Shown here one piece after another: positions 1 through 64,000 of a stretch of 64,000 nt of DNA (positions are counted from its first letter, which is position 1; each line of letters begins with the position of its first letter). The translations under genes and the position numbers were made by a program. This DNA is from Massalongia carnosa (taxonomy: Eukaryota): positions 1,550,001-1,614,000 of the forward strand of contig OZ287087.1 in assembly GCA_965645245.1 (NCBI GenBank), read 5' to 3'. The notes beneath the pieces were generated by a model. That model was not told the DNA's origin. It made no database searches and was given only the letters and a program-made list of their open reading frames with translations.

Positions 1-519
1 CCTGCCAAAGCTCACCTCGGTTGAATTCACCGTGGCGAGGCCCAACCTGGCTTCCCAATTCTCCTCTGTTTCCCCTCCACAAGGTTCACCTCCACCTCTT
101 TCAGAAGACCTTATTCTGTTAGCCTATCAAATCATTCATTACCGTAAGGAATACGGCTTTAGCTCGGACATCCTTCCCATTGAACGAACCATTCAGTATA
201 TAGTCCACAGCTACAGAAGTCCGGAGGAATCATCATCAGGCCTTGCCCTCCGATCAGGTCGTGCTAGATCTCAGGTCCCCGCTAACTACCCGTTTCGTTG
301 GAAGTCAGACTCTGCGGCCCTTCGATGGTAGTTCTAAACTTTTCTGACCGAACAAGGAGTTTCCGAGAGACACCTCAGTTGCTACACTACCTCGACCTTG
401 ACCTTTCTCCTTCCGTAGGTGGCACCCCGGTCAGAGCCAATACACCAGTGGAGGAAGCCGACGTGGAGTTCGGAAGACCAGAAAGTTCCAGAAGTCATAT
501 CAATCAGCCCGCCGTTATC

Positions 520-3500
520 ATGGATAACGCTGCCCTCCAAGCTATGATAGCCGCTGCCGTAGCAGATTACTACCGGCAAAACCCACCAGTGCGTGGACCG
601 CCTGGTCCACCTGGTCCCCAAGGCCCCCAGCCAGAGGTCGATGGACCTGCACCAGGGCAACCAAGGTGGAATGCAGCAGACGTAGGTTTCTTTGACCCCA
701 TGTACGATGATAAGTCTTCCAATACTGGAAGTTCCATTGAGCATGTTGGAAAAGACACATACTTTAGAGATGTTCATCTATTCATAGAAAGGGTAAAAGA
801 TATTTTCGCCATCAAGGGTGACCAGTTGATCAGAGAAAACCTGTTCACATGCCTTAGAGGCGTAGCTCTACAATGGTACACAGTCGAGCTATCTGACGAA
901 GCTAAGCTTTTGGTAAGATATGGTCCTGGGGTTGATCATTGGACAACCTAGCTTCACAAGCGGTTCAAAGAGGCACCCAACGTCGCCATTGCGGCTGTAA
1001 TCAAAGGTAAGTACACTATGGAAGATGCTCGTCAACATCGAGAGCCCAGAGAGTACGCTGCCACCATGCTTCGTGCAGCTAAATCGGCCGAACTTGGCTC
1101 CACCGCTAATCACATCTTCCTCATCTACAACGGCTTGGATGTGGAATTCCAGAGAGATCTTCCATTACCTAACGTAGCCACTGATCTAGATATTTTCCTT
1201 CGCTCCCTACATGATCATAAACACATCTGGTGGCAACTAGCCTCTCGCCAGCAGAAGACGCCTGGATTCTCCAAACCTGATCGTACTTACGACATCAGGC
1301 CTAACAACCGAATCAACAAGTCAGCTAGTAAGTTCAACATCGGTCAACAAAGGCCTTTCTTTAGTAGTTCATCAGAAAGTTGGAACTACCAGCCCCGATC
1401 CGCCAACTGGCAGAATAGTCCCTCCTACAAACAATGGAATGGTCCTAACAATCAACAGCAGTTCCAGCAAGGTCCTACCTTACAAGTCACCGGTCGAACC
1501 CCTCTCGCCATAACGGCTACACCCAACGCGTCAAACGCATCAGCTTCCTCATCAAAACCAGACCGTCCTGCACAGGGATATCCAAGGTCAAACTACCGCA
1601 ATCAAAGAGGAGGAAACAAACAAAATCAAGGTGGCTATAGGAGGGCGTATCAGGCTTCAGTTGAAGACGACGAAGATCTGCAGGAGAGCCCCGGAACATC
1701 CTCAGTCGAGCCGGAGGACATGCCGGTAAATTTCGCTGGGTATGATGAGCATGGGAACGAGATGTTCTATGCAGAGCAGGATGCACCAGAGGAATCCGAG
1801 GACTTCGCTTGGTTTGTCGGCATAGACTCTTCCTGCACCAACTGTCAGGAATCCTTTCCATCGAAGAACAAACTACACAAACACCTACGGTCTGGATGTT
1901 CCAGGACATCGCCTGCCTCAAAAACCTTGAAAAAATTTGCAAATTTCACTTCTAACAAACTGTCAGTTGACAAAGAGAATGAACACGGATCGAACGTCTA
2001 TGCTACTTCCGTAGCAGACACCACTACCACTACTCCTATCATAGTCACATCCAAGGCTTCTACAGAAAACCTCGGTTTTGGACTAGGCTTTCGTAACTGG
2101 AACTTCATCGAGGGAGCGGTAAAGTTTACCCCGGAAGGTCCATCCACCGATTGCTGTCTGGACACTGGTTGTGATTCCACTTTGGGAGATCGAGAGTGGA
2201 TTAGCAGATACATTCCTAACGCTAAGGTTCATCTTATGGCAAATCCGCTACGAGTTCGAGGTATTGGTTCCAATACGCATGAAACAAAGGAGTATATTTT
2301 GGTTCCATTCTACATGCCGGCCTCAAAGGCGTCCGATGGAACGTCGGTTCTGGCCTGTATCACCCGTGAAATCCACATAGTGGATGGTCTCAAGGCCAAT
2401 ATGCTGATCGGAAACGACGTACTTGGACCAGAAGAATTTTTTATTGATATAAACAAGAAAAAGGCTTACATCGGTAGCTGTGATGTAAACATCAGCCTTC
2501 AGGTCAGACCTCGTGGAACGTTCATCAGAAAGACCGTTCGCACAAAGTCCGCTGTTACCGTCACCCCAGGTGCTGAGTTAAAAGTCCCTGTCAACATGAT
2601 CTTACCAGCAGACAGAGACTTTCTTTTTAAACCTACCGATAAAGCAAATGTAACTTTGTACTATCACCTCGTAGATGCACTTACTGCAGAAATCGTAGTC
2701 CGAAACGACTCGCCTATACCAGTGGAACTTCCAAGAAAATTCCGCCTCGGACAGGTCTCCGAGGTCCACTATAACGAATGTTTTCACATAGCTGACAAAG
2801 ACCTTGCCACCAAACCACCAAAGGCAAGTTGGTTCAAAAAAGCATTTAAAGCAGCAGCATTTCTGACTGCTGTTACTATGGATCTACCTACTCCAAGTCT
2901 TTCATCATTTCCCCCAGAAAATTCCATTAAGGTAGCTACCACAGCATCTTGCAACAAGTATGAGACCAAACTAGCCAACGGTGTCATGACCTATGGCGAC
3001 ACGATAGCCACCAGGGCCTATTCAGACCTGGTAGACGAGTTTCCCTCACTATGGAAGGACGAAGGCTTCATTGATGTTCCTATGAATCAGTGGATGAAGC
3101 TACCCCTTCGCGAGGATTGGCAGTCGAAGGTCTCTGGAAAATCCAAGGTCTATCCCCTGGGAATAGAAGACAGGGAAATAGTAGATAAAACCTTTGACGA
3201 AATGCATCGACAAGGACGATTAATATGGACTAATACGCATACTCCATTCAGCTACCCTGTTTTTGTCGTTTGGAAGAAAATCGGTGACGTCCGGAAAGGC
3301 CGTGCCGTCGTAGACATCAGAGGCCTGAATGATCTTCTGGTTCCTGATGCCTACCCGGTCCATCTACAAAGTGATGTCATAACAGACCTTCGTGGATGTA
3401 CTCACATTTCTGTCCTAGACGCGAATTCTTTCTTCTATCAATGGCGCGTTCATCCGGAAGACACATAAAAGCAAACAATAGTCACTCACCGAGGCCAGGA

Positions 3501-6452
3501 GACCTTTTTGGTACCAGTGATGGGCAATCGCAACTCCATTGCTTATGTTCAAAGACAAATGGACACCATTCTTCGGGACTTCCGTGACTTTGTCAAAGCT
3601 TACATAGATGACGTGGTAGTAAGATCAACGTCCCTAAATGAGCATTTAATGCATCTTCGGAAAATCTTCTCCTTATTCGTGAAGCTTGGAATATCCATCA
3701 AGCCCACCAAGGCTTTTTTAGGCTATTCAGACGTTGCTCTTCTCGGGCAGAGGGTAAACTCCCTCGGCATGTCCACCTCCGAGGAGAAACTTCGCGCCAT
3801 ATCTCTGTTGAAGTTCCCCAAGGCGCTGATAGACTTAGAACATTACCTCGGTCTTACCGGCTATCTACGTTCTTTCATCTACTACTATGCAGGCATAGCC
3901 CGCCCTCTACAAGACCTAAAAACGCGCCTTCTAAGGGCATCTCCGAAAGGAGGTCAACAACGACGAAATTATACGTCTCGTACTAAGATAATCCCTACCG
4001 AAAAAGAGACTTCAGCGTTTATAACCCTTCAGAAGCTGCTTAGCAAACCCTCCATCCTCATTCATTTTAGTCCACACCGCATTCTCTGGATAGACCTAGA
4101 CGCCTCCAAAGATTTTGGGTATGGTGTTATAGTCTTCCATGTCAAAGTCGGTGTTATAGTACCAATCGGAAAATGGCCTTCAAGAAATCAAATAGAACCC
4201 ATCATGTTCCTTAGCCGTCTCCTTACGGCGGCTGAAAAGAACTACTGGCCTACTGAACTAGAGATGGCAGGTCTAGTATGGACCATCAAAAAAGTCAGAC
4301 ACCTTGTCCAATCAGCAGAGCATCCAACGATCGTTCAGACAGATCACTCCGCTATAATCGAAATCAGTAAGCAAAAGCTAATAACGGCCACTACATCGAC
4401 CATGAGAATGAACGTCCGATTGATCAGAGCTTCTCAGTTTCTGAGTCAATTCCGACTCGACATCAGGCATAAACCAGGCAAAGAGCACATCATTCCTGAT
4501 GCTCTTTCCCGACTAGCCAGCGCCAACGTGAGGCCTATCTTAGCCGATGATCACTCGGAGTTGGATGTCTTATACGTCTACAACACTACGGTCGTAGAAA
4601 TGAGCAATGACTTCAGAAAACGTCTCATCGCCGGTTATTCTACAGATAAATTATGGATCAATATAATCCAAATAATAGACACTAACGATAAACTCGACGA
4701 GGGCGCCGCTAAAATTCCTTTTGCCCGGGGAAACACTATGGAAATTCCAGTCAATCCAGCTTAGATGAACTCAACTGAAAAATCAACTCAGGACATTTTG
4801 CCAATTGGCAAAACAGACAAGGATCTCATCTATCACATAGATAGATTCTCAGGTATCAGACGTCTCTGTATACCAGCCAGTTGTGTCAAAGACATATTTG
4901 CTATAGCGCATGGAAATGGTCATCCTGGATTTGCCAGGGGCTATGAGATAGTTACTCGTTCATGGTACGTCAGGAACCTGGTACAGACATTACGAGAGTA
5001 CATACGACACTGTCCAGAATGTCTAGTACTTCAGACCAGAAGACATAAACCCTGGGGAAGTCTTCAGCCCATCGACAGCCCACCGGTTCCATTTCATACT
5101 ATTACTTTGGATTTTATCCTAGCACTTCCCATCACTAAGGAAGCATGGGACTCGATAATGTCTGTAACGGATAATTTTACCAAGCAAATAACCATGATTC
5201 CTGGAAAGTCCACGTTCGGTGCAGTAAATTGGGCAGACCTTCTCTACGAACGTCTTTCTCTTATGAACTGGGGTCTGCCCAAGGTGATTATTACCGATCG
5301 GGATCCAAAGTTCCTATCTGAGCTATGGAAGGCGATCTTTCATAGACTGGGTATTTCCCTACTCTATTCCACAGCTTATCATCCTCAGACGGATGGAAGT
5401 TCGGAACGAACGAATCAAACGGCGGAAATTGCCTTACGTTTTCACATAAGCACCCTGGAGGCTCCAACTGACTGGCCAAAAGTCCTAGTTTCTATTCAGT
5501 CATCTCTGAACAACTCTTCATCTTCCACCACCGGAAAGACTCCTAATGAGCTAGCATTTGGATTTACTCCAAACACGGCCCTGGATCTTCTCAGGGATGA
5601 TGCCGAAATACAAATATCCGCAGTTAGAAATCAAGCTAGGGACGCTATCTCCTTTGCCAGTATGAATTATAAACGGCACTATGACCGCTTACATCAAGCT
5701 TTGTTCATGAAGGAGGGAGAATGGGCCCTGCTCAAGCTTCATAAGGGATATTCCATTCCCTCGACCACTGGAGTAACCAAGAAGCTCACTCAACAGTACG
5801 TAGGGCCTTTCAAGGTCTTACAGAAGGTCGGCCGCTTGGCTTACCGCCTGACGTCCCTCCCCACTGGAAGGTTCATCCTGTCTTCTCGGTAGCACAGCTA
5901 GAGCCCTGTCCGCCACCAGCGACGGACCCGTTTGACCGTCCCAGGCCTGATCATCCACCCACCGTCTTCGTAGAAGGAGACACGGACTACCTCAAGTCTT
6001 ACGAGATAGAAAGGATATTAAATAAACGTGTCGTCCGGAAAGGCCGCGGACAGTCCATACAGTACTTGGTAAAATGGAAGGGCTACGGACCCGAGTTCGA
6101 TCAATGGTATAGCATCAAGGATCTTGACAATGCCAAGGAATTAGTCTATGACTACGAAAAGAGCATAGGGTCCACACTGTCCATTGGCAGTCCACCTGCG
6201 TCAACACCCTCCAGTACTGCGGTAGTTACCAAGGAAACACCTGCTATCACAGCACCAGCTGGTGAGGCAGTACAAATGTCAAAGGTGGCTCCCGCTGAAA
6301 CGTCCACGATTGGTCCTACAAAGGTCACACCTACTCCACAATCCGCCTCACTAACACCTACTACGGGAGCTATGGTACCCGCTACAAAAGCAGTCGTGCC
6401 GGTAAAGAGGGGTCGTGGAAGACCCAGGAAAGATGGCAGAGTTAGTAAGTAA
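520..6452 (+). pseudogene. Gag-Pol polyprotein with C2H2 finger, protease, RT, RNase H, integrase, chromodomain and C-terminal AT-hook
   Basis: Motifs CTNC..HKHL, CLDTG, YIDD, DAS, HGNGH..CPEC, ITLDFI/ITDRD/GSSERTN, GPF, YLVKWKGYG and KRGRGRPRK. In-frame stops at 949, 3466 and 4762; frameshift near 5850. Confidence 0.9.
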
Positions 6453-6498
6453 TAATATTGCTACGGGGTCGTAGCAGCTTTATTTGCTCGGGGGAAGT

Positions 6499-6702
6499 TG
6501 TCACGATAATATAATATAGCATGCTTTCGTACTCTAACACTTGCTTATCTCCGTGATAAGCCCGGCTTAACACTTTGGTCCTTCCATGATAGGAGCAGGT
6601 CCAGATTGGGACTAGTCTAGATTAGCTGTATATAGACGAGCTTGCTCGCACATCTCAATGGACATCCTTTTACACACCCTTATTATGATGATTACCTTTA
6701 CA
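6499..6702 (+). repeat. 3' LTR of the chromovirus
   Basis: TG start directly after the PPT; TATA-like TATATAG; 3' boundary cannot be confirmed without the sister LTR. Confidence 0.6.
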
Positions 6703-6915
6703 ACTTTGACTCGAAATTTCGACACCACCACAGCAGACTCAACGGGTCACTAGCTCCAGTTTTTCATTGTCGGCGCTTCTGATCATTAATCTGATCCTCC
6801 GAGCGTTGTTTTCGAAAGCCTAAAAGCGTTGAATGTGATGAACTTGCTTGATGTGCGTTTGCGGGCTAAGAATCCAACTCGCGAATCGTCGAATATCGCT
6901 CGCGAACACATCTAA

Positions 6916-9092
6916 ATGGACGATCCTATAGCGTCGATAACTCGCGAGCAGGTGACGACCGTGATTTTAAGTAAATTCGGCTTTTCGCCAAAGAATGAGC
7001 AAGTTGACGCTATCATGACTTTGGCACAAGATCAAAAGGATCTGATATTTATCGCCAAGATTGGATTTGGAAAGAGTATTATCTTTCAAGCTATGCCATT
7101 AATGTTCTCTTGTCTTAAGATCGCTTTAATTATCATGCCTCTCAAGACCTTAGAAGCTCAACAGTGCAAGAAATTGAGCGTTATCGAGGGATGAAAGCCT
7201 TTCGTGTTGGACGGTGATAGTAATAATTCTTCTAATTTAAAGTTAATTCGTGAAAACAATTATACGCATGGTGTGTATTCAAATTATGATTGAGATAAAT
7301 ATAAGAACTTACTAGTTGATATGAATAGTTTTTACTAGCCCAGAGATAGCGACGTCAAAGCTGTTTAATCAGGAGGTTCTGAGGCATCCAAGTTTCTTCT
7401 TGAATTTATGTCTTTTAGCTCTTGATGAGATGCATCTTGTATCCGAATGGCAAGATATCCGGCCCGAATACTTCAATCTCGGTGTGCTTCGTACACGATT
7501 ACCAGACGGTATTCCTTTTCTGGGTGCGTCTGCAACGCTGGATCCAAAAACCCTAGAGAGCGTTAAAGATCGCTGTGGCTTTGATAACGAAAGTATTGTT
7601 ATTCAAACAGCGCTTGATCGTCCAGAGATATACATACAGACAAGCAGTCTACAGAGGTCTATGAACAGCATGATCGATCTTCAACATCTTTTACCAACAC
7701 GGGCTGAGAGTCCTTTTGATATTCCGAAAACAATTAGCTTCATGGATTCAATTTCATCTATCAAAAAGGCGTGTGCGCTAATGAAAGTATGGATGAATCA
7801 GTTGTCCTATCCAATTGAGGCCGCTAGTTGGGTCGCGCCTTTCTTTTCCGACATGGCCACCCAAGACAAAGAAAGGATTGCGGCTCGCTTCGAAATGCCC
7901 TCGAATCAATGTAAATTTCCTCGAATCCTGATCGCAACGGATGCATACGGCCTTGGTATTGATAATCCAGACGTTATGAGAGTTACGCATTGGCTGCTAC
8001 CCTCGTCAATTGCGAAGCTATATCAACGTTTAGGTCGTGCTTTGCGTTGCGGTCGAGGACAGGCGCATTTTACTCTTTTGCATCCTTCTTGGTGCATAGG
8101 TCCAAGAAGCGGATCAAAAATGGACGAACAGGACTGATCTGCTGACGCGGGAATCGAGATTGAATCCAAGGCCAGTAAACGCTGCATCAATCAAAAGGAT
8201 GCTGATCGGCGACGAGATATGCCACCGGGTCTTTGGGAGATAATCAATGTGCCTTCAGATGGTTGCGTTCGAGGTATTGGCTTGAATTTCTTCAATGATA
8301 AAGTGTATCCAACGTCGGCCTATGTTAAGCCGCAACCTTGCTGTTCAATTTGCGATCCAAGTTTTCAGACATCAACAGCCGCCAATGAGATGTTAAATAG
8401 AACGGCCGAGCGTGACTCGTCTAGGCGGCCTTGGTTCACCCTTAAACTTCGAGAATGGAGGGAGGCCAAGGCGCAGGAAAAGTTCCTAAATTCACATATG
8501 CGATACTTCCCATCATTGATAATGCCCGATGAGGTACTGAATTCTTTGACCACTTGGGCGGATCAGATTGTGGACGAGCCCACCATGCGACGATGGATTG
8601 GTAACACATGGGCTGGTATTAGGCCCTACGGCACCGAGCTTTTAGAAATTTTAAAGCGGGGTCAAGCGATGAGATTAGACGAGGGAGACATATTCGAGGA
8701 ATGGAAACGACACAACGACATAGAGCGAAAACGATTACCCAGCCTAACATGCAACTCCGCCAGTATTGAACTTGAGGAACGGAGGTAAAACTGGATGATC
8801 AAACAAGGATATATGTCGAGAAAGGTTTTAAAAAGCGAAATGCGGTCAAGAAGAAAGTCTCGAAGGAAAGCGAGAGCACGGAGCCATCGGGCGAGAATCC
8901 TGCGCCTAATCACAATATCTCCGATGCGGCGCTCGTTGTTGACAATGTTGAAGCTCTTAAATCATCGATGAAGGCATCAAAGACCAAAAAAGCGCCTCCA
9001 GATCCTATGGAAGCGTTGTCGCTGAATGTACCCATGGTCCTTCCTCCGACACGATCTAGACAACAAAGAAAGTGTCCCGTCCGCTACCTCTG
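6916..9092 (+). pseudogene. RecQ-like superfamily 2 helicase with HRDC-like C-terminus (AcademH-type helicase)
   Basis: AKIGFGKS (motif I), DEMH (II), SAT (III), ATDAYGLGID (V), QRLGRALR (VI), CC..CD zinc module, LREWR..IMPDEVL; intron ~7272-7328; stops at 7192, 8135 and 8786. Confidence 0.88.
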
Positions 9093-9094
9093 AC

Positions 9095-11825
9095 TCTGTA
9101 AAGTCGCGCGGCGCGGATTTACATGACTAGGCTATCTCGTGGTATCGATGATTTAAGCAAAAAAACATACCGCCAGATATCTCGAGACGGGCCATTGAAA
9201 TGACAGGGCTGTCGGGGACCTGCTTTGTTTCATTGACAAAATCGGGCTCGGCTTCATACTTACCCTCAAGGTCGTCTGTTGAAATTTCTTTTGAAATTTC
9301 TTCGGAAAGATACTGCTGATTGTATTTTAATATATTTTCTCCAAGTTTCTTCAATCCCTCAACATAAAGATTAGCGGTTGGATTAGTTGAAAATCGATCA
9401 TAGCTTCTTTTACAGAGTGATTTATGCGCTAGTGCCGTAGCCATGCCCCACACATCCTCCGCGGCCGATTTTGCTGGATGCCTTGAAGATTTGATTCTTC
9501 CAAAGTAAAACTCAACGATTTCTTTGAGCTTCATAAGATATGGACCGTTGAGTGCCCAGTTCTCGAGCAAGGTGTCACTATACTTTGAAAAATAAGATCG
9601 CTCGTGTTGGAACGTCTTGAGGTTATTGTTTAGTATCTCTAAAAGCCGATCAGTCTCAAAACTCGACTCTTCGTCACCGCGTAAATTGACAAGACTATTC
9701 ATTAAAATACTTTCCTGTAGCCTTATGGTCGCTGCGGAAGAATCAATCGCATGAAGGGTGTATAAAAGAGCTTGCGCATATTTCGGGGTGCCAGCTACGC
9801 TTGCCTGAAAGATCACTGTTGCGTGGCGCAATGCGTGACGAAGTAGTCCAATATCCGCATATTTGATTGCGTATCGAAGTGTTAGATACGATTCAACGTG
9901 ATCACAGAAGTTCTGATGATTCTGAAATTGTTGATCAAGCGTTGGAGGAAGCATATCTATTGACGTTGAGCGTAATTCCGCTTGAAGTTTGCGAGATATC
10001 CTGCCCAACATATTCATCCAAGTGCCATCCTGCCCGCAAGTCTGCGCTGTGAAATAGTTGCTTCGATTCGCTGCGGAGCATATCCATCCTTTCGTAAAAA
10101 CCTAATCCACGTCCCAATGATTCTAGCTTGATAGCTCTGAATGATCAGATCCTCTAAGGCCTGGAAATCGTTCGGCTGCACGACACGAGCGCGACCCCAC
10201 CGATCGGCGGCATATTGAAGAGTCGAAGGATCAACCGGCTGGGCCTCTCCCCAATGTATTTTATGAATAAGCTGCAGCATGTTAAAGCGAAGATGCCATA
10301 ACCCTAATCCCGGTAAAATCCAGTCGAACCGATCGAAAGATTGCTCCGATATCCCACGACGTAATTCCTTGACAGATTGCATTCTCGACCATGTCTTGAG
10401 GTCACCATAGATAAGCCGAATGACGCTCGCAAACGTCGAGTCATCCTCCTTGAACTTGAACTGTCGCACAAATATATCCTCCAATATTTGAATATTATTA
10501 GATGTTGTGCTCTCATCTTTCATGACTGGTTTGATAGGAATGTAATTGGTCTTGTATTTTTTCATCTTATTCAGCACGGGCATTGCAGTCGACCAGGGAA
10601 GTTGAACGTCGCCGATCTCTGGGCCATAAAGTGCTCGAATCGCTGACTCTAGATGATGAAGACGAATCTAGGTGCGCGGTGCATTAGCGGTTGAGCGCGG
10701 TATATACATCTCGTCCTGTATTGAACTCACCTGCATCTCGAGATCACCAGTCTCCAGCTTTCGCGCGATTCTTTCAGCTGATAAAAGATGCGTGGCGGGG
10801 CGCCACATATCCTGCCTCAAAGCGCCGGCATCGAATCCTTGCCCCTGGAAAATTAGAGCAGTAGTGATTGATCTGACGTCTCTATTATCCCCCGTGCGCT
10901 CTCCTCGTTTACCTTCTGCGAAGTCAAAGTTATCGTATGTCAAGATCATGTTTGAGCCTTGTCCTAGCATCTGAACCTTTCGTTCGGCCTCCTTAATCAA
11001 GGATAACATGCGCCGCTGCAGGGTAGTATATGACATCGTCAGGTCAAAATGACAGAGTGTATCTAGAACTCGCCGCCTCGCCCCACCTTGATAAATATAA
11101 AGGCCTAAGACGGACTGAATATTAGTCGCCTTATTAGGTCGCAATTTGTGACAAAGCATTGCCAATATAATGGTGTGCCGGCCGCTGGGAGAATCCAACG
11201 TCACATCGAGAGGTTGCTGAGGGCGAGCCTCGCGACAAACACCATCAATTAGCTCAAGCCATCGTGGCGCCAACTGCTTGGCGGCAGATGCAGCAAGTTT
11301 AATAGCCTCCAAGGTCCCAAACTCGACTGTCGCAGAGGGCGGCTGGAAAGGGCCAAAGGCTGCGTGATCTGCCAAAGCTTTGATTTCTTCACGAAGCGCA
11401 TCCGCGGCCCAAACCCATCCTCTCTCGCGAAGGATAGTGGATATTCTACCAGGCCCAATGAGGCTTGAAAAGTTTTCTTGCCGCACAATATCGACATAGA
11501 CAAAATCGAAGAGCTGGCCTTGCGCCTTTCGCATACTATGACGGGCTCGATTCTTACAAAGTGTTGATAAAAAATCTTTTACCGACCAATTTAGAGAGCT
11601 CAGAACTTTAAGCACCTCAACCAGCTTGTCGTAATCTGATATGCGCCGGCGGTGGCGTTTCGCGCCTCCATTTTTTTCAGGTAAGGCAGGAGGGGAGGAG
11701 GAAGAGGGTGAGCTATCATTACTGCCTGACGGCGATGGGTGGGGCCGCTTGAGCGCACCGGCGGGAGTCAAGGGACTTGTCCGTAGGTCGGTAAGTGGCG
11801 AGGAGGGGCCCCCGACAAGAGCCAT
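9095..11825 (-). pseudogene. DUF6589-like / Academ-type DDE transposase
   Basis: YDNFDF, GDLKT, GLGLWH and ETDRLLE motifs; intron 10730-10668; frameshift ~10020-10090; convergent with the RecQ gene. Confidence 0.75.
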
Positions 11826-12623
11826 GGCTTTCGTCAGATAGCTTCAATCTAGAGATATCATACAATATCATTGATTGGCCGTCATTATTCATATCATCAT
11901 GATCTTTGTAACTAAATGTAATCGCGCTACATGAAAATAATCAGTTCATCAACCTCAAAATTGAGCGAAAGCGAGCAATTTATCACTTAATCGACTCTCA
12001 CATCGCTTTAATAGCCTGATGGTGGTTATAACACATGATTATCGAGTCATCCATCTTGAGAGGTGCGTTTTTGCTATAAAATACAGTCTCTGGTAAACTA
12101 ATTCGACCCTAATCATTGTATTAAATCCATAAAACGAAAGGTGGCACTGATAAAATTTTTATTACCCGGATCTAGCCGTAATTTTGAGTTTTGCGCTCAG
12201 ACGTACTATCGCACTGATGATAGTCAGCAGCGACGCTAACCCGAAGGGGCTTAGCGAAATAGGCTAACCCGGAGGGGCTTAGCCGACTCATAGAGCCACG
12301 CACGTCTGAGGTACTGAGGCAACTCGGTCGCAAATATTCAGGTATCTCGGCAAATTCCAATATCGGTTAACTTAATGGTAAAGCTTATTTAACCGCGAGG
12401 TCGTTATACGCCGTGACTTAGGATTTCAAAGCAAAGTACATTCCAGGACAAGAGTTTCGAAGTAGCTTAAAAATCAAAGCATAGCGACATTCTTTGAAGC
12501 AGGAATTAATTATCCAATGATTAAAATGGTATATAAGGACGTAAAGGGCGATGGAGGTGGGTGTGGAAGGAGGTTGTAATAATTTTCTATGTGAAAAACT
12601 TTTCTAGGTACTGGAAAACCATA

Positions 12624-14514
12624 TTACGCCGCCCATGTGGCCGAGTCCCAGAGCCTGATCGTCGTGTCCCACGATGCGGACGCGATCTGCTTCCCGTCTG
12701 GCGAGAATGCCACCGCCTGAACAGAATCCGAATGACCCTTGAGGATGTTGCGCGAAGCCCTCGTGGCCGAGTCCCAGAGCCTGATCGTCGTGTCCCACGA
12801 TGCGGACGCGATCTGCTTCCCGTCTGGCGAGAATGCCACCGCTCGAATCCCACCCGAATGACCCTTGAGGATGTTGCGCGAAGCCCCCGTGGCCGAGTCC
12901 CAGAGCCTGATCGTCGTGTCGCTCGATGCAGACGCGATCTGCTTCCTGTCTGGCGAGAATGCCACCGCCCAAACAGAATCCGAATGACCCTTGAGGATGT
13001 TGCGCGAAGCCCCCGTGGCCGAGTCCCAGAGCCTGATCGTCGTGTCGCTCGATGCGGACGCGATCTGCTTCCCGTCTGGCGAGAATGCCACCGCCTGAAC
13101 AGAATCCGAATGACCCTTGAGGATGCTTGCCGTATGCCAATCGAATTGAGTCGCTGGTTCTGATTTTGAAGATGCTACTGCTTCCTTAGAAGTAGCTAAA
13201 GTCTTTTTAGTAAGCACGCCCGTAGAGCTATGCGTCTCGTAGGCCGAAATTGAGTCTCGAGTGCTCCAATTAGCAGAGGGCTCAGGATCTGAACAGTCCA
13301 GCGGTGTTGACATTGGCTTTGTAACATTGATTTTTCTGCAAAGATATCAGCAACACTACAACATTATTATTATAAGATATTATAATAATTTTCTGTCTCC
13401 ATCTATAAGAAGTAATACCTTGGAGTGTCGGGAGCCGCCTCTTCTATAAGAAAATCCAACCACGAATGTTGTAAACATTCATTAGCCCTCGGACGATCCT
13501 CAGATTTTGACGCCATTGAGCTTTTTAAGAAGTCGCATCCTTGTCCGCTTACTTTGTTTACAAGCAAGACATCCAAAGGAAATTTAAAGTTGCCCGCAAC
13601 ATACTGACCTAGACGGCGCGGGTCTTTGAAAAGAATCTCGCCGGTGAGTATGAAGAATGTGATAACACTTAGAGACCAGATATCAACAGCGTTTGTATAC
13701 CAATCATTTGATTCGTCGTTCAATTGAATAAAGCCAAGTACTTCTGGTGCCTTAAAAGCAGGTGTGCCTCTTTGGGTTCTTAATGCTGTAAGTCCCTCTG
13801 TTGCCCGCTTGCTGACTCCAAAGTCTGCGATCTTGACCCACCAATCTGGGCCTTTGTACACAACTAGTATGTTCTGTATTACTTAGAGTATTAGCTAAGT
13901 TTCTGATTTTATTGATGCATGTAGCTAGGCTTACAGCTGGCTTTAAATCCCTGTGAGCGAACCCTTTATCATGCATGAATTGTAAGCCTTCGAGGATCTG
14001 AAAAACGATATGCTGTCCTTCCTTCTCTGGTAGCGGTGATCCGAGGTACTTATGCAAATCACCATATGAAAGGTACTCCATAGTAATAAATATGCTGTCA
14101 CTATCATCATACCAGCCGAAGGACTTAACAAAGCATCGTTCGTACTAGCTTGACGTTAGCGTAAGGTATGGAAAAGTAGGTTGTGAATGATAACAGCAGT
14201 AGACTTACATTGCTGTGAGAAAACAGAGCAATAGCTTCCAATTCTCTGTAATAATCGCTGGACTCAAGTTTTCGGAACTTCTTTACAGCTCGTACTTTCC
14301 CTTCACTGTTCCCTTGAATACACCGCTCTAACCAGACGATCCCGAAACTGCCGCTGCCTAGCATCCTTTCTCTCATCCATTTTTCCTCCATGCGAACTTT
14401 TCTTTGTCTTGCCGCACTTCCAGAAACGTACTGGACGTGTTGCGTATATTCCGGATCAGAGTGGAATTGAGTCTCGAGCTTTGAAACCTGCACAAGGTCT
14501 GAAATAGGTGGCAT
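12624..14514 (-). CDS. Ser/Thr protein kinase fused to about 4 highly conserved WD40 repeats (3 introns)
   Basis: LGSGSFGIV, AVKK, HRDLKPA/NIL, IADFG, GTPAFKAPE, DIWSL. GT-AG introns at ~14208-14147, ~13935-13876 and ~13418-13340. Last exon has GH..SVxAVAFSPDGKQIASAS.DTTIRLWD repeats. Confidence 0.85.
12637..13125 (-). repeat. Tandem 126-bp repeats (~4 units) encoding WD40
   Basis: Near-identical 42-codon units visible at the DNA level. Confidence 0.95.
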
Positions 14515-14955
14515 GGTAGCGATCTGACATCTGCTCTTGTGCGGACAGGAGGCGCTTGGTCTGTAGATCATCAGCTCGAACTCACGCGCAAATCGTAAGA
14601 TGCCGGCAGTCACCGATCACAGCTTACAATCACAACGCGCAAAAGATGGTCGGTCATTCAAGATACCATAGCGTAGTATGTGAACTATGTCTGACCTACA
14701 TCCCGGAGCCTGAGCACTGCTCCGCATCAGCGACGGGGTCGTCGTCAGAGGCGCCGGATTCAATGGAGATGACAGGGTCCGGTTATTCTGAATGGCAGAG
14801 CGTGAAGGAGACCTCTCAAACACCTCTTTATGATATAGGTAGGTATAAGCTCGTTCTCATGATGGCTACGGAAAACGAAATCTAGCCTTATGCCTTCTGC
14901 CATAGGATTCAGCCCCGCCATCACATCCCCAAGCTCAAGCTTTACCTTATCAAGC

Positions 14956-15696
14956 GGGTGACAAAATAAAATTTAAAACAAAATTTCTACCCCACCAAAA
15001 TCATCAGACTTTTTATCCACCATCATATTAAATAATCATGAATCGATCCACCACTCCACTTCTTGAAATTACAGGGCCTGGAGTCGAAGTTCCTACACCT
15101 AATAAGGCAAAAATTCAAGGAGCTGTAGAATTTTGCGAAGCAATGGGAATATCTTATTATAAGGAAGACGTTTTTCGTGTGTTTAATGTTTCAAGACAAC
15201 AAGGCTACAAATATCTACGCAGCGAATCTTCACGAAGACATCATAATAATCCTGATATATCAGAGCAGCGGGGTCGAAAATCTATCATAACACCTCAACA
15301 AATACGAGAAATGGAGCGTATTCTTGAGACCGAAGGCATTTAAGCACGAGCTTTAACTTGGGAACAATTGGGCTACGAAGTTGGCTTGGATTGTAGTGGT
15401 CGCACTATTCAAAGAGCGATGGGTACGATGGATTATCACAAGTGTGTTTCTTGTAGAAAGGGCTGGGTCAATAAGAAAACAGCAGCGCATCGAATCAGTT
15501 GGGCAACTGTAATGCTTGAGAAATATCCTGAGCCGGAAGATTGGCATCATGTACGATTCAGCGATGAGGTTTATTTCGGCTGGGGTCCTCAAGGAAAACT
15601 ACGAATCATACGAAAACCTGGAGAAAGATATTGTCAGAATTGTATTCAAGAAGAGAATGAACCAGACGAGAGGGACAAAAAGCGTCATCATTGCTC
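14956..15696 (+). mobile_element. 5' part of a Tc1-like transposon, truncated
   Basis: HTH region, RGRKSII, RTIQRAM, WHHVRFSDE; stop at 15341; coding similarity ends abruptly at ~15695. Confidence 0.8.
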
Positions 15697-15753
15697 GAGA
15701 AGACTCGGGACAGTCCCCCCACCGTCCCCCCAGCGAAATTCATTCCAAATTAG

Positions 15754-17101
15754 GACTAGCTACAAGCCACCTGCCCATACTAAATAATTAGGTGCATTTA
15801 TTAATAATATTATAGGTACAGGCAGCCCTCTGTATAAATTTATCACTATGATAGGTAGACCACACTTCTTCTCTCCCTTAATCTTTTTCTTTGCTATGGC
15901 CCTCATATCAACGTCCCTGGATGCACGTTTGCAAAGGGCTATAGCGAGTTTACCGTCGTCTCATTGTCTTCCTCCGAGTGAGAGTGAAATCTTTATCTCC
16001 TGGGAGAAGGGAAAAACTAGATTTCGTCGCGGGGGTGTTGATTTGCTGCATGCGGCCGCACATTAATCTATTGATTTTCATAAATCAATAGAAAATGTGC
16101 AAAGAAGGGAGGGATACGCTCGTGAATTCGCCAAATTCACTGCTATTTTCAATAAAAAATGGCAGGATAAGGAGCTGGCGAGGCCACTTATTCCTACAAC
16201 TTTCCCCGACGAAATCCGACCGAAGGACAACCTCATGTATAAAAAGAGTCGGAGTCGCCGGCGGGCTTACACTAGCCGTGAGGCAGCTGAGGCAGATGAA
16301 GCTAAGCAGCGACGTGCTAAACGTAAGGACTCGATTGAAGAAGGGAGGAGAAGAAGGCATGAGGATGAATTGCGGGCAGGCGGTGAAGACAAGGGTATGA
16401 TTGACGATAAAAAACCCACGATATCAACAAATCGATCGATGTAGCGCGGCTATTATTCGGTATATATTCCGGAGATGCTATCAGCGTATCTGACGACGAT
16501 GACCTGCAATATATAGCAACTTAGCCTACCCCCGATCCTCCACTCCCTCTGAATGAGAATGATGATTTTATCCCTCCATCCCCAGCATCTTCTTCCGATT
16601 CATTTGAGGATATTGATGAAGTGCTGGCGAAAAATAGCCAAAAGGCTCTTTCCCAAACGGTTCCTTCTTCAAAAGCTCCTTCCCTTTATAGCCTCAGTCA
16701 AAAAAACATCCGCACTAGTCAGCTATCATTCACATCGTCTGCAACAACAACACGAGGGTCACGGGGTGTGGTAGCCAAAAAATCGAAGGCTCAGTTAGAG
16801 TTGGAGTCTTAGCAGAGGGCCGACCAAGCGGCTAAACAAGCAAGGGCTGAGGAGAGGAAAAACGCAGCTGCAAGAAAGGTTGCTAAGGCTATGAAGCCTA
16901 GAAAGGATGATGTTTCGCAATTGAGTGATGCATTTTCGGAATTGAGATCAACGCAATGAGTGGTAGGGGTAGTAGTAATAGTAGTAGTATGAATAGATGA
17001 GGATTTTTCAGAATGCGGGGCTAAGCTAAATCAGCTAGAGGAAGCCCGGAGAGACGGTGGACGTGCACATATTTAGTATGGGGAGGTGGCTTGTAGCTAG
17101 T
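15754..17101 (+). mobile_element. Internally deleted MULE-like element with ~31-bp inverted repeats
   Basis: ACTAGCTACAAGCCACCT.CCCATACTAAAT is mirrored at ~17071-17101. Remnant peptides (HCLPPSESEIF; RRRAYTSREAAEADE) resemble fungal MULE transposase N- and C-termini. Confidence 0.6.
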
Positions 17102-18275
17102 GTGACGAAGCGAGATAGTGAATAGATTTCTACCATTGCGCCACCTGTCCTCCAGACCAAAAGGCAAAATACTTAGTCCGCAGACCAAGTTCTATTCTAC
17201 TATAACTGGGACTCCTGCTACAGTACTAGGCCAAAAGTCTGCGGCCCCGCACCTTACCAACATTTCAATCATTCTATTCAATCAACAATCAACCACGTCA
17301 CGATTGCTGAAATATCTTGAAACTTTACATAATGATTACATAAATAAAGAATTCCCCCAAAAATTGATTTTTAATATTTAGTATACAATCCTTCCGACGC
17401 TATACACGCTTTTATCCTCCTATTCATGCTCTCTATTAACCTCCTAATCATTTTCACATATATCAACGTCCAGGCTTCTTCTAACGCTTTCCAAAGTACC
17501 TCACGAACAGTTTCATCACTGCCGATCACCAAATGTCAGGCGATTAGGTGTCACATGACCCGCCATGGGTCACATGACCAATGACCCCCTATTAGATATA
17601 TCCCTCAGTTAGCTAGCCTAGACCTCCCATATAGATCAATACATACCACTCCTTTTCACCCATATTTCACATTAGCCCATACAGCTTGATAGTTATGAGC
17701 CCGGTGAGCATAGAAGCTTCAAATTCCTACTCATTGATTTAGTTGAATAAAACTCTCTTCCCAAAACGATCCAACAAAACGATCAAAATGGAGGAGACCA
17801 ACAAAGCAACGATGATCGCACTAACCCCCGAGAATTATCATCTATGGATAAGGGAATTACAAGGAATATCCGAGAAAGCGAAGGTATGGCAATATGTAGA
17901 CCCCAATAGTTCAAAACCGGAGCCCGAAGAGGGAGAATATCCGGAAGTCTCACAATATCAAGTCCCTATACAAGCACAGTCAGGAGGTGGAATTGCATAC
18001 CCCATAATAGAGGGAGGAGTTGCAATAGCCACGAAATCGGCTGAAAGATACGGCGATTTATCGACTGAGCAAAAGGAGGACTATAAGATGGAGATATCAT
18101 CCTATAAGATGAAGGAAAAGCAAGTGGAGAAAATCGCCCAAGGGCTCAGACTAGTGGACAATGCACTAAAGAGCTCAGCACGAGCATATATACCTCCCAA
18201 TAAGATGGCTTCATCAGTTAGGGAAATAGTGAAAATTCTGGCTGCAAGCTATAAGCGGTCAGATGACCAAGTCAT

Positions 18276-18622
18276 TGTCATGGAGTGACTGGGCACCTGC
18301 CAGTTAGTTCATTGAATCAACCTTAGCTGCTTGAACGAAGCACTAGCCGGTTAGCCATCCGAATGGAACTAAGCTTAATCCGGTTCAAAGGTAATTGTTC
18401 CGACTATCAATAGTGTCATGGCGATAGTTTCATGCTAGGGACTTGGGGGAAATTGAATCAACGGCTGGATTGGGACTAGTTCCGTTCGCCAGAGTCTTAT
18501 ACTCGCCCACGTTGGGTTTTCTGTTTCTTTTCTCCTTGTCGAACGTCTTGTCCACCAAGCTAGACAATCAAGTAACACACGTTTGTACCACCTGAATTCT
18601 TACCTGACCTCGCACCGTGACA
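18276..18622. mobile_element. Solo LTR inserted in Copia gag
   Basis: TGTCA...TGACA termini with perfect 5-bp TSD GTCAT; the gag frame resumes afterwards. Confidence 0.9.
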
Positions 18623-20939
18623 GTCATAGAGCAATTGCATGAGCAATTTCTAGCTCTAACAACCCCGCCCATTAAAGGTAAAATAGGGGCATGGGTCGCT
18701 GATTGGGAGAATATTAAGGGAGAAATTGTTGAGCTCAATGTAACGGGCCTATTTGGCTCCGAGACCATATTCATTAATGAGTTTCTCCAATCAGGGAAGA
18801 AATGGGGGCCCAATTTCTGTGAAAACTGGGTAATGCAGCATAGGGCTGCTAAGACGACGGTTGAATTTTACGAGACAACCAGGGAATATCGTTTAGCCGT
18901 GGAATCATTCCTGAATGAGGCAAAATCAACGTCTAGAAATCAAGCTAATGCAGCCCCACTGCAGGGACAAATGCAAGAGCAGATCAGTGATAAGAATAAC
19001 TCTAGCCAATCAGGAACGGGCCAATCGAGCCAATCATGGAATGATTAAGCAAGAGAGGCCAGATTCAAGAATAAAAAATGCGTATGTGGGATAATACACC
19101 TGTTCAGGCTATGCCCATATATCGTCAAATCAGCTCGCCCCCCTGCATGGAAGGAAGATAAAACTGTACGCAATGAAATGCGTCAGAAAATTCAGTCAAA
19201 CATTCGATTTTTCGTGACCATTAAGAGAGTCACCGATACCAACATACTAGATAGAATAACTGAGGAGTCAGTCAACAAGAGCTCTCAAAAAACAAAGAAT
19301 GATCAGGGCAATCATGACATAGAATTGCCTGGTCAATCCTTCTCATTTGCAAACGTCACATCTAGGACAAATAATCCCTTGCATAAGAGCGTCATATTTG
19401 ACTCCGGATGCGATAACCCCCTGACCTATGATAAATCACGGTTTATAGGAGAAATAACCCCAACTTCGTCAGACATGTGGGTGGACACCCCCGACGGGGA
19501 GATGAAAATTCAAGGTCATGGCACAATGAGAGTAAATAGCCTATTGAATGGTCAGAAAAGGGAGCTATTTTTCGAAGGAACAGCCTATATTCCTGATTCA
19601 TCAGTCACCTTAGTCTCGGCCAATAAGCTGAAAAAACGAGGCTTTTTCTGGGATATGTTCACTGATACTCTGATTAACAAGGAGACAAAGCAGCATATAT
19701 GTGAAATAAAGGACCATTATGGACTCCCAATCATAGAATATAACCCTGAATTCATAGATATGGGGTTTGCTAACTCGGTGCAGCCACGCGATATGTCAAA
19801 GGCTACTCCATGGAGATTGCATCTTCGGCTCGGCCATTGTCGACCAGAGGTGATCGATCAGCTGAAGAAGATCGATGAGGTGACAGTTTCAAAAGGAGAA
19901 AACGCACCTAGAACCATTTAATGCGAAACGTGTGCAGTCTCCAAAATGCATAGAATTATCAATAAAGCTCCGTCAGGGCGTGCCATCAAGCCATATCAGG
20001 TGCTTCATTTTGACCTAACTATCAATGATAAGGGGTTCGATGGAACGAGCTGTATAGCTCATTTTACGGACGAATTTATCTCATATGTATGGGTTTATCC
20101 ATTTAATAATCATAAGGAAAAGACTCGATTGCCCATATTCAAAAGCTTGATCAATCAATGCGATAGGGCTGGCATTTCCATTAATTCAATGGTAACCACG
20201 ATTCGCACGGGGCAAGAAACATCAGTAGGAAAGGCCCTAGAAGCATGGATCAGTTAGCAATGCATATAATAGTCATGGTCAGCAAAGAATACCCCTGAGC
20301 AAAATGGCGTTTCGGAGCGTTTCGGAGCCCTATTAACGGAAAAAGCTCGATACATCAGGGAATATGCGAAAATGCCAGAAGACCTGTATCCGGAGTGCTA
20401 TTTAGCTGCAGCCCATCTGATGAATCGAACCCCCAATAAAGCTCTAGAATGGGACTCCCCATTGGTCAAATTACAGAAACTGACCAATCCGGGCCAATCA
20501 GTCAGATACGAGCTGGCTCATCTAAAAGTGTTGGGTTGCAAGGCGTATCCATTGCTAAAAGGGGCCGATGCTCCTCCCAAAAGCAAAAAGTTGAAACCTA
20601 GGGCATTTGTTGGCTATTTGGTTGGCTATGATTCAATCAATATCTTCAGGATATGGAATCCAGAAAAGGGAGATGTCAGCGGTTATAGAGACGTCATATT
20701 CAACGAAGATGAGCTTTATAGCGCCTATACGTCGAATAAGGAGCTATTGCTAAAGGAGACTGAAAAAGCGAGCTTTATAGAGTTTCATGTAATTGAACCA
20801 CGCCCCGCATTTCAGGAGATAGATAGTGAGAAAGAAGAATGGCTAGACTTATCAGTCAATAAGCGTATAGAGCAATTGACCATACAAGATAACTCACCTA
20901 GTCAGGACGAAATACAGGAGAAAATAACTCCCTCATCAA

Positions 20940-21426
20940 TGTCACGAAATCAGGTCGAGGGCAAGGGCAAAGGCAAGGTGGGTTGATGGTCAAGCTTATT
21001 GATTGAGTCTATAGCTATGAATCTAGGCTAGGCTAGGTTGGCTATTCAAGACGTTCGACAAAGAATCAGAACTTCCATGATTCGGCTTCTTTCTTATATC
21101 TTTGTCCTCCCATATTCATCTTTCTAGGGTGGCGGCGAATGATGTCTAGTCAGTGCGATGATGAATGAGGGGCATTATAGCGGCAATAAGCACGATGGGG
21201 TCAGCGAGGAGACGGGAGATGTCAAACATCAATGCGAAGCTATTAGACATGATAATAGTCGAAAGACGGGAATAAATCATCAATGCGAGGCTGATTAATG
21301 ATCAGTAATCGGCGAATTCGAAGAATGATATGAGGGTCCCGAAGGCATGGCACGACGTCCGTGAGTAGTCATCAGATCAAGGCACGTGATAGAGGCACGT
21401 GGTGAGGTCGGAGGCATTTCATGACA
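20940..21426. mobile_element. Solo LTR inserted in the Copia IN-RT linker
   Basis: TGTCACGAAAT...ATTTCATGACA termini with perfect TSD ATCAA. Confidence 0.9.
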
Positions 21427-24400
21427 ATCAACGCCTATGCAACTGGAAACGCCGATAAAAACACCTGAACCAGATAGAAGCTGTAATATCTCCATAGATA
21501 AAAGAAGGGCCAAAAAGGTGAAGGCATCAACAATTGACCCTCCACAACTCCCGCAAACGGGCCGAACACCCCTCAATGTGACGGAAATAGAGCAATCATC
21601 AGGAAAAAGGAGCGATGGGATAAATGAGGCAAACTTTATAGAGGGAAAACGTACTAGGAAACCAAACCCTAGATACGCCGTAAATGGAGCTTGGTCAGCC
21701 GAAGAAATGTCGAAATTCCCTCAATTTCATACAGCGTTTATGGCGGGGAAGGCTAGAATGACTAATCAGCTCCGAACTGATGATTTGCCCGACCCCCCAT
21801 CTTATTGGCGAGCCCTACTAAGGCATCCCTATGCAGATGGGTTCATGAAAGCAGCAAACGTTAAATGGGAGGCACTTTTCCACAAAGAAACATGGGAAAT
21901 AGTTGATCAAGATGAGGCTATACAGCCAATATTGCCCCTCAAATGGGTTTTCACCTATAAGACTGATTCGGACGGCTATTTGGCAAAGTTTAAAGCACGT
22001 ATAGTGGTTAGAGGTGACCTACAGCAAGATAATGCTCAAGATGTTTATGCAGCTATACTAGCCTTCAAGGTGTTCAGGGCATTAATGGCATTAGTTGCTG
22101 CATTCGGGCTGAAAACGAGGCAGTTGGACGCTATTAACGCCTTTCTAAACGCTCACAATGACCAACCTATTTACTGCTTTTTGCTTGATGGTTTTAAGCT
22201 TAGAAAAAAGGTGCTATAAGTGAAAAAAGCGCTATATGGCCAAAGAAAATCACCCCTTCTATGGCTACGAATGCTAATAGGCAAATGCATAGAACTAGGG
22301 TTAAAACAGGTGCCAGGCGAACCATGCCTATTCTATACGCAGGGAATCATACTATTCTTCAATGTTAACGATATAGTAATGGCGTATCGGCCCAAAAAAG
22401 AAGCCGAAGTCGAGGAATATATGCAACGTTTCATGAAGATGATTGAAATACGGGACTTGGGTCTATTAACCTATTTTCTAGGCGTACGGGTCATTCATAA
22501 CATAGAAGAAAAGACGATCCACTTGATTCAGGACTCCTATATGAACAAATTAGCCAAGGAGAATGACATAGATGAAAAGTCGGAGGCTAAAACACCTCTA
22601 ACGCCCATATTCAATGAAGAACTGGCGGCATATGAGGGGGAGGTGAATCCGGCCAGAATGCATCTATATAGGAAGAAAGTTGGATCAATATGCTACCCAG
22701 CTATTATTACTCGGCCAGATATAGCAAAATCAGCTTCAAAATTAGCTGAATATCTGACTTACCCGGGACCTAGTCATATGAGGGCTGCAGACCATTGCCT
22801 ACGTTATCTATATGGGACGAAATATCTGGGAATCCAGTACTCGGCCAAAGGGGGCGGTGAAATCACTACTATGGCAAATCATGGACCGGTCCCGGCTAAT
22901 AAGCAGGTTTTTGAGGCAACGGCTGATGCATCCTATGCAAATAACCCAGATAGGAAAAGCTCCGAGGGCTATACATTCAAGCTATTTGGTGGGATGATTG
23001 ACTGGGCCGCTAGGAAGCAACTGACCGTGACCACTTCAACCACTGAGGCCGAGTTATTGTCTATGCTTCATGCGGGTAAAGAGCTCATATGGTGGATACA
23101 TCTGTTTGAAAAGCTACAATTTAACCTGGATCAAGATATAGTCATCTATAACGATAACCTACAGACAATTCGCATTTTGACCTCCGAAATGGGAAAAAAC
23201 TGACACTAAATTGAGGCATATAGACGTCGCCCAATGCTGGCTTAGGCAATCTGTGCAAAGGGGGGAATTATGTGTTGACTATGTGCCGACCAATCAGATG
23301 GTCGCAGATGGTTTAACCAAGATCCTACCTCCTCAAAAGCATCAACATTTCGTCAAGATATTAGGGCTAGTCAATGCCATTGACCTGGTCAACAATCAGA
23401 AGAAGAAATACGGCCACAAATTGAATCGGCCTAAATCACTAGAAATAAGGTAAAACATGGGAATTTTTCACCTAATATAGGTTTTTCGGTCATGGCAGCT
23501 TTGGTCAAAGCTGGGGGGGTATGTCAGGCGATTAGGTGTCACATGACCCGCCATGGGTCACATGACCCATGAACCCCTATTAGATATATCCCTCAGTTAG
23601 CTAGCCTAGACCTCCCATATAGATCAATACACACGACTCCTTTTCACCAATATTTCACATTAACCCATACAGCTTGATATCAAATCTATGTTCGGGTTGA
23701 CTTGATAGACGAGCCTTTTGAGCACATACCAAACGTGCTCGATGGGATTTAAATCAGGTTAATAGGGGGGCCAATCGATGACCTCTATGCCGTTCTCATT
23801 GAACCATTCCATCACATTTTTAGCCTTATGTATATGTGCGTTATCCTGCATGAAAATGAGGCCCGGTTGCCAAATTCCAAGCAGATTATCGTTCAATAAA
23901 TCCATATATGAGTTCGCCCAGTACCCCATCTTCTTCGCAGCAAAATCACAAGCCAATTTGTAAAGATCTGACTTGTCATCTCCCCAAAAAGCTGCCAAGA
24001 CCATGACACTGACTCCTTTGCCTTTGGGGACAGGTTGTATCATCTCTTTATTCCATTTTTCTTTCGGCAATCTGAATACCCACTGACGCTGTTTTCCTGA
24101 CCCCTTTTCCACCGAGCACTCATCTGACCATATAACTCTTGACCACTGCTAAAAAGTCTACTCACGCCGTAGCAAGCACCAATCCAATCGTTTCTTGGCC
24201 ATCTCAGGCGTCAATAAAGGTCGTTTTTTAGTCACCCAGTTGGTTAAACCATACAGTTTAAGTGCCCGATAAATGGTCGTACGACTGCAGCCAAGCCCCA
24301 CTTCTAGTTTGATTTATGCATAAGTGATTCATGGATTGATTCGTGCATGCTTGATGATATAACGTCGATCGCGTTCTGACAGCACTTCAGGCCGTCCAGA

Positions 24401-25215
24401 ACGTGATTTAGACACGCCGTCGTTGCGAGTTGAGTATTTCTAAATTGTGCTTTGCACGGTCGATTTAGTGAAATTAAGAGTCTTCCCAATCTCGGTCGGT
24501 ATGTGCCCCAACGCCTGGGCCCCAACAACTATACCACGTTAATATGGTGTCAATTCAGTGTTACGAGGCCTATTACCACTTATGGGGGTCAAAGAAGCAC
24601 GAAGCATGGTGAAATGATTAGGTGAAAGATGGGGGGTTGATGAGTTGAAAACGCGAAATCATGAAAATTACGGGATGGGCCGCAGACTTTTCGCACGGGA
24701 CTGTATATTCGCTGTAGGTCCTGCCGTCCGCACCACGCTTGGTCGAACCGTTACAGCTAGTCCTAATTTGCAATGATTTTCGCTGGGGGGACGGTGGGCG
24801 AATCTTCTCGACAGATTTGTGCCTTTTCGTCCTACATGGCTAATAGGTCGGTTAACTTAATTGTAAAGCTTATTTAACTGCGAGGTCGTTATACGTTGCC
24901 TCAGTACGGAGGATAACACAAAAAGTCCTTGGATGCGCTGAGAATGGCACTAAGGATTTAGCGCTACAGCAATGCCCCTTTTCCATATTTGATTTATCAT
25001 CTTTATTTTTCACATCAACCTTATTTTCAAAGGACAAAATGCATTGAAAATCAGTTCTATATGTAGACTTTTGACATGATCAGTCTACATCACTGTTATC
25101 AGATATAATGTCTTTATGATAGCGAATGCGACGATATTTAGAATTATATTGCCGAACCATACCATTGTCTCGACCCTCTCGATACTCGTTTACTCTATTC
25201 AAACCGATGACTTCT

Positions 25216-25381
25216 TGTCGATATTAATAGACCGTGGTTCAAGCAAATTCCCGAAGTAAGATCCTGTTGAAGGAAAAACACGTGATTTCGGACTAATAAC
25301 CGAGGGCCTCGATCTTTCAGATACTATTTCTTTCTAGGCCATATATCTGATTTCTAATACTCAATGATTTCAAAGCATTGT
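25216..25381. repeat. LTR-like ~165-bp direct repeat, copy 1
   Basis: Near-identical to 27555-27719; starts TGTCG. Confidence 0.8.
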
Positions 25382-25887
25382 ACCTCGCATGGGTTCCGGA
25401 TCACTAATGATTTATTAGTAAATAGAAGTGGCTGGAAGATATCTAGATTATGAAAGAATGTGGCGAAATGGTCTATATAGCTAGCTAGTGAAGAAGGGTA
25501 GTCGTGCGTGCTAATGGAAGGTGGTGGTACGTGATAATAGATGGCGAACTGAGCAGTGAACACACACATAAACACACGTCTGAATGGACCTACGACTGCA
25601 TAGACATGAAAAGAACTCGACGACTGAACGACTGAACGACTGGTTGATACACGAAATAAACGTGTGTCGATGACTATGTGACACGACGATGATGATGATA
25701 CTGTAGGTGATAGAAGATGATTTCCGGAGATGATGAAGAAAACGCCAGCAAAAAACCCGTTTTATCCCCACACAGGCTTGCCATGTCACCTGACCATAGA
25801 TGACATATGTCGCCCCACCACACTAGAATTTCCAGTTTAGATAGACAAGGAGAACATCATTTTCCAGATCAATAAGAACGGTCCGAC

Positions 25888-27132
25888 ACTTCTTCTATAT
25901 GTCGTGGAATTCGTTCTATCCATTGCTGAATTTGTTTTTGTTTCAGAGTTATTGTTCAGCACCGAGTCCATGCTTTAATAGCCGTATTGCGATTTCGAGG
26001 TGCTCCTTTTCGTGTGGTTTGCCTTTTCATCCAAGGCCAACATTGCTCGATCATATTCAAATCAGGAGAATTACCCGGCCATAATAAACGCAAGACTTCT
26101 GCATCCGTAAAGACGAGGTCTTGATATTTGGAAGCATGACTAGGGAGGGGCCTTGTCCTCCTGGACAGTAGTATCGGGACGATCTTTTATACATTCTTTT
26201 GCAAACGGAAGAAGTTTGGGAAGAAGAACAGTTTTTTGATAACGATACCAGTTGATGCCCCCTTTGCCTTTTCGAGCCACTTTTCCATTCTTTTCATCCC
26301 ATTTCCAGACCGGTTTTCGAACTCCTTTGGTACGCAGTCCCATTCGTTTTATGCCTATTTCCAATTCCCAGTTTTCTTTCGCTAGAGGCTCCAATGCCTC
26401 ATTGATTTTGTCGATTTCTCCTTGAGCGGCACGTTTTTCTGCCGCTGTCTCCGGCTTCCATATATGAAAAGGACCTTTCTTTTCATACGAAAAACAACCC
26501 CAAAACATGAATTCGGAATATCCTTTCCATCTACGTCGAATGCACGTTTGAGCATATTTTTCTTTTGGAGTTCGCCACTGAAGTCTTCGCCCTCTTCGAG
26601 AGCCTAAAACAACACTAGTTTTATCGCTCCATATGACATTCTTCCAGTCATCGAGAGTCGAATGACGATAACGCAAACAGAATTGCAATTAAGCCTCTTT
26701 CATTGCTGAATCAAGGCCTGGTTTCATGGTAGATTTGCAGAGACGAGAGTTATTGCGTCGAAGAACATTGAGAATAGTTGTAGATAAGACTCCGTGCTCA
26801 TATCCCAAAACGGCTGAGTATTTTTCTCTACCATTTCGATCATGACGAATGTTGTCTAAAATGGCCTGTTCAACCTCAGACGTCACTTTAAGAGGACGTC
26901 CTGAACGACATGCATCTTCTACGTATTCTACCTTCAATATTCGCGAAACAGTGGGATCATATCCTCGATCTAGTGCCTTGCGCTTGATATAACTGATAGA
27001 CTGAGTAGAGACTCCGGTGACTGCTTGAACGACTTTGACTGCAATGCCGTGTTCAACCAAACATAATTCTTGTAACTTTTGCCCAGTAGTCAGACTATTG
27101 TTCTGAGTTCTTGATTTTATGATTCGAAGCAT
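25888..27132 (-). pseudogene. Tc1-like transposase, truncated
   Basis: RSGRP, WKNVIWSDKT, FMFWGCF, VQEDKAP, WPGNSPDLNMI, ERIPRHIEEV; stops at 26689 and 26140; TIRs not found. Confidence 0.85.
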
Positions 27133-27162
27133 ACAAAATTTTATTTTATGATATCTGATAAA

Positions 27163-27504
27163 TGAAGGATGAACTGGGTAGTGTGCGTGGTCCACTACTG
27201 CTAGGAGTGCAAGAGAACAAACAAACAAGAGAAGAACAGAACAATAGAATAAGGACAATAGCTAGACTGGTCTCTGTATGCCTCGTGCCTCGTGCCTGTG
27301 AACTGTATATATTGATGTTATGTGTTGTGTAGCTATTGCTACGAGCATGCTTGCTCCAAAAGGAAAAGAACTATCTATAACTAAGCTAAAAGAAAGACTG
27401 TCACCTGACTTCTCCGCTACCTTTACCGAGTATCAGCCGAAAAGAACCAACTCCCGAACCGCTAGCAATTTGAATTTAGAGTATCACCGCTCCACCCCCC
27501 TACA
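27163..27504 (-). mobile_element. Solo LTR of the Ty3 family at 32904-44585
   Basis: High identity to 32904-33260 and 44229-44585, with several transitions and a few end bases missing. Confidence 0.92.
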
Positions 27505-27554
27505 ACGGTAATACATACCATTTTTATTATAGCCATATAGCCATAGTCATATAC

Positions 27555-28157
27555 TGTCGATATTAATAGACCGTGGTTCAAGCCAATTCCCGAAGTAAGA
27601 TCCTGTTGAAGGAAAAGTACGTGATTTCGGACTAATAACCGAGGCCTCGATCTTTCAGATGCTATTTCTTTCTATGCCATATATCTGATTTCTAATACTC
27701 AATGATTTCAAAGCATTGTCTCAGGTCACGCACGTCCTGACATAAGCGAATCGGTAGTTATAACCGATCTCCGATCTCTGACTAGGACACGGCTCGTGTT
27801 CGTAATCTTCTTTTCATTGTACCAATCATAATCACTGTAATTAAATCAACGGACTGGTGACCCTAAGAAGTGGGGCTCTAGGATAAAGACCTGATCGACC
27901 ACTTCTTTCGAGGGGTCACTGATTAATTTATTGATTTACCACTCTCTATTCGTACACTCATCACGAATCCATATAGTAGTCACGCTGTTAGACTCGACCA
28001 CTTACATTTTGATCAGTCCTATATCCTAGTAAAAGCCCGACGATACTATGGCACCCCGACGTGCGACTTCAGCTGTGGTCAGAGGTAATTCCTCTGGAAA
28101 CAACGAGTCGGACACAGTAGAAAACACGCCCGACTCCGGGACGACTAACACGCCTCT
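27555..28157 (+). mobile_element. Probable 5' stub of an LTR retrotransposon (LTR, PBS-like TGGTGACCC, gag start)
   Basis: Repeat copy 2 starts with TG; TGG at ~27855; ORF MAPRRATS.. at 28048 is cut by the hAT end. Confidence 0.5.
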
Positions 28158-30422
28158 TACGCCGCGGAATGGGTTGGTTATTACCCAACCCAAAACCCAA
28201 CCCAATGGGTTATGGGTTGGGTTGGGTTGGGTTATTAAAATGAGAACCCAACCCAATGGGTTTTGGGTTGGGTTAGGTTATCGTTGGGTAACCCAACAGA
28301 AAAGGGTACTGATATACATATGGACACCCCATCCGCTACCTAGACACAACCTTTCCGGCTACCTAGACACACCCCTTCCGGATTTTCAATCATTGTAGAT
28401 CTATTTTAATGACTATCACAAAGTAAAATGTGGATTATAGATAAAACATTTATTTCGTTGACGTCGAACTACCATAAAGACTGTCACAAATTCATATGCT
28501 ATCTTCTATCGAATATCGAAGCATGTCGCTCATTCATCGCTTCCTATTCAAAACTCGTAAAGAAAGTCTCTCGCCATATCTTCCTTTACTCTCCACCTTC
28601 TTGTCACCCCCAACCTCTCCACCCCCCTCCTCTACCTCATCCTCCTCCTCCTCCTCCTCCTCCTCATCCACTACACCCTCTTCCTCCTCCTCCTCCTCCA
28701 CCTCATCCACCACACCCTCCTCTATCATACCCTCCTTCACCTCCTCGCTTGATGGAAGCCTACCCCTTCTTATGCGCGTTGCAATCCTCTTATTCCTATC
28801 GCGTTGCTCGGAAATGGAGTTTCTGTTATTGTAAGTTCGTTTCTTACTTTTCTGTAGAATAATTAGCTCAAGAAGACACGAAAGTAAGTGACTCGATGCT
28901 TACATCTCGCGCTGAGACCTGCTCAACCTGCGATGACCCGATCTGCGTTAACTGATCCTCGTCATTGTTATCGTCTTCTTCATCACTAATGTAGACCTTC
29001 TGAAAAACCTGTGTTAGGTCTTCATGTCGCCTTTGCATCTCATCAGTCAAATCCTCAAGACTCATGCTTTCTTCTTCTTCTTCCAAATCTACGTGTAAAC
29101 TTGCATCTGCATTCTCCTTCTGATCGTAGAAACGAACCATCATCATCGCGGAGAATGTATCCGGATGAAAACTTTTGCGATGATCGTAAAGGGCTCCCGC
29201 AACGCTAAAAACGCGCTCACATCCAACGCCAGCGGCTGGTACAGCAAGGATGTCCCTGGCAACCATACTCATTTGTGGAAATTCCGGCTCGAGATCTTTC
29301 CACTGTTGTAGAATAGGACCCGAACGATCATGCATCGCTGTGTATTGTAAATAAGTTGAACACAATGAGAAAAGACCTGATTTATTGTATCAGTTAACCT
29401 ACCTCGCTGACGATAGCAGTTGAACTCGTCATCTAGAGCGAGCGGAGTAGCATTATTCGTACTCAGAAGAAGATCCAGATTATTCAAGTCTCGAATGACC
29501 GCGACATTACGCCCGCGTACTTGTGAGGTTTGAGAATTCTCGTAGATATCGAATTCCGCTTCCAGAGATTGCCAATATTAATCTTCCCATCGACTTTCCC
29601 CATAGGGCGCATCCCAATTGGGACCCTTGAAAATTAGGTCCTTCTTATTGGGAGATAGCAATGCCGCCTTTCCATATAGATCACCTAATGACCCCTGAGT
29701 TTTAGAATAGTATTGACGTAATTTCGTTGCAGCCGCCTCGATGCCATTCAATAGCGCCCGTTTCCACGATACTCACTTACGAGATTATCTTGCGCGAGCT
29801 TGATCCAGATGATCGAACAGCTTATTGTAGATCTCGAACACCTGATGAATGGTCGGTTGCTTTGATTGACCAATCATCTTTGTGAAGACGCAGAATAGCT
29901 TCGTTAAATCGATAATATATTCTATCTGTGACCATTCCACGTCGAGCAATCTCAAATACTCGGCTTCATGTTTATCATGATATCTATTCAGCGCTTGTCG
30001 CAACTTGAGCGCTCGAATTAACATGTGACATGTGGAGTCCCATCGAGTATTTACATCTTGAAAAAGCTTAAGTACTGTACCGCAGCCTGGATGCCCGCAT
30101 TGACTTAGTGGATCGGGTTCTCGTTGCTAACACAGTGGACGAGCGGAGGAAAGTACACGAGCAGGCGTTGGCGATGGCCGAGGAGTACCTGACCGAGTTT
30201 CCAGTGCGTCTCTCTTCGTCATTCAATGCTCGTTGAACAGCGTAGAAGTTCTCCATACGTAAATTGCTACTGTTAATGTAAACAGCTAATGCTCGAACCT
30301 AATCGAAATTTAGAACAACTACCACAACGACTACCACAAAATAAATCTTGCCTTAGCTAGCGTAAGGGGAACTCCAGGTGTCGGGTTTTCGAAATCCCGT
30401 CTATCTTGCTTATCATCCCAGC
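28158..30422 (-). mobile_element. hAT transposon, 3' part, with ACCCAA/TTGGGT subterminal repeats
   Basis: QDVNTRWDST, EWSQIE and dimerisation motif ARDILAVPAAGVGCERVFS; introns; acidic tail (CCT-rich tract ~28620-28745) ending at 28534; palindromic repeat array 28170-28300. Confidence 0.88.
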
Positions 30423-30424
30423 TA

Positions 30425-32236
30425 ACGTAATTCACTAGTCAACGGGACAAACCGCTCAACGGGTCTAACTAAATTTCGCTTAATTCTTGAAGCCTCCCAC
30501 CCATTTTACATACAGTTTCGGCTTCAATGTCTAATAATTGTAAAAATAATGATCATCTACATGTAAGTTTACTAAAATAATCCCATTTTACGTGGTAGAC
30601 GAACAATACGACCCCGTCTGGTAGTTTGAACCTCCTTCACCACCTCAACCACCTCCACCACCTCCTTTGCCCCTTCCACCGTCTCTGTCACCTCCTGATT
30701 GGATGAGGCATGAAGGGGGGTAACAAACATTCTTTTGAAGGACTTACAGGCCTTCTTTGTGAATTACAGGGAATTTTTTGAGGACTTTTCGTAGGGGATG
30801 TAGACGTTTGTCCTAGTAAATCAGGCCCAAATCGACACATTTCTCTGAAGGTTTTGATAAGATTCTGCTCCGCTCGTTTCAACTGAGCGGCCTTCTTTTT
30901 GTCATCCTTCACCTTCTGTTGATTTTTAGCCTATTGCTGTCTTTGTTGAACGTCTTCGAGGCTCAGGACTCGAGCCTTTCCACCATAGTGAGCCCCGCTA
31001 CGATTGGCTCGATGATGCCGCCGTAAATTGGCCTGAAGAAGCTCGTTGTATGTAATTCGTAGCAAGGTAGAGTCGGCAAAGGCGTATTTGGCCCCCTTTA
31101 TCAATTTGTTTAGCGCTCGGGCGGGTGTCGAGTCTGAATTCTCATCAGATCGAATTCGACGAATCAATTGAGCTAATTGATCGATATTTGCAGGTGTCTT
31201 TCCTACCTTGATGACAGCTTTCTGAGAATTCTGAATTATCGGAGCGTCAGGGTCAGAGACCGACGTGGTCTCCGGATCAATTCCGACATTCGTAAAAGTG
31301 GAAGTGGTGGTAGTGGTAGTGGTGGTGATGGTGGTGGTAATTATGCTGTCAGTCTTTCGCAACACCGATTGTTTATTAGTGAGTTTCTGAAGAACTATAG
31401 AAGGATTGTATGGCACTAATCCGGTGACTCTCCACGCAGTGAGCACGTTTTTTGTGTTGATTGCTTCTTTTCTTGCTTTTTGTATGATCTTCAAAAAGTC
31501 CACCTTGTCAATCGAACAAACGTTGAATCGAGTGACGGCCTCCAGTTGTTTTTTTTACTCCCGAGACAGGGACCGAAAACGCTCACGTCTAGAGGTTGTA
31601 GTAAATGTGTGGTATGAGGAGGTAGACACAGAGGAGTTATTTTCTTTTCATTGCAAAACTTGATAAATTCAGTAGAAATATGAGAAGCATGACCGTCTAC
31701 CATCAGAAGTTGATAATCACCATGTAAATATTTTGCAGTAGCAGGTTCAAAACATCTTTTCAACCAATCGACACCTAGTTCGTTATCTGTCCATCCGTTT
31801 TCGCTGGTGGCGATTTCGCTGTGAATATCTTCCAGAATATCCAACCAGGCCTTCAGTTTGTTTACCCCTTTGAAAATGACGAAGAGGGGTAGACTGCGTC
31901 CAGTAGCAGAAATGGCCTCGATTAATGACACCCATTCTCGACTACCTGATTGTGCTGAAAATGCCTGCTTTTCGTGCTTAGATATTACCACTTTAGCACT
32001 AGCGGCCACCCCCATCATGAACCCTTTTTCATCCATATTGTAGATGTCTTCATCAAGAATTCCGTGTTTTTGTTTGACGGAAAAAGCTCGAACCAATGTT
32101 TAAAAAGAGCCAAACGACCTCGCGACAGCATTGAAGACCAACCGTCCAATATGGCTAGCGATCAAGTCTCGCATTGTTTGAAATCGAGAAAAAGGAAACG
32201 AAGCTTGGTAAATTATCGGATTGCCTGATGTTACGT
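30425..32236 (-). mobile_element. pogo/Fot1-type transposon, 5'-truncated
   Basis: TA|ACGTAATT terminus with repeated TCAACGGG; YNMDEKG, GWTDNE, LMVDGHASH, HLLQPLDVSVF. Confidence 0.9.
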
Positions 32237-32260
32237 AGGCTGACCACTTCTTAAAACTAG

Positions 32261-32903
32261 ACGGACAACCTGAACGGTCGGCCATCAATTGGCTCAAGAG
32301 TCCCGGCTGCCAAAGCAACAAGAACAGCGGAAGACAGCGTTGGAGTAGCCGCTTTAACTTCAAATCCACCGTCAGATGTCTCAGGCGTACCTAGCCCATG
32401 CCGTGGCAATGTTGCATCAGCGGTTTCAAAGACATATCGAATACGAGGCATACCACCTAAGCATACGAAAAAGCGGGTAGTAGAATTACTTCGAACAAGC
32501 TTAAATCTTGATTCAACAACAGGAAATATAACGGTTAGGTCGCTAGCTATGGCTCCCGATCAGAAATCGAGGATGGCTACGGTTTGCTTTCGAAGACATC
32601 CCGATTCTCTTCCGCCAGATAAGGAGGAGTGGTCGATTGATATTCGTCAAGATGAGAATGACGAGAGCGATGATGACAACGACGTCATTCCCGCCGCACC
32701 TACAATGACTCTTGACACTCACTTCAAAGGCATTACGGTACTTCGATCCTTCAAAGAGGTCTCAGAGCACAAGATTGAGTAAATCTCTTCAAATAACGTG
32801 TCACCATGTAGCTGACAGACGCAGTTGTATCGCAATCACAGGACTTGGAGGTCATCCTTTTGATTCTTTCAAAGAGCGAGATGGACAACACATGTGGTTA
32901 CGT
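32261..32903 (+). pseudogene. Fragment of an NLR-type gene with alpha/beta-hydrolase (SesB/DUF676-like) N-terminal domain
   Basis: TYRIRGIP..SLA..ATVCF..LDTHFKGITVL..D/CIAITGLGGHPFDSFK..MWLR; intron 32779-32824; cut by the LTR at 32904. Confidence 0.7.
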
Positions 32904-33712
32904 TGTGGAAGGATGAACTGGGTGGTGTGCGTGGTCCACTACTGCTAGGAGTGCAAGAGAACAAACAAACAAGAGAAGAACAGAACAATAGAATAAGAAC
33001 AATAGCTAGACTGATCACTGTAAGCCTCGCGCCTCGTGCCTGATGCCTCGTGCCTGTGAACTGTATGTGTTGATGCTATGTGTTGTAGCTATTGCTACGA
33101 GCATGCTTGCTCTAAAAGGAAAAGAACTATCTATAACTAAACTAAAAGAAAGACTGTCACCTGACTTCCCCGCTACCTTTACCGAGTATCAGCCGAAAAG
33201 AACCAACTCCCGAACCGCTAGCAATTTGAATATAGAGTATCACCGCTCCACCCCCCTACATAGTTCCCCTCTCTCTTTAGGTGTCGACCCCTGACACCTA
33301 TCACTGTTCCTACTCCAGCGTTCGCTTCATTCCGGCCTCAGCAAACACTAACTTCTCCTCATCCAGCTCGGGTCCCGGAGTCGTATCAATGTCATCAGAG
33401 ATGTGAGGAATAGGCCTGCCATGTGACTCTCGCTTTAACCGAAAAGATGACCTAGTCCCAAAGTCCTCTTCCTCTGCTTTCTTCACATGCTGAAACATAA
33501 TAATGGCCTCCTTTAGTGTCCGATTCCTCCATTCTCCAACTGCCCGTGACAGTTGGGCCATATCTACCTCCTCAATAACATCTTCTCGTTGAGCTTTGAA
33601 CTCTTCTTCTTTCATCACCGAGGCCCAGGCATCATTCTGTATGACATATGTTGGAATACTCGCTTAGCCCCATTAGTTCTAGCTCAGCCCTGCAGGCTGC
33701 CATGACTGCTAT

Positions 33713-35878
33713 CCCTCTCGCTGTCATTCTAGCACCCCCCCCCCAAGCTAATCTATATTGGACTAGCTTCCGCACCGATGAGTCATCAGAACATTAGTTT
33801 TCTCTAGAGTGTTTGCGCGTTTGTTTACTTTTCAAAGAATACTATTCGGTCATTCAATCAAAATAAATCACATAAATTACTATTCTTCTAGCTTCGGAAT
33901 TGATATTATAAGTATGACGCTCAATGAAGAAGAAATCCCGAGTGTATCAGACAAATCTCCCATTTCAGCGAAGCAACATAAAATAAATCGCAAAAGAAGT
34001 GTTCGGGATATTTTAATCGACCTTCCCCCTATTTCCTCAAAATATACCCCCATTCGGGTTGAAAACAGGCCTTTTGTTCCGCTCGTTGAAAACGATTCTC
34101 GAAATCCTTTGGGATTATTTCGGTTATTTATTACAAGGCAGCATTGTCGTATCATCGCAAATCATACCAATATCAAGGCAAATAACTACATGGAAAAGGA
34201 GAAGGAGAACAATCATCGGGTTTGGACTGACACTACTGACTCGGAAATTGAGGTTTTTTTGGGCATATTAATTCTTATGGGACTCGATCATCTACCTGCT
34301 ACAGAGGATTATTGGAATCAACGTCCTGACAAACCAGTTATCATGCCTATTCTGTCCGCGATGTCGCTTGGTCGATTTCAACAAATCAAACGATTTTTGA
34401 AAATCAATAATGGACAGACTGAGCCTATCGGACTTGGTCAAGGACCTGATTGGTGGAAGAAACTGGAACCGTTGGCTACTGATTTCCGAAAGACTTCATT
34501 GAAACATTGCAGACCAGGAAGTATGATATCTATAGATGAACAGCTGGTGTTATTCAAGGGCCGTTCTCGACATACCTTGCAGATTACTACAAAAAGTGCC
34601 CATAAAGGATTTAAAATCTACAGTCTCTGTCAGGATAATTATCTGTTGTCATTTATGTTTGCCTCGAAGAGTAGCAGAATAAGTGAATTGAAAACAGTCA
34701 GACAATTGGGATTTTTGCCAAAAGATAAACTAACTCCTAGTGCTTTGCTAGTGATTCAGTTATGTAAAGAACTTCCATCCTCACTGAATTATCATCTTTT
34801 CTGTGATAATTTCTTTACTAGTACGAAATTATTCAAGGCACTTCGATCAATCGGAATAGCTGCCAGTGGAACTGCTAAAAAGGGCTCGGGCTTTCCAGAA
34901 GAATTGTTGGCCATACGGGACGTCACTTCAAAAGGAAAAGACTGGGGTCTTCAGGCCCATATGGTGGTCGACGATAAGGTGCTTTGTATGGGCTAGGTGG
35001 ATAATAATGGTGTGCAGTACATGACCACCGGTCATTCTCCTCAGGACTTGTACGAAATGCACTATATAAATCCGCACAAGAGATATGGAATTCCCGAGAC
35101 CTCTCTTCAACCTATTGTATCGTATTTCCCATCAACTCTGGCTCACTCCATTCCCTTGCTCAATCAAGAGGTTCAACGGCCCTTAGGATTACCGATACCA
35201 GCCCCAATCAAAGAATATAATCTTCATATGGGGGGATCGGATGGAAACGCTCAGCAACGAGCGATTTACTCATACAATCGTCGAACGGATCGTTACTGGT
35301 GGCCTTTGTTCATTTTTATTTTAGATGCAGCCGGATTGAATGCCTATAAACTTTACTCGCTGAACTCTTTCGATTCCGAGGAGATAAAATTTACTCGTTC
35401 TGAATTTCTTCGTCGGATTGCTCTTGAACTGATATCAAATCAAGCGGGCATCAGGCCCGGCTCATCAAAGATAAGCATCAATACCACGATTGATGCTTTA
35501 GTACCATCTCCCATTCATCATTACGTTCGTCTTGAACGCAGAAAAAGATGTGTGCAATGTAACGCCGAGAAAAAACGACCTTCAAAGCGGAAGGGAGAGC
35601 CACTGGCTGAAATAAGTGTCGATGGGCGTAAAAGAAGGCGAAGGGGTGCTCAGACTATATGGGCTTGTGGAGGATGTAATCCAATCAGGCCCTGCTGTAA
35701 GAAAGCCAGCTGTTGGGAAGCTATTCATATGATAGGGGACGAGTAAATAGGTATCTGATACTCCGTACAACTTCTTGTGAATAGGAATAACATTGATTGG
35801 TCAAAAGTTTAAGGTTTAGCGCTTTCTAACCAACAATGGTTTAGCTTGGGGGGGGGTGCTAGAATGACAGCGAGAGGG
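33713..35878 (+). mobile_element. piggyBac-family DNA transposon
   Basis: ~39-bp TIRs CCCTCTCGCTGTCATTCTAGCA(C)nAAGCTAA at both ends. Confidence 0.93.
33914..35746 (+). pseudogene. piggyBac transposase (DDE_Tnp_1_7 type) with a single in-frame stop
   Basis: SIDEQL, GFKIY, CDNFFTS, YNLHMGGSD, YWWPLF and Cys-rich tail; TAG at 34994 replaces the expected Trp. Confidence 0.92.
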
Positions 35879-37245
35879 ATAAGCAGTCACCTCCGTAGTA
35901 ATTTCAACATTATGCCGTCAACTGTTTATTTAACAGGTTATGAGTCCCGGGTTTGTGCTTTGCGCCCCTCCGACGGCATCCTTCATGCATAGACTACGTA
36001 CTATCATGTCGTATCAAGAAGATGATGAGGTGAAAGTTCAGACGTGGAAAGCGCGAAAACGAAGCGGAAACGACATCGAAAGGGATGAGAAACGAAGCGG
36101 AAACGAAGCGGAAACGTCATCGAAAGTGGTGTACGTACGAAACGTGCTGAGGAGGACATCTACAACGGGCGGTGCCTCGAAGACTTCACATCTTGCATTA
36201 CTGGTCAGATCAGCATGGGGAGATAAAAGCCCTGCGATCAGGCCACCAACGTCAATGGTCTGCGGGAAAATGTCTAACAGAGACATCGAGAAAAGCCCTG
36301 CTCAGGCCATCAACAAAACACGTCCATAGTACTCTTCCCATCCACCCATACACTCACAAAAGCTACGTTTCGAGAGATGGTTATGGGTTTAATGAGGCTA
36401 CAAAGCAGGACAACAAAAGACATAAGAAAGAACTACGTGCTTAGGGAAAATGTAGTCAGAGGGAGCTAGATTCGTTCCGCAAGGGGAGCGAATCGGACAC
36501 AGCTGGATGAATCACTTCGCAAGGGAGTGATAAAAGCTGGATAGTTTCAATTTTGGAGGCGAAAGGGGAGCCACGCTCGAAGGGGAGTGTTGGAATACTC
36601 GCTTAGCCCCATTAGTTCTAGCTCAGCCCTGCAGGCTGCCATGACTGCTATAAGCAGTCACCTCCGTAGTAATTTCAACATTATGCCGTCAACTGTTTAT
36701 TTAACAACATAGTCATAATAGTCCACTATGCTATCCCCTAGCATATGCTGGAATTCTATTAGCTGCGATTCTATGGTCCTCTGTCCCTCGTATCGGTCTG
36801 CTGGGGTCAATGTCTCAAGAAAAGCTAGTGCGTCTGTCATGTGGTGGAAGCGGTCATTTCCTAGGGCAATGACTAATTGGAAAGACATGCCAAAAGATGT
36901 AAGGCAAGTAAGGTAAGATAAATTGTTCCAAGTTATCGAGTAGCTTGCTGACTTTCGCTTACATAAGAAGTTGAGCTTAGCAGAGATGTTTGCTGATAGG
37001 AAGATAGTATATGTGCTGATCAGGTAGGTAGTAAAAGCTAGATAATTTGCTGAGTTCTGGTAGTATGGAAAAGGTAAAACATGGATGTGAGGATTCGGAA
37101 GATGGCAATTTCGACTAAGGTTGGTGAAGTTTTCGGTGAATTTTGGTAAGTGTGAAATGAAACTATTCCGAAGGTTCGTGTGCTTCCTCCGCTGACAATA
37201 TGCATTTTACTAAGGAAATTCGTTCGATATAGGTAGTCGGATATG

Positions 37246-40200
37246 TCAATTTTCCACCGTCTCCATCGCATCAGCACGTCTGCTAGGAATCACTACTGCC
37301 ATTGGCCAGCCAGGTGGAATCATGGACTGTCGGTCGTCCTCGTCACCCCCATGGTTTATAGTCGGCCCCTGACTATTATGTTGCTCAGGTTCTTCTATCG
37401 GAGGTAAGTTAATATTTTGCCGAGCATGAAATGGTTTCAGTCGATTTCCTGCAAAGGTTCCAGCTAATAGGGTGCCGTCTAGTTCACATAGTTTGTAAGT
37501 TCCCTTATCAACAATTGTTTGTTGAATTTTATATGGTCCCAACCACCTGAACGTTAGTTTGCCTGTGTGCTGATTGTCTAATTTAGTGTCGTGCAAAAGA
37601 ATTAATTGACCCTCGGTGAGTTCAATTGATCTCAGATTGTTCAGAGTGTCAAAGGTCTCTTTGCCTTCCATTCTTTGTCTTTGCAGGAATAAAGCTGTCT
37701 CTTCCATGTCTTCATCCCTTCGCTGTATTTGTCTCGCACGCATAGCTAGCAATTCGTCTGTTGTATGAACTTCATTCCATGGTAATATTCTCCATGTTGG
37801 AATTTCCAGTTCAATTGGTAGAACAGCCTTATTGCCGCTATTCAGATAGAAAGGTGTGTTGCCGGTGCTAGCACGAACTGTTGTCCGGTCGGCCCATAGT
37901 ACTGCAGGAAGATTATCAACCCATTTGCCCATGCCTCCATTTGTCAATTTGGATAATGCTTGAACAACTGGCCGATGTCCCCGTTCTATCATGCCATTGG
38001 CTTGCGGATGATAGGCAGAAACAACTACTCTTTTGATACCATATCGATTTGCTAATTCGATAACAGCATCTTTGTTTTCTGGTCCACCATCAACAATCAG
38101 TTTTCCGAAGCACCCATGTCTGCATATAACATCTTCCCACAAGAATCTCGCGACATTCTGAGCGGTAGCTTTTCCTAGTGCTCTACCCTCGACCCATCCG
38201 GAAAAGTCATCTCTGGCCATAACAATATAGTGCTTGCCTCGACAAGCTGGCATGTGTACCACGTCTAAGCCAACCTTCTGCCACATGAAGGTAACCCATG
38301 TCGGATGAAGTGCTTCCTCGAGCCTAGTGGGGTCACGTTTCTGACATTCCTCGCAGGACCGAACATAGCCTTTTACATCATCGTGCAATTGTTCCCACCA
38401 GTACCTGTCTGCTATGCGTCTGTATGTGCCCTCTCTGCCTCTATGTCCACTTTCGTCATGTAGCTGTTTCAATATTTCCAACTTCCGCTCATCAGAGTCT
38501 ATCACTCGCCTGGAAGGTACGTTCTTGCTGTTTCGTCTATAAAGATGGCCATCTTGTACTCGATAGCGCAAGGCCTCGCTCTTAAACGCCCTAAACTCTT
38601 TGCGGTTTAGTCCAACCGGCTTTTGTAGTGATGTTAGAAATGCAGCGATTCTCTCGGACTTATCACTATATCCGGCCTTTAGCACTTTTTCGTCTGGCAC
38701 CTCGTCTGCGGAGTTAACGGAAATTGGACAGGCCCTTAGTGAATTCAGTTCGGCATCTATGAAGTCGTCTATGTCTTGCTCCTGCTGTTCGGCCCGAATT
38801 TCTTCCTCAGTATGAGATCGTCTAGACAGTCCATCTGCTGCCGTATGTTTTCGGCCAGCAACATGTTTGACCTCGAAGTCAAACAGTCGTATCCATGCTA
38901 TCCATCGGACTATCAGAGCACCAGGCAAATCGGTACAAGCTCCATTCAATTGCGCCACTAGGACGTTGGCGTCTGTCTCCAACACAAAGTGAACTCCATA
39001 TAGCCAGTGCCTTGTCTTTTTCAATGCCTTTAGAACGCCTCGACACTCTCGCTTGGTTGCATCATATCGCTGTTCCACCTCGCTCCATACTCCGCTTTCG
39101 TACCGAATGGGGTGACGCTTGCCATCAAAGATTTGCATCAGTACAGCGCCCCATCCTTTCAAACTCGCATCCACAGCCAATATGATAAGTCCAGCTAGCT
39201 CGCTATAGTCAATGGTCTTTAGTGCTGGCGGAGATGTCAGAGCTATCTTCAGCAAGTCCATTGCCTCGGTTTGTTCCATGCCCCATACAAAAGCAGCATC
39301 TTTCTTCAGCAGACGATATATTGGTTCAGCAACAATGGCAAAGTCCAATATCCATATGCGATAGTACACACACACACCTATAAAAGCACGAGCGGAAGAA
39401 GCGTCGGTGCATATCGGCCACTCTAGAATTTTGATGACCTTAGCGGTGTCCGGATGTCTACCATCGGAGTCGGTCACAAATCCTACTATCTTCAGACCGG
39501 CCATGCAAAATTGCGACTTTTCTCCGGAGATAGTGCATCCAGCCCTTTCTATGTCCGCGAGTACCCCATCTAGCCACGTGAGATGTTCAAGCACGTACTT
39601 TCTGATGCCCGGTGCCACTTCTTCACCACCATAGTCAGTCTTCGGCCCCTTCACTCCGATGTCATCAAGGAAAGGTTTAGCACGATTCGGAATGTGGTCC
39701 TGCAGTATCTTTGTCACTACCCGTACGAACTGTGCAACCGAATTGGTAGCTCCCATTGGTATAGATGTCATTCGCAATAATCCTATTGGTGTCATGAAGG
39801 CGGTCATGTCTCGACTATGAACATCGAGTTCCATTTGGTCATATCCTGAAAACAAGTCGATCAAGGAAGCGATGTGGCAGCCAGCAAAGTCCTCTGAGAA
39901 TTCGTCTACCGAAGGTGGCAGATTTGCGTCTCGGATGGTCACTTTGTTCATGTCTAGGGCCGCATTAATTAATCGGTACTTATTTTTCTCTTTCTTCTTC
40001 ACTATGAACCATGGATTTCGATAGGGACCATGACAAGGTTCCAACGTTCCTCGCTGCAGTCGGTCCTTCAGCATCTCTATCACCATCGGTACCAGGGCCC
40101 TTGGCAATGGGAATGATGGGGTCTGCCATGCCTCATGTGGAATGGTGTTGATTTTACATGGTGGAGACACCTCAGGTTTGACTCTGCCCATCTCGGAAAA

Positions 40201-40833
40201 CTCCCATGACAGCGCTGCTTCTCGGTTGTATAACATCTGGGTCAACACTTCTTTCTCAGCAGACGTCATACTGTCGCCCACTGTCATTCGCTGCAGCCGT
40301 TCCGGTGTCAATCGTGAACCTTTGAATATTGTCGAGAACTTTGGAATCAGCCAATCAGGAAACTTTTCTGACTTTGGTAGACCTCTCTCTTTCTCTAGCG
40401 CCTTCGCTTTCCAATCTGCCATTCCACCAGGTATGGTGCCATCCGACTGGTCAGAATTCACTGGTCGAACTTTTACCGCTTTCCGCTTATACGCCGTGTC
40501 AACTCTCACCGTACTCCGCTTGCCGAACACTCTGTTTTGATTGATTGTATATATGTCGAATTTTCGAGAGAACCTTAGAGAGGAAAGTCCGACCGAGCCA
40601 ATTGAACGCGACGGTGTAAAGGCGCGAATATAGTGATCCATCGCTGCCACTTCCGCAATAGTCGCTGAGGGAGTTAGGGCTATTTGATTTAACAGGCCGG
40701 GCCTGTTAAATGGAACGGAAGAACCACTTTCCGGAAGTCCCACCCTAACACTCGATACTTTCGCTCTCTCCAGGTTTTTACCACCACTACCAACCATAGA
40801 CCTGTTCTGCACATGGTGGTTGGTCAGTTTAAA
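37246..40833 (-). CDS. Pol (RT, RNase H, integrase), expressed by -1 frameshift
   Basis: Uninterrupted ORF of about 1190 aa; DLFSGYDQ, FLDD, DAS, HDESGH..CEECQ, VGLDV/VDGG/GMIERG, WLGPY. Confidence 0.95.
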   Translation of the reverse strand, partial: FKLTNHHVQNRSMVGSGGKNLERAKVSSVRVGLPESGSSVPFNRPGLLNQIALTPSATIAEVAAMDHYIRAFTPSRSIGSVGLSSLRFSRKFDIYTINQNRVFGKRSTVRVDTAYKRKAVKVRPVNSDQSDGTIPGGMADWKAKALEKERGLPKSEKFPDWLIPKFSTIFKGSRLTPERLQRMTVGDSMTSAEKEVLTQMLYNREAALSWEFSEMGRVKPEVSPPCKINTIPHEAWQTPSFPLPRALVPMVIEMLKDRLQRGTLEPCHGPYRNPWFIVKKKEKNKYRLINAALDMNKVTIRDANLPPSVDEFSEDFAGCHIASLIDLFSGYDQMELDVHSRDMTAFMTPIGLLRMTSIPMGATNSVAQFVRVVTKILQDHIPNRAKPFLDDIGVKGPKTDYGGEEVAPGIRKYVLEHLTWLDGVLADIERAGCTISGEKSQFCMAGLKIVGFVTDSDGRHPDTAKVIKILEWPICTDASSARAFIGVCVYYRIWILDFAIVAEPIYRLLKKDAAFVWGMEQTEAMDLLKIALTSPPALKTIDYSELAGLIILAVDASLKGWGAVLMQIFDGKRHPIRYESGVWSEVEQRYDATKRECRGVLKALKKTRHWLYGVHFVLETDANVLVAQLNGACTDLPGALIVRWIAWIRLFDFEVKHVAGRKHTAADGLSRRSHTEEEIRAEQQEQDIDDFIDAELNSLRACPISVNSADEVPDEKVLKAGYSDKSERIAAFLTSLQKPVGLNRKEFRAFKSEALRYRVQDGHLYRRNSKNVPSRRVIDSDERKLEILKQLHDESGHRGREGTYRRIADRYWWEQLHDDVKGYVRSCEECQKRDPTRLEEALHPTWVTFMWQKVGLDVVHMPACRGKHYIVMARDDFSGWVEGRALGKATAQNVARFLWEDVICRHGCFGKLIVDGGPENKDAVIELANRYGIKRVVVSAYHPQANGMIERGHRPVVQALSKLTNGGMGKWVDNLPAVLWADRTTVRASTGNTPFYLNSGNKAVLPIELEIPTWRILPWNEVHTTDELLAMRARQIQRRDEDMEETALFLQRQRMEGKETFDTLNNLRSIELTEGQLILLHDTKLDNQHTGKLTFRWLGPYKIQQTIVDKGTYKLCELDGTLLAGTFAGNRLKPFHARQNINLPPIEEPEQHNSQGPTINHGGDEDDRQSMIPPGWPMAVVIPSRRADAMETVEN

Positions 40834-43694
40834 TTCTCCTCTCGGCCCTCCGGAAACAGGTCCTCTGCAGTACGATTTTTACTAGTTGAGTCAGAAGTTG
40901 CGGTGAATTTGGCAGCTCGGTTTCCCTCCTCCGCATGTATAGTACATTCCACCTCGTTATTCTGATAATCCATATCGACACGCATCTGATGAAGGTAAGA
41001 TTGGCCCAACACTAATTGATGATCCGCAGCGTCGATGACAAATATGTGATTGAGCGACACTATTCCGCCAATATTAACCTCAACGTCCTCACATACACCT
41101 AGGAATTCTTTCCGGTCTCCAGTATGAGAAATAAGATTGATATTGGGATAGGGTCGCATAGCTAGGCCTTCACGCTTGGCCACGTTGTACGTCATCACAT
41201 TCACTTCAGCGCCGGAGTCTAGGAGAGACTTATACCTGTTGCCATCGCCGATCTGCACTTTGGCCTTTGGTGTTGACCTCGTGTAGGCCCTGCGAAGTCG
41301 CGGGTCCCGAGTGCCAATTGAACCAATTTTTACCGTTGGACCCTCTGCCTTTTCCGGTTCGGCATTCCGTGTCATCTTATTGACCACCGGTTTAAACTTA
41401 GGCATCATGGCCATCAGATTTCCATAGGTCAGTCCTCCAGCACCAGGCAAAGGTATTTGCAAACAACGACTCTGTATTAGGTCCATGTTGAACTCATGTT
41501 TCGCGATCCGTAGAAACTCTTCGGTGCCCATCTGTTCTATCGCAGACCGAACCTCCTTTCGGATGGGGCCTGTCGGAACCCCGACCCCATGTTTCTTTCC
41601 TTTGCCGCCGCCGCTGCTACTGCGGAGACGGCTAGCTGGGCCCGCCTCCGTCATGGTCACATCTTCTTCCAAAGGGTCGGCGAATGTAACACGAGGTTCA
41701 GTCGCATGAGATTTATCAGTTACAATTGAGCTAGGTGGCCTTGATTGGTCAGAGTTGTCACTCCGACGTTCTACCGAGGCAGGAACCGGGTTCCAACTGC
41801 CATATCTGGGTGCTTTCGGTACTGCGAACTTGTCCTCGCGTTCAGCCCTGCGTTTCAGAATTCGCTTAGCTGGCTCCCTCCAGCTCTCCTCGACAGACTT
41901 CTGTTGTTCCGTTCTAGCTGAATTGACAGAGGTGGTGTCGATGATGGTCATCTCAGGGTCCCATTCTTCATCAGATGAATATTCGTCCGCGCTATCCTCG
42001 CCAATTCGAACTGAGTGGACATCAGCACTTTGGTCCGCATGACTGAATTGATTGGCCAGCATTTTTGCGCGCCTAATGGACTCCTTCTGTGTCACCCCGG
42101 GCACATGCCGAATGGGATTGGAATATGTGCCCATCGGTCCTAGACATAACAAACCTCGCTCATTCAGATGAATAACACCATTCCGCTGGTCGGCATCAAA
42201 CTCCGGGCAGTTCCTCCGCCTATCATGGGTCTCCTTCTCCCCACAGTATGTGCAGGAATCCTCCCCTCCATACTGACGGTCATTCGGTTTCTGGCCATCA
42301 TAAGGTGCCTGTCTACCAGGTGACTGTGAACGGTTCCGAGTCTGCTGACTGTTCTGATTAGCTAGACGGGCCTGAGTTCCCGCCATCAGGACCAGCGCAT
42401 CAAACCTTTCGGTTAAACCGGCAATAGCCTTCTCCGTGGACTTCGACAAACTAACGGTCGAACTGTCTGCAACTGGTGGGGTAAGTGAATTCATGATATT
42501 TTCATGACCATCCAGCACTATCTTCCTATCAAATTGATCGGCTAGGGGACTATATTTGTCAGTAACACTCTTCTCAGTCCGCATCACCTCTTTATATTTG
42601 AGCCTCGCCTCCACTAGTCCCAATGTCTTCTTCACCAATCCATCAAAGTCCTTCATCACATTATCGTCAAAATCAACACCTCGGCGGAAGAACAACTCCT
42701 CGCGTACGTCCTTGGGAAGGCCCTGTAGGAACCACTGATTGCGTGTATAAATATCTAGCTTTTCCTGACCAATTAGGACTTTGGATATGGCCCCGAACTT
42801 TCGGCAAAAGTTTCGCACGTCATCTTCACTAGTACGTTCCTTGTCCTTGTATGACTCCAAAAACGCTCGAGAATTCACCTGCTGAATACTATCACCAGCC
42901 TTATACTCCTTCTTCATCACCTTACATAGCTGAGCCCATCTTCTTTCCACAAAGTCAGTTAGTGACTCCACCGTCTGTCCAATTAGCATGTCACAATAGC
43001 GGGGTAACCTACGAATCTTTTCATTGTTCCCGACGTGGTAGTCTTCGCACATGTCTTCATACCTACTCAAGAACTCCGACACATTTTTACCTTGAAAGAA
43101 TGGGGTCCCGGGAGTCCCTGGCTGAGGCATGGTCATCACAAACCCGAAGGTCCCTGCAGACATAGCAGGTCTATTCCCAGAGTACTCGGGACTAGTCGTA
43201 GATGGAGTAGCCATGTCGCTGATTGTTGCACCACTAGACTGATTTTCGATTGTAGATATGGTAGCCGACGATGATCTCTCACACTCAGGTCGAGTCGGTG
43301 GGCTAGTTCGGACAGCAGTCTCAGTAGCAGGTTCAGTATGCTTGCAGGTAGTAGTAGCAAGTCGCTCAAGTATAGGTAGGAGGTGTGTAACGATTTTCGA
43401 AAGAAGAGCTGTTGTTGTTTCCTTGTCCTCTCTATTCGACTGACAACAGTAGTGATGACAGTGCGGGCTAGTAGGATGAATGTATGGTGGAGGTAGGTCC
43501 GAAGGCCTGTTATGCTGATATGCTTTGTGCTCGACACTGTCTGAACAGGATGAATAAGGTGAAAAAGATGGATGAAATGATCTGTTGAAGATGGGCAGTG
43601 AGGCAGCTTTTATGCCTCCTCGGTGCCGTTCAGTCGCCATGGTCTCGATTCCGGATGGCCTTCGGGCAGGAATGCGGTACTTTCCGAACCCCAT
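40824..43694 (-). CDS. Gag plus aspartic protease
   Basis: 956-aa ORF; PGTPFFQGKNVSEFL, CTYCGEKETH..C knuckle-like motif, LLDSGAEVN. The true start may be downstream (e.g. ~43214). Confidence 0.9.
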   Translation of the reverse strand: MGFGKYRIPARRPSGIETMATERHRGGIKAASLPIFNRSFHPSFSPYSSCSDSVEHKAYQHNRPSDLPPPYIHPTSPHCHHYCCQSNREDKETTTALLSKIVTHLLPILERLATTTCKHTEPATETAVRTSPPTRPECERSSSATISTIENQSSGATISDMATPSTTSPEYSGNRPAMSAGTFGFVMTMPQPGTPGTPFFQGKNVSEFLSRYEDMCEDYHVGNNEKIRRLPRYCDMLIGQTVESLTDFVERRWAQLCKVMKKEYKAGDSIQQVNSRAFLESYKDKERTSEDDVRNFCRKFGAISKVLIGQEKLDIYTRNQWFLQGLPKDVREELFFRRGVDFDDNVMKDFDGLVKKTLGLVEARLKYKEVMRTEKSVTDKYSPLADQFDRKIVLDGHENIMNSLTPPVADSSTVSLSKSTEKAIAGLTERFDALVLMAGTQARLANQNSQQTRNRSQSPGRQAPYDGQKPNDRQYGGEDSCTYCGEKETHDRRRNCPEFDADQRNGVIHLNERGLLCLGPMGTYSNPIRHVPGVTQKESIRRAKMLANQFSHADQSADVHSVRIGEDSADEYSSDEEWDPEMTIIDTTSVNSARTEQQKSVEESWREPAKRILKRRAEREDKFAVPKAPRYGSWNPVPASVERRSDNSDQSRPPSSIVTDKSHATEPRVTFADPLEEDVTMTEAGPASRLRSSSGGGKGKKHGVGVPTGPIRKEVRSAIEQMGTEEFLRIAKHEFNMDLIQSRCLQIPLPGAGGLTYGNLMAMMPKFKPVVNKMTRNAEPEKAEGPTVKIGSIGTRDPRLRRAYTRSTPKAKVQIGDGNRYKSLLDSGAEVNVMTYNVAKREGLAMRPYPNINLISHTGDRKEFLGVCEDVEVNIGGIVSLNHIFVIDAADHQLVLGQSYLHQMRVDMDYQNNEVECTIHAEEGNRAAKFTATSDSTSKNRTAEDLFPEGREENLN
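40827..40833 (-). promoter_or_regulatory. -1 ribosomal frameshift slippery site T TTA AAC
   Basis: In gag phase immediately before the TGA; the -1 frame is the open pol frame; downstream ACCAACCA..TGGTTGGT stem. Confidence 0.85.
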
Positions 43695-44589
43695 GTTTCT
43701 GGTGGGTCCTTCTGTTCACATTGTCAAATCGACGTCGTCGCTCAGTCCTCGAGGCTGCTCGCTTATTCTCACGATCTTCTCAAACAGGATTAGCTTGCCA
43801 CCGAGACGGAATTCGAGCTCGAGTGATTGGTTCGGGTCAAATCGGCCACCTATCTCCCGCCTATCGGAATCGTGATGTCGCTACGTTAGACTCTCGACCG
43901 TCTCCACCGTGTCGCAGACTATTCGAGTCCGTCTCTTCCCCTATAATCAATTCCGCCCGTTCAGGTGAGGTCTGTTCGCATCGCCACCCTCTGTCAGGGT
44001 CAAATGGATGCCCCCGTTCTTTCTGTCTTCCTCTGGTCGTTGTATGTCGTTTTCCCACTATCTCTAGATCTCTGTACGCTGTCGCTGCTTCTAGATCGCT
44101 GTTTCCTGTCGCTGTCGCCTGTCGCTGTCGCTGTCGCTGTAAGTCTACTGTCTGTCTCACATATCTATCTAGACTCGTCGTTTGATTCCTGCTCCCGGTC
44201 AAATAGAGATCGCACCGTGGTCGCCAAATGTGGAAGGAGGAACTGGGTGGTGTGCGTGGTCCACTACTGCTAGGAGTGCAAGAGAACAAACAAACAAGAG
44301 AAGAACAGAACAATAGAATAAGAACAATAGCTAGACTGATCACTGTAAGCCTCGCGCCTCGTGCCTGATGCCTCGTGCCTGTGAACTGTATGTGTTGATG
44401 CTATGTGTTGTAGCTATTGCTACGAGCATGCTTGCTCTAAAAGGAAAAGAACTATCTATAACTAAACTAAAAGAAAGACTGTCACCTGACTTCCCCGCTA
44501 CCTTTACCGAGTATCAGCCGAAAAGAACCAACTCCCGAACCGCTAGCAATTTGAATATAGAGTATCACCGCTCCACCCCCCTACAACGT

Positions 44590-47510
44590 ATAATAAACCC
44601 TCGTTTGAACCCAACACCCCATCATTGCTTTGTATGACATCGGGTTGACAACTGCAGCAAAGGTGTCGATGTAGTCGAAGCCTTCTTCTTGCTTCTAGCC
44701 ATGGACCACCCACCTTGCCTTATATTTGAGTATATTTCCGTGTCGGCCTTTCTTCAATTTAAACACCCACCTGCCGGTGATTACCCGACGGTCCTTTGGT
44801 GCTTCGGTCAGCTCCCACGTACCATTCTCGGTGTGAGATGCAATTTCAGTCTGCATTGCTATCAAACATTTGGGCCAATCAGGTCTGGCCATAGCTTCTT
44901 TGAGCGAAAGGGGTTTGTCTGGCCCTTCCGTGTGAATGTTGTTGGCTAGCGTTGTCAATGTTTTCATCATATGCATGTGGGATTTAGCCACGTTTGTATC
45001 AGTAAAATAGGACCTTCCCCCTGAATGATTTGGGTCAAAATTGTTGCCTTTATTATCAACAATTTTCTTCAGTCCGTTTCGGTATTTTATCAAAACCATA
45101 GATAGTTTCATCAGGATAATTCGTACGTTTGACGGGTGCTCGTTTGGATCTTCTCAATGGAACATGGTCAGATTAGATGGTGGAAGAATTATGATCTTCC
45201 TGAGCGTCATGGTCGGTGTCGAGGGTCACTTCGTTGTGACTATCATAAAGAATATCATAATTGTCTTAGGTATTTCCTCCTCTTTCTGGCCGTGTTTGTT
45301 GGGAAGCTCCCACAGGATTTTGGTCTGAATGTTCCGTGTTTGAAGGACTATTTGGGGGTGTAAGAAGTTGAGATTTGTTGAATCGAGATTGGGTGTATGG
45401 ATCGTCCTTCTCGTCGTCGTCATAGTCGTCTGGATTTCCAAATAGATCATCGTCTGTCTGGGTCCACTCGTCGTCAACAAGCTCATTCGGGTTGAAAGCC
45501 TTTCAGTCAAAGGGGTTCTTTTCGTCAATAGTTACGTCTCTTGTAACATGGACCTTTCCGGTGCAGGGGTCATATATCCTGTACTGATTTGTGCCTTCAT
45601 AGCCAACATGAAAGCCTTGCCAGGACCGTTCATCCAGCTTATTTCTCTTCTCTTCGGGAATATGATCCCAAGCACGTGCACCCAACATCCTCAGATGACT
45701 GAGGCTGGGCTTCCTGTCTTTCAATTTCTCGTATGGAGTCACCCCGTCTGTGTTAGGACTTTTGTTCTTCAGATAACACACTGCTTTGATCAATTCAGGC
45801 CATAGGCCCTTCGGTAATTTCATAGCAGACAATATGGACCGTATTAAACTCATCAAACTATAATTCAGACGTTCTGCCTTTCCATTTTGCTCAGGTGTGT
45901 ATGGGGCACTAGGTCTCCATTTGATGTGATGTTTCTTCAGATAATCCTGGAAGGCTTCACTTTTATATTCACCTCCCCCATCTATATGAAGTGCTCCCAT
46001 CTGCATGCCAGTCTCCTGAGACGTCCATTCGATATATTCCTTTGTCTTTTCAAAGGCCTGACTCTTCAGTTGCATTGGATATACATGATATGTCCCAGTG
46101 GCGTCATCTTTAAAGGATATGTAATATTGCAATCCATTTCGGGAGGCCGGGTATGGACCTCCTAAATCACTATGAACCTCTTCTAGGAACTTTTTAGCAC
46201 GAGGAATAGGAGTCTGTGACGGCTTGCTTTGCTGTCGTCCTTTCATGCATGGCCCACAAATTTCCTCTAGGACTGGTCCTTTCACGTCAATTCCTTCAGC
46301 CATTTGTGGAAGTCTAAGAACATTCCGGTAGCTGAGGTGGCCCATTCTTCGATGCCATATTTCAATAGTCGGTTTGATTGCATTCACAATTGTTGTAGAG
46401 TTTGCAAAGTTAGTATGCATTGTCACCTCCGGGGTCTTTATCCGAAGAACATACTGTCGGTCGATAACATCAGCCAGTCCATGAATTTTGCCTTCATGGA
46501 GAATCTGTGTAGCCACACCTATCTTTCTCAGAAACACCTCAACTTCTTTGATTGCAAGAGGAATAGTGCTCAACAAATTGTGACCGAGGTCTAGTGCCCA
46601 GCTGACATTCTTCACTGTAAGTATATTGATGTTTTTGTCTTGATGTACCATATTCAGGACGACGTCTCCATACCCGAAGGCTGGAAGGATTTGTCCAGAG
46701 CCTGTCTGAAACTCATGATGGTACTCGGTGTAGGTCGAAAAGAAGTCTCGATTGGAAAAGAAATGGTCGGTGGCCCCAGAATCTATGATTACTCTGGAGT
46801 TTATGACCGGATCTACAGTTGCTACTGTCTTACATATCAGATGAACTGCGCCTATTCCCTTTCTTTCTTCAACCTCATTGGTCGGGGTCGGTGAGGTTTT
46901 TGTATTAAAGCAAGACAGCCCTGAGGTAGTTACCTCGGGGGTGGTCACCTCGCTTGCCTGATTGGTCTTGTTCTTTTTACAGAACTTCTTGATATGGTCG
47001 ATTTTGCCACACCCTTTTGACGTCATCTTATCCATCCAGCACTCACCTTTTTCATGAGTCTTCTGACACTTGGTGCACTTGGATGTTTCTTTGTTGGTCG
47101 AGGTGGAGGAGTTGGAAGTCTTCCCCGCTTTCTTCTTGTTGCCGGAGTCCCCTCTGGACTTCTTCTCTCTTTTGGAATAGTTCGCTGTGGCCCTGTCCTG
47201 ATTTGCCAGTCGTAATTCTTCATCTTCTAGTGCCTCTGCTAGGACTTCGAGGGTCGGAAGATGTTCTTTCTCCCGTGAATCATTGCTAAGGATGGCCGGG
47301 TAGGACTTGAACTAGGTGTCTAGAGAATTGAGGGCGTGAATGGTAATTGCTTCGTCCATGGTAATATTCAGATCGGTAATTTCTGCACTAATGTCGCGAA
47401 TTTTCGAGATAAACTCCGCAACGTTCTTACAACCCTTTTGATGAATAGAGTGCAATTTCCCAAGCGTGTTCCACTTGGAGGCCCAATTTTGTAGTGTATA
47501 GCGGGTTATT
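44590..47510 (-). mobile_element. Truncated Ty1/Copia element (gag, protease, integrase, start of RT)
   Basis: CGKIDHIKKFC, IIDSGATDHF, WHRRMGH, HSDLGG/IDGGGEY/QNGKAERLN, GRWVF..YKARWVVHG; frameshifts; no LTR seen. Confidence 0.9.
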
Positions 47511-47695
47511 TGAGGGTCATCTCAGTAATTTGCTGTCTGAAATAAACCCCTTCGTTGCCGTCTCGTCATATTAACATCACGATCGGACGAAAGCAAAAAA
47601 ATGGTGGAATCATGGAAAGATGGCATAGAACGTATTACGAATAAGGATATCGGAGCTCTTATCATAGCAACGTCGGAATCATCAGACAAGAGAGA

Positions 47696-48339
47696 TCAAT
47701 CAAGGTCAGGCCAGTTCGAAGCCTGGAAAGAATCGTATTGGCCAGACGGAGTATCCGACACCAGTGAAGACGAAGCATGGCTAGCGGCGACAATCCAGGA
47801 CTCCACCAGCGAAACAACGGAAGAAAGCCCAGAAGGGGAAGCAGTATTAATAACCACCACGGATGTCGAATCGGACGACGAAGCCGCCTCTTGCGCTTCG
47901 CTCGACGAAAGTTCATAAGCCACGAGCTCGGCCTCCCGCTTTGACAACTTCTCCAGTAACTCCTCAAGTTCGAGGGATTTTTGCAATGCAGAATCTTGAG
48001 CATTCACAGAATCCTCGTACTCACGAGCCTTCTCTACTCACGAGCCTTCTCAGAAAGTTCACGAGCAAGTTGGGCAAACCGAAGAGAGGCAGCCCGGACA
48101 CGGCGACGATTTTCTTTTAGTTGACGCAACAGCGCATTACGCTCATTATCTAAACGATCCCCTAACAAAATATAAGCACTAATAATCCAAGAAGAAACAA
48201 AGAGGAACACATAGGTCTGTTCCCTAACGAACACATCACAATCGGAATGGTCAACCTTCAAGCAACTGACACAATGATCGGAACCACGGCCCAAATGACA
48301 TTCGGAGTTCAAACTCTTACAGCGAGAACAGGGAGACAT
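47696..48339 (-). pseudogene. Small Cys-rich (CxxC..C..CxxC..C) plus coiled-coil protein, unknown function
   Basis: MSPCSRCKSLNSECHLGRGSDHCVSCLKVDHSDCDV followed by a probable intron and a heptad-like region. Confidence 0.45.
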
Positions 48340-49009
48340 GACGACAACTCCCAGTCGAAGACGAGAAGCGCAAGTGACTGTCTTTCCGCCACAAGGGAAT
48401 AGAGGCTTGGCAAAGATGGAGAGCAGACTTCAGAGCAATTATCTTTGCTAAAACTCTGTACGAGCTATTGATAAGCTATAATAGTTGAACACTGCTGTTC
48501 ATCTAGACATATATATAGGAGTTCAAGTCCTATCCGAAACAAGGTGCAGTGTGATCAGGTATGCCGACCGCAGCGATGTTCCGTATCGGGAAATCTACAG
48601 CGGTAGATTTCCCTTTTAGGCAGACTGATCACAGTCTGATCACGTTCTGATCACTGTTCCTCTAAATCAACACTGGTGTGTCCATAATATCCAATGAGAT
48701 TCTCCCGTGCCGATTTTTTTTGGGGCCGCGGGGTTGAGATTTAGCGTAAAAAATGCTGGCTTGGCCAAAGTGGCCTTATCTTTGGGGTATAAACCCACTT
48801 GTACGGAGCAGGCGTTATCCTGCAAAATCGTCTCGCTGTATATGGACAAGACAATATCGCCCGTGACCAAGCTCCATACCACGATTTTCTCTCCTCGACC
48901 CATTCAGTCGAACTGCAAAAAGCCTGCCTGTCCCCGTTTTGCGCCGCGAGCGACTTGCTGATCAACGAGCGTTCTACATACCACGGATACCCTCTTTGGC
49001 GGCCGCACG

Positions 49010-51689
49010 ATGGACCCAGGCCCCTCCGCTGCAGGCCCCGCTGTCGCAGATCCGGAGACGGCGGCGCCTCTTTCTTGGCCTCCTCCTGAGGCTTACGTTG
49101 ATGTCGACGCCGTCAAGCGTGAGTCTCAGGCCTATGCCACCCACGGCAACAACGAGGCCGCCATGGCCGCCACCATGAGGCGCGTCCGCGGGGATGCGGG
49201 AGGAGGATCGGAGGGCCAACACCCTTAAGACGTACCGCAAGTGCTGGCATCTGTGGGAGGTGACTACGATAGGTATGCACTGCAAATTTGGGCCTACGCT
49301 AACATCCTACAGAAGTGGTGCCGACGTCGCAATTTTCCTGACGGCGTCCTTGTGTGGGAGCGAAAGATGCTCTTCTTTCTCGAAGAGGTCCTCCTCCGCC
49401 TGCGCTTCGTCCCACGTCCCAAGCTCACAGGCGCAGCAGCGCAGGCCAGGCGGCGGGATCAGAATCGCCAACGGCAGGCTTAGCGCCGCGCGTTGAAGAG
49501 GGGGAAGGGGAAGGCGATGGAGGCGGTGGAAGCCTCGCCAGCGGTAGAGGGAGAGGAGGTGGAGGAGGTGGAAAATTTCGAGGAAATCTCCGACGGCGAG
49601 GAGCTCGTTGAGACGGTGAGTCGCCCCCTGAACTCGAATTCAGGGATAGAATCATCTTTTTGTAGCTTACTGACTCGGCTTGCAGTAAGCCGACGACCCT
49701 TTATCCCGGCCCCTGGCGCCCGATAGCGTGGAATCGGGCTACGTCTCTGCCCTCCGCGCCCTCTTCGATGACCAGCATCTCGAAGAGAATTTGGTGGTGC
49801 CCCATCCCAAAGGGAAGGCCACCAAAGCCCTGATGACGCGCTTACGCATCGATTGGAGCGCTTTCAAGCGGGCCTCGTTCGAGGATCGCGCGATCCACGG
49901 CCTCACCGACGGCTACACGACTGAACAGGCCGCTCAATTGTCGGCAATGCTGCTCGCCGGGGCAAGGTTTGGGGGGAGGAGGGCGTGGCGGGCGGCGAGT
50001 GGCACCTCCTGCGGACTCGCCTCGATTTCCTCCCAATGCATTCGATGATGCTGCGGGGGAGTCAACGCGGAGGGCTGAGCTACCTGACCTCTGCGCCTAC
50101 GACCTCCCTAACGAGGGCCCCGAATGCCTTGCGTTGATCCTTCGAATTGGCCAGGGCAAGAGCATTCCTCTGGCGGACGGGGGCAACTCGCGCCGCCAGC
50201 ATTACCATGGTGCTTTGCGGAGCAGAGATGTCGTCCTCTGTCCTCTCGGCGCCCTCGCCCACTGGCTCGTCTTGCGCTGGGACCTCCTCCTGGAGAAGCG
50301 GCCGGACTTCCGGGATCGATCTTCGTGGTATTTCACGAAGGTCATCTCCGGGAGCCTGGCGCGATTTATGGAGGAGATCTCCGACAAAACACAGGCCCGA
50401 TGGATTAAGCCGGCTTTGGATGCTGTCGGCGTCGACAGCTCCAAGACGGTCCACACCATGCGGCAGTCCTCGTCACGGCTGGCCGACATGTTGGAGGTCC
50501 CCGCGGACCAAGTAAGTACTCTACGATTCATGGCCCCTTATACTTGCTAGCATTACCCTTATACCAACTACTACAGATCATGAGAGCAGGCGGATGGCCC
50601 TGCAGCGGCAGGTGTGGCCTTGGGTGGATGATGCTCTGGCAGCGTACAAAGGCGGTCTTTTTCCTGATGTGGATAAGGCAGGGAAGAAGGTTCTGCAGAT
50701 GTTGCTGCGGCTGCGATGTCTTCCTGCAAGACGCGGCGCTTCTACAGTCTCACTTTCCTGAGCTTTCGCTCTGGAGACAACAAGTCTTCAGAGATCCCCT
50801 TTGGCCTGCGTTCGTGGCGAAGATACGGGAGTTGGAGGCTGTAGAAAAGGAACCTTTGCACGTGGCCATCCACGGCGTGCTGCCTCTTGTTGCTGACTCC
50901 GTTGATGGCGTCAGTAACAAGGTCAGCGGTGTTGCGATCAAGCAAGATCGCACGCTCAACGCTGTGGAGAGGTTACTCTCCGGGCAGAGCCAGCTGACGA
51001 CCACCTTGAGTGCGCTGTCGGTGGCAAATGTCCAGGAGATAGCTCGAATCCTGGGTCCGCAGCTCTCACAGTTGCAGGCTACGGTCTCGACGCTACCTCG
51101 ATCCTTTCTGACGGTTCCTGTGGAGGCTGTTCGGAGGGACTGGCTGCTGGACGAGGCTTCTTGGCGAGGGTAGGCGACTGCTCTTGCGACGGCGGTGCAT
51201 TCCGTTGGTGAAGAGCCTGCTGCGTCGGCGTCCTCGTACGTCGACGCAGTCGCTTCTCTCCTTCCTGCACCTTCTGTCGTCCTCACTTCCGTCCCCGGAG
51301 AGGCGTCTACGGTCTCTGCGCCCTGTGGCTCCCTCCCCCAAGAGGGGCCGCCTCAACATCCTCCTGGCTGCCCGGCGGAGCCTATTCTCGGCGGCGTGAC
51401 CTCGGCGGAAGCGGTGTTGGAGGAATTCGCGGGGGGGACGTTGGTGGAGAGGGTCCGGCGTACGTCTCTCGACGAGTTGTACCGCCTCTTCGGGGCTAAG
51501 TGGAGGTGCACTCCTGCCCTGAGGCAGCGGTTCTACGTCAAGAGACGGATCCGTCGGTACCTTCAGGGAAAGGCGAATGAGCAGAGGAGGGATCCGTGGG
51601 ATATTGCGCGGGAAGTTGACAGTTTGGGGCTCTCTGAACATCAGATCTCTAAGCGTATTGACGCTGAAGTGGATCTGCTTCGTAGATAG
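49010..51689 (+). pseudogene. CryptonF-type tyrosine recombinase (NDC10-II-like) with GCR1_C-like C-terminus
   Basis: NTLKTY, FEDRA..DGYT, LRGE, GQGKS, LCPLGALA, RSSWY, HTMR, RAGGW, FLQDAA, LFGAKWR; introns ~49260-49311, 49616-49685, 50512-50576; frameshifts; catalytic Tyr segment apparently deleted. Confidence 0.85.
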
Positions 51690-52397
51690 GCCAATGGTAC
51701 ATCTCTTTCTCTCTACGAATACTAGCCATGGAGGTCTGTAACACCGTTCCTACTAAGAAGCGATCACTCGTAATGTGCCCGTAGTACCTCCTTCTCGTTC
51801 CTGTGACTGGGTGGGACATCTTGTGACAAAGCGTGCAACTACACCACGTATCGCGCTATCAGCGCTACGTTAATTCTACTCGGGGTAAGATGCTTCTTCT
51901 ATTTAGAGGAAGCTCTTTCCAGCAAACCCAGTTTCATAATTCTAGCAAAACCCTTTTGTGGTTCGATTGCGAAGCGCAAATGTCGACTTTCGCAACGACC
52001 GCACGGCGATCCTACACTTCACAGCATATCAAATTAGACAATTCAGGCACGGGTCTACTCGTTGAAGGATGCTCTATTTGACGGTTTAAATTGCTTCAAA
52101 ATAAAAACCTTTCTCGCTGCGCGAGACTACAACTTCGGGCTACTAAAGCTATTTGGCGTGACAAGAAGGATTTAGGATTTTAAACGCCGCTAAGTATCAC
52201 GGGCGAACAACGCGCGCCTTCAGTACGTTGGTCCAGTAGCTTCAATTCGGTGATCAGGACCATTGGTCGAGTAACTAAAATTGACATATGTTACTCAAAT
52301 TTTTCACCGTATCACCTATCTTTCATCACTAAGTCAGCGCCCAGCTTATTGACTCACACCAAGCCAAGCCAATCGACCCACCAAAGGAGTTTCCGAC

Positions 52398-55008
52398 ATG
52401 AGCGAGCTCTCTGTCAATGATATTCGCGTCATATCAAGTTATGCGATCGGTGGAGCGCTCGAATCTTTTCGACAGTTGTTTCACTCCACTTGCGACAAAC
52501 TCGGCGTTGCCAACTCCTCAGAGAGTATCAAGAGCGTTGTCTCAAGCGAAGGTATTGTCTGACCCGACCGTTTGTGTTGATTCTTATTAACAGATGCAGA
52601 TGGCAGGGATCTGGCGCGTCGACTTATCTATGCAATCCAAGGTCAAGATGCGGCCTATCAACTTCCCTCCAGACACGAGGGTGGAACTCTATTCGATGAT
52701 CTTCTATGGGTTCAAATTAATTACGATCAGTTGGATGTCAAGTCTGTCACCCCTGTCTTGAACTCTGTCATCAGAGAAGTCAAAGATGAAGAAATCTGGC
52801 TTGCTGTATACGCTCTAATTGCACAAACAAAGCCGACCCACCCACCAACTACTCCTTCACCTTCGGGCCCTAACTTCGCTTCAGCTTTCAAGAACACATC
52901 AAACTATTTCAACTCTGGTCTGGTGGCTTTCAAAACAGATCTGAGCCTGTTGAAATGATGAGGAATGTGCTCAGGTGGGAGCTCAAGTCGAATCTTGAGC
53001 TCGACCATCCCGATTTCATAGCCACATACCTTGCTGAAATCCCACAAGTCGACGATGCAGCAACTGCCGTCTTCAAGAAGTGTTGCGATGGAAAGGACCC
53101 CTTTTACACGACTGGCTACGGATGGCGTGGTTGGGAAGACGGTGATGAAAACGGCGTCCAGCGGTCGCTTGAGGGATGCGTCAGCAAATTTATGAAGTTT
53201 CTTGAGGAGGCCAGCATCGAGCCACCAAGCCAACGCCGGTTCGTGCCATCACCCAATACCCCCGTCCCGGGAGCTGTGAAACGGAAGCCTGACCTGTGTG
53301 TCGCCACATTTGCTGGAGAAAGCATCGGTGTGCCCGCCAAGCCGAACAAACAGATAGCTTCTTGGCGTCAGGTACTTGTTGCCATTGAACTCAAATCTTC
53401 TGGACAGGACGGTTTGGAGAAGACATGGTCAGATGTCATGAAATTCGCACGAGAAATCTTCAGACACCAAGATTCCCGCCGGTTTGTCCTTGGACTCACC
53501 CTATGTGGATCCACCATGCGGCTTTGGGAATTTGATCGACTGGGCGCCACGACTTCAGTGGCATTTGATATCCATAAAAATGGCCCTTTCTTTGTGAAGA
53601 CCTTACTCAGCTTCCTCTGGATGAACGATGGACAGTTGGGCTTCGATCCGGACTTGATGGAGGTAGACGGTCAACGATTCGTCAAGATTAATAGAGACGG
53701 CAAAGACGAGCGACTGATCATCACCGAAACGCTGAGAGCTCATGCAGCGTGCATAGCCGGCCGAGCGACGACTTGCTGGAAGGCATACCGTGAGGGAGAT
53801 GACTCCAAGAAGCCACTTGTAGTCAAAGACTCTTGGCAATACTTCAATCGACCAGAGGAAGGCGAGCTTATTCGCAAAGCCACTGCCGCAGGTGTTACTA
53901 ACATCTCTCAATACTACCACCATGTAACGGTCTTGTTCAACAAAAAAGAAGACTTTATTCGCTCAAATGTTCGAAATGGCATGTCGACTGAAGCTGGTAG
54001 CAACCTGTTCACACAACCCGGTTTCTTTTCACCTGAAACTACCACATCCAGCAAAGCTTCCGGTTTCCCTTTAGTGGTTAAATCTAGTCAAGGTTCCGCT
54101 TCCCCGGTGCTGGCTAGATCCTGCCGAGCGCCTGAACTAACCAAGACTCAATGTGTGAATTCGCTTGGCTCAGCAAGCCAACAAAGCCAGACGTCCCGAA
54201 AGAGGCCATTAAGTCAGATTGAGGCACTAGAACCAGCACGCAAGCGCTCATGATCAATCATGACTGCTAGAGAGGGCGACAATGGATCGACGAACGACAA
54301 AGTCCGTCGTCGCATCATAACTCAGAGTCCTGGTAAACCGCTTCGTGAGGCGAACTGTCCTGCAGCGATAATGACAGGGCTACTTGGAGGCATCAAAGGT
54401 GAGCTAATCAATTGATTTGTTCATATGTGTAGCTAACGAGTGCAGGGCACGAGTCTCTCTACCAGGCTGATATACTCCACCGCGATATATCACTTGGAAA
54501 TATCCTCCTTAAGGACGATGAAAGTGATGGGTTCCTGATCGACCTTGACCTTGCTGTGGACATCACCCGGCTGGAGGCGTCTGGAGCTCCGGGAATGACC
54601 GGCACCAAAGTCTTCATGGCCATCGGTGCCCTTGATGGCGATCCACATAGCTTCATGCATGATCTCGAATCGTTCTTCTGGGTGCTTCTCTGGATCTGCA
54701 TTCACTACACCGGGCCAGGTAAGGAACTTCATGACGTTGCCGACTTCATGGACTGGAATTATGACTCTACCGTGAATCTTGTATATTTGAAAAGAGGTCT
54801 AGTATCTGAAGAAAAAGCTTTTGATAAGATGATGTCGGTCTGTGTTACAGGTTATTGTAAGGACTTGGTGCCCTGTGTTAAAGAGCTGTTGGAGATCATC
54901 TTTCCTGGAGAGAAGCAGTGGAAAACAGAGGATAGGAGCCTTTATACCCAGATGAAGGCGGTGATTGAGAAGGCACGAGACAACCTTATCACGGAAGGGA
55001 CAGTGTAA
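52398..55008 (+). pseudogene. FunK1 (Pkinase_fungal) kinase with frameshift and stop
   Basis: KRKPD, IELKS, QDSRRFVLGLTLCG, FDRLG, GRATTCW, VKDSW, HRDISLGNI, LIDLD, TGTKVFMAI, HDLESFFWV; introns 52552-52593 and 54399-54445; TGA at 54251. Confidence 0.9.
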
Positions 55009-55187
55009 ATCAAGCCTTGTTAGCATCAATGCTAGCTGCGTTCGCTACGTTTAGTTGATCTCTATTCTCACGTTCTTCCATGACTTGAGCTACGTGGCGA
55101 AAAGTACTTCAGGTATCTGTATGGCTTAAAAATAGTGACAGCTGTGCCTCGAGAACCTCCAAGCATGCAAGACATAAAAATTTATTC

Positions 55188-55272
55188 ATGATCATTGGCG
55201 CCCTTGATGGCGATCCACGCAGCTTTCTGCATGATCTAGAGCCCTCCTGGGTGCTGTTCTGGATCTGCATGC
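55188..55272 (+). repeat. Degenerate partial duplicate of the kinase segment at ~54616-54700
   Basis: GCCCTTGATGGCGATCCAC..GCATGATCT..CTGGGTGCT..TCTGGATCTGCAT recurs. Confidence 0.8.
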
Positions 55273-55699
55273 ATGCATTATACAGACCTCGTCAAGAAAG
55301 ACGAGCCTTAATCCAAGTTCAAACAATAGAACTACGACTCTTGTGAGTAGGTTTGCAATATTTAATGATAAATTTTTGAAAGCTCGAAGCGCGTGACGTG
55401 GTCGAAGAGAAAATCACTGTTCCCGCACAACATCCGTTCTCAGAAGCTCTACAGAGTAGGGTTGAGCTTTTCCAAGAAATCCGAAAAAAGTCGAAATATT
55501 CCTGCAACACGGACGGTCTTACAAGAGAATTGATTCTCATAAAAAGTCATTCTGACCGAGAATCTTGTTTTTTTTTTGGTAAATCGGCGTTTCTTAAATG
55601 CCCTCGATTAGGGAAAGATAACGAGGTGCTCATGATATATTCGGGTTTTCTGTGCTGTACCAATTTTACATCGACATTCGGGTTTATCAGATCAATTTT

Positions 55700-56395
55700 T
55701 TTAGACCTTTAATCGTCGGCCTCGCTTAGCTGCCTCCATACGAGCGTAGTTTCAATTTCCTAAATTCAACCATTTTACCACCTATTTTGCAGCTTTTTGC
55801 AACACTTCTCGACCGCAACCTACGACCGTTAGCTGTTATTATTCATACCATAGATAGACATCAACTGCACATCCTAACTGCTCATTTATCAACCGGGAAT
55901 GCATTATATTTTCCAATTTCACCAGTTTAATCGCCTATTTACAACTCATTTGCTACGCCGTCTCATCATGATTTGCAACCTCCATTTGCTTTATTTTCAA
56001 CCTCATTTGCAAATATTGATAATAAGTAGATATATATCAATTGCGCGTTCTAATAGTAACTCCTAGTATGACGATAGCCTGCTTGATAAAACTTAAACTG
56101 CTCATCCTCATCACCCTCATCACCCTCATCACCCTCAATGTTGAACTCTGCAAGGACATCTTGGATAGCCTTATCATGCCAATACTTATAGGGTTGAAAT
56201 ACGCCTACATCAAGGGGTTGCATACAGTGAGTCAGATGTGGTATCAGGAGGAGAGGGCGAATGTGATTTTCATTGGCAAGCTTTATAAACTCAGGGGTGC
56301 AATGAGTCCCATGATTATCCATGAGCATCAATTTCCACTGCTTTGTAGGCCCCGAGTTTGTATTCGCAATGAAGTTTCCGCACCGAGTCCTTAAT
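55700..56395 (-). pseudogene. pogo/Fot1 DDE transposase remnant, internally deleted
   Basis: WKLMLMDNHGTH..HLTHCMQPLDVGVFQPYK. Confidence 0.8.
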
Positions 56396-58879
56396 AGGTG
56401 TATGCATATTTGTTCCTTGTGTTCGTCTTGTCTATCTAGTATAGTCATAGCTAGCAATGCCACCACCTTCACCACCTGAATAGGCCCCCCCGTTGCCGCC
56501 TCGTCACAGAAGACGCTACTCATAGATAATTCTAAAAATTGATACTCGTTAAATGCAGAGCGCCATCCAGCTAACGTCAAGACACATGACTCCTCACCCC
56601 CACTAGACACGACACGTTTCTGTCGTGACCGTAGGTGTTGCACTCGACGTGTGGGCACTTGAGATTCTCCTAATCGTTCTTCAGAGCATCTGTAACGCAC
56701 AGGGCTGGGCTTTGAGTGCCTTCGCCTTGAGAGGTATTCCCGTCGTCAGTAAGCAACTCGGACGATTGATATTCTTCGGTATGTGAAAACGCGCTCTGAA
56801 GCTCTACCATTAATTTCCGAACGCGATGGACGTACTTGTCTCATCCTGCGCTAGCAAAACTAACGTGATCGGCAATGCAAACTTCTCTAGAACATCGAAA
56901 ATCGTGAATAGCGCTTTGTCATGATTCAGTTCAGCTTTTCAGTAAATATCTAAGCCTTCGTTCGATTTTCAGAGGGATTCGATGTTAAGGACAGAAGCCA
57001 AAAGCTGAAATATCTTCTGACCCTTCGAGACATCAGGTAGCACGGATACTAGATAAATCTTAGCACTCAGCTTTATCTCTTAGGGAGATTCATGTAACAT
57101 AAGTAAGTCGGCGCTAATTCGGAAGTACTATGTAGGCTGATACTAACATTTGTACCAGTGTCAAAACGCTGATCAAAGAAACTAAGATTTGAGCGTGGCA
57201 AATTTCTTGTGCGAGGTACACTTTCCGTATTTCGCATTTCGCACCAGGATTCTCTAAGTTTCAAAACGCTTAACGCCATCCTTTGTAGGAGCTGCGTGGC
57301 TTGTTTCTCTCCCTCTCTTCACTCTGCCTTGTCTCTTCTTCTCTCATCCTCTCTCATCCTCTCTCGTCTTATCCTCCCACCCCCCTAAAAATATCAACTC
57401 TCCCACGCCGTCGTATCCTAACTTCTCAATGTAGTCAACAGGCACTGAGATGCAACCATGATTCTTGTCCAAATCCAGAAGCTGATCCTTATTTTGTTTC
57501 ATTGAGCTCGCTCTTGGGTTTGAAGAGTATCAAAGCTGAGAACTGTGCTCGACATGGTTGATATGATATGCGGTGGTCGAGAAGTGAATCATGATGACTG
57601 CAGAGCGACTGCGGGCCGATTGAGCTGATTGCAAAGCGAATGAAAGGTACCGAAATCTTTATTCTGAGTAGCAGGTGTTCGTAGTCCTTCACTTGTTCGA
57701 CATCCTGTTGACTGATGTGTTGTCGCAGGTGAATCGATATCATAACATGGCTCAGGAATGACAAACCATGTGGCTGTTGCGAATGTAGCTGGGGCCGGAC
57801 GGAGCAGATAAAACGGACGGAGCAGATGACGCAGACTGAACAATTGAAATCGCAGGAGAGATAGGTGAGCTAGGCTGAGCAGCCTATGAGAGAGCGTGTC
57901 AGGGCGAATGAGACGAATTCATAAGATGACTAGAAAGGTGCAGTTGCTGCGAATGAGACAGCTGAAGTTTCTAGTATGTTCACGATGCGACACACTGTAC
58001 TAACGTTAGTATGAAAAGATTTATACACAAGGTATCTTTATGTGATCTTTCTTTCATGAGAAAGCTATGTGTGTAGGGCAGTATTGAATGTGATGCAGAA
58101 AGTAGTGCAACCTGCTTGTTAGCTTGGTAGGCGTTGAAGCCAGGCAGAAAGGCGTAAAGAGCGACGAAGTTCTTCATCTCCCATATCGGGACCTACTTAA
58201 CTTTTCCAGCTCCTGATTCAGGAGCTGAAAAGCACTCGTCACACATAGCTGATCAACAGGAGAAACAGGACTATCAACGACAGAGTCTAGACCCTTCGCT
58301 CATCTTCTGAAATAGCTGCCTTCTCTTGCCATGTTTCAATCAGATGTGAAGCTCGTCGACTGACGATCAAGAAGGAATTCGTGTCATGCATAATATGAAC
58401 CTCAACGACAAATAATTGTTCAGTTGAATTGTCGAAATGAAGGATAGCTTTTCTTCACATCGAACTCTCTGACGTGATATGATCAAGGGCAAATGCGCAT
58501 TTGCGTCTGATATTGAAATCGATTGTCTTTCAATCTGAAGTCTTGTTGTCTTGCTTCATCTCAGAGCCGCATTCGTTGCGTATAACTGAATATGGACTGT
58601 TTTCCATCTCTCTCTTCATGTCATCGGCCTGAGCCGGTCACAAGGCTTGTCATCTGTTTGAAGGGCGATAGACATTTTCTGTTGTACAAGCATCAATAAG
58701 TGTCAGAAGTTCAGCCATCACGGTACGAGCAAATGAGACAGATCAAGCATAAGTGAAGTTTTCTAACAGGATCTCTAGATACTCTGTCGCTTCTCAAGAC
58801 GACGTATCATTGTGAAGGAGATCGTCACCGAAACCCGATAAACAATGAAGAAGCTTCTCTCAACTGGGCCATTGCATTT

Positions 58880-61800
58880 TTACCCACCAGACAACATTTT
58901 TGCAATCTTGTCATGTCCATTTTTCTTGGCCACCGACAGCGGAGTTTTTCCATCTATATCTTCGAGAGTACGATCTGCCCCTGCTGTCAGCAATAGTCTC
59001 ACGATATTTTCGTTACCTTCTGCTGCTGCCCAAAAGATAGGAGGCTGCCCATATATACTCTTCGTATTGATGTCGACAATTTTACTACGAAGTAGTAGTT
59101 GAACTACTCTAAGGTGGCCATTTGCTGCGGAAATCCAAAGTGGAGACACATGCCGAGAATTTTTTAGATCAGGTTTGACCCCTTCTGCTAGTATTTTCTG
59201 GATTGTATCCGCCTTTCCAAATTTTGCTGCGTTATAAAACTGGGCGATCGACCATTCTTCTTTGGAAGGGGAGATCTTAAACTTTTCTTCGATTGTTTTT
59301 AAGACCCTATCTTGCCCGCATGTCACAGCTGCCTTCACCACCTCTTCCGTAATCATCATATCTGCCCCGCGCTGCTCAAGCAAGAGCGTCATCACCTCTT
59401 TCCCATTCCTGGAATTTCCCGCCGCTGCCTTCACCACCTCTTCTGATATTATCGTAAGCTTATTTTTCAGCAAGATTGAAACTACATCACAACTACCATA
59501 TTTAACAGCAATTTCCAAAGATGTCCGACTCTGAGTGTTCACTATGTTGTCTCCGAAATTTGCCCGGATTCTAGCAATTTCCTGGAAATCAAAACAGGAG
59601 GCAACAAAGAGAGCTCTGCCCTCTTTAGCGCTAGTGTCTTTAAATTTATCCCTTAGTTCCATTTCAATCGAGTAATCGTAAAGCCGTTCCTTAATCAGGC
59701 TAGCCCATACAGCAATAGCGGATCCTGAGTCCGATTCGTTGGAGAGAAAATGACAAAGGAGGTCGTTAAGCACATCGGCAGTCCTTTGTTTAGCAGCTAG
59801 CTGACAATGCGGAGCCCAGTAGACATTTGAGTAGTGTCTAAGGTCATGTGAAAGAGTTGAGTTTAATGAATCTTGTCCGTATTTAGAAAGAAGTCTTTTT
59901 GTTGTTGGGTTGTCGGCAGCACTTAGTACGTCTAAGAGACATGTCTCAGCAGCCAGGGCGTTTGTCGCTTCTCTAGTATATTCTGGCCGCTTCTCCAAAA
60001 ATTCTCTCACCGACAGATGGGCAAATCGAAACGTATCGAGTGTTGAATCGAAAACAACCATGTTAGAGCACATCTCCAAAATATGCTTTTTCGTCAGCTG
60101 GTGGAACTGTCGCCGTGGGGTCGTTGACATTGCCGCGAGAAATTCTCTAGATGTCAGCTTTCTCTGGGCGCAGAGGAGCCAGCTGAAAGCGTTGATAGTC
60201 ACTTCGCGATCGGCGTTTGCTGAGGTTTTGGTCAACTTCTCGTATAGCTCAAGATAAAGGTCTTCCAGATTTGGTGGCAGTTGCCCGAGCCTTTCCCGAA
60301 TAGCTTCATCAGTCCGAGCGCTGCATAAGCTTTGCAGTTGGAGGCTAGCCCACCGGAACCTGGTGATCACATTAGTGGGGCATAAATATGGCTCGCATTG
60401 CTGGACAGTACTGACATCCCATCAGCGTTTTTTGTGACCTGTTCAATAATCTCGATCTTCAACTTCTCCTTGTTGGTGCTTAAAGCTAGTAGCCTCTTCC
60501 TCTTGATAAGGTTGTCGGTCTCAGCGGTAATAAACGACGAGATATCATCCTTGTTCATTTCAGATGAGAGCTCAAGATTAGGGTAGTCTCGCAAATACAA
60601 AACAATATCTTGATCATCTCGACTCGACACAAAGATCTTTACCATGCTTGAGGACTCTTGAAGAATTGATTCTAAGGTTTCCAAAAGAACTGTCCGTCTC
60701 TCTGGGTCGCACTCGTCAAGCGCATCGATCACAATGGTTGTTAATGGATAATACTCGGCAAGCTGGAGGATTAGTAGACGACTCTCACCTATACCTAATG
60801 ATTCCGAGGCGAATCCCTCCATCTCTCGTTTCTTGTAGGCTGCCACCGTTGGAGGGAGTAGAGGGTGTCCCGGTTGAAGACTAGACAATTGCCGTGCGAT
60901 AGTCGCTACGATTGCATCAGGGTTTGAACGCGCAGGTTCAGCGGTGTTTCGTGAACAGTAGAAAAAGACTGGAGCTGGGCTTTGGCCATTATCGAAGGCT
61001 TTTTTGGCATCTTCAATCACAATAGATCTATGTTAACCGTAAGCATTTATCTTTCCAAGATAGCTGTACAGTACTCACACCAGCTTGCTCTTCCCAGAAC
61101 CTGGAATCCCATGAAGCCACAAGATAGAAGATACACTTTCTTTCTTCTACCTGTTGAAAACTGGATCCGAAAGCAGCCATTGTCCAGTACCCTGTAACAC
61201 TTCTTCCTTGCTCTGATTATGATGTTGCCTATATGGTTCGGGGGACATCCAGTGTAGAATCTTATTTCTCTTTGATACTAAGGCTCATGAGTTGAGGCTC
61301 TGATGTTGATTTTTACAACTTACGCTCAAAATCATCTTTAATGTTTACTAAATCCGCACTCATTCGTTTTATTGGGCCATCGATACGCTCGAGAAGTCTT
61401 TTCAAGTCCATGCGTTGATTTATTTGTTCTAGGTTCATTAGTAAAGAATTCAGAAAATAGAAGTCCTATCGAGCAAGCTTACCTTGCATTCCAACCACAC
61501 AGGAACAACGATCAACGGTCTCTTGAGCGGTAGCAATGGCACCAAAGAATGACTCAATGTCTGACTTTGCCAGAAGTCCGCTCTTCAATCTACGCACTGT
61601 AAATGCCATCAATATATATTCTGTTATTGAAATGCCAAACTAACTTGTGGAGTCCTGTTCAAAGTAGCTCTTCACCTTCGATAAATAGATCATAATCGCT
61701 GCATAAAACCTAACTAGAGCTCTCCAAAGTTCAGCAGCAGCAGCAGCGAATGGGTACTGCAGGTAGACGTCCTCGAATACAGCATATCGACAAATGATTT

Positions 61801-62307
61801 CCCCAATCGAAGCCGCACTTTCGACCACGAAAGCATATTTATCGGAATCATTGACGGCAATCTATAGAGGTTTTAGTAATATCTTTCGCTATTTTCAACA
61901 TCACAAACCTGCAGGAGAAATCGAATACCAGCCCAAGGAAGCGCAGCATGAACCGGATCATACTGAACAGCAATGTCCCCGACTTGCTTAAAAAGATCAA
62001 TCCACTTGACGATCTTGCCAAATAGGTCCACGAAGATGACCGTCTCTCCACTCGTTCTCGTGTATCGCCATTTTTTCTTGATACACTCTTTCTTTGCCTT
62101 CTTGGTAACTTGGTGTAGATCAGACAAGATGTCAAGCTTGTTGGAGCGGTCAAAGTCTATGTTTTTTTGGTCTTCCTTACTCATCTCAGCCTTCGAACTT
62201 GCCCAAAGGTCATTTCTTCAGCAAAGGCGCAAAGTCAGCAGAGCCTTGTCGCAAACGAGGGTTAGGTGTACTTACGTGGTCGGCCGTGCGACCTGTGTTG
62301 ATGTCAT
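58880..62307 (-). pseudogene. Fungal NLR: helical N-terminal domain, NACHT, EEVVKAA-type repeats and ankyrin repeats; one in-frame TAG
   Basis: HAALPWAGIRFLLQ, GTGQWLL, Walker A GIPGSGKS, Walker B VIDALDEC, FVSSR, GM/FRWASLQL, AHLSVREFL, ankyrins; about 7 introns; stop at 61149-61147. Confidence 0.9.
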
Positions 62308-63148
62308 ATGTATTGCCGGTCGTACAAACTTACTGGGGATAATTAGTTGTCAAAAGCACCAAGTGAGAAAGAAGGCGTTGACTTGAGTTTGATATATGAT
62401 TACGTGGCGCAAGTTCAGCTGAGATGCTTCGGTAAGGCAGACAACACAGTCTGGGAAGTCAATCAATCGACTTATGATTACGGAAACTTCGAAGTCTTGA
62501 TGAACTGGAAGTATATTCCCCAAACTCGGCCCAATATTGCGATGGAGCACGAGGAGATAGACAAGCTTCTACACTGGCTTCTTGGGAAGGCAAATTGATG
62601 ATAGCAAACTCTTGTCATCTGAAGTAAGGGTAATGTTTTGGCTAAACTTTCCACAGATCGATTGTGGGTTAATTATATTTCCTATTCTTGAAAATGAAAG
62701 GATCCTGCCAAAGTTAGCATGTAAAGGAACACGTAGCTTTGAGAATGGTTGTCACATTAGTCTTTCGCTAGCCCTTCTCTCGCAAGCACTTGAAAGTCGC
62801 TGATAGTTACTTCGAGATTTGGGTGAGTGTCGACTGCTTAAAAGTATAAATTATGAGTAATCGTGCCAAAACACTAAACCCCAACCGAGTCTAGACCCTG
62901 ACTCGGCACGATTATTCTATTTTACCTTATCCGTGCCCGCTCGGTCGGCCTCGCTTAGCCGGCCTAGCGGGCACGGATACATGATTAAACATGGTAAATC
63001 CACTTTTTAGCTAGCACTAGAAATTGCATTCGTTACCCATGCAAGCCCTCAATAGTCATTGTAATCACGTAGAATTGCTCCCCGACTCTGTAGCTATCTT
63101 GGCCGAAAGTTATATCGTCCCTTCTGTTGTGGCTGCATTGTGGCAACC

Positions 63149-64000
63149 ATGGGGAGCTCTTTTGTCGTGCCAAACGACGCCCCCCCCGATTCAATAGACG
63201 AGCATCGTCACTTCCTCACCAATGCTTAATAACTTAACTAACTGCGAGGCATATCAGAAGCAAAGACCTATGAAGGTTCAGTCTTACACCCTGCTACTCT
63301 CCAGTATGCTCAGCCTACTGGAGAAGATGCGCAACCAGCCCACGATGGATCAGCTCCAAGCTACCATCAACCAAATAAAGAACACTACAGAGCAAACGCT
63401 CACGAAAGTCACCTATGTCGAGCGCAAGCAAGACACCGCCCACACAACACCCACTACCTCCTCCGCGGCCACTACTGGCTACAAGAGGACGATGACCTGG
63501 GCAGAACGGGCAGCCTTTGCTGCCTCGGCCCCAACGATCTCTACGCTTTCGGGGACGTCCATCCCTGCTCCTATACTAGAAGAGAAAGCTCGTGAAATCG
63601 ACGTCAAACTGAACAACGAAGCCATAGCAAAGGATCTGGCCAAACTGGCCTTCTTAGCGCTCAAAGACAGAATCAACGCGGCAATATCTAATGCGTTAAA
63701 GGATCATAACAACACGAGAATTCCGACCAATCAAAACGTTCCCTCCCCCCCTATTTCCAATGGCACAGCCACGGCAGCAGCCGTAGCAATAGCAGCAAGG
63801 GTCCTCCCTAGCGGAGACCTACAGGTAATAGTCAACAACGCCTCAGACACGGAACGCCTAAGAAAAGACACCCGATGGGCCATCAGGCTATCGAGCAAAG
63901 CTACTATAATACAGCCAAGCTTCGGCTTAATCGCGCACTTTGTACCGGCTAATCTAAGCATGAAAGACATCAAGGAACGCCTCTGGGAGGAAAATAAGTC
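63149..64000 (+). mobile_element. Tad1-like LINE ORF1 (gag-like), runs off the window
   Basis: Open frame from 63270: TWAERAA, AREIDVKL, AARVLPSGDL, W..LSSKATII.PSFGLIAHFVP; degenerate 5' part from 63149. Absent from the ORF track because it has no stop in the window. Confidence 0.75.

Follow-up and report, generated by a model that had tools for sequence, protein, structure and literature searches.

The stretch at 12311-24907 of the window analyzed here (the whole 64,000 nt taken from Massalongia carnosa contig OZ287087.1) combines short inverted termini with a 48-mer that is directly repeated just inside them. This raises the question whether the unit is a gene-carrying element moved by a recombinase acting on the 48-mers, as the original prediction proposed, or a transposon of a known type.

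Inverted and direct repeats at the ends of the unit

The left inverted repeat, GTACTGAGGCAAC, occupies 12311-12323 on the plus strand, and its exact reverse complement, read as GTTGCCTCAGTAC on the plus strand, lies on the minus strand at 24895-24907. The match is perfect over 13/13 positions, as originally described, and 10 bp are left as terminal inverted repeat (TIR) if the TA is counted as target duplication; depending on the duplication assumed, the candidate element starts at 12312, 12314 or 12315. The 48-mer was found, again as claimed, in two copies of the same orientation on the plus strand, at 12363-12410 and 24848-24895, which are identical at 46/48 positions, the right copy having T for G at 24862 and T for C at 24879. 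Their placement proved asymmetric in the way that had been reported: a 39-bp subterminal spacer (12324-12362, plus strand), to which nothing at the right end corresponds, separates the left copy from its inverted repeat, and the right copy shares one base with its own. Between the right 48-mer and the long-TIR element described below lies a 36-bp segment (24812-24847, plus strand) that is unrelated to the left spacer and contains no continuation of transposase A. The outer flanks read CTGAGG-TA on the left and TA-CGGAGG on the right, in agreement with the earlier reading, with GCACGTCTGAGG outside the left TA and CGGAGGATAAC outside the right TA. A hairpin repeat was seen at 12235-12283, outside the left end.

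Taken alone, the 13-bp inverted pair is uninformative, since the window holds 78 perfect 13-mer inverted matches within 15 kb. GTACTGAGGCAAC itself occurs only twice in the window at ≤1 mismatch, vs 0.07 expected, as does the 30-nt core of the 48-mer at ≤3 mismatches, vs 0.00 expected. A 13-bp inverted match beside both 48-mers was rare, being reached by 59/200000 random pairs of 120-nt segments; the association of the inverted repeat with the 48-mer is beyond chance. The claim that the four end features belong together, around a unit with a single host-type gene, is supported. The TIR 12-mer showed no excess in the window (7 matches at ≤2 mismatches, vs 3.94 expected), and the 64-kb window contained no copies of the 48-mer or of the ends besides the known two. 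Neither the 48-mer core nor the right-end 23-mer had any match in metagenome contigs (0 for each); the core also gave 0 matches in genome contigs and viral contigs, which carries little weight because these collections comprise prokaryotes and viruses.

The similarity between the two ends breaks off sharply, at 13 bp for the inverted and at 48 bp for the direct repeat, and comparisons for longer homology beyond the 48-mers (downstream, upstream, in the flanks and between the 39-bp and 36-bp spacers) all stayed within shuffle range. A direct repeat running past 24895 and a shared GCAAAT motif were impressions gained by eye, and both failed shuffle tests. Only three choices of boundary yield a duplication together with a TIR of at least 6 bp, one of them being TA with the 10-bp TIR. 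A TA at both sides has a chance of about 1 in 16, and GTAC or CTGAGG/CGGAGG (5/6 positions) fit equally well as duplications.

Contigs of four public runs (X1-X4) were aligned to the window at a likeness of at least 85. In X1, the match of 3 contigs begins at 12324 and runs to the right, and different, partly similar letters precede that point in them (...GGAGGCAA...), which fits a second copy of the left end, and could also reflect a strain-specific insertion at 12323/12324. Position 24862 is read as G by all the aligned contigs in the 4 runs, save for a minor fraction of the X4 depth; the G-reading contigs may derive from the left copy and have aligned twice. The contigs covering the 48-mer at this position numbered 4, 2, 1 and 3 in the four runs, and a MITE-like unit in the interior has 43-47 different flanks. 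Contigs of X1 and X2 with the joint 12255-12300 extend from the left flank up to 12320 or beyond, with at least 21 letters on each side. Among the joints listed (15 of 107, crowded by joints of high-copy transposable elements) none connects 12310-12313 to 24905-24908, as an empty site would, or 12410 to 24896, as a solo form would, which is uninformative either way; the contigs are broken throughout the region, and among the pieces listed none covers either end of the unit.

A kinase-WD40 gene and a nest of transposons in the interior

The interior consists of transposable elements and one kinase-WD40 gene, and the content of ORFs and domains confirmed that this gene is the only part not derived from such elements. 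It lies on the minus strand at 12624-14571, with four exons and three canonical GT..AG introns containing branch-site-like motifs, and encodes a complete kinase domain as well as four 126-bp WD repeats that are 91-93% alike and end in a stop; the gene looks intact. Highly similar internal repeats of this kind are typical of fungal self/non-self recognition genes.

Next to it, on the plus strand at 14950-15694, stands the N-terminal half of a Tc1/mariner-type transposase (element A), with 219 codons and one in-frame TAA, which is cut off at a long-TIR element so that the C-terminal ~140 residues are missing. Searching for these residues by tblastn with relatives of the transposase gave nothing from 24812 onward among the matches of 4 of the 10 relatives (P0002-P0005). 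We had considered that A continues to the right of the long-TIR element, the 5/9 match of the latter's flanks being a decayed duplication, and this idea was dropped as tblastn found no C-terminal part there. The left limit of A is uncertain: the only paralogous contig stops matching at 14946, and a TA is present at 14948-14949. The end of this single contig beside a TA also weakens the idea that A was the unit's own transposase.

The remainder of the interior is a nest four elements deep, in which a long-TIR element contains a 168-bp MITE, the MITE a Tc1/mariner element and the latter a Copia element. The non-autonomous long-TIR element has its left arm and body at 15695-17101, and its right arm is composed of 17070-17101 and, as the outer part of this arm, 24755-24811; its flanks, catcattgc and cagatttgt, match at 5/9 positions and give no clear target duplication. 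The high-copy MITE-like unit (17102-17220 and 24704-24754) has a 7-bp duplication, AGCTAGT, and its edges showed many loose ends of contigs, namely 47 in X2 and 19 in X4 at 17101, and 43 in X2 at 24755. The Tc1/mariner element within it (element B, 17221-24703, minus strand) encodes HTH_Tnp_Tc3_2 and DDE_3 domains, bears Tc1-like TIRs (CAGTACTAGGCC...), is flanked by a TA duplication at 17219-17220 and 24704-24705, and is interrupted by a Copia-type LTR retrotransposon (17530-23680, plus strand) with 159-nt LTRs that are 96% alike, a 5-bp duplication and several in-frame stops. The inner layers of the nest are confirmed by the public contigs, because contigs in all four runs join across element B (17218 to 24704, 41 contigs) and across the Copia element (17529 to 23681, 7 contigs).

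The original prediction had tentatively placed a loss of the unit's own enzyme at the junction of the long-TIR element, which it called a MULE without target duplication. The lack of a duplication was borne out, and so was a loss of coding sequence, in the form of the C-terminus of transposase A; what was visibly lost, however, is half of a DDE transposase and not a recombinase. Since the junction has no duplication, the two ends of the unit may come from different copies.

The 48-mer as a proposed recombinase site

The original prediction regarded the 11-8-11 dyad of the 48-mer as a tyrosine-recombinase site: a tyrosine recombinase would join the two 48-mers and excise a 12.5-kb circle, its gene having been lost at the junction without duplication. 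Site-specific integration does leave direct repeats at both ends, and typical sites consist of two inverted arms of 11-13 bp that enclose a spacer of 6-8 bp, according to the part of PMC3212892 that deals with them. The stated arm symmetry of 8/11 holds for the left copy; the right copy has 7/11, one of the two substitutions between the copies having lowered it, and among 5000 48-mers drawn at random from the window 8.4% score at least 8/11, which argues against a special site. Single-stranded folding of the 48-mers was no better than that of shuffles (z of -0.88 and +0.70). No match to the recombinase domains Phage_integrase, DUF3435 or NDC10_II was found in 21 ORFs or 12 read-through frames of the non-Copia interior. 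A stretch of DNA did go missing at the long-TIR junction, but the visible loss there is on the side of the DDE transposase. Enzymes of this class are present in the genome, as indicated by a Crypton-like gene with NDC10_II and GCR1_C domains at 49837-51689, outside the unit and 25 kb away, but no 48-mer-like sequence was found around it. An origin of the 48-mer in a known RNA family, or in a tRNA-derived SINE as the original prediction had named it among the outcomes that would speak against its own reading, was rejected as well, with 0 tRNA genes found in the window by ARAGORN and 0 Rfam matches in 11800-25400 at E ≤1.

Known elements driven by tyrosine recombinases resemble the unit in part. 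Cryptons, as characterized in the relevant section of PMC3212892, have no TIRs and 4-6-bp terminal direct repeats, encode a tyrosine recombinase, and are proposed to move by a circular intermediate. The unit likewise has direct repeats at both termini, but it differs from Cryptons in its 13-bp inverted ends, in the 48-bp length of its direct repeat and in having neither a recombinase nor the GCR1_C domain of CryptonF inside. The Starship Tangerine of the lichen-forming Xanthoria has 10-12-bp TIRs set 14 and 28 bp from direct repeats of 4-5 bp (described in part of PMC13486527), and the unit shares with Starships the carriage of cargo, NLR-type cargo included, and short TIRs placed unequally from direct repeats; CTGAGG/CGGAGG (5/6) could be a short direct repeat of the Starship type at the unit boundary. 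Starships are, however, far larger and begin with a captain tyrosine recombinase (DUF3435) beside repeats of 4-5 bp, as that account gives them, and none of this applies to the unit, a DUF3435 captain having no match in ORFs or read-through frames; Sanctuary, in the passage on it in PMC12506042, measures 170-196 kb, vs 12.6 kb for the unit. With its dyad at chance level and its interior devoid of a recombinase domain, the unit is very improbable as a tyrosine-recombinase element, and we give this reading the least credence of all those considered.

Origin of the unit

The explanation that we prefer, tentatively and at less than even confidence, is that both ends belong, as its termini, to a single cut-and-paste (class II) TIR element that is old, low-copy and non-autonomous and would most likely be a Tc1/mariner element, with the 10-bp TIRs CTGAGGCAAC and a TA duplication. 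The statement that the termini fit no standard superfamily was too strong, as a TA on both sides together with 10-bp TIRs is a Tc1/mariner layout, as in ToxTA. Under the preferred explanation, an element making a TA duplication would have inserted with the host-type kinase-WD40 gene on board, as ToxTA carries ToxA, and we infer that a Tc1/mariner transposase acted in trans in this transposition. Its interior would later have received Tc1/mariner element A, then the long-TIR element, the MITE, the second Tc1/mariner element and Copia, each landing within the previous one, and at the right end of the long-TIR element a stretch of DNA would then have been lost, through deletion or through exchange between copies. 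The 48-mer would be a subterminal sequence present once per end in the same orientation, maybe a transposase-binding region or a relic of the element's origin, and is not, in this explanation, a recombinase crossover site. Enzymes of the Tc1/mariner and pogo types are present in the genome, as the window contains several such genes or remains: elements A and B, a third Tc1/mariner remnant at 26007-26808, and DDE_1 ORFs at 31491-32099 and 56050-56745. Against the TIR element stands the expectation that sites of a DDE transposase are inverted at both ends, but the 48-mers are direct and the inverted similarity covers only 13 bp. An autonomous partner with matching TIRs was not found in the window, where the Tc1-like TIR of B is unlike that of the unit and A, whose left end seems to lie at about 14950, has lost its right end. 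Likewise, the window contained neither a second pair of the ends nor an empty site or a solo form, and four collection scans gave no match.

The sharp limits of the direct repeat, at exactly 48 bp on both sides, and the contact of the right 48-mer with the right inverted repeat could instead be explained if a TIR unit of ~112 bp, made up of the left repeat, the 39 bp, a single 48-mer and the right repeat, had been split by an insert of 12.4 kb with duplication of 48 bp of the unit, for a compact unit remains once the insert and one of the copies are taken out. In that case the inverted repeats would be those of the small unit and not of the 12.4 kb, and the split could have arisen by break repair with template switching, by integration of circular DNA via the shared 48 bp, or by an unusually long staggered cut. 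Joined in silico, the 112-nt form folds at -18.1 kcal/mol with a closing 13-bp stem, and 1/300 mononucleotide shuffles fold as well, although the inverted repeat by itself accounts for most of this; nearby, MITE-like units are frequent, as seen in the 168-bp unit of the nest and the hairpin repeat to the left. The fungal Tc1/mariner-type MITEs Guest and mimp have a TA duplication, and the hypothetical 112-bp unit would match them in size and in its TA flanks. Guest (98 bp, Neurospora) and mimp (Fusarium) belong, however, to a class whose members are uniformly small, usually <500 bp, and occur in many copies, as outlined in the section of PMC3227409 on MITEs; the unit is 12.6 kb long and low-copy, and a small form was not observed, the 112-bp form being a construct. 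Its family is not high-copy, with no more copies in the window and 1-4 contigs per run over the 48-mer, and there is no recombinase inside. We know of no class of eukaryotic transposon that makes 48-bp target duplications. Altogether we consider the split unit rather unlikely, and highly unlikely its special form in which the 48-mers are attL/attR-like junctions of a 12.4-kb circle integrated into the ~112-bp TIR unit, site-specifically or via the shared 48 bp; if true, this would be a small eukaryotic integrative cargo element with a MITE-like attachment site, and the deletion at the long-TIR junction would have taken its recombinase.

The region is a graveyard of transposable elements, with several broken ones and one junction without duplication, and the two ends could also be separate truncated members of a small repeat family that lie in the same orientation at a distance of 12.4 kb, with 12 bp absent from the end of the left member and 52 bp from the beginning of the right one. 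Their overlap would then be the 48-mer, and the DNA between them ordinary chromosome rich in transposable elements; the 4% difference between the 48-mers resembles family divergence, and the Copia LTRs, too, are 96% alike. This scenario requires two independent truncations, which would be an unlikely coincidence if complementary and 12 kb apart in a family of very low copy number, and no further member was found in the window or in metagenome contigs, so that it appears distinctly unlikely. The two ends might, finally, have been placed together by an assembly join or a rearrangement in this assembly only, with no 12.6-kb biological unit behind them. Repeats make up all the flanks and the greater part of the interior, the breaks in the public contigs leave no listed piece spanning a unit end, and the G read at 24862 departs from the T of the assembly. 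The two differences between the 48-mers make a simple overlap join unlikely, however, X1 and X2 contigs span the left flank to at least 12320, and an artefact does not account for the inverted repeat being linked to the 48-mer; we regard such a join as very unlikely.

For the preferred explanation, known systems offer partial parallels. Plant Pack-MULE and Pack-type elements are non-autonomous and usually carry gene fragments between long TIRs, with 9-bp duplications. The unit resembles them in having host gene sequence between TIRs, but here the gene is whole and intron-bearing and the TIRs are short. MarCry-1_FO of Fusarium oxysporum, a fusion of a mariner-type element and a Crypton with 16-bp TIRs, a TA duplication and an extra gene, is similar in its short TIRs and TA around an element with an additional gene; it differs in keeping its DDE transposase and in having several copies >97% alike, as far as the section on it in PMC3212892 describes, whereas the unit has no intact transposase demonstrably tied to its ends. 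ToxTA (formerly ToxhAT), a 14-kb non-autonomous cargo transposon with a TA duplication from wheat-pathogenic Pezizomycotina, resembles the unit in size (14 kb vs 12.6 kb), in being bounded by TIRs with a TA on both sides, in having no working transposase of its own, and in carrying a gene useful to the host amid debris of transposable elements. ToxTA has, in contrast, TIRs of 74 bp, and its empty sites and movement are proven (both points on ToxTA as presented in part of PMC12506042), and the unit has TIRs of 10-13 bp and a direct subterminal 48-mer.

The main result is thus negative, in that the reading of the 48-mers as recombinase sites is without support from statistics or gene content; nothing supports a new recombinase-driven element, and the unit is probably an old, low-copy, non-autonomous TIR element. 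If it is mobile, it would be the second case, after ToxTA, of a mid-sized TIR element flanked by TA that moves a whole host-type gene in Pezizomycotina, here in a fungus known from lichen data, and would be of modest interest for the spread of genes of the kinase-WD40 type.

Ends of the unit

The 12.6-kb unit at 12311..24907 is bounded by 13-bp inverted repeats (12311-12323 and 24895-24907), just inside which lies a directly repeated 48-mer, identical at 46/48 positions; both features were found where the original prediction had placed them. As the left end reads, ...CGTCTGAGG TA CTGAGGCAAC is followed by 39 bp and then by the 48-mer TCGGTTAACTTAATGGTAAAGCTTATTTAACCGCGAGGTCGTTATACG (12363-12410), while at the right end the 48-mer, with two changes (24848-24895), runs directly into GTTGCCTCAG TA CGGAGG. 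The 13-mer GTACTGAGGCAAC had two matches in the window at up to one mismatch, one per strand (0.07 expected), and the 30-nt core of the 48-mer had two at up to three mismatches (0.00 expected). A BLAST of the window against itself, which gave 18 repeat pairs after exclusion of self-hits and mirror rows, recovered the two 48-mers (95.8% identity) without any further copy, and a short-word BLAST with both unit ends found only chance matches of 10-16 nt elsewhere in the window.

Perfect inverted 13-mers within 15 kb are common (78 in the window, genuine TIRs counted), but among 200000 randomly drawn pairs of 120-nt segments only 59 had one in common. Because an inverted 13-mer at most 120 nt from both 48-mer copies is this rare, the four end features belong together beyond chance. 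Comparison of the two unit ends revealed no inverted likeness past 13 bp (inner parts score 14 vs a shuffle mean of 15.6) and no direct likeness past the 48-mer on either side; the two flanks are mutually unrelated, and so are the two spacers.

The reading of the 48-mer as an arm-spacer-arm recombinase site found no support. The 11-8-11 dyad of the left copy is symmetric at 8/11 positions, that of the right copy at 7/11, and an 11-(6 to 8)-11 dyad that reaches 8/11 or more occurs in 8.4% of 5000 random 48-mers from the window. Folded as single-stranded DNA, the copies gave z of -0.88 and +0.70. With chance-level symmetry and unremarkable folding, the dyad gives no grounds for inferring a recombinase site. 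A tRNA-derived origin of the ends was rejected: ARAGORN detected no tRNA gene in the window, and Rfam gave no match in 11800-25400 at E up to 1.

Gene content and nested transposons

Of 27 ORFs with 100 aa or more, 21 were scanned with Pfam (six alternative-frame overlaps were omitted), as were the six frames of 12311-17532 and 23680-24908, with stops read as X. The only families in the interior were Pkinase, WD40, HTH_Tnp_Tc3_2, DDE_3 and, in 17743-23203, Copia domains; the kinase-WD40 gene is thus the sole non-TE content, as predicted. Phage_integrase, DUF3435 and NDC10_II had no match in these ORFs and frames. The gene lies on the minus strand in four coding pieces with three introns (donors GTAAGT/GTAAGC/GTATTA, CTAAC-like branch sites, AG acceptors) and ends in four 126-bp WD repeats, 91-93% alike, then a stop. 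A 676-nt contig from X1, one of four public sequencing runs (X1-X4), matches its 5' part and upstream sequence (14323-14946) with 71 differences and 21 gaps, the match ending at 14946; the gene thus has either a diverged paralogue or, in a different fungus of the X1 sample, an orthologue.

Element A retains 219 codons from the start of a Tc1/mariner-type transposase, among them one in-frame TAA, and its relatives measure 385-465 aa (10 matches). In tblastn rows of 4 of these 10 relatives, A matches only to about residue 247 of P0004, and no continuation appears right of 24811. It is broken off at C', a long-TIR element (15695-24811, arms of ~90 nt) whose flanks, catcattgc and cagatttgt, agree at 5/9 positions; this poor agreement and the loss of half of A show that the C' junction underwent either a deletion or an inter-copy exchange. 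The suggestion that the unit's own enzyme was deleted at this TSD-less MULE junction stands insofar as sequence was lost there, but what is visibly missing is half of the Tc1/mariner transposase of A.

Inside C' lies D (17102-17220 and 24704-24754), a high-copy 168-bp MITE-like unit with the 7-bp duplication AGCTAGT; inside D lies B, a Tc1/mariner element that is flanked by TA (17219-17220 and 24704-24705); and inside B lies a Copia element with 159-nt LTRs, 96% alike. Five public runs, one labelled lichen metagenome, contain 48-55% of sampled words of 10500-15700. Contigs from X1-X4, aligned at a likeness of at least 85, confirm this layering: among the 15 of 107 joints listed, D without B (17218>24704) occurs in 8, 17, 2 and 14 contigs of the four runs (41 in total) and B without Copia (17529>23681) in 1, 2, 1 and 3. 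The D borders appear as loose ends with many different neighbours (in X2, 47 contigs before 17101 and 43 behind 24755).

Three X1 contigs match rightwards from 12324 and are preceded by ...GCAGGAGGCAAAAGAAC, which has GAGGCAA in common with the inverted repeat; the arrangement may represent a second copy or else an insertion peculiar to one strain. Position 24862 is G in all aligned contigs bar a small share of X4 depth, and the contigs reading G may be left-copy contigs placed twice.

Neighbouring elements

Directly left of the unit, DUF6589 ORFs occupy 9127-11843 (minus strand) in three contiguous pieces. Bins 10500-12101 have 4-10 times the kinase gene depth in X2, X3 and X4, which marks the region as a multi-copy element; its right border may be close to 12311. 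At 12235-12283, a 21-nt hairpin GCTAACCCGRAGGGGCTTAGC stands in two copies (fold z -3.2), in a unit with 9-bp inverted ends (CTCAGACGT at 12197, ACGTCTGAG at 12301) that adjoins the left end. X2 depth is 606505 at 12256 vs 9352-27257 in the kinase gene bins; depth this far above the gene in the runs marks the hairpin repeat as very high-copy. X1 and X2 contain a 44-bp variant with one hairpin, and in both runs contigs with this left flank continue to at least 12320. Just right of the unit, each of the four runs has contigs that skip 678-683 bp (25209>25888, 25213>25897) and also 338 bp (25484>25823); these skips within 25209-25897 are presence/absence variants of small insertions.

Direct repeats of 357 nt, 99.7% alike and 11.3 kb apart (32904-33260 and 44229-44585), enclose a Gypsy-type polyprotein (37246-43715, minus strand) and a piggyBac-like transposase (DDE_Tnp_1_7, 33782-35746), an arrangement that resembles a young LTR element into which a DNA transposon has nested; the repeat has a third copy (92%) at 27164-27513. 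Three consecutive ORF pieces at 49837-51689 (plus strand) match NDC10_II (E 2e-10) and weakly GCR1_C (E 0.0014, 19.4 bits, below the Pfam cut-off of 23 bits), the domain pair described for CryptonF tyrosine-recombinase transposons (PMC3212892); the locus, which lies 25 kb from the unit, probably represents a broken Crypton. The TE-rich window also contains a fungal-type protein kinase (Pkinase_fungal, 52874-55008, plus strand) and an NLR-like gene (58880-61032, minus strand) with NPHP3_N NTPase, winged helix, DUF7104 and ankyrin repeats.

Origin of the unit

Only three choices of boundary at the unit ends give a flanking duplication with a TIR of at least 6 bp: TA with a 10-bp TIR, GTAC with 9 bp, and CTGAGG/CGGAGG (5/6) with 12 bp. 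Of these, the first has the layout of Tc1/mariner elements (TA, short TIRs), so the termini, said to fit no standard superfamily, would fit one under one of these three boundaries. In the window alone, remains survive of at least three Tc1/mariner-type transposase genes and of two of pogo type. ToxTA is a 14-kb non-autonomous TA-flanked cargo transposon of Pezizomycotina (PMC12506042), and a mariner-type element with 16-bp TIRs and an extra gene is likewise documented (PMC3212892). On the strength of this layout, the transposase remains and these precedents, we tentatively interpret the unit as a TIR element that is old, low-copy and non-autonomous; it would carry the kinase-WD40 gene as cargo, would afterwards have been colonised by other TEs and would then have lost a part by deletion. 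The directly oriented 48-mer, for which this model does not account, is treated as subterminal sequence.

If 12.4 kb had split a unit of ~112 bp and duplicated 48 bp in the process, the sharp 48-bp limits would be well explained, but no example of the small form was seen and we consider this rather unlikely. It is more doubtful still that the ends derive from two complementary truncated copies, and an assembly or rearrangement artefact is highly improbable. Least probable is the original prediction of a cargo element moved by a tyrosine recombinase acting on the two 48-mers: the dyad is at chance level, the interior ORFs and frames scanned contain no recombinase domain, and the defining features of Crypton and Starship do not match. 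Cryptons are characterised by 4-6-bp repeats and no TIRs (PMC3212892), whereas the unit has 13-bp inverted ends and a 48-bp direct repeat, and Starships by a captain gene, 4-5-bp repeats and large size (PMC13486527), whereas the unit is 12.6 kb long and gave no DUF3435 match in the ORFs and frames scanned. If real, the proposed TIR element would be a further case of cargo-carrying TA-flanked TIR elements, an already known kind.
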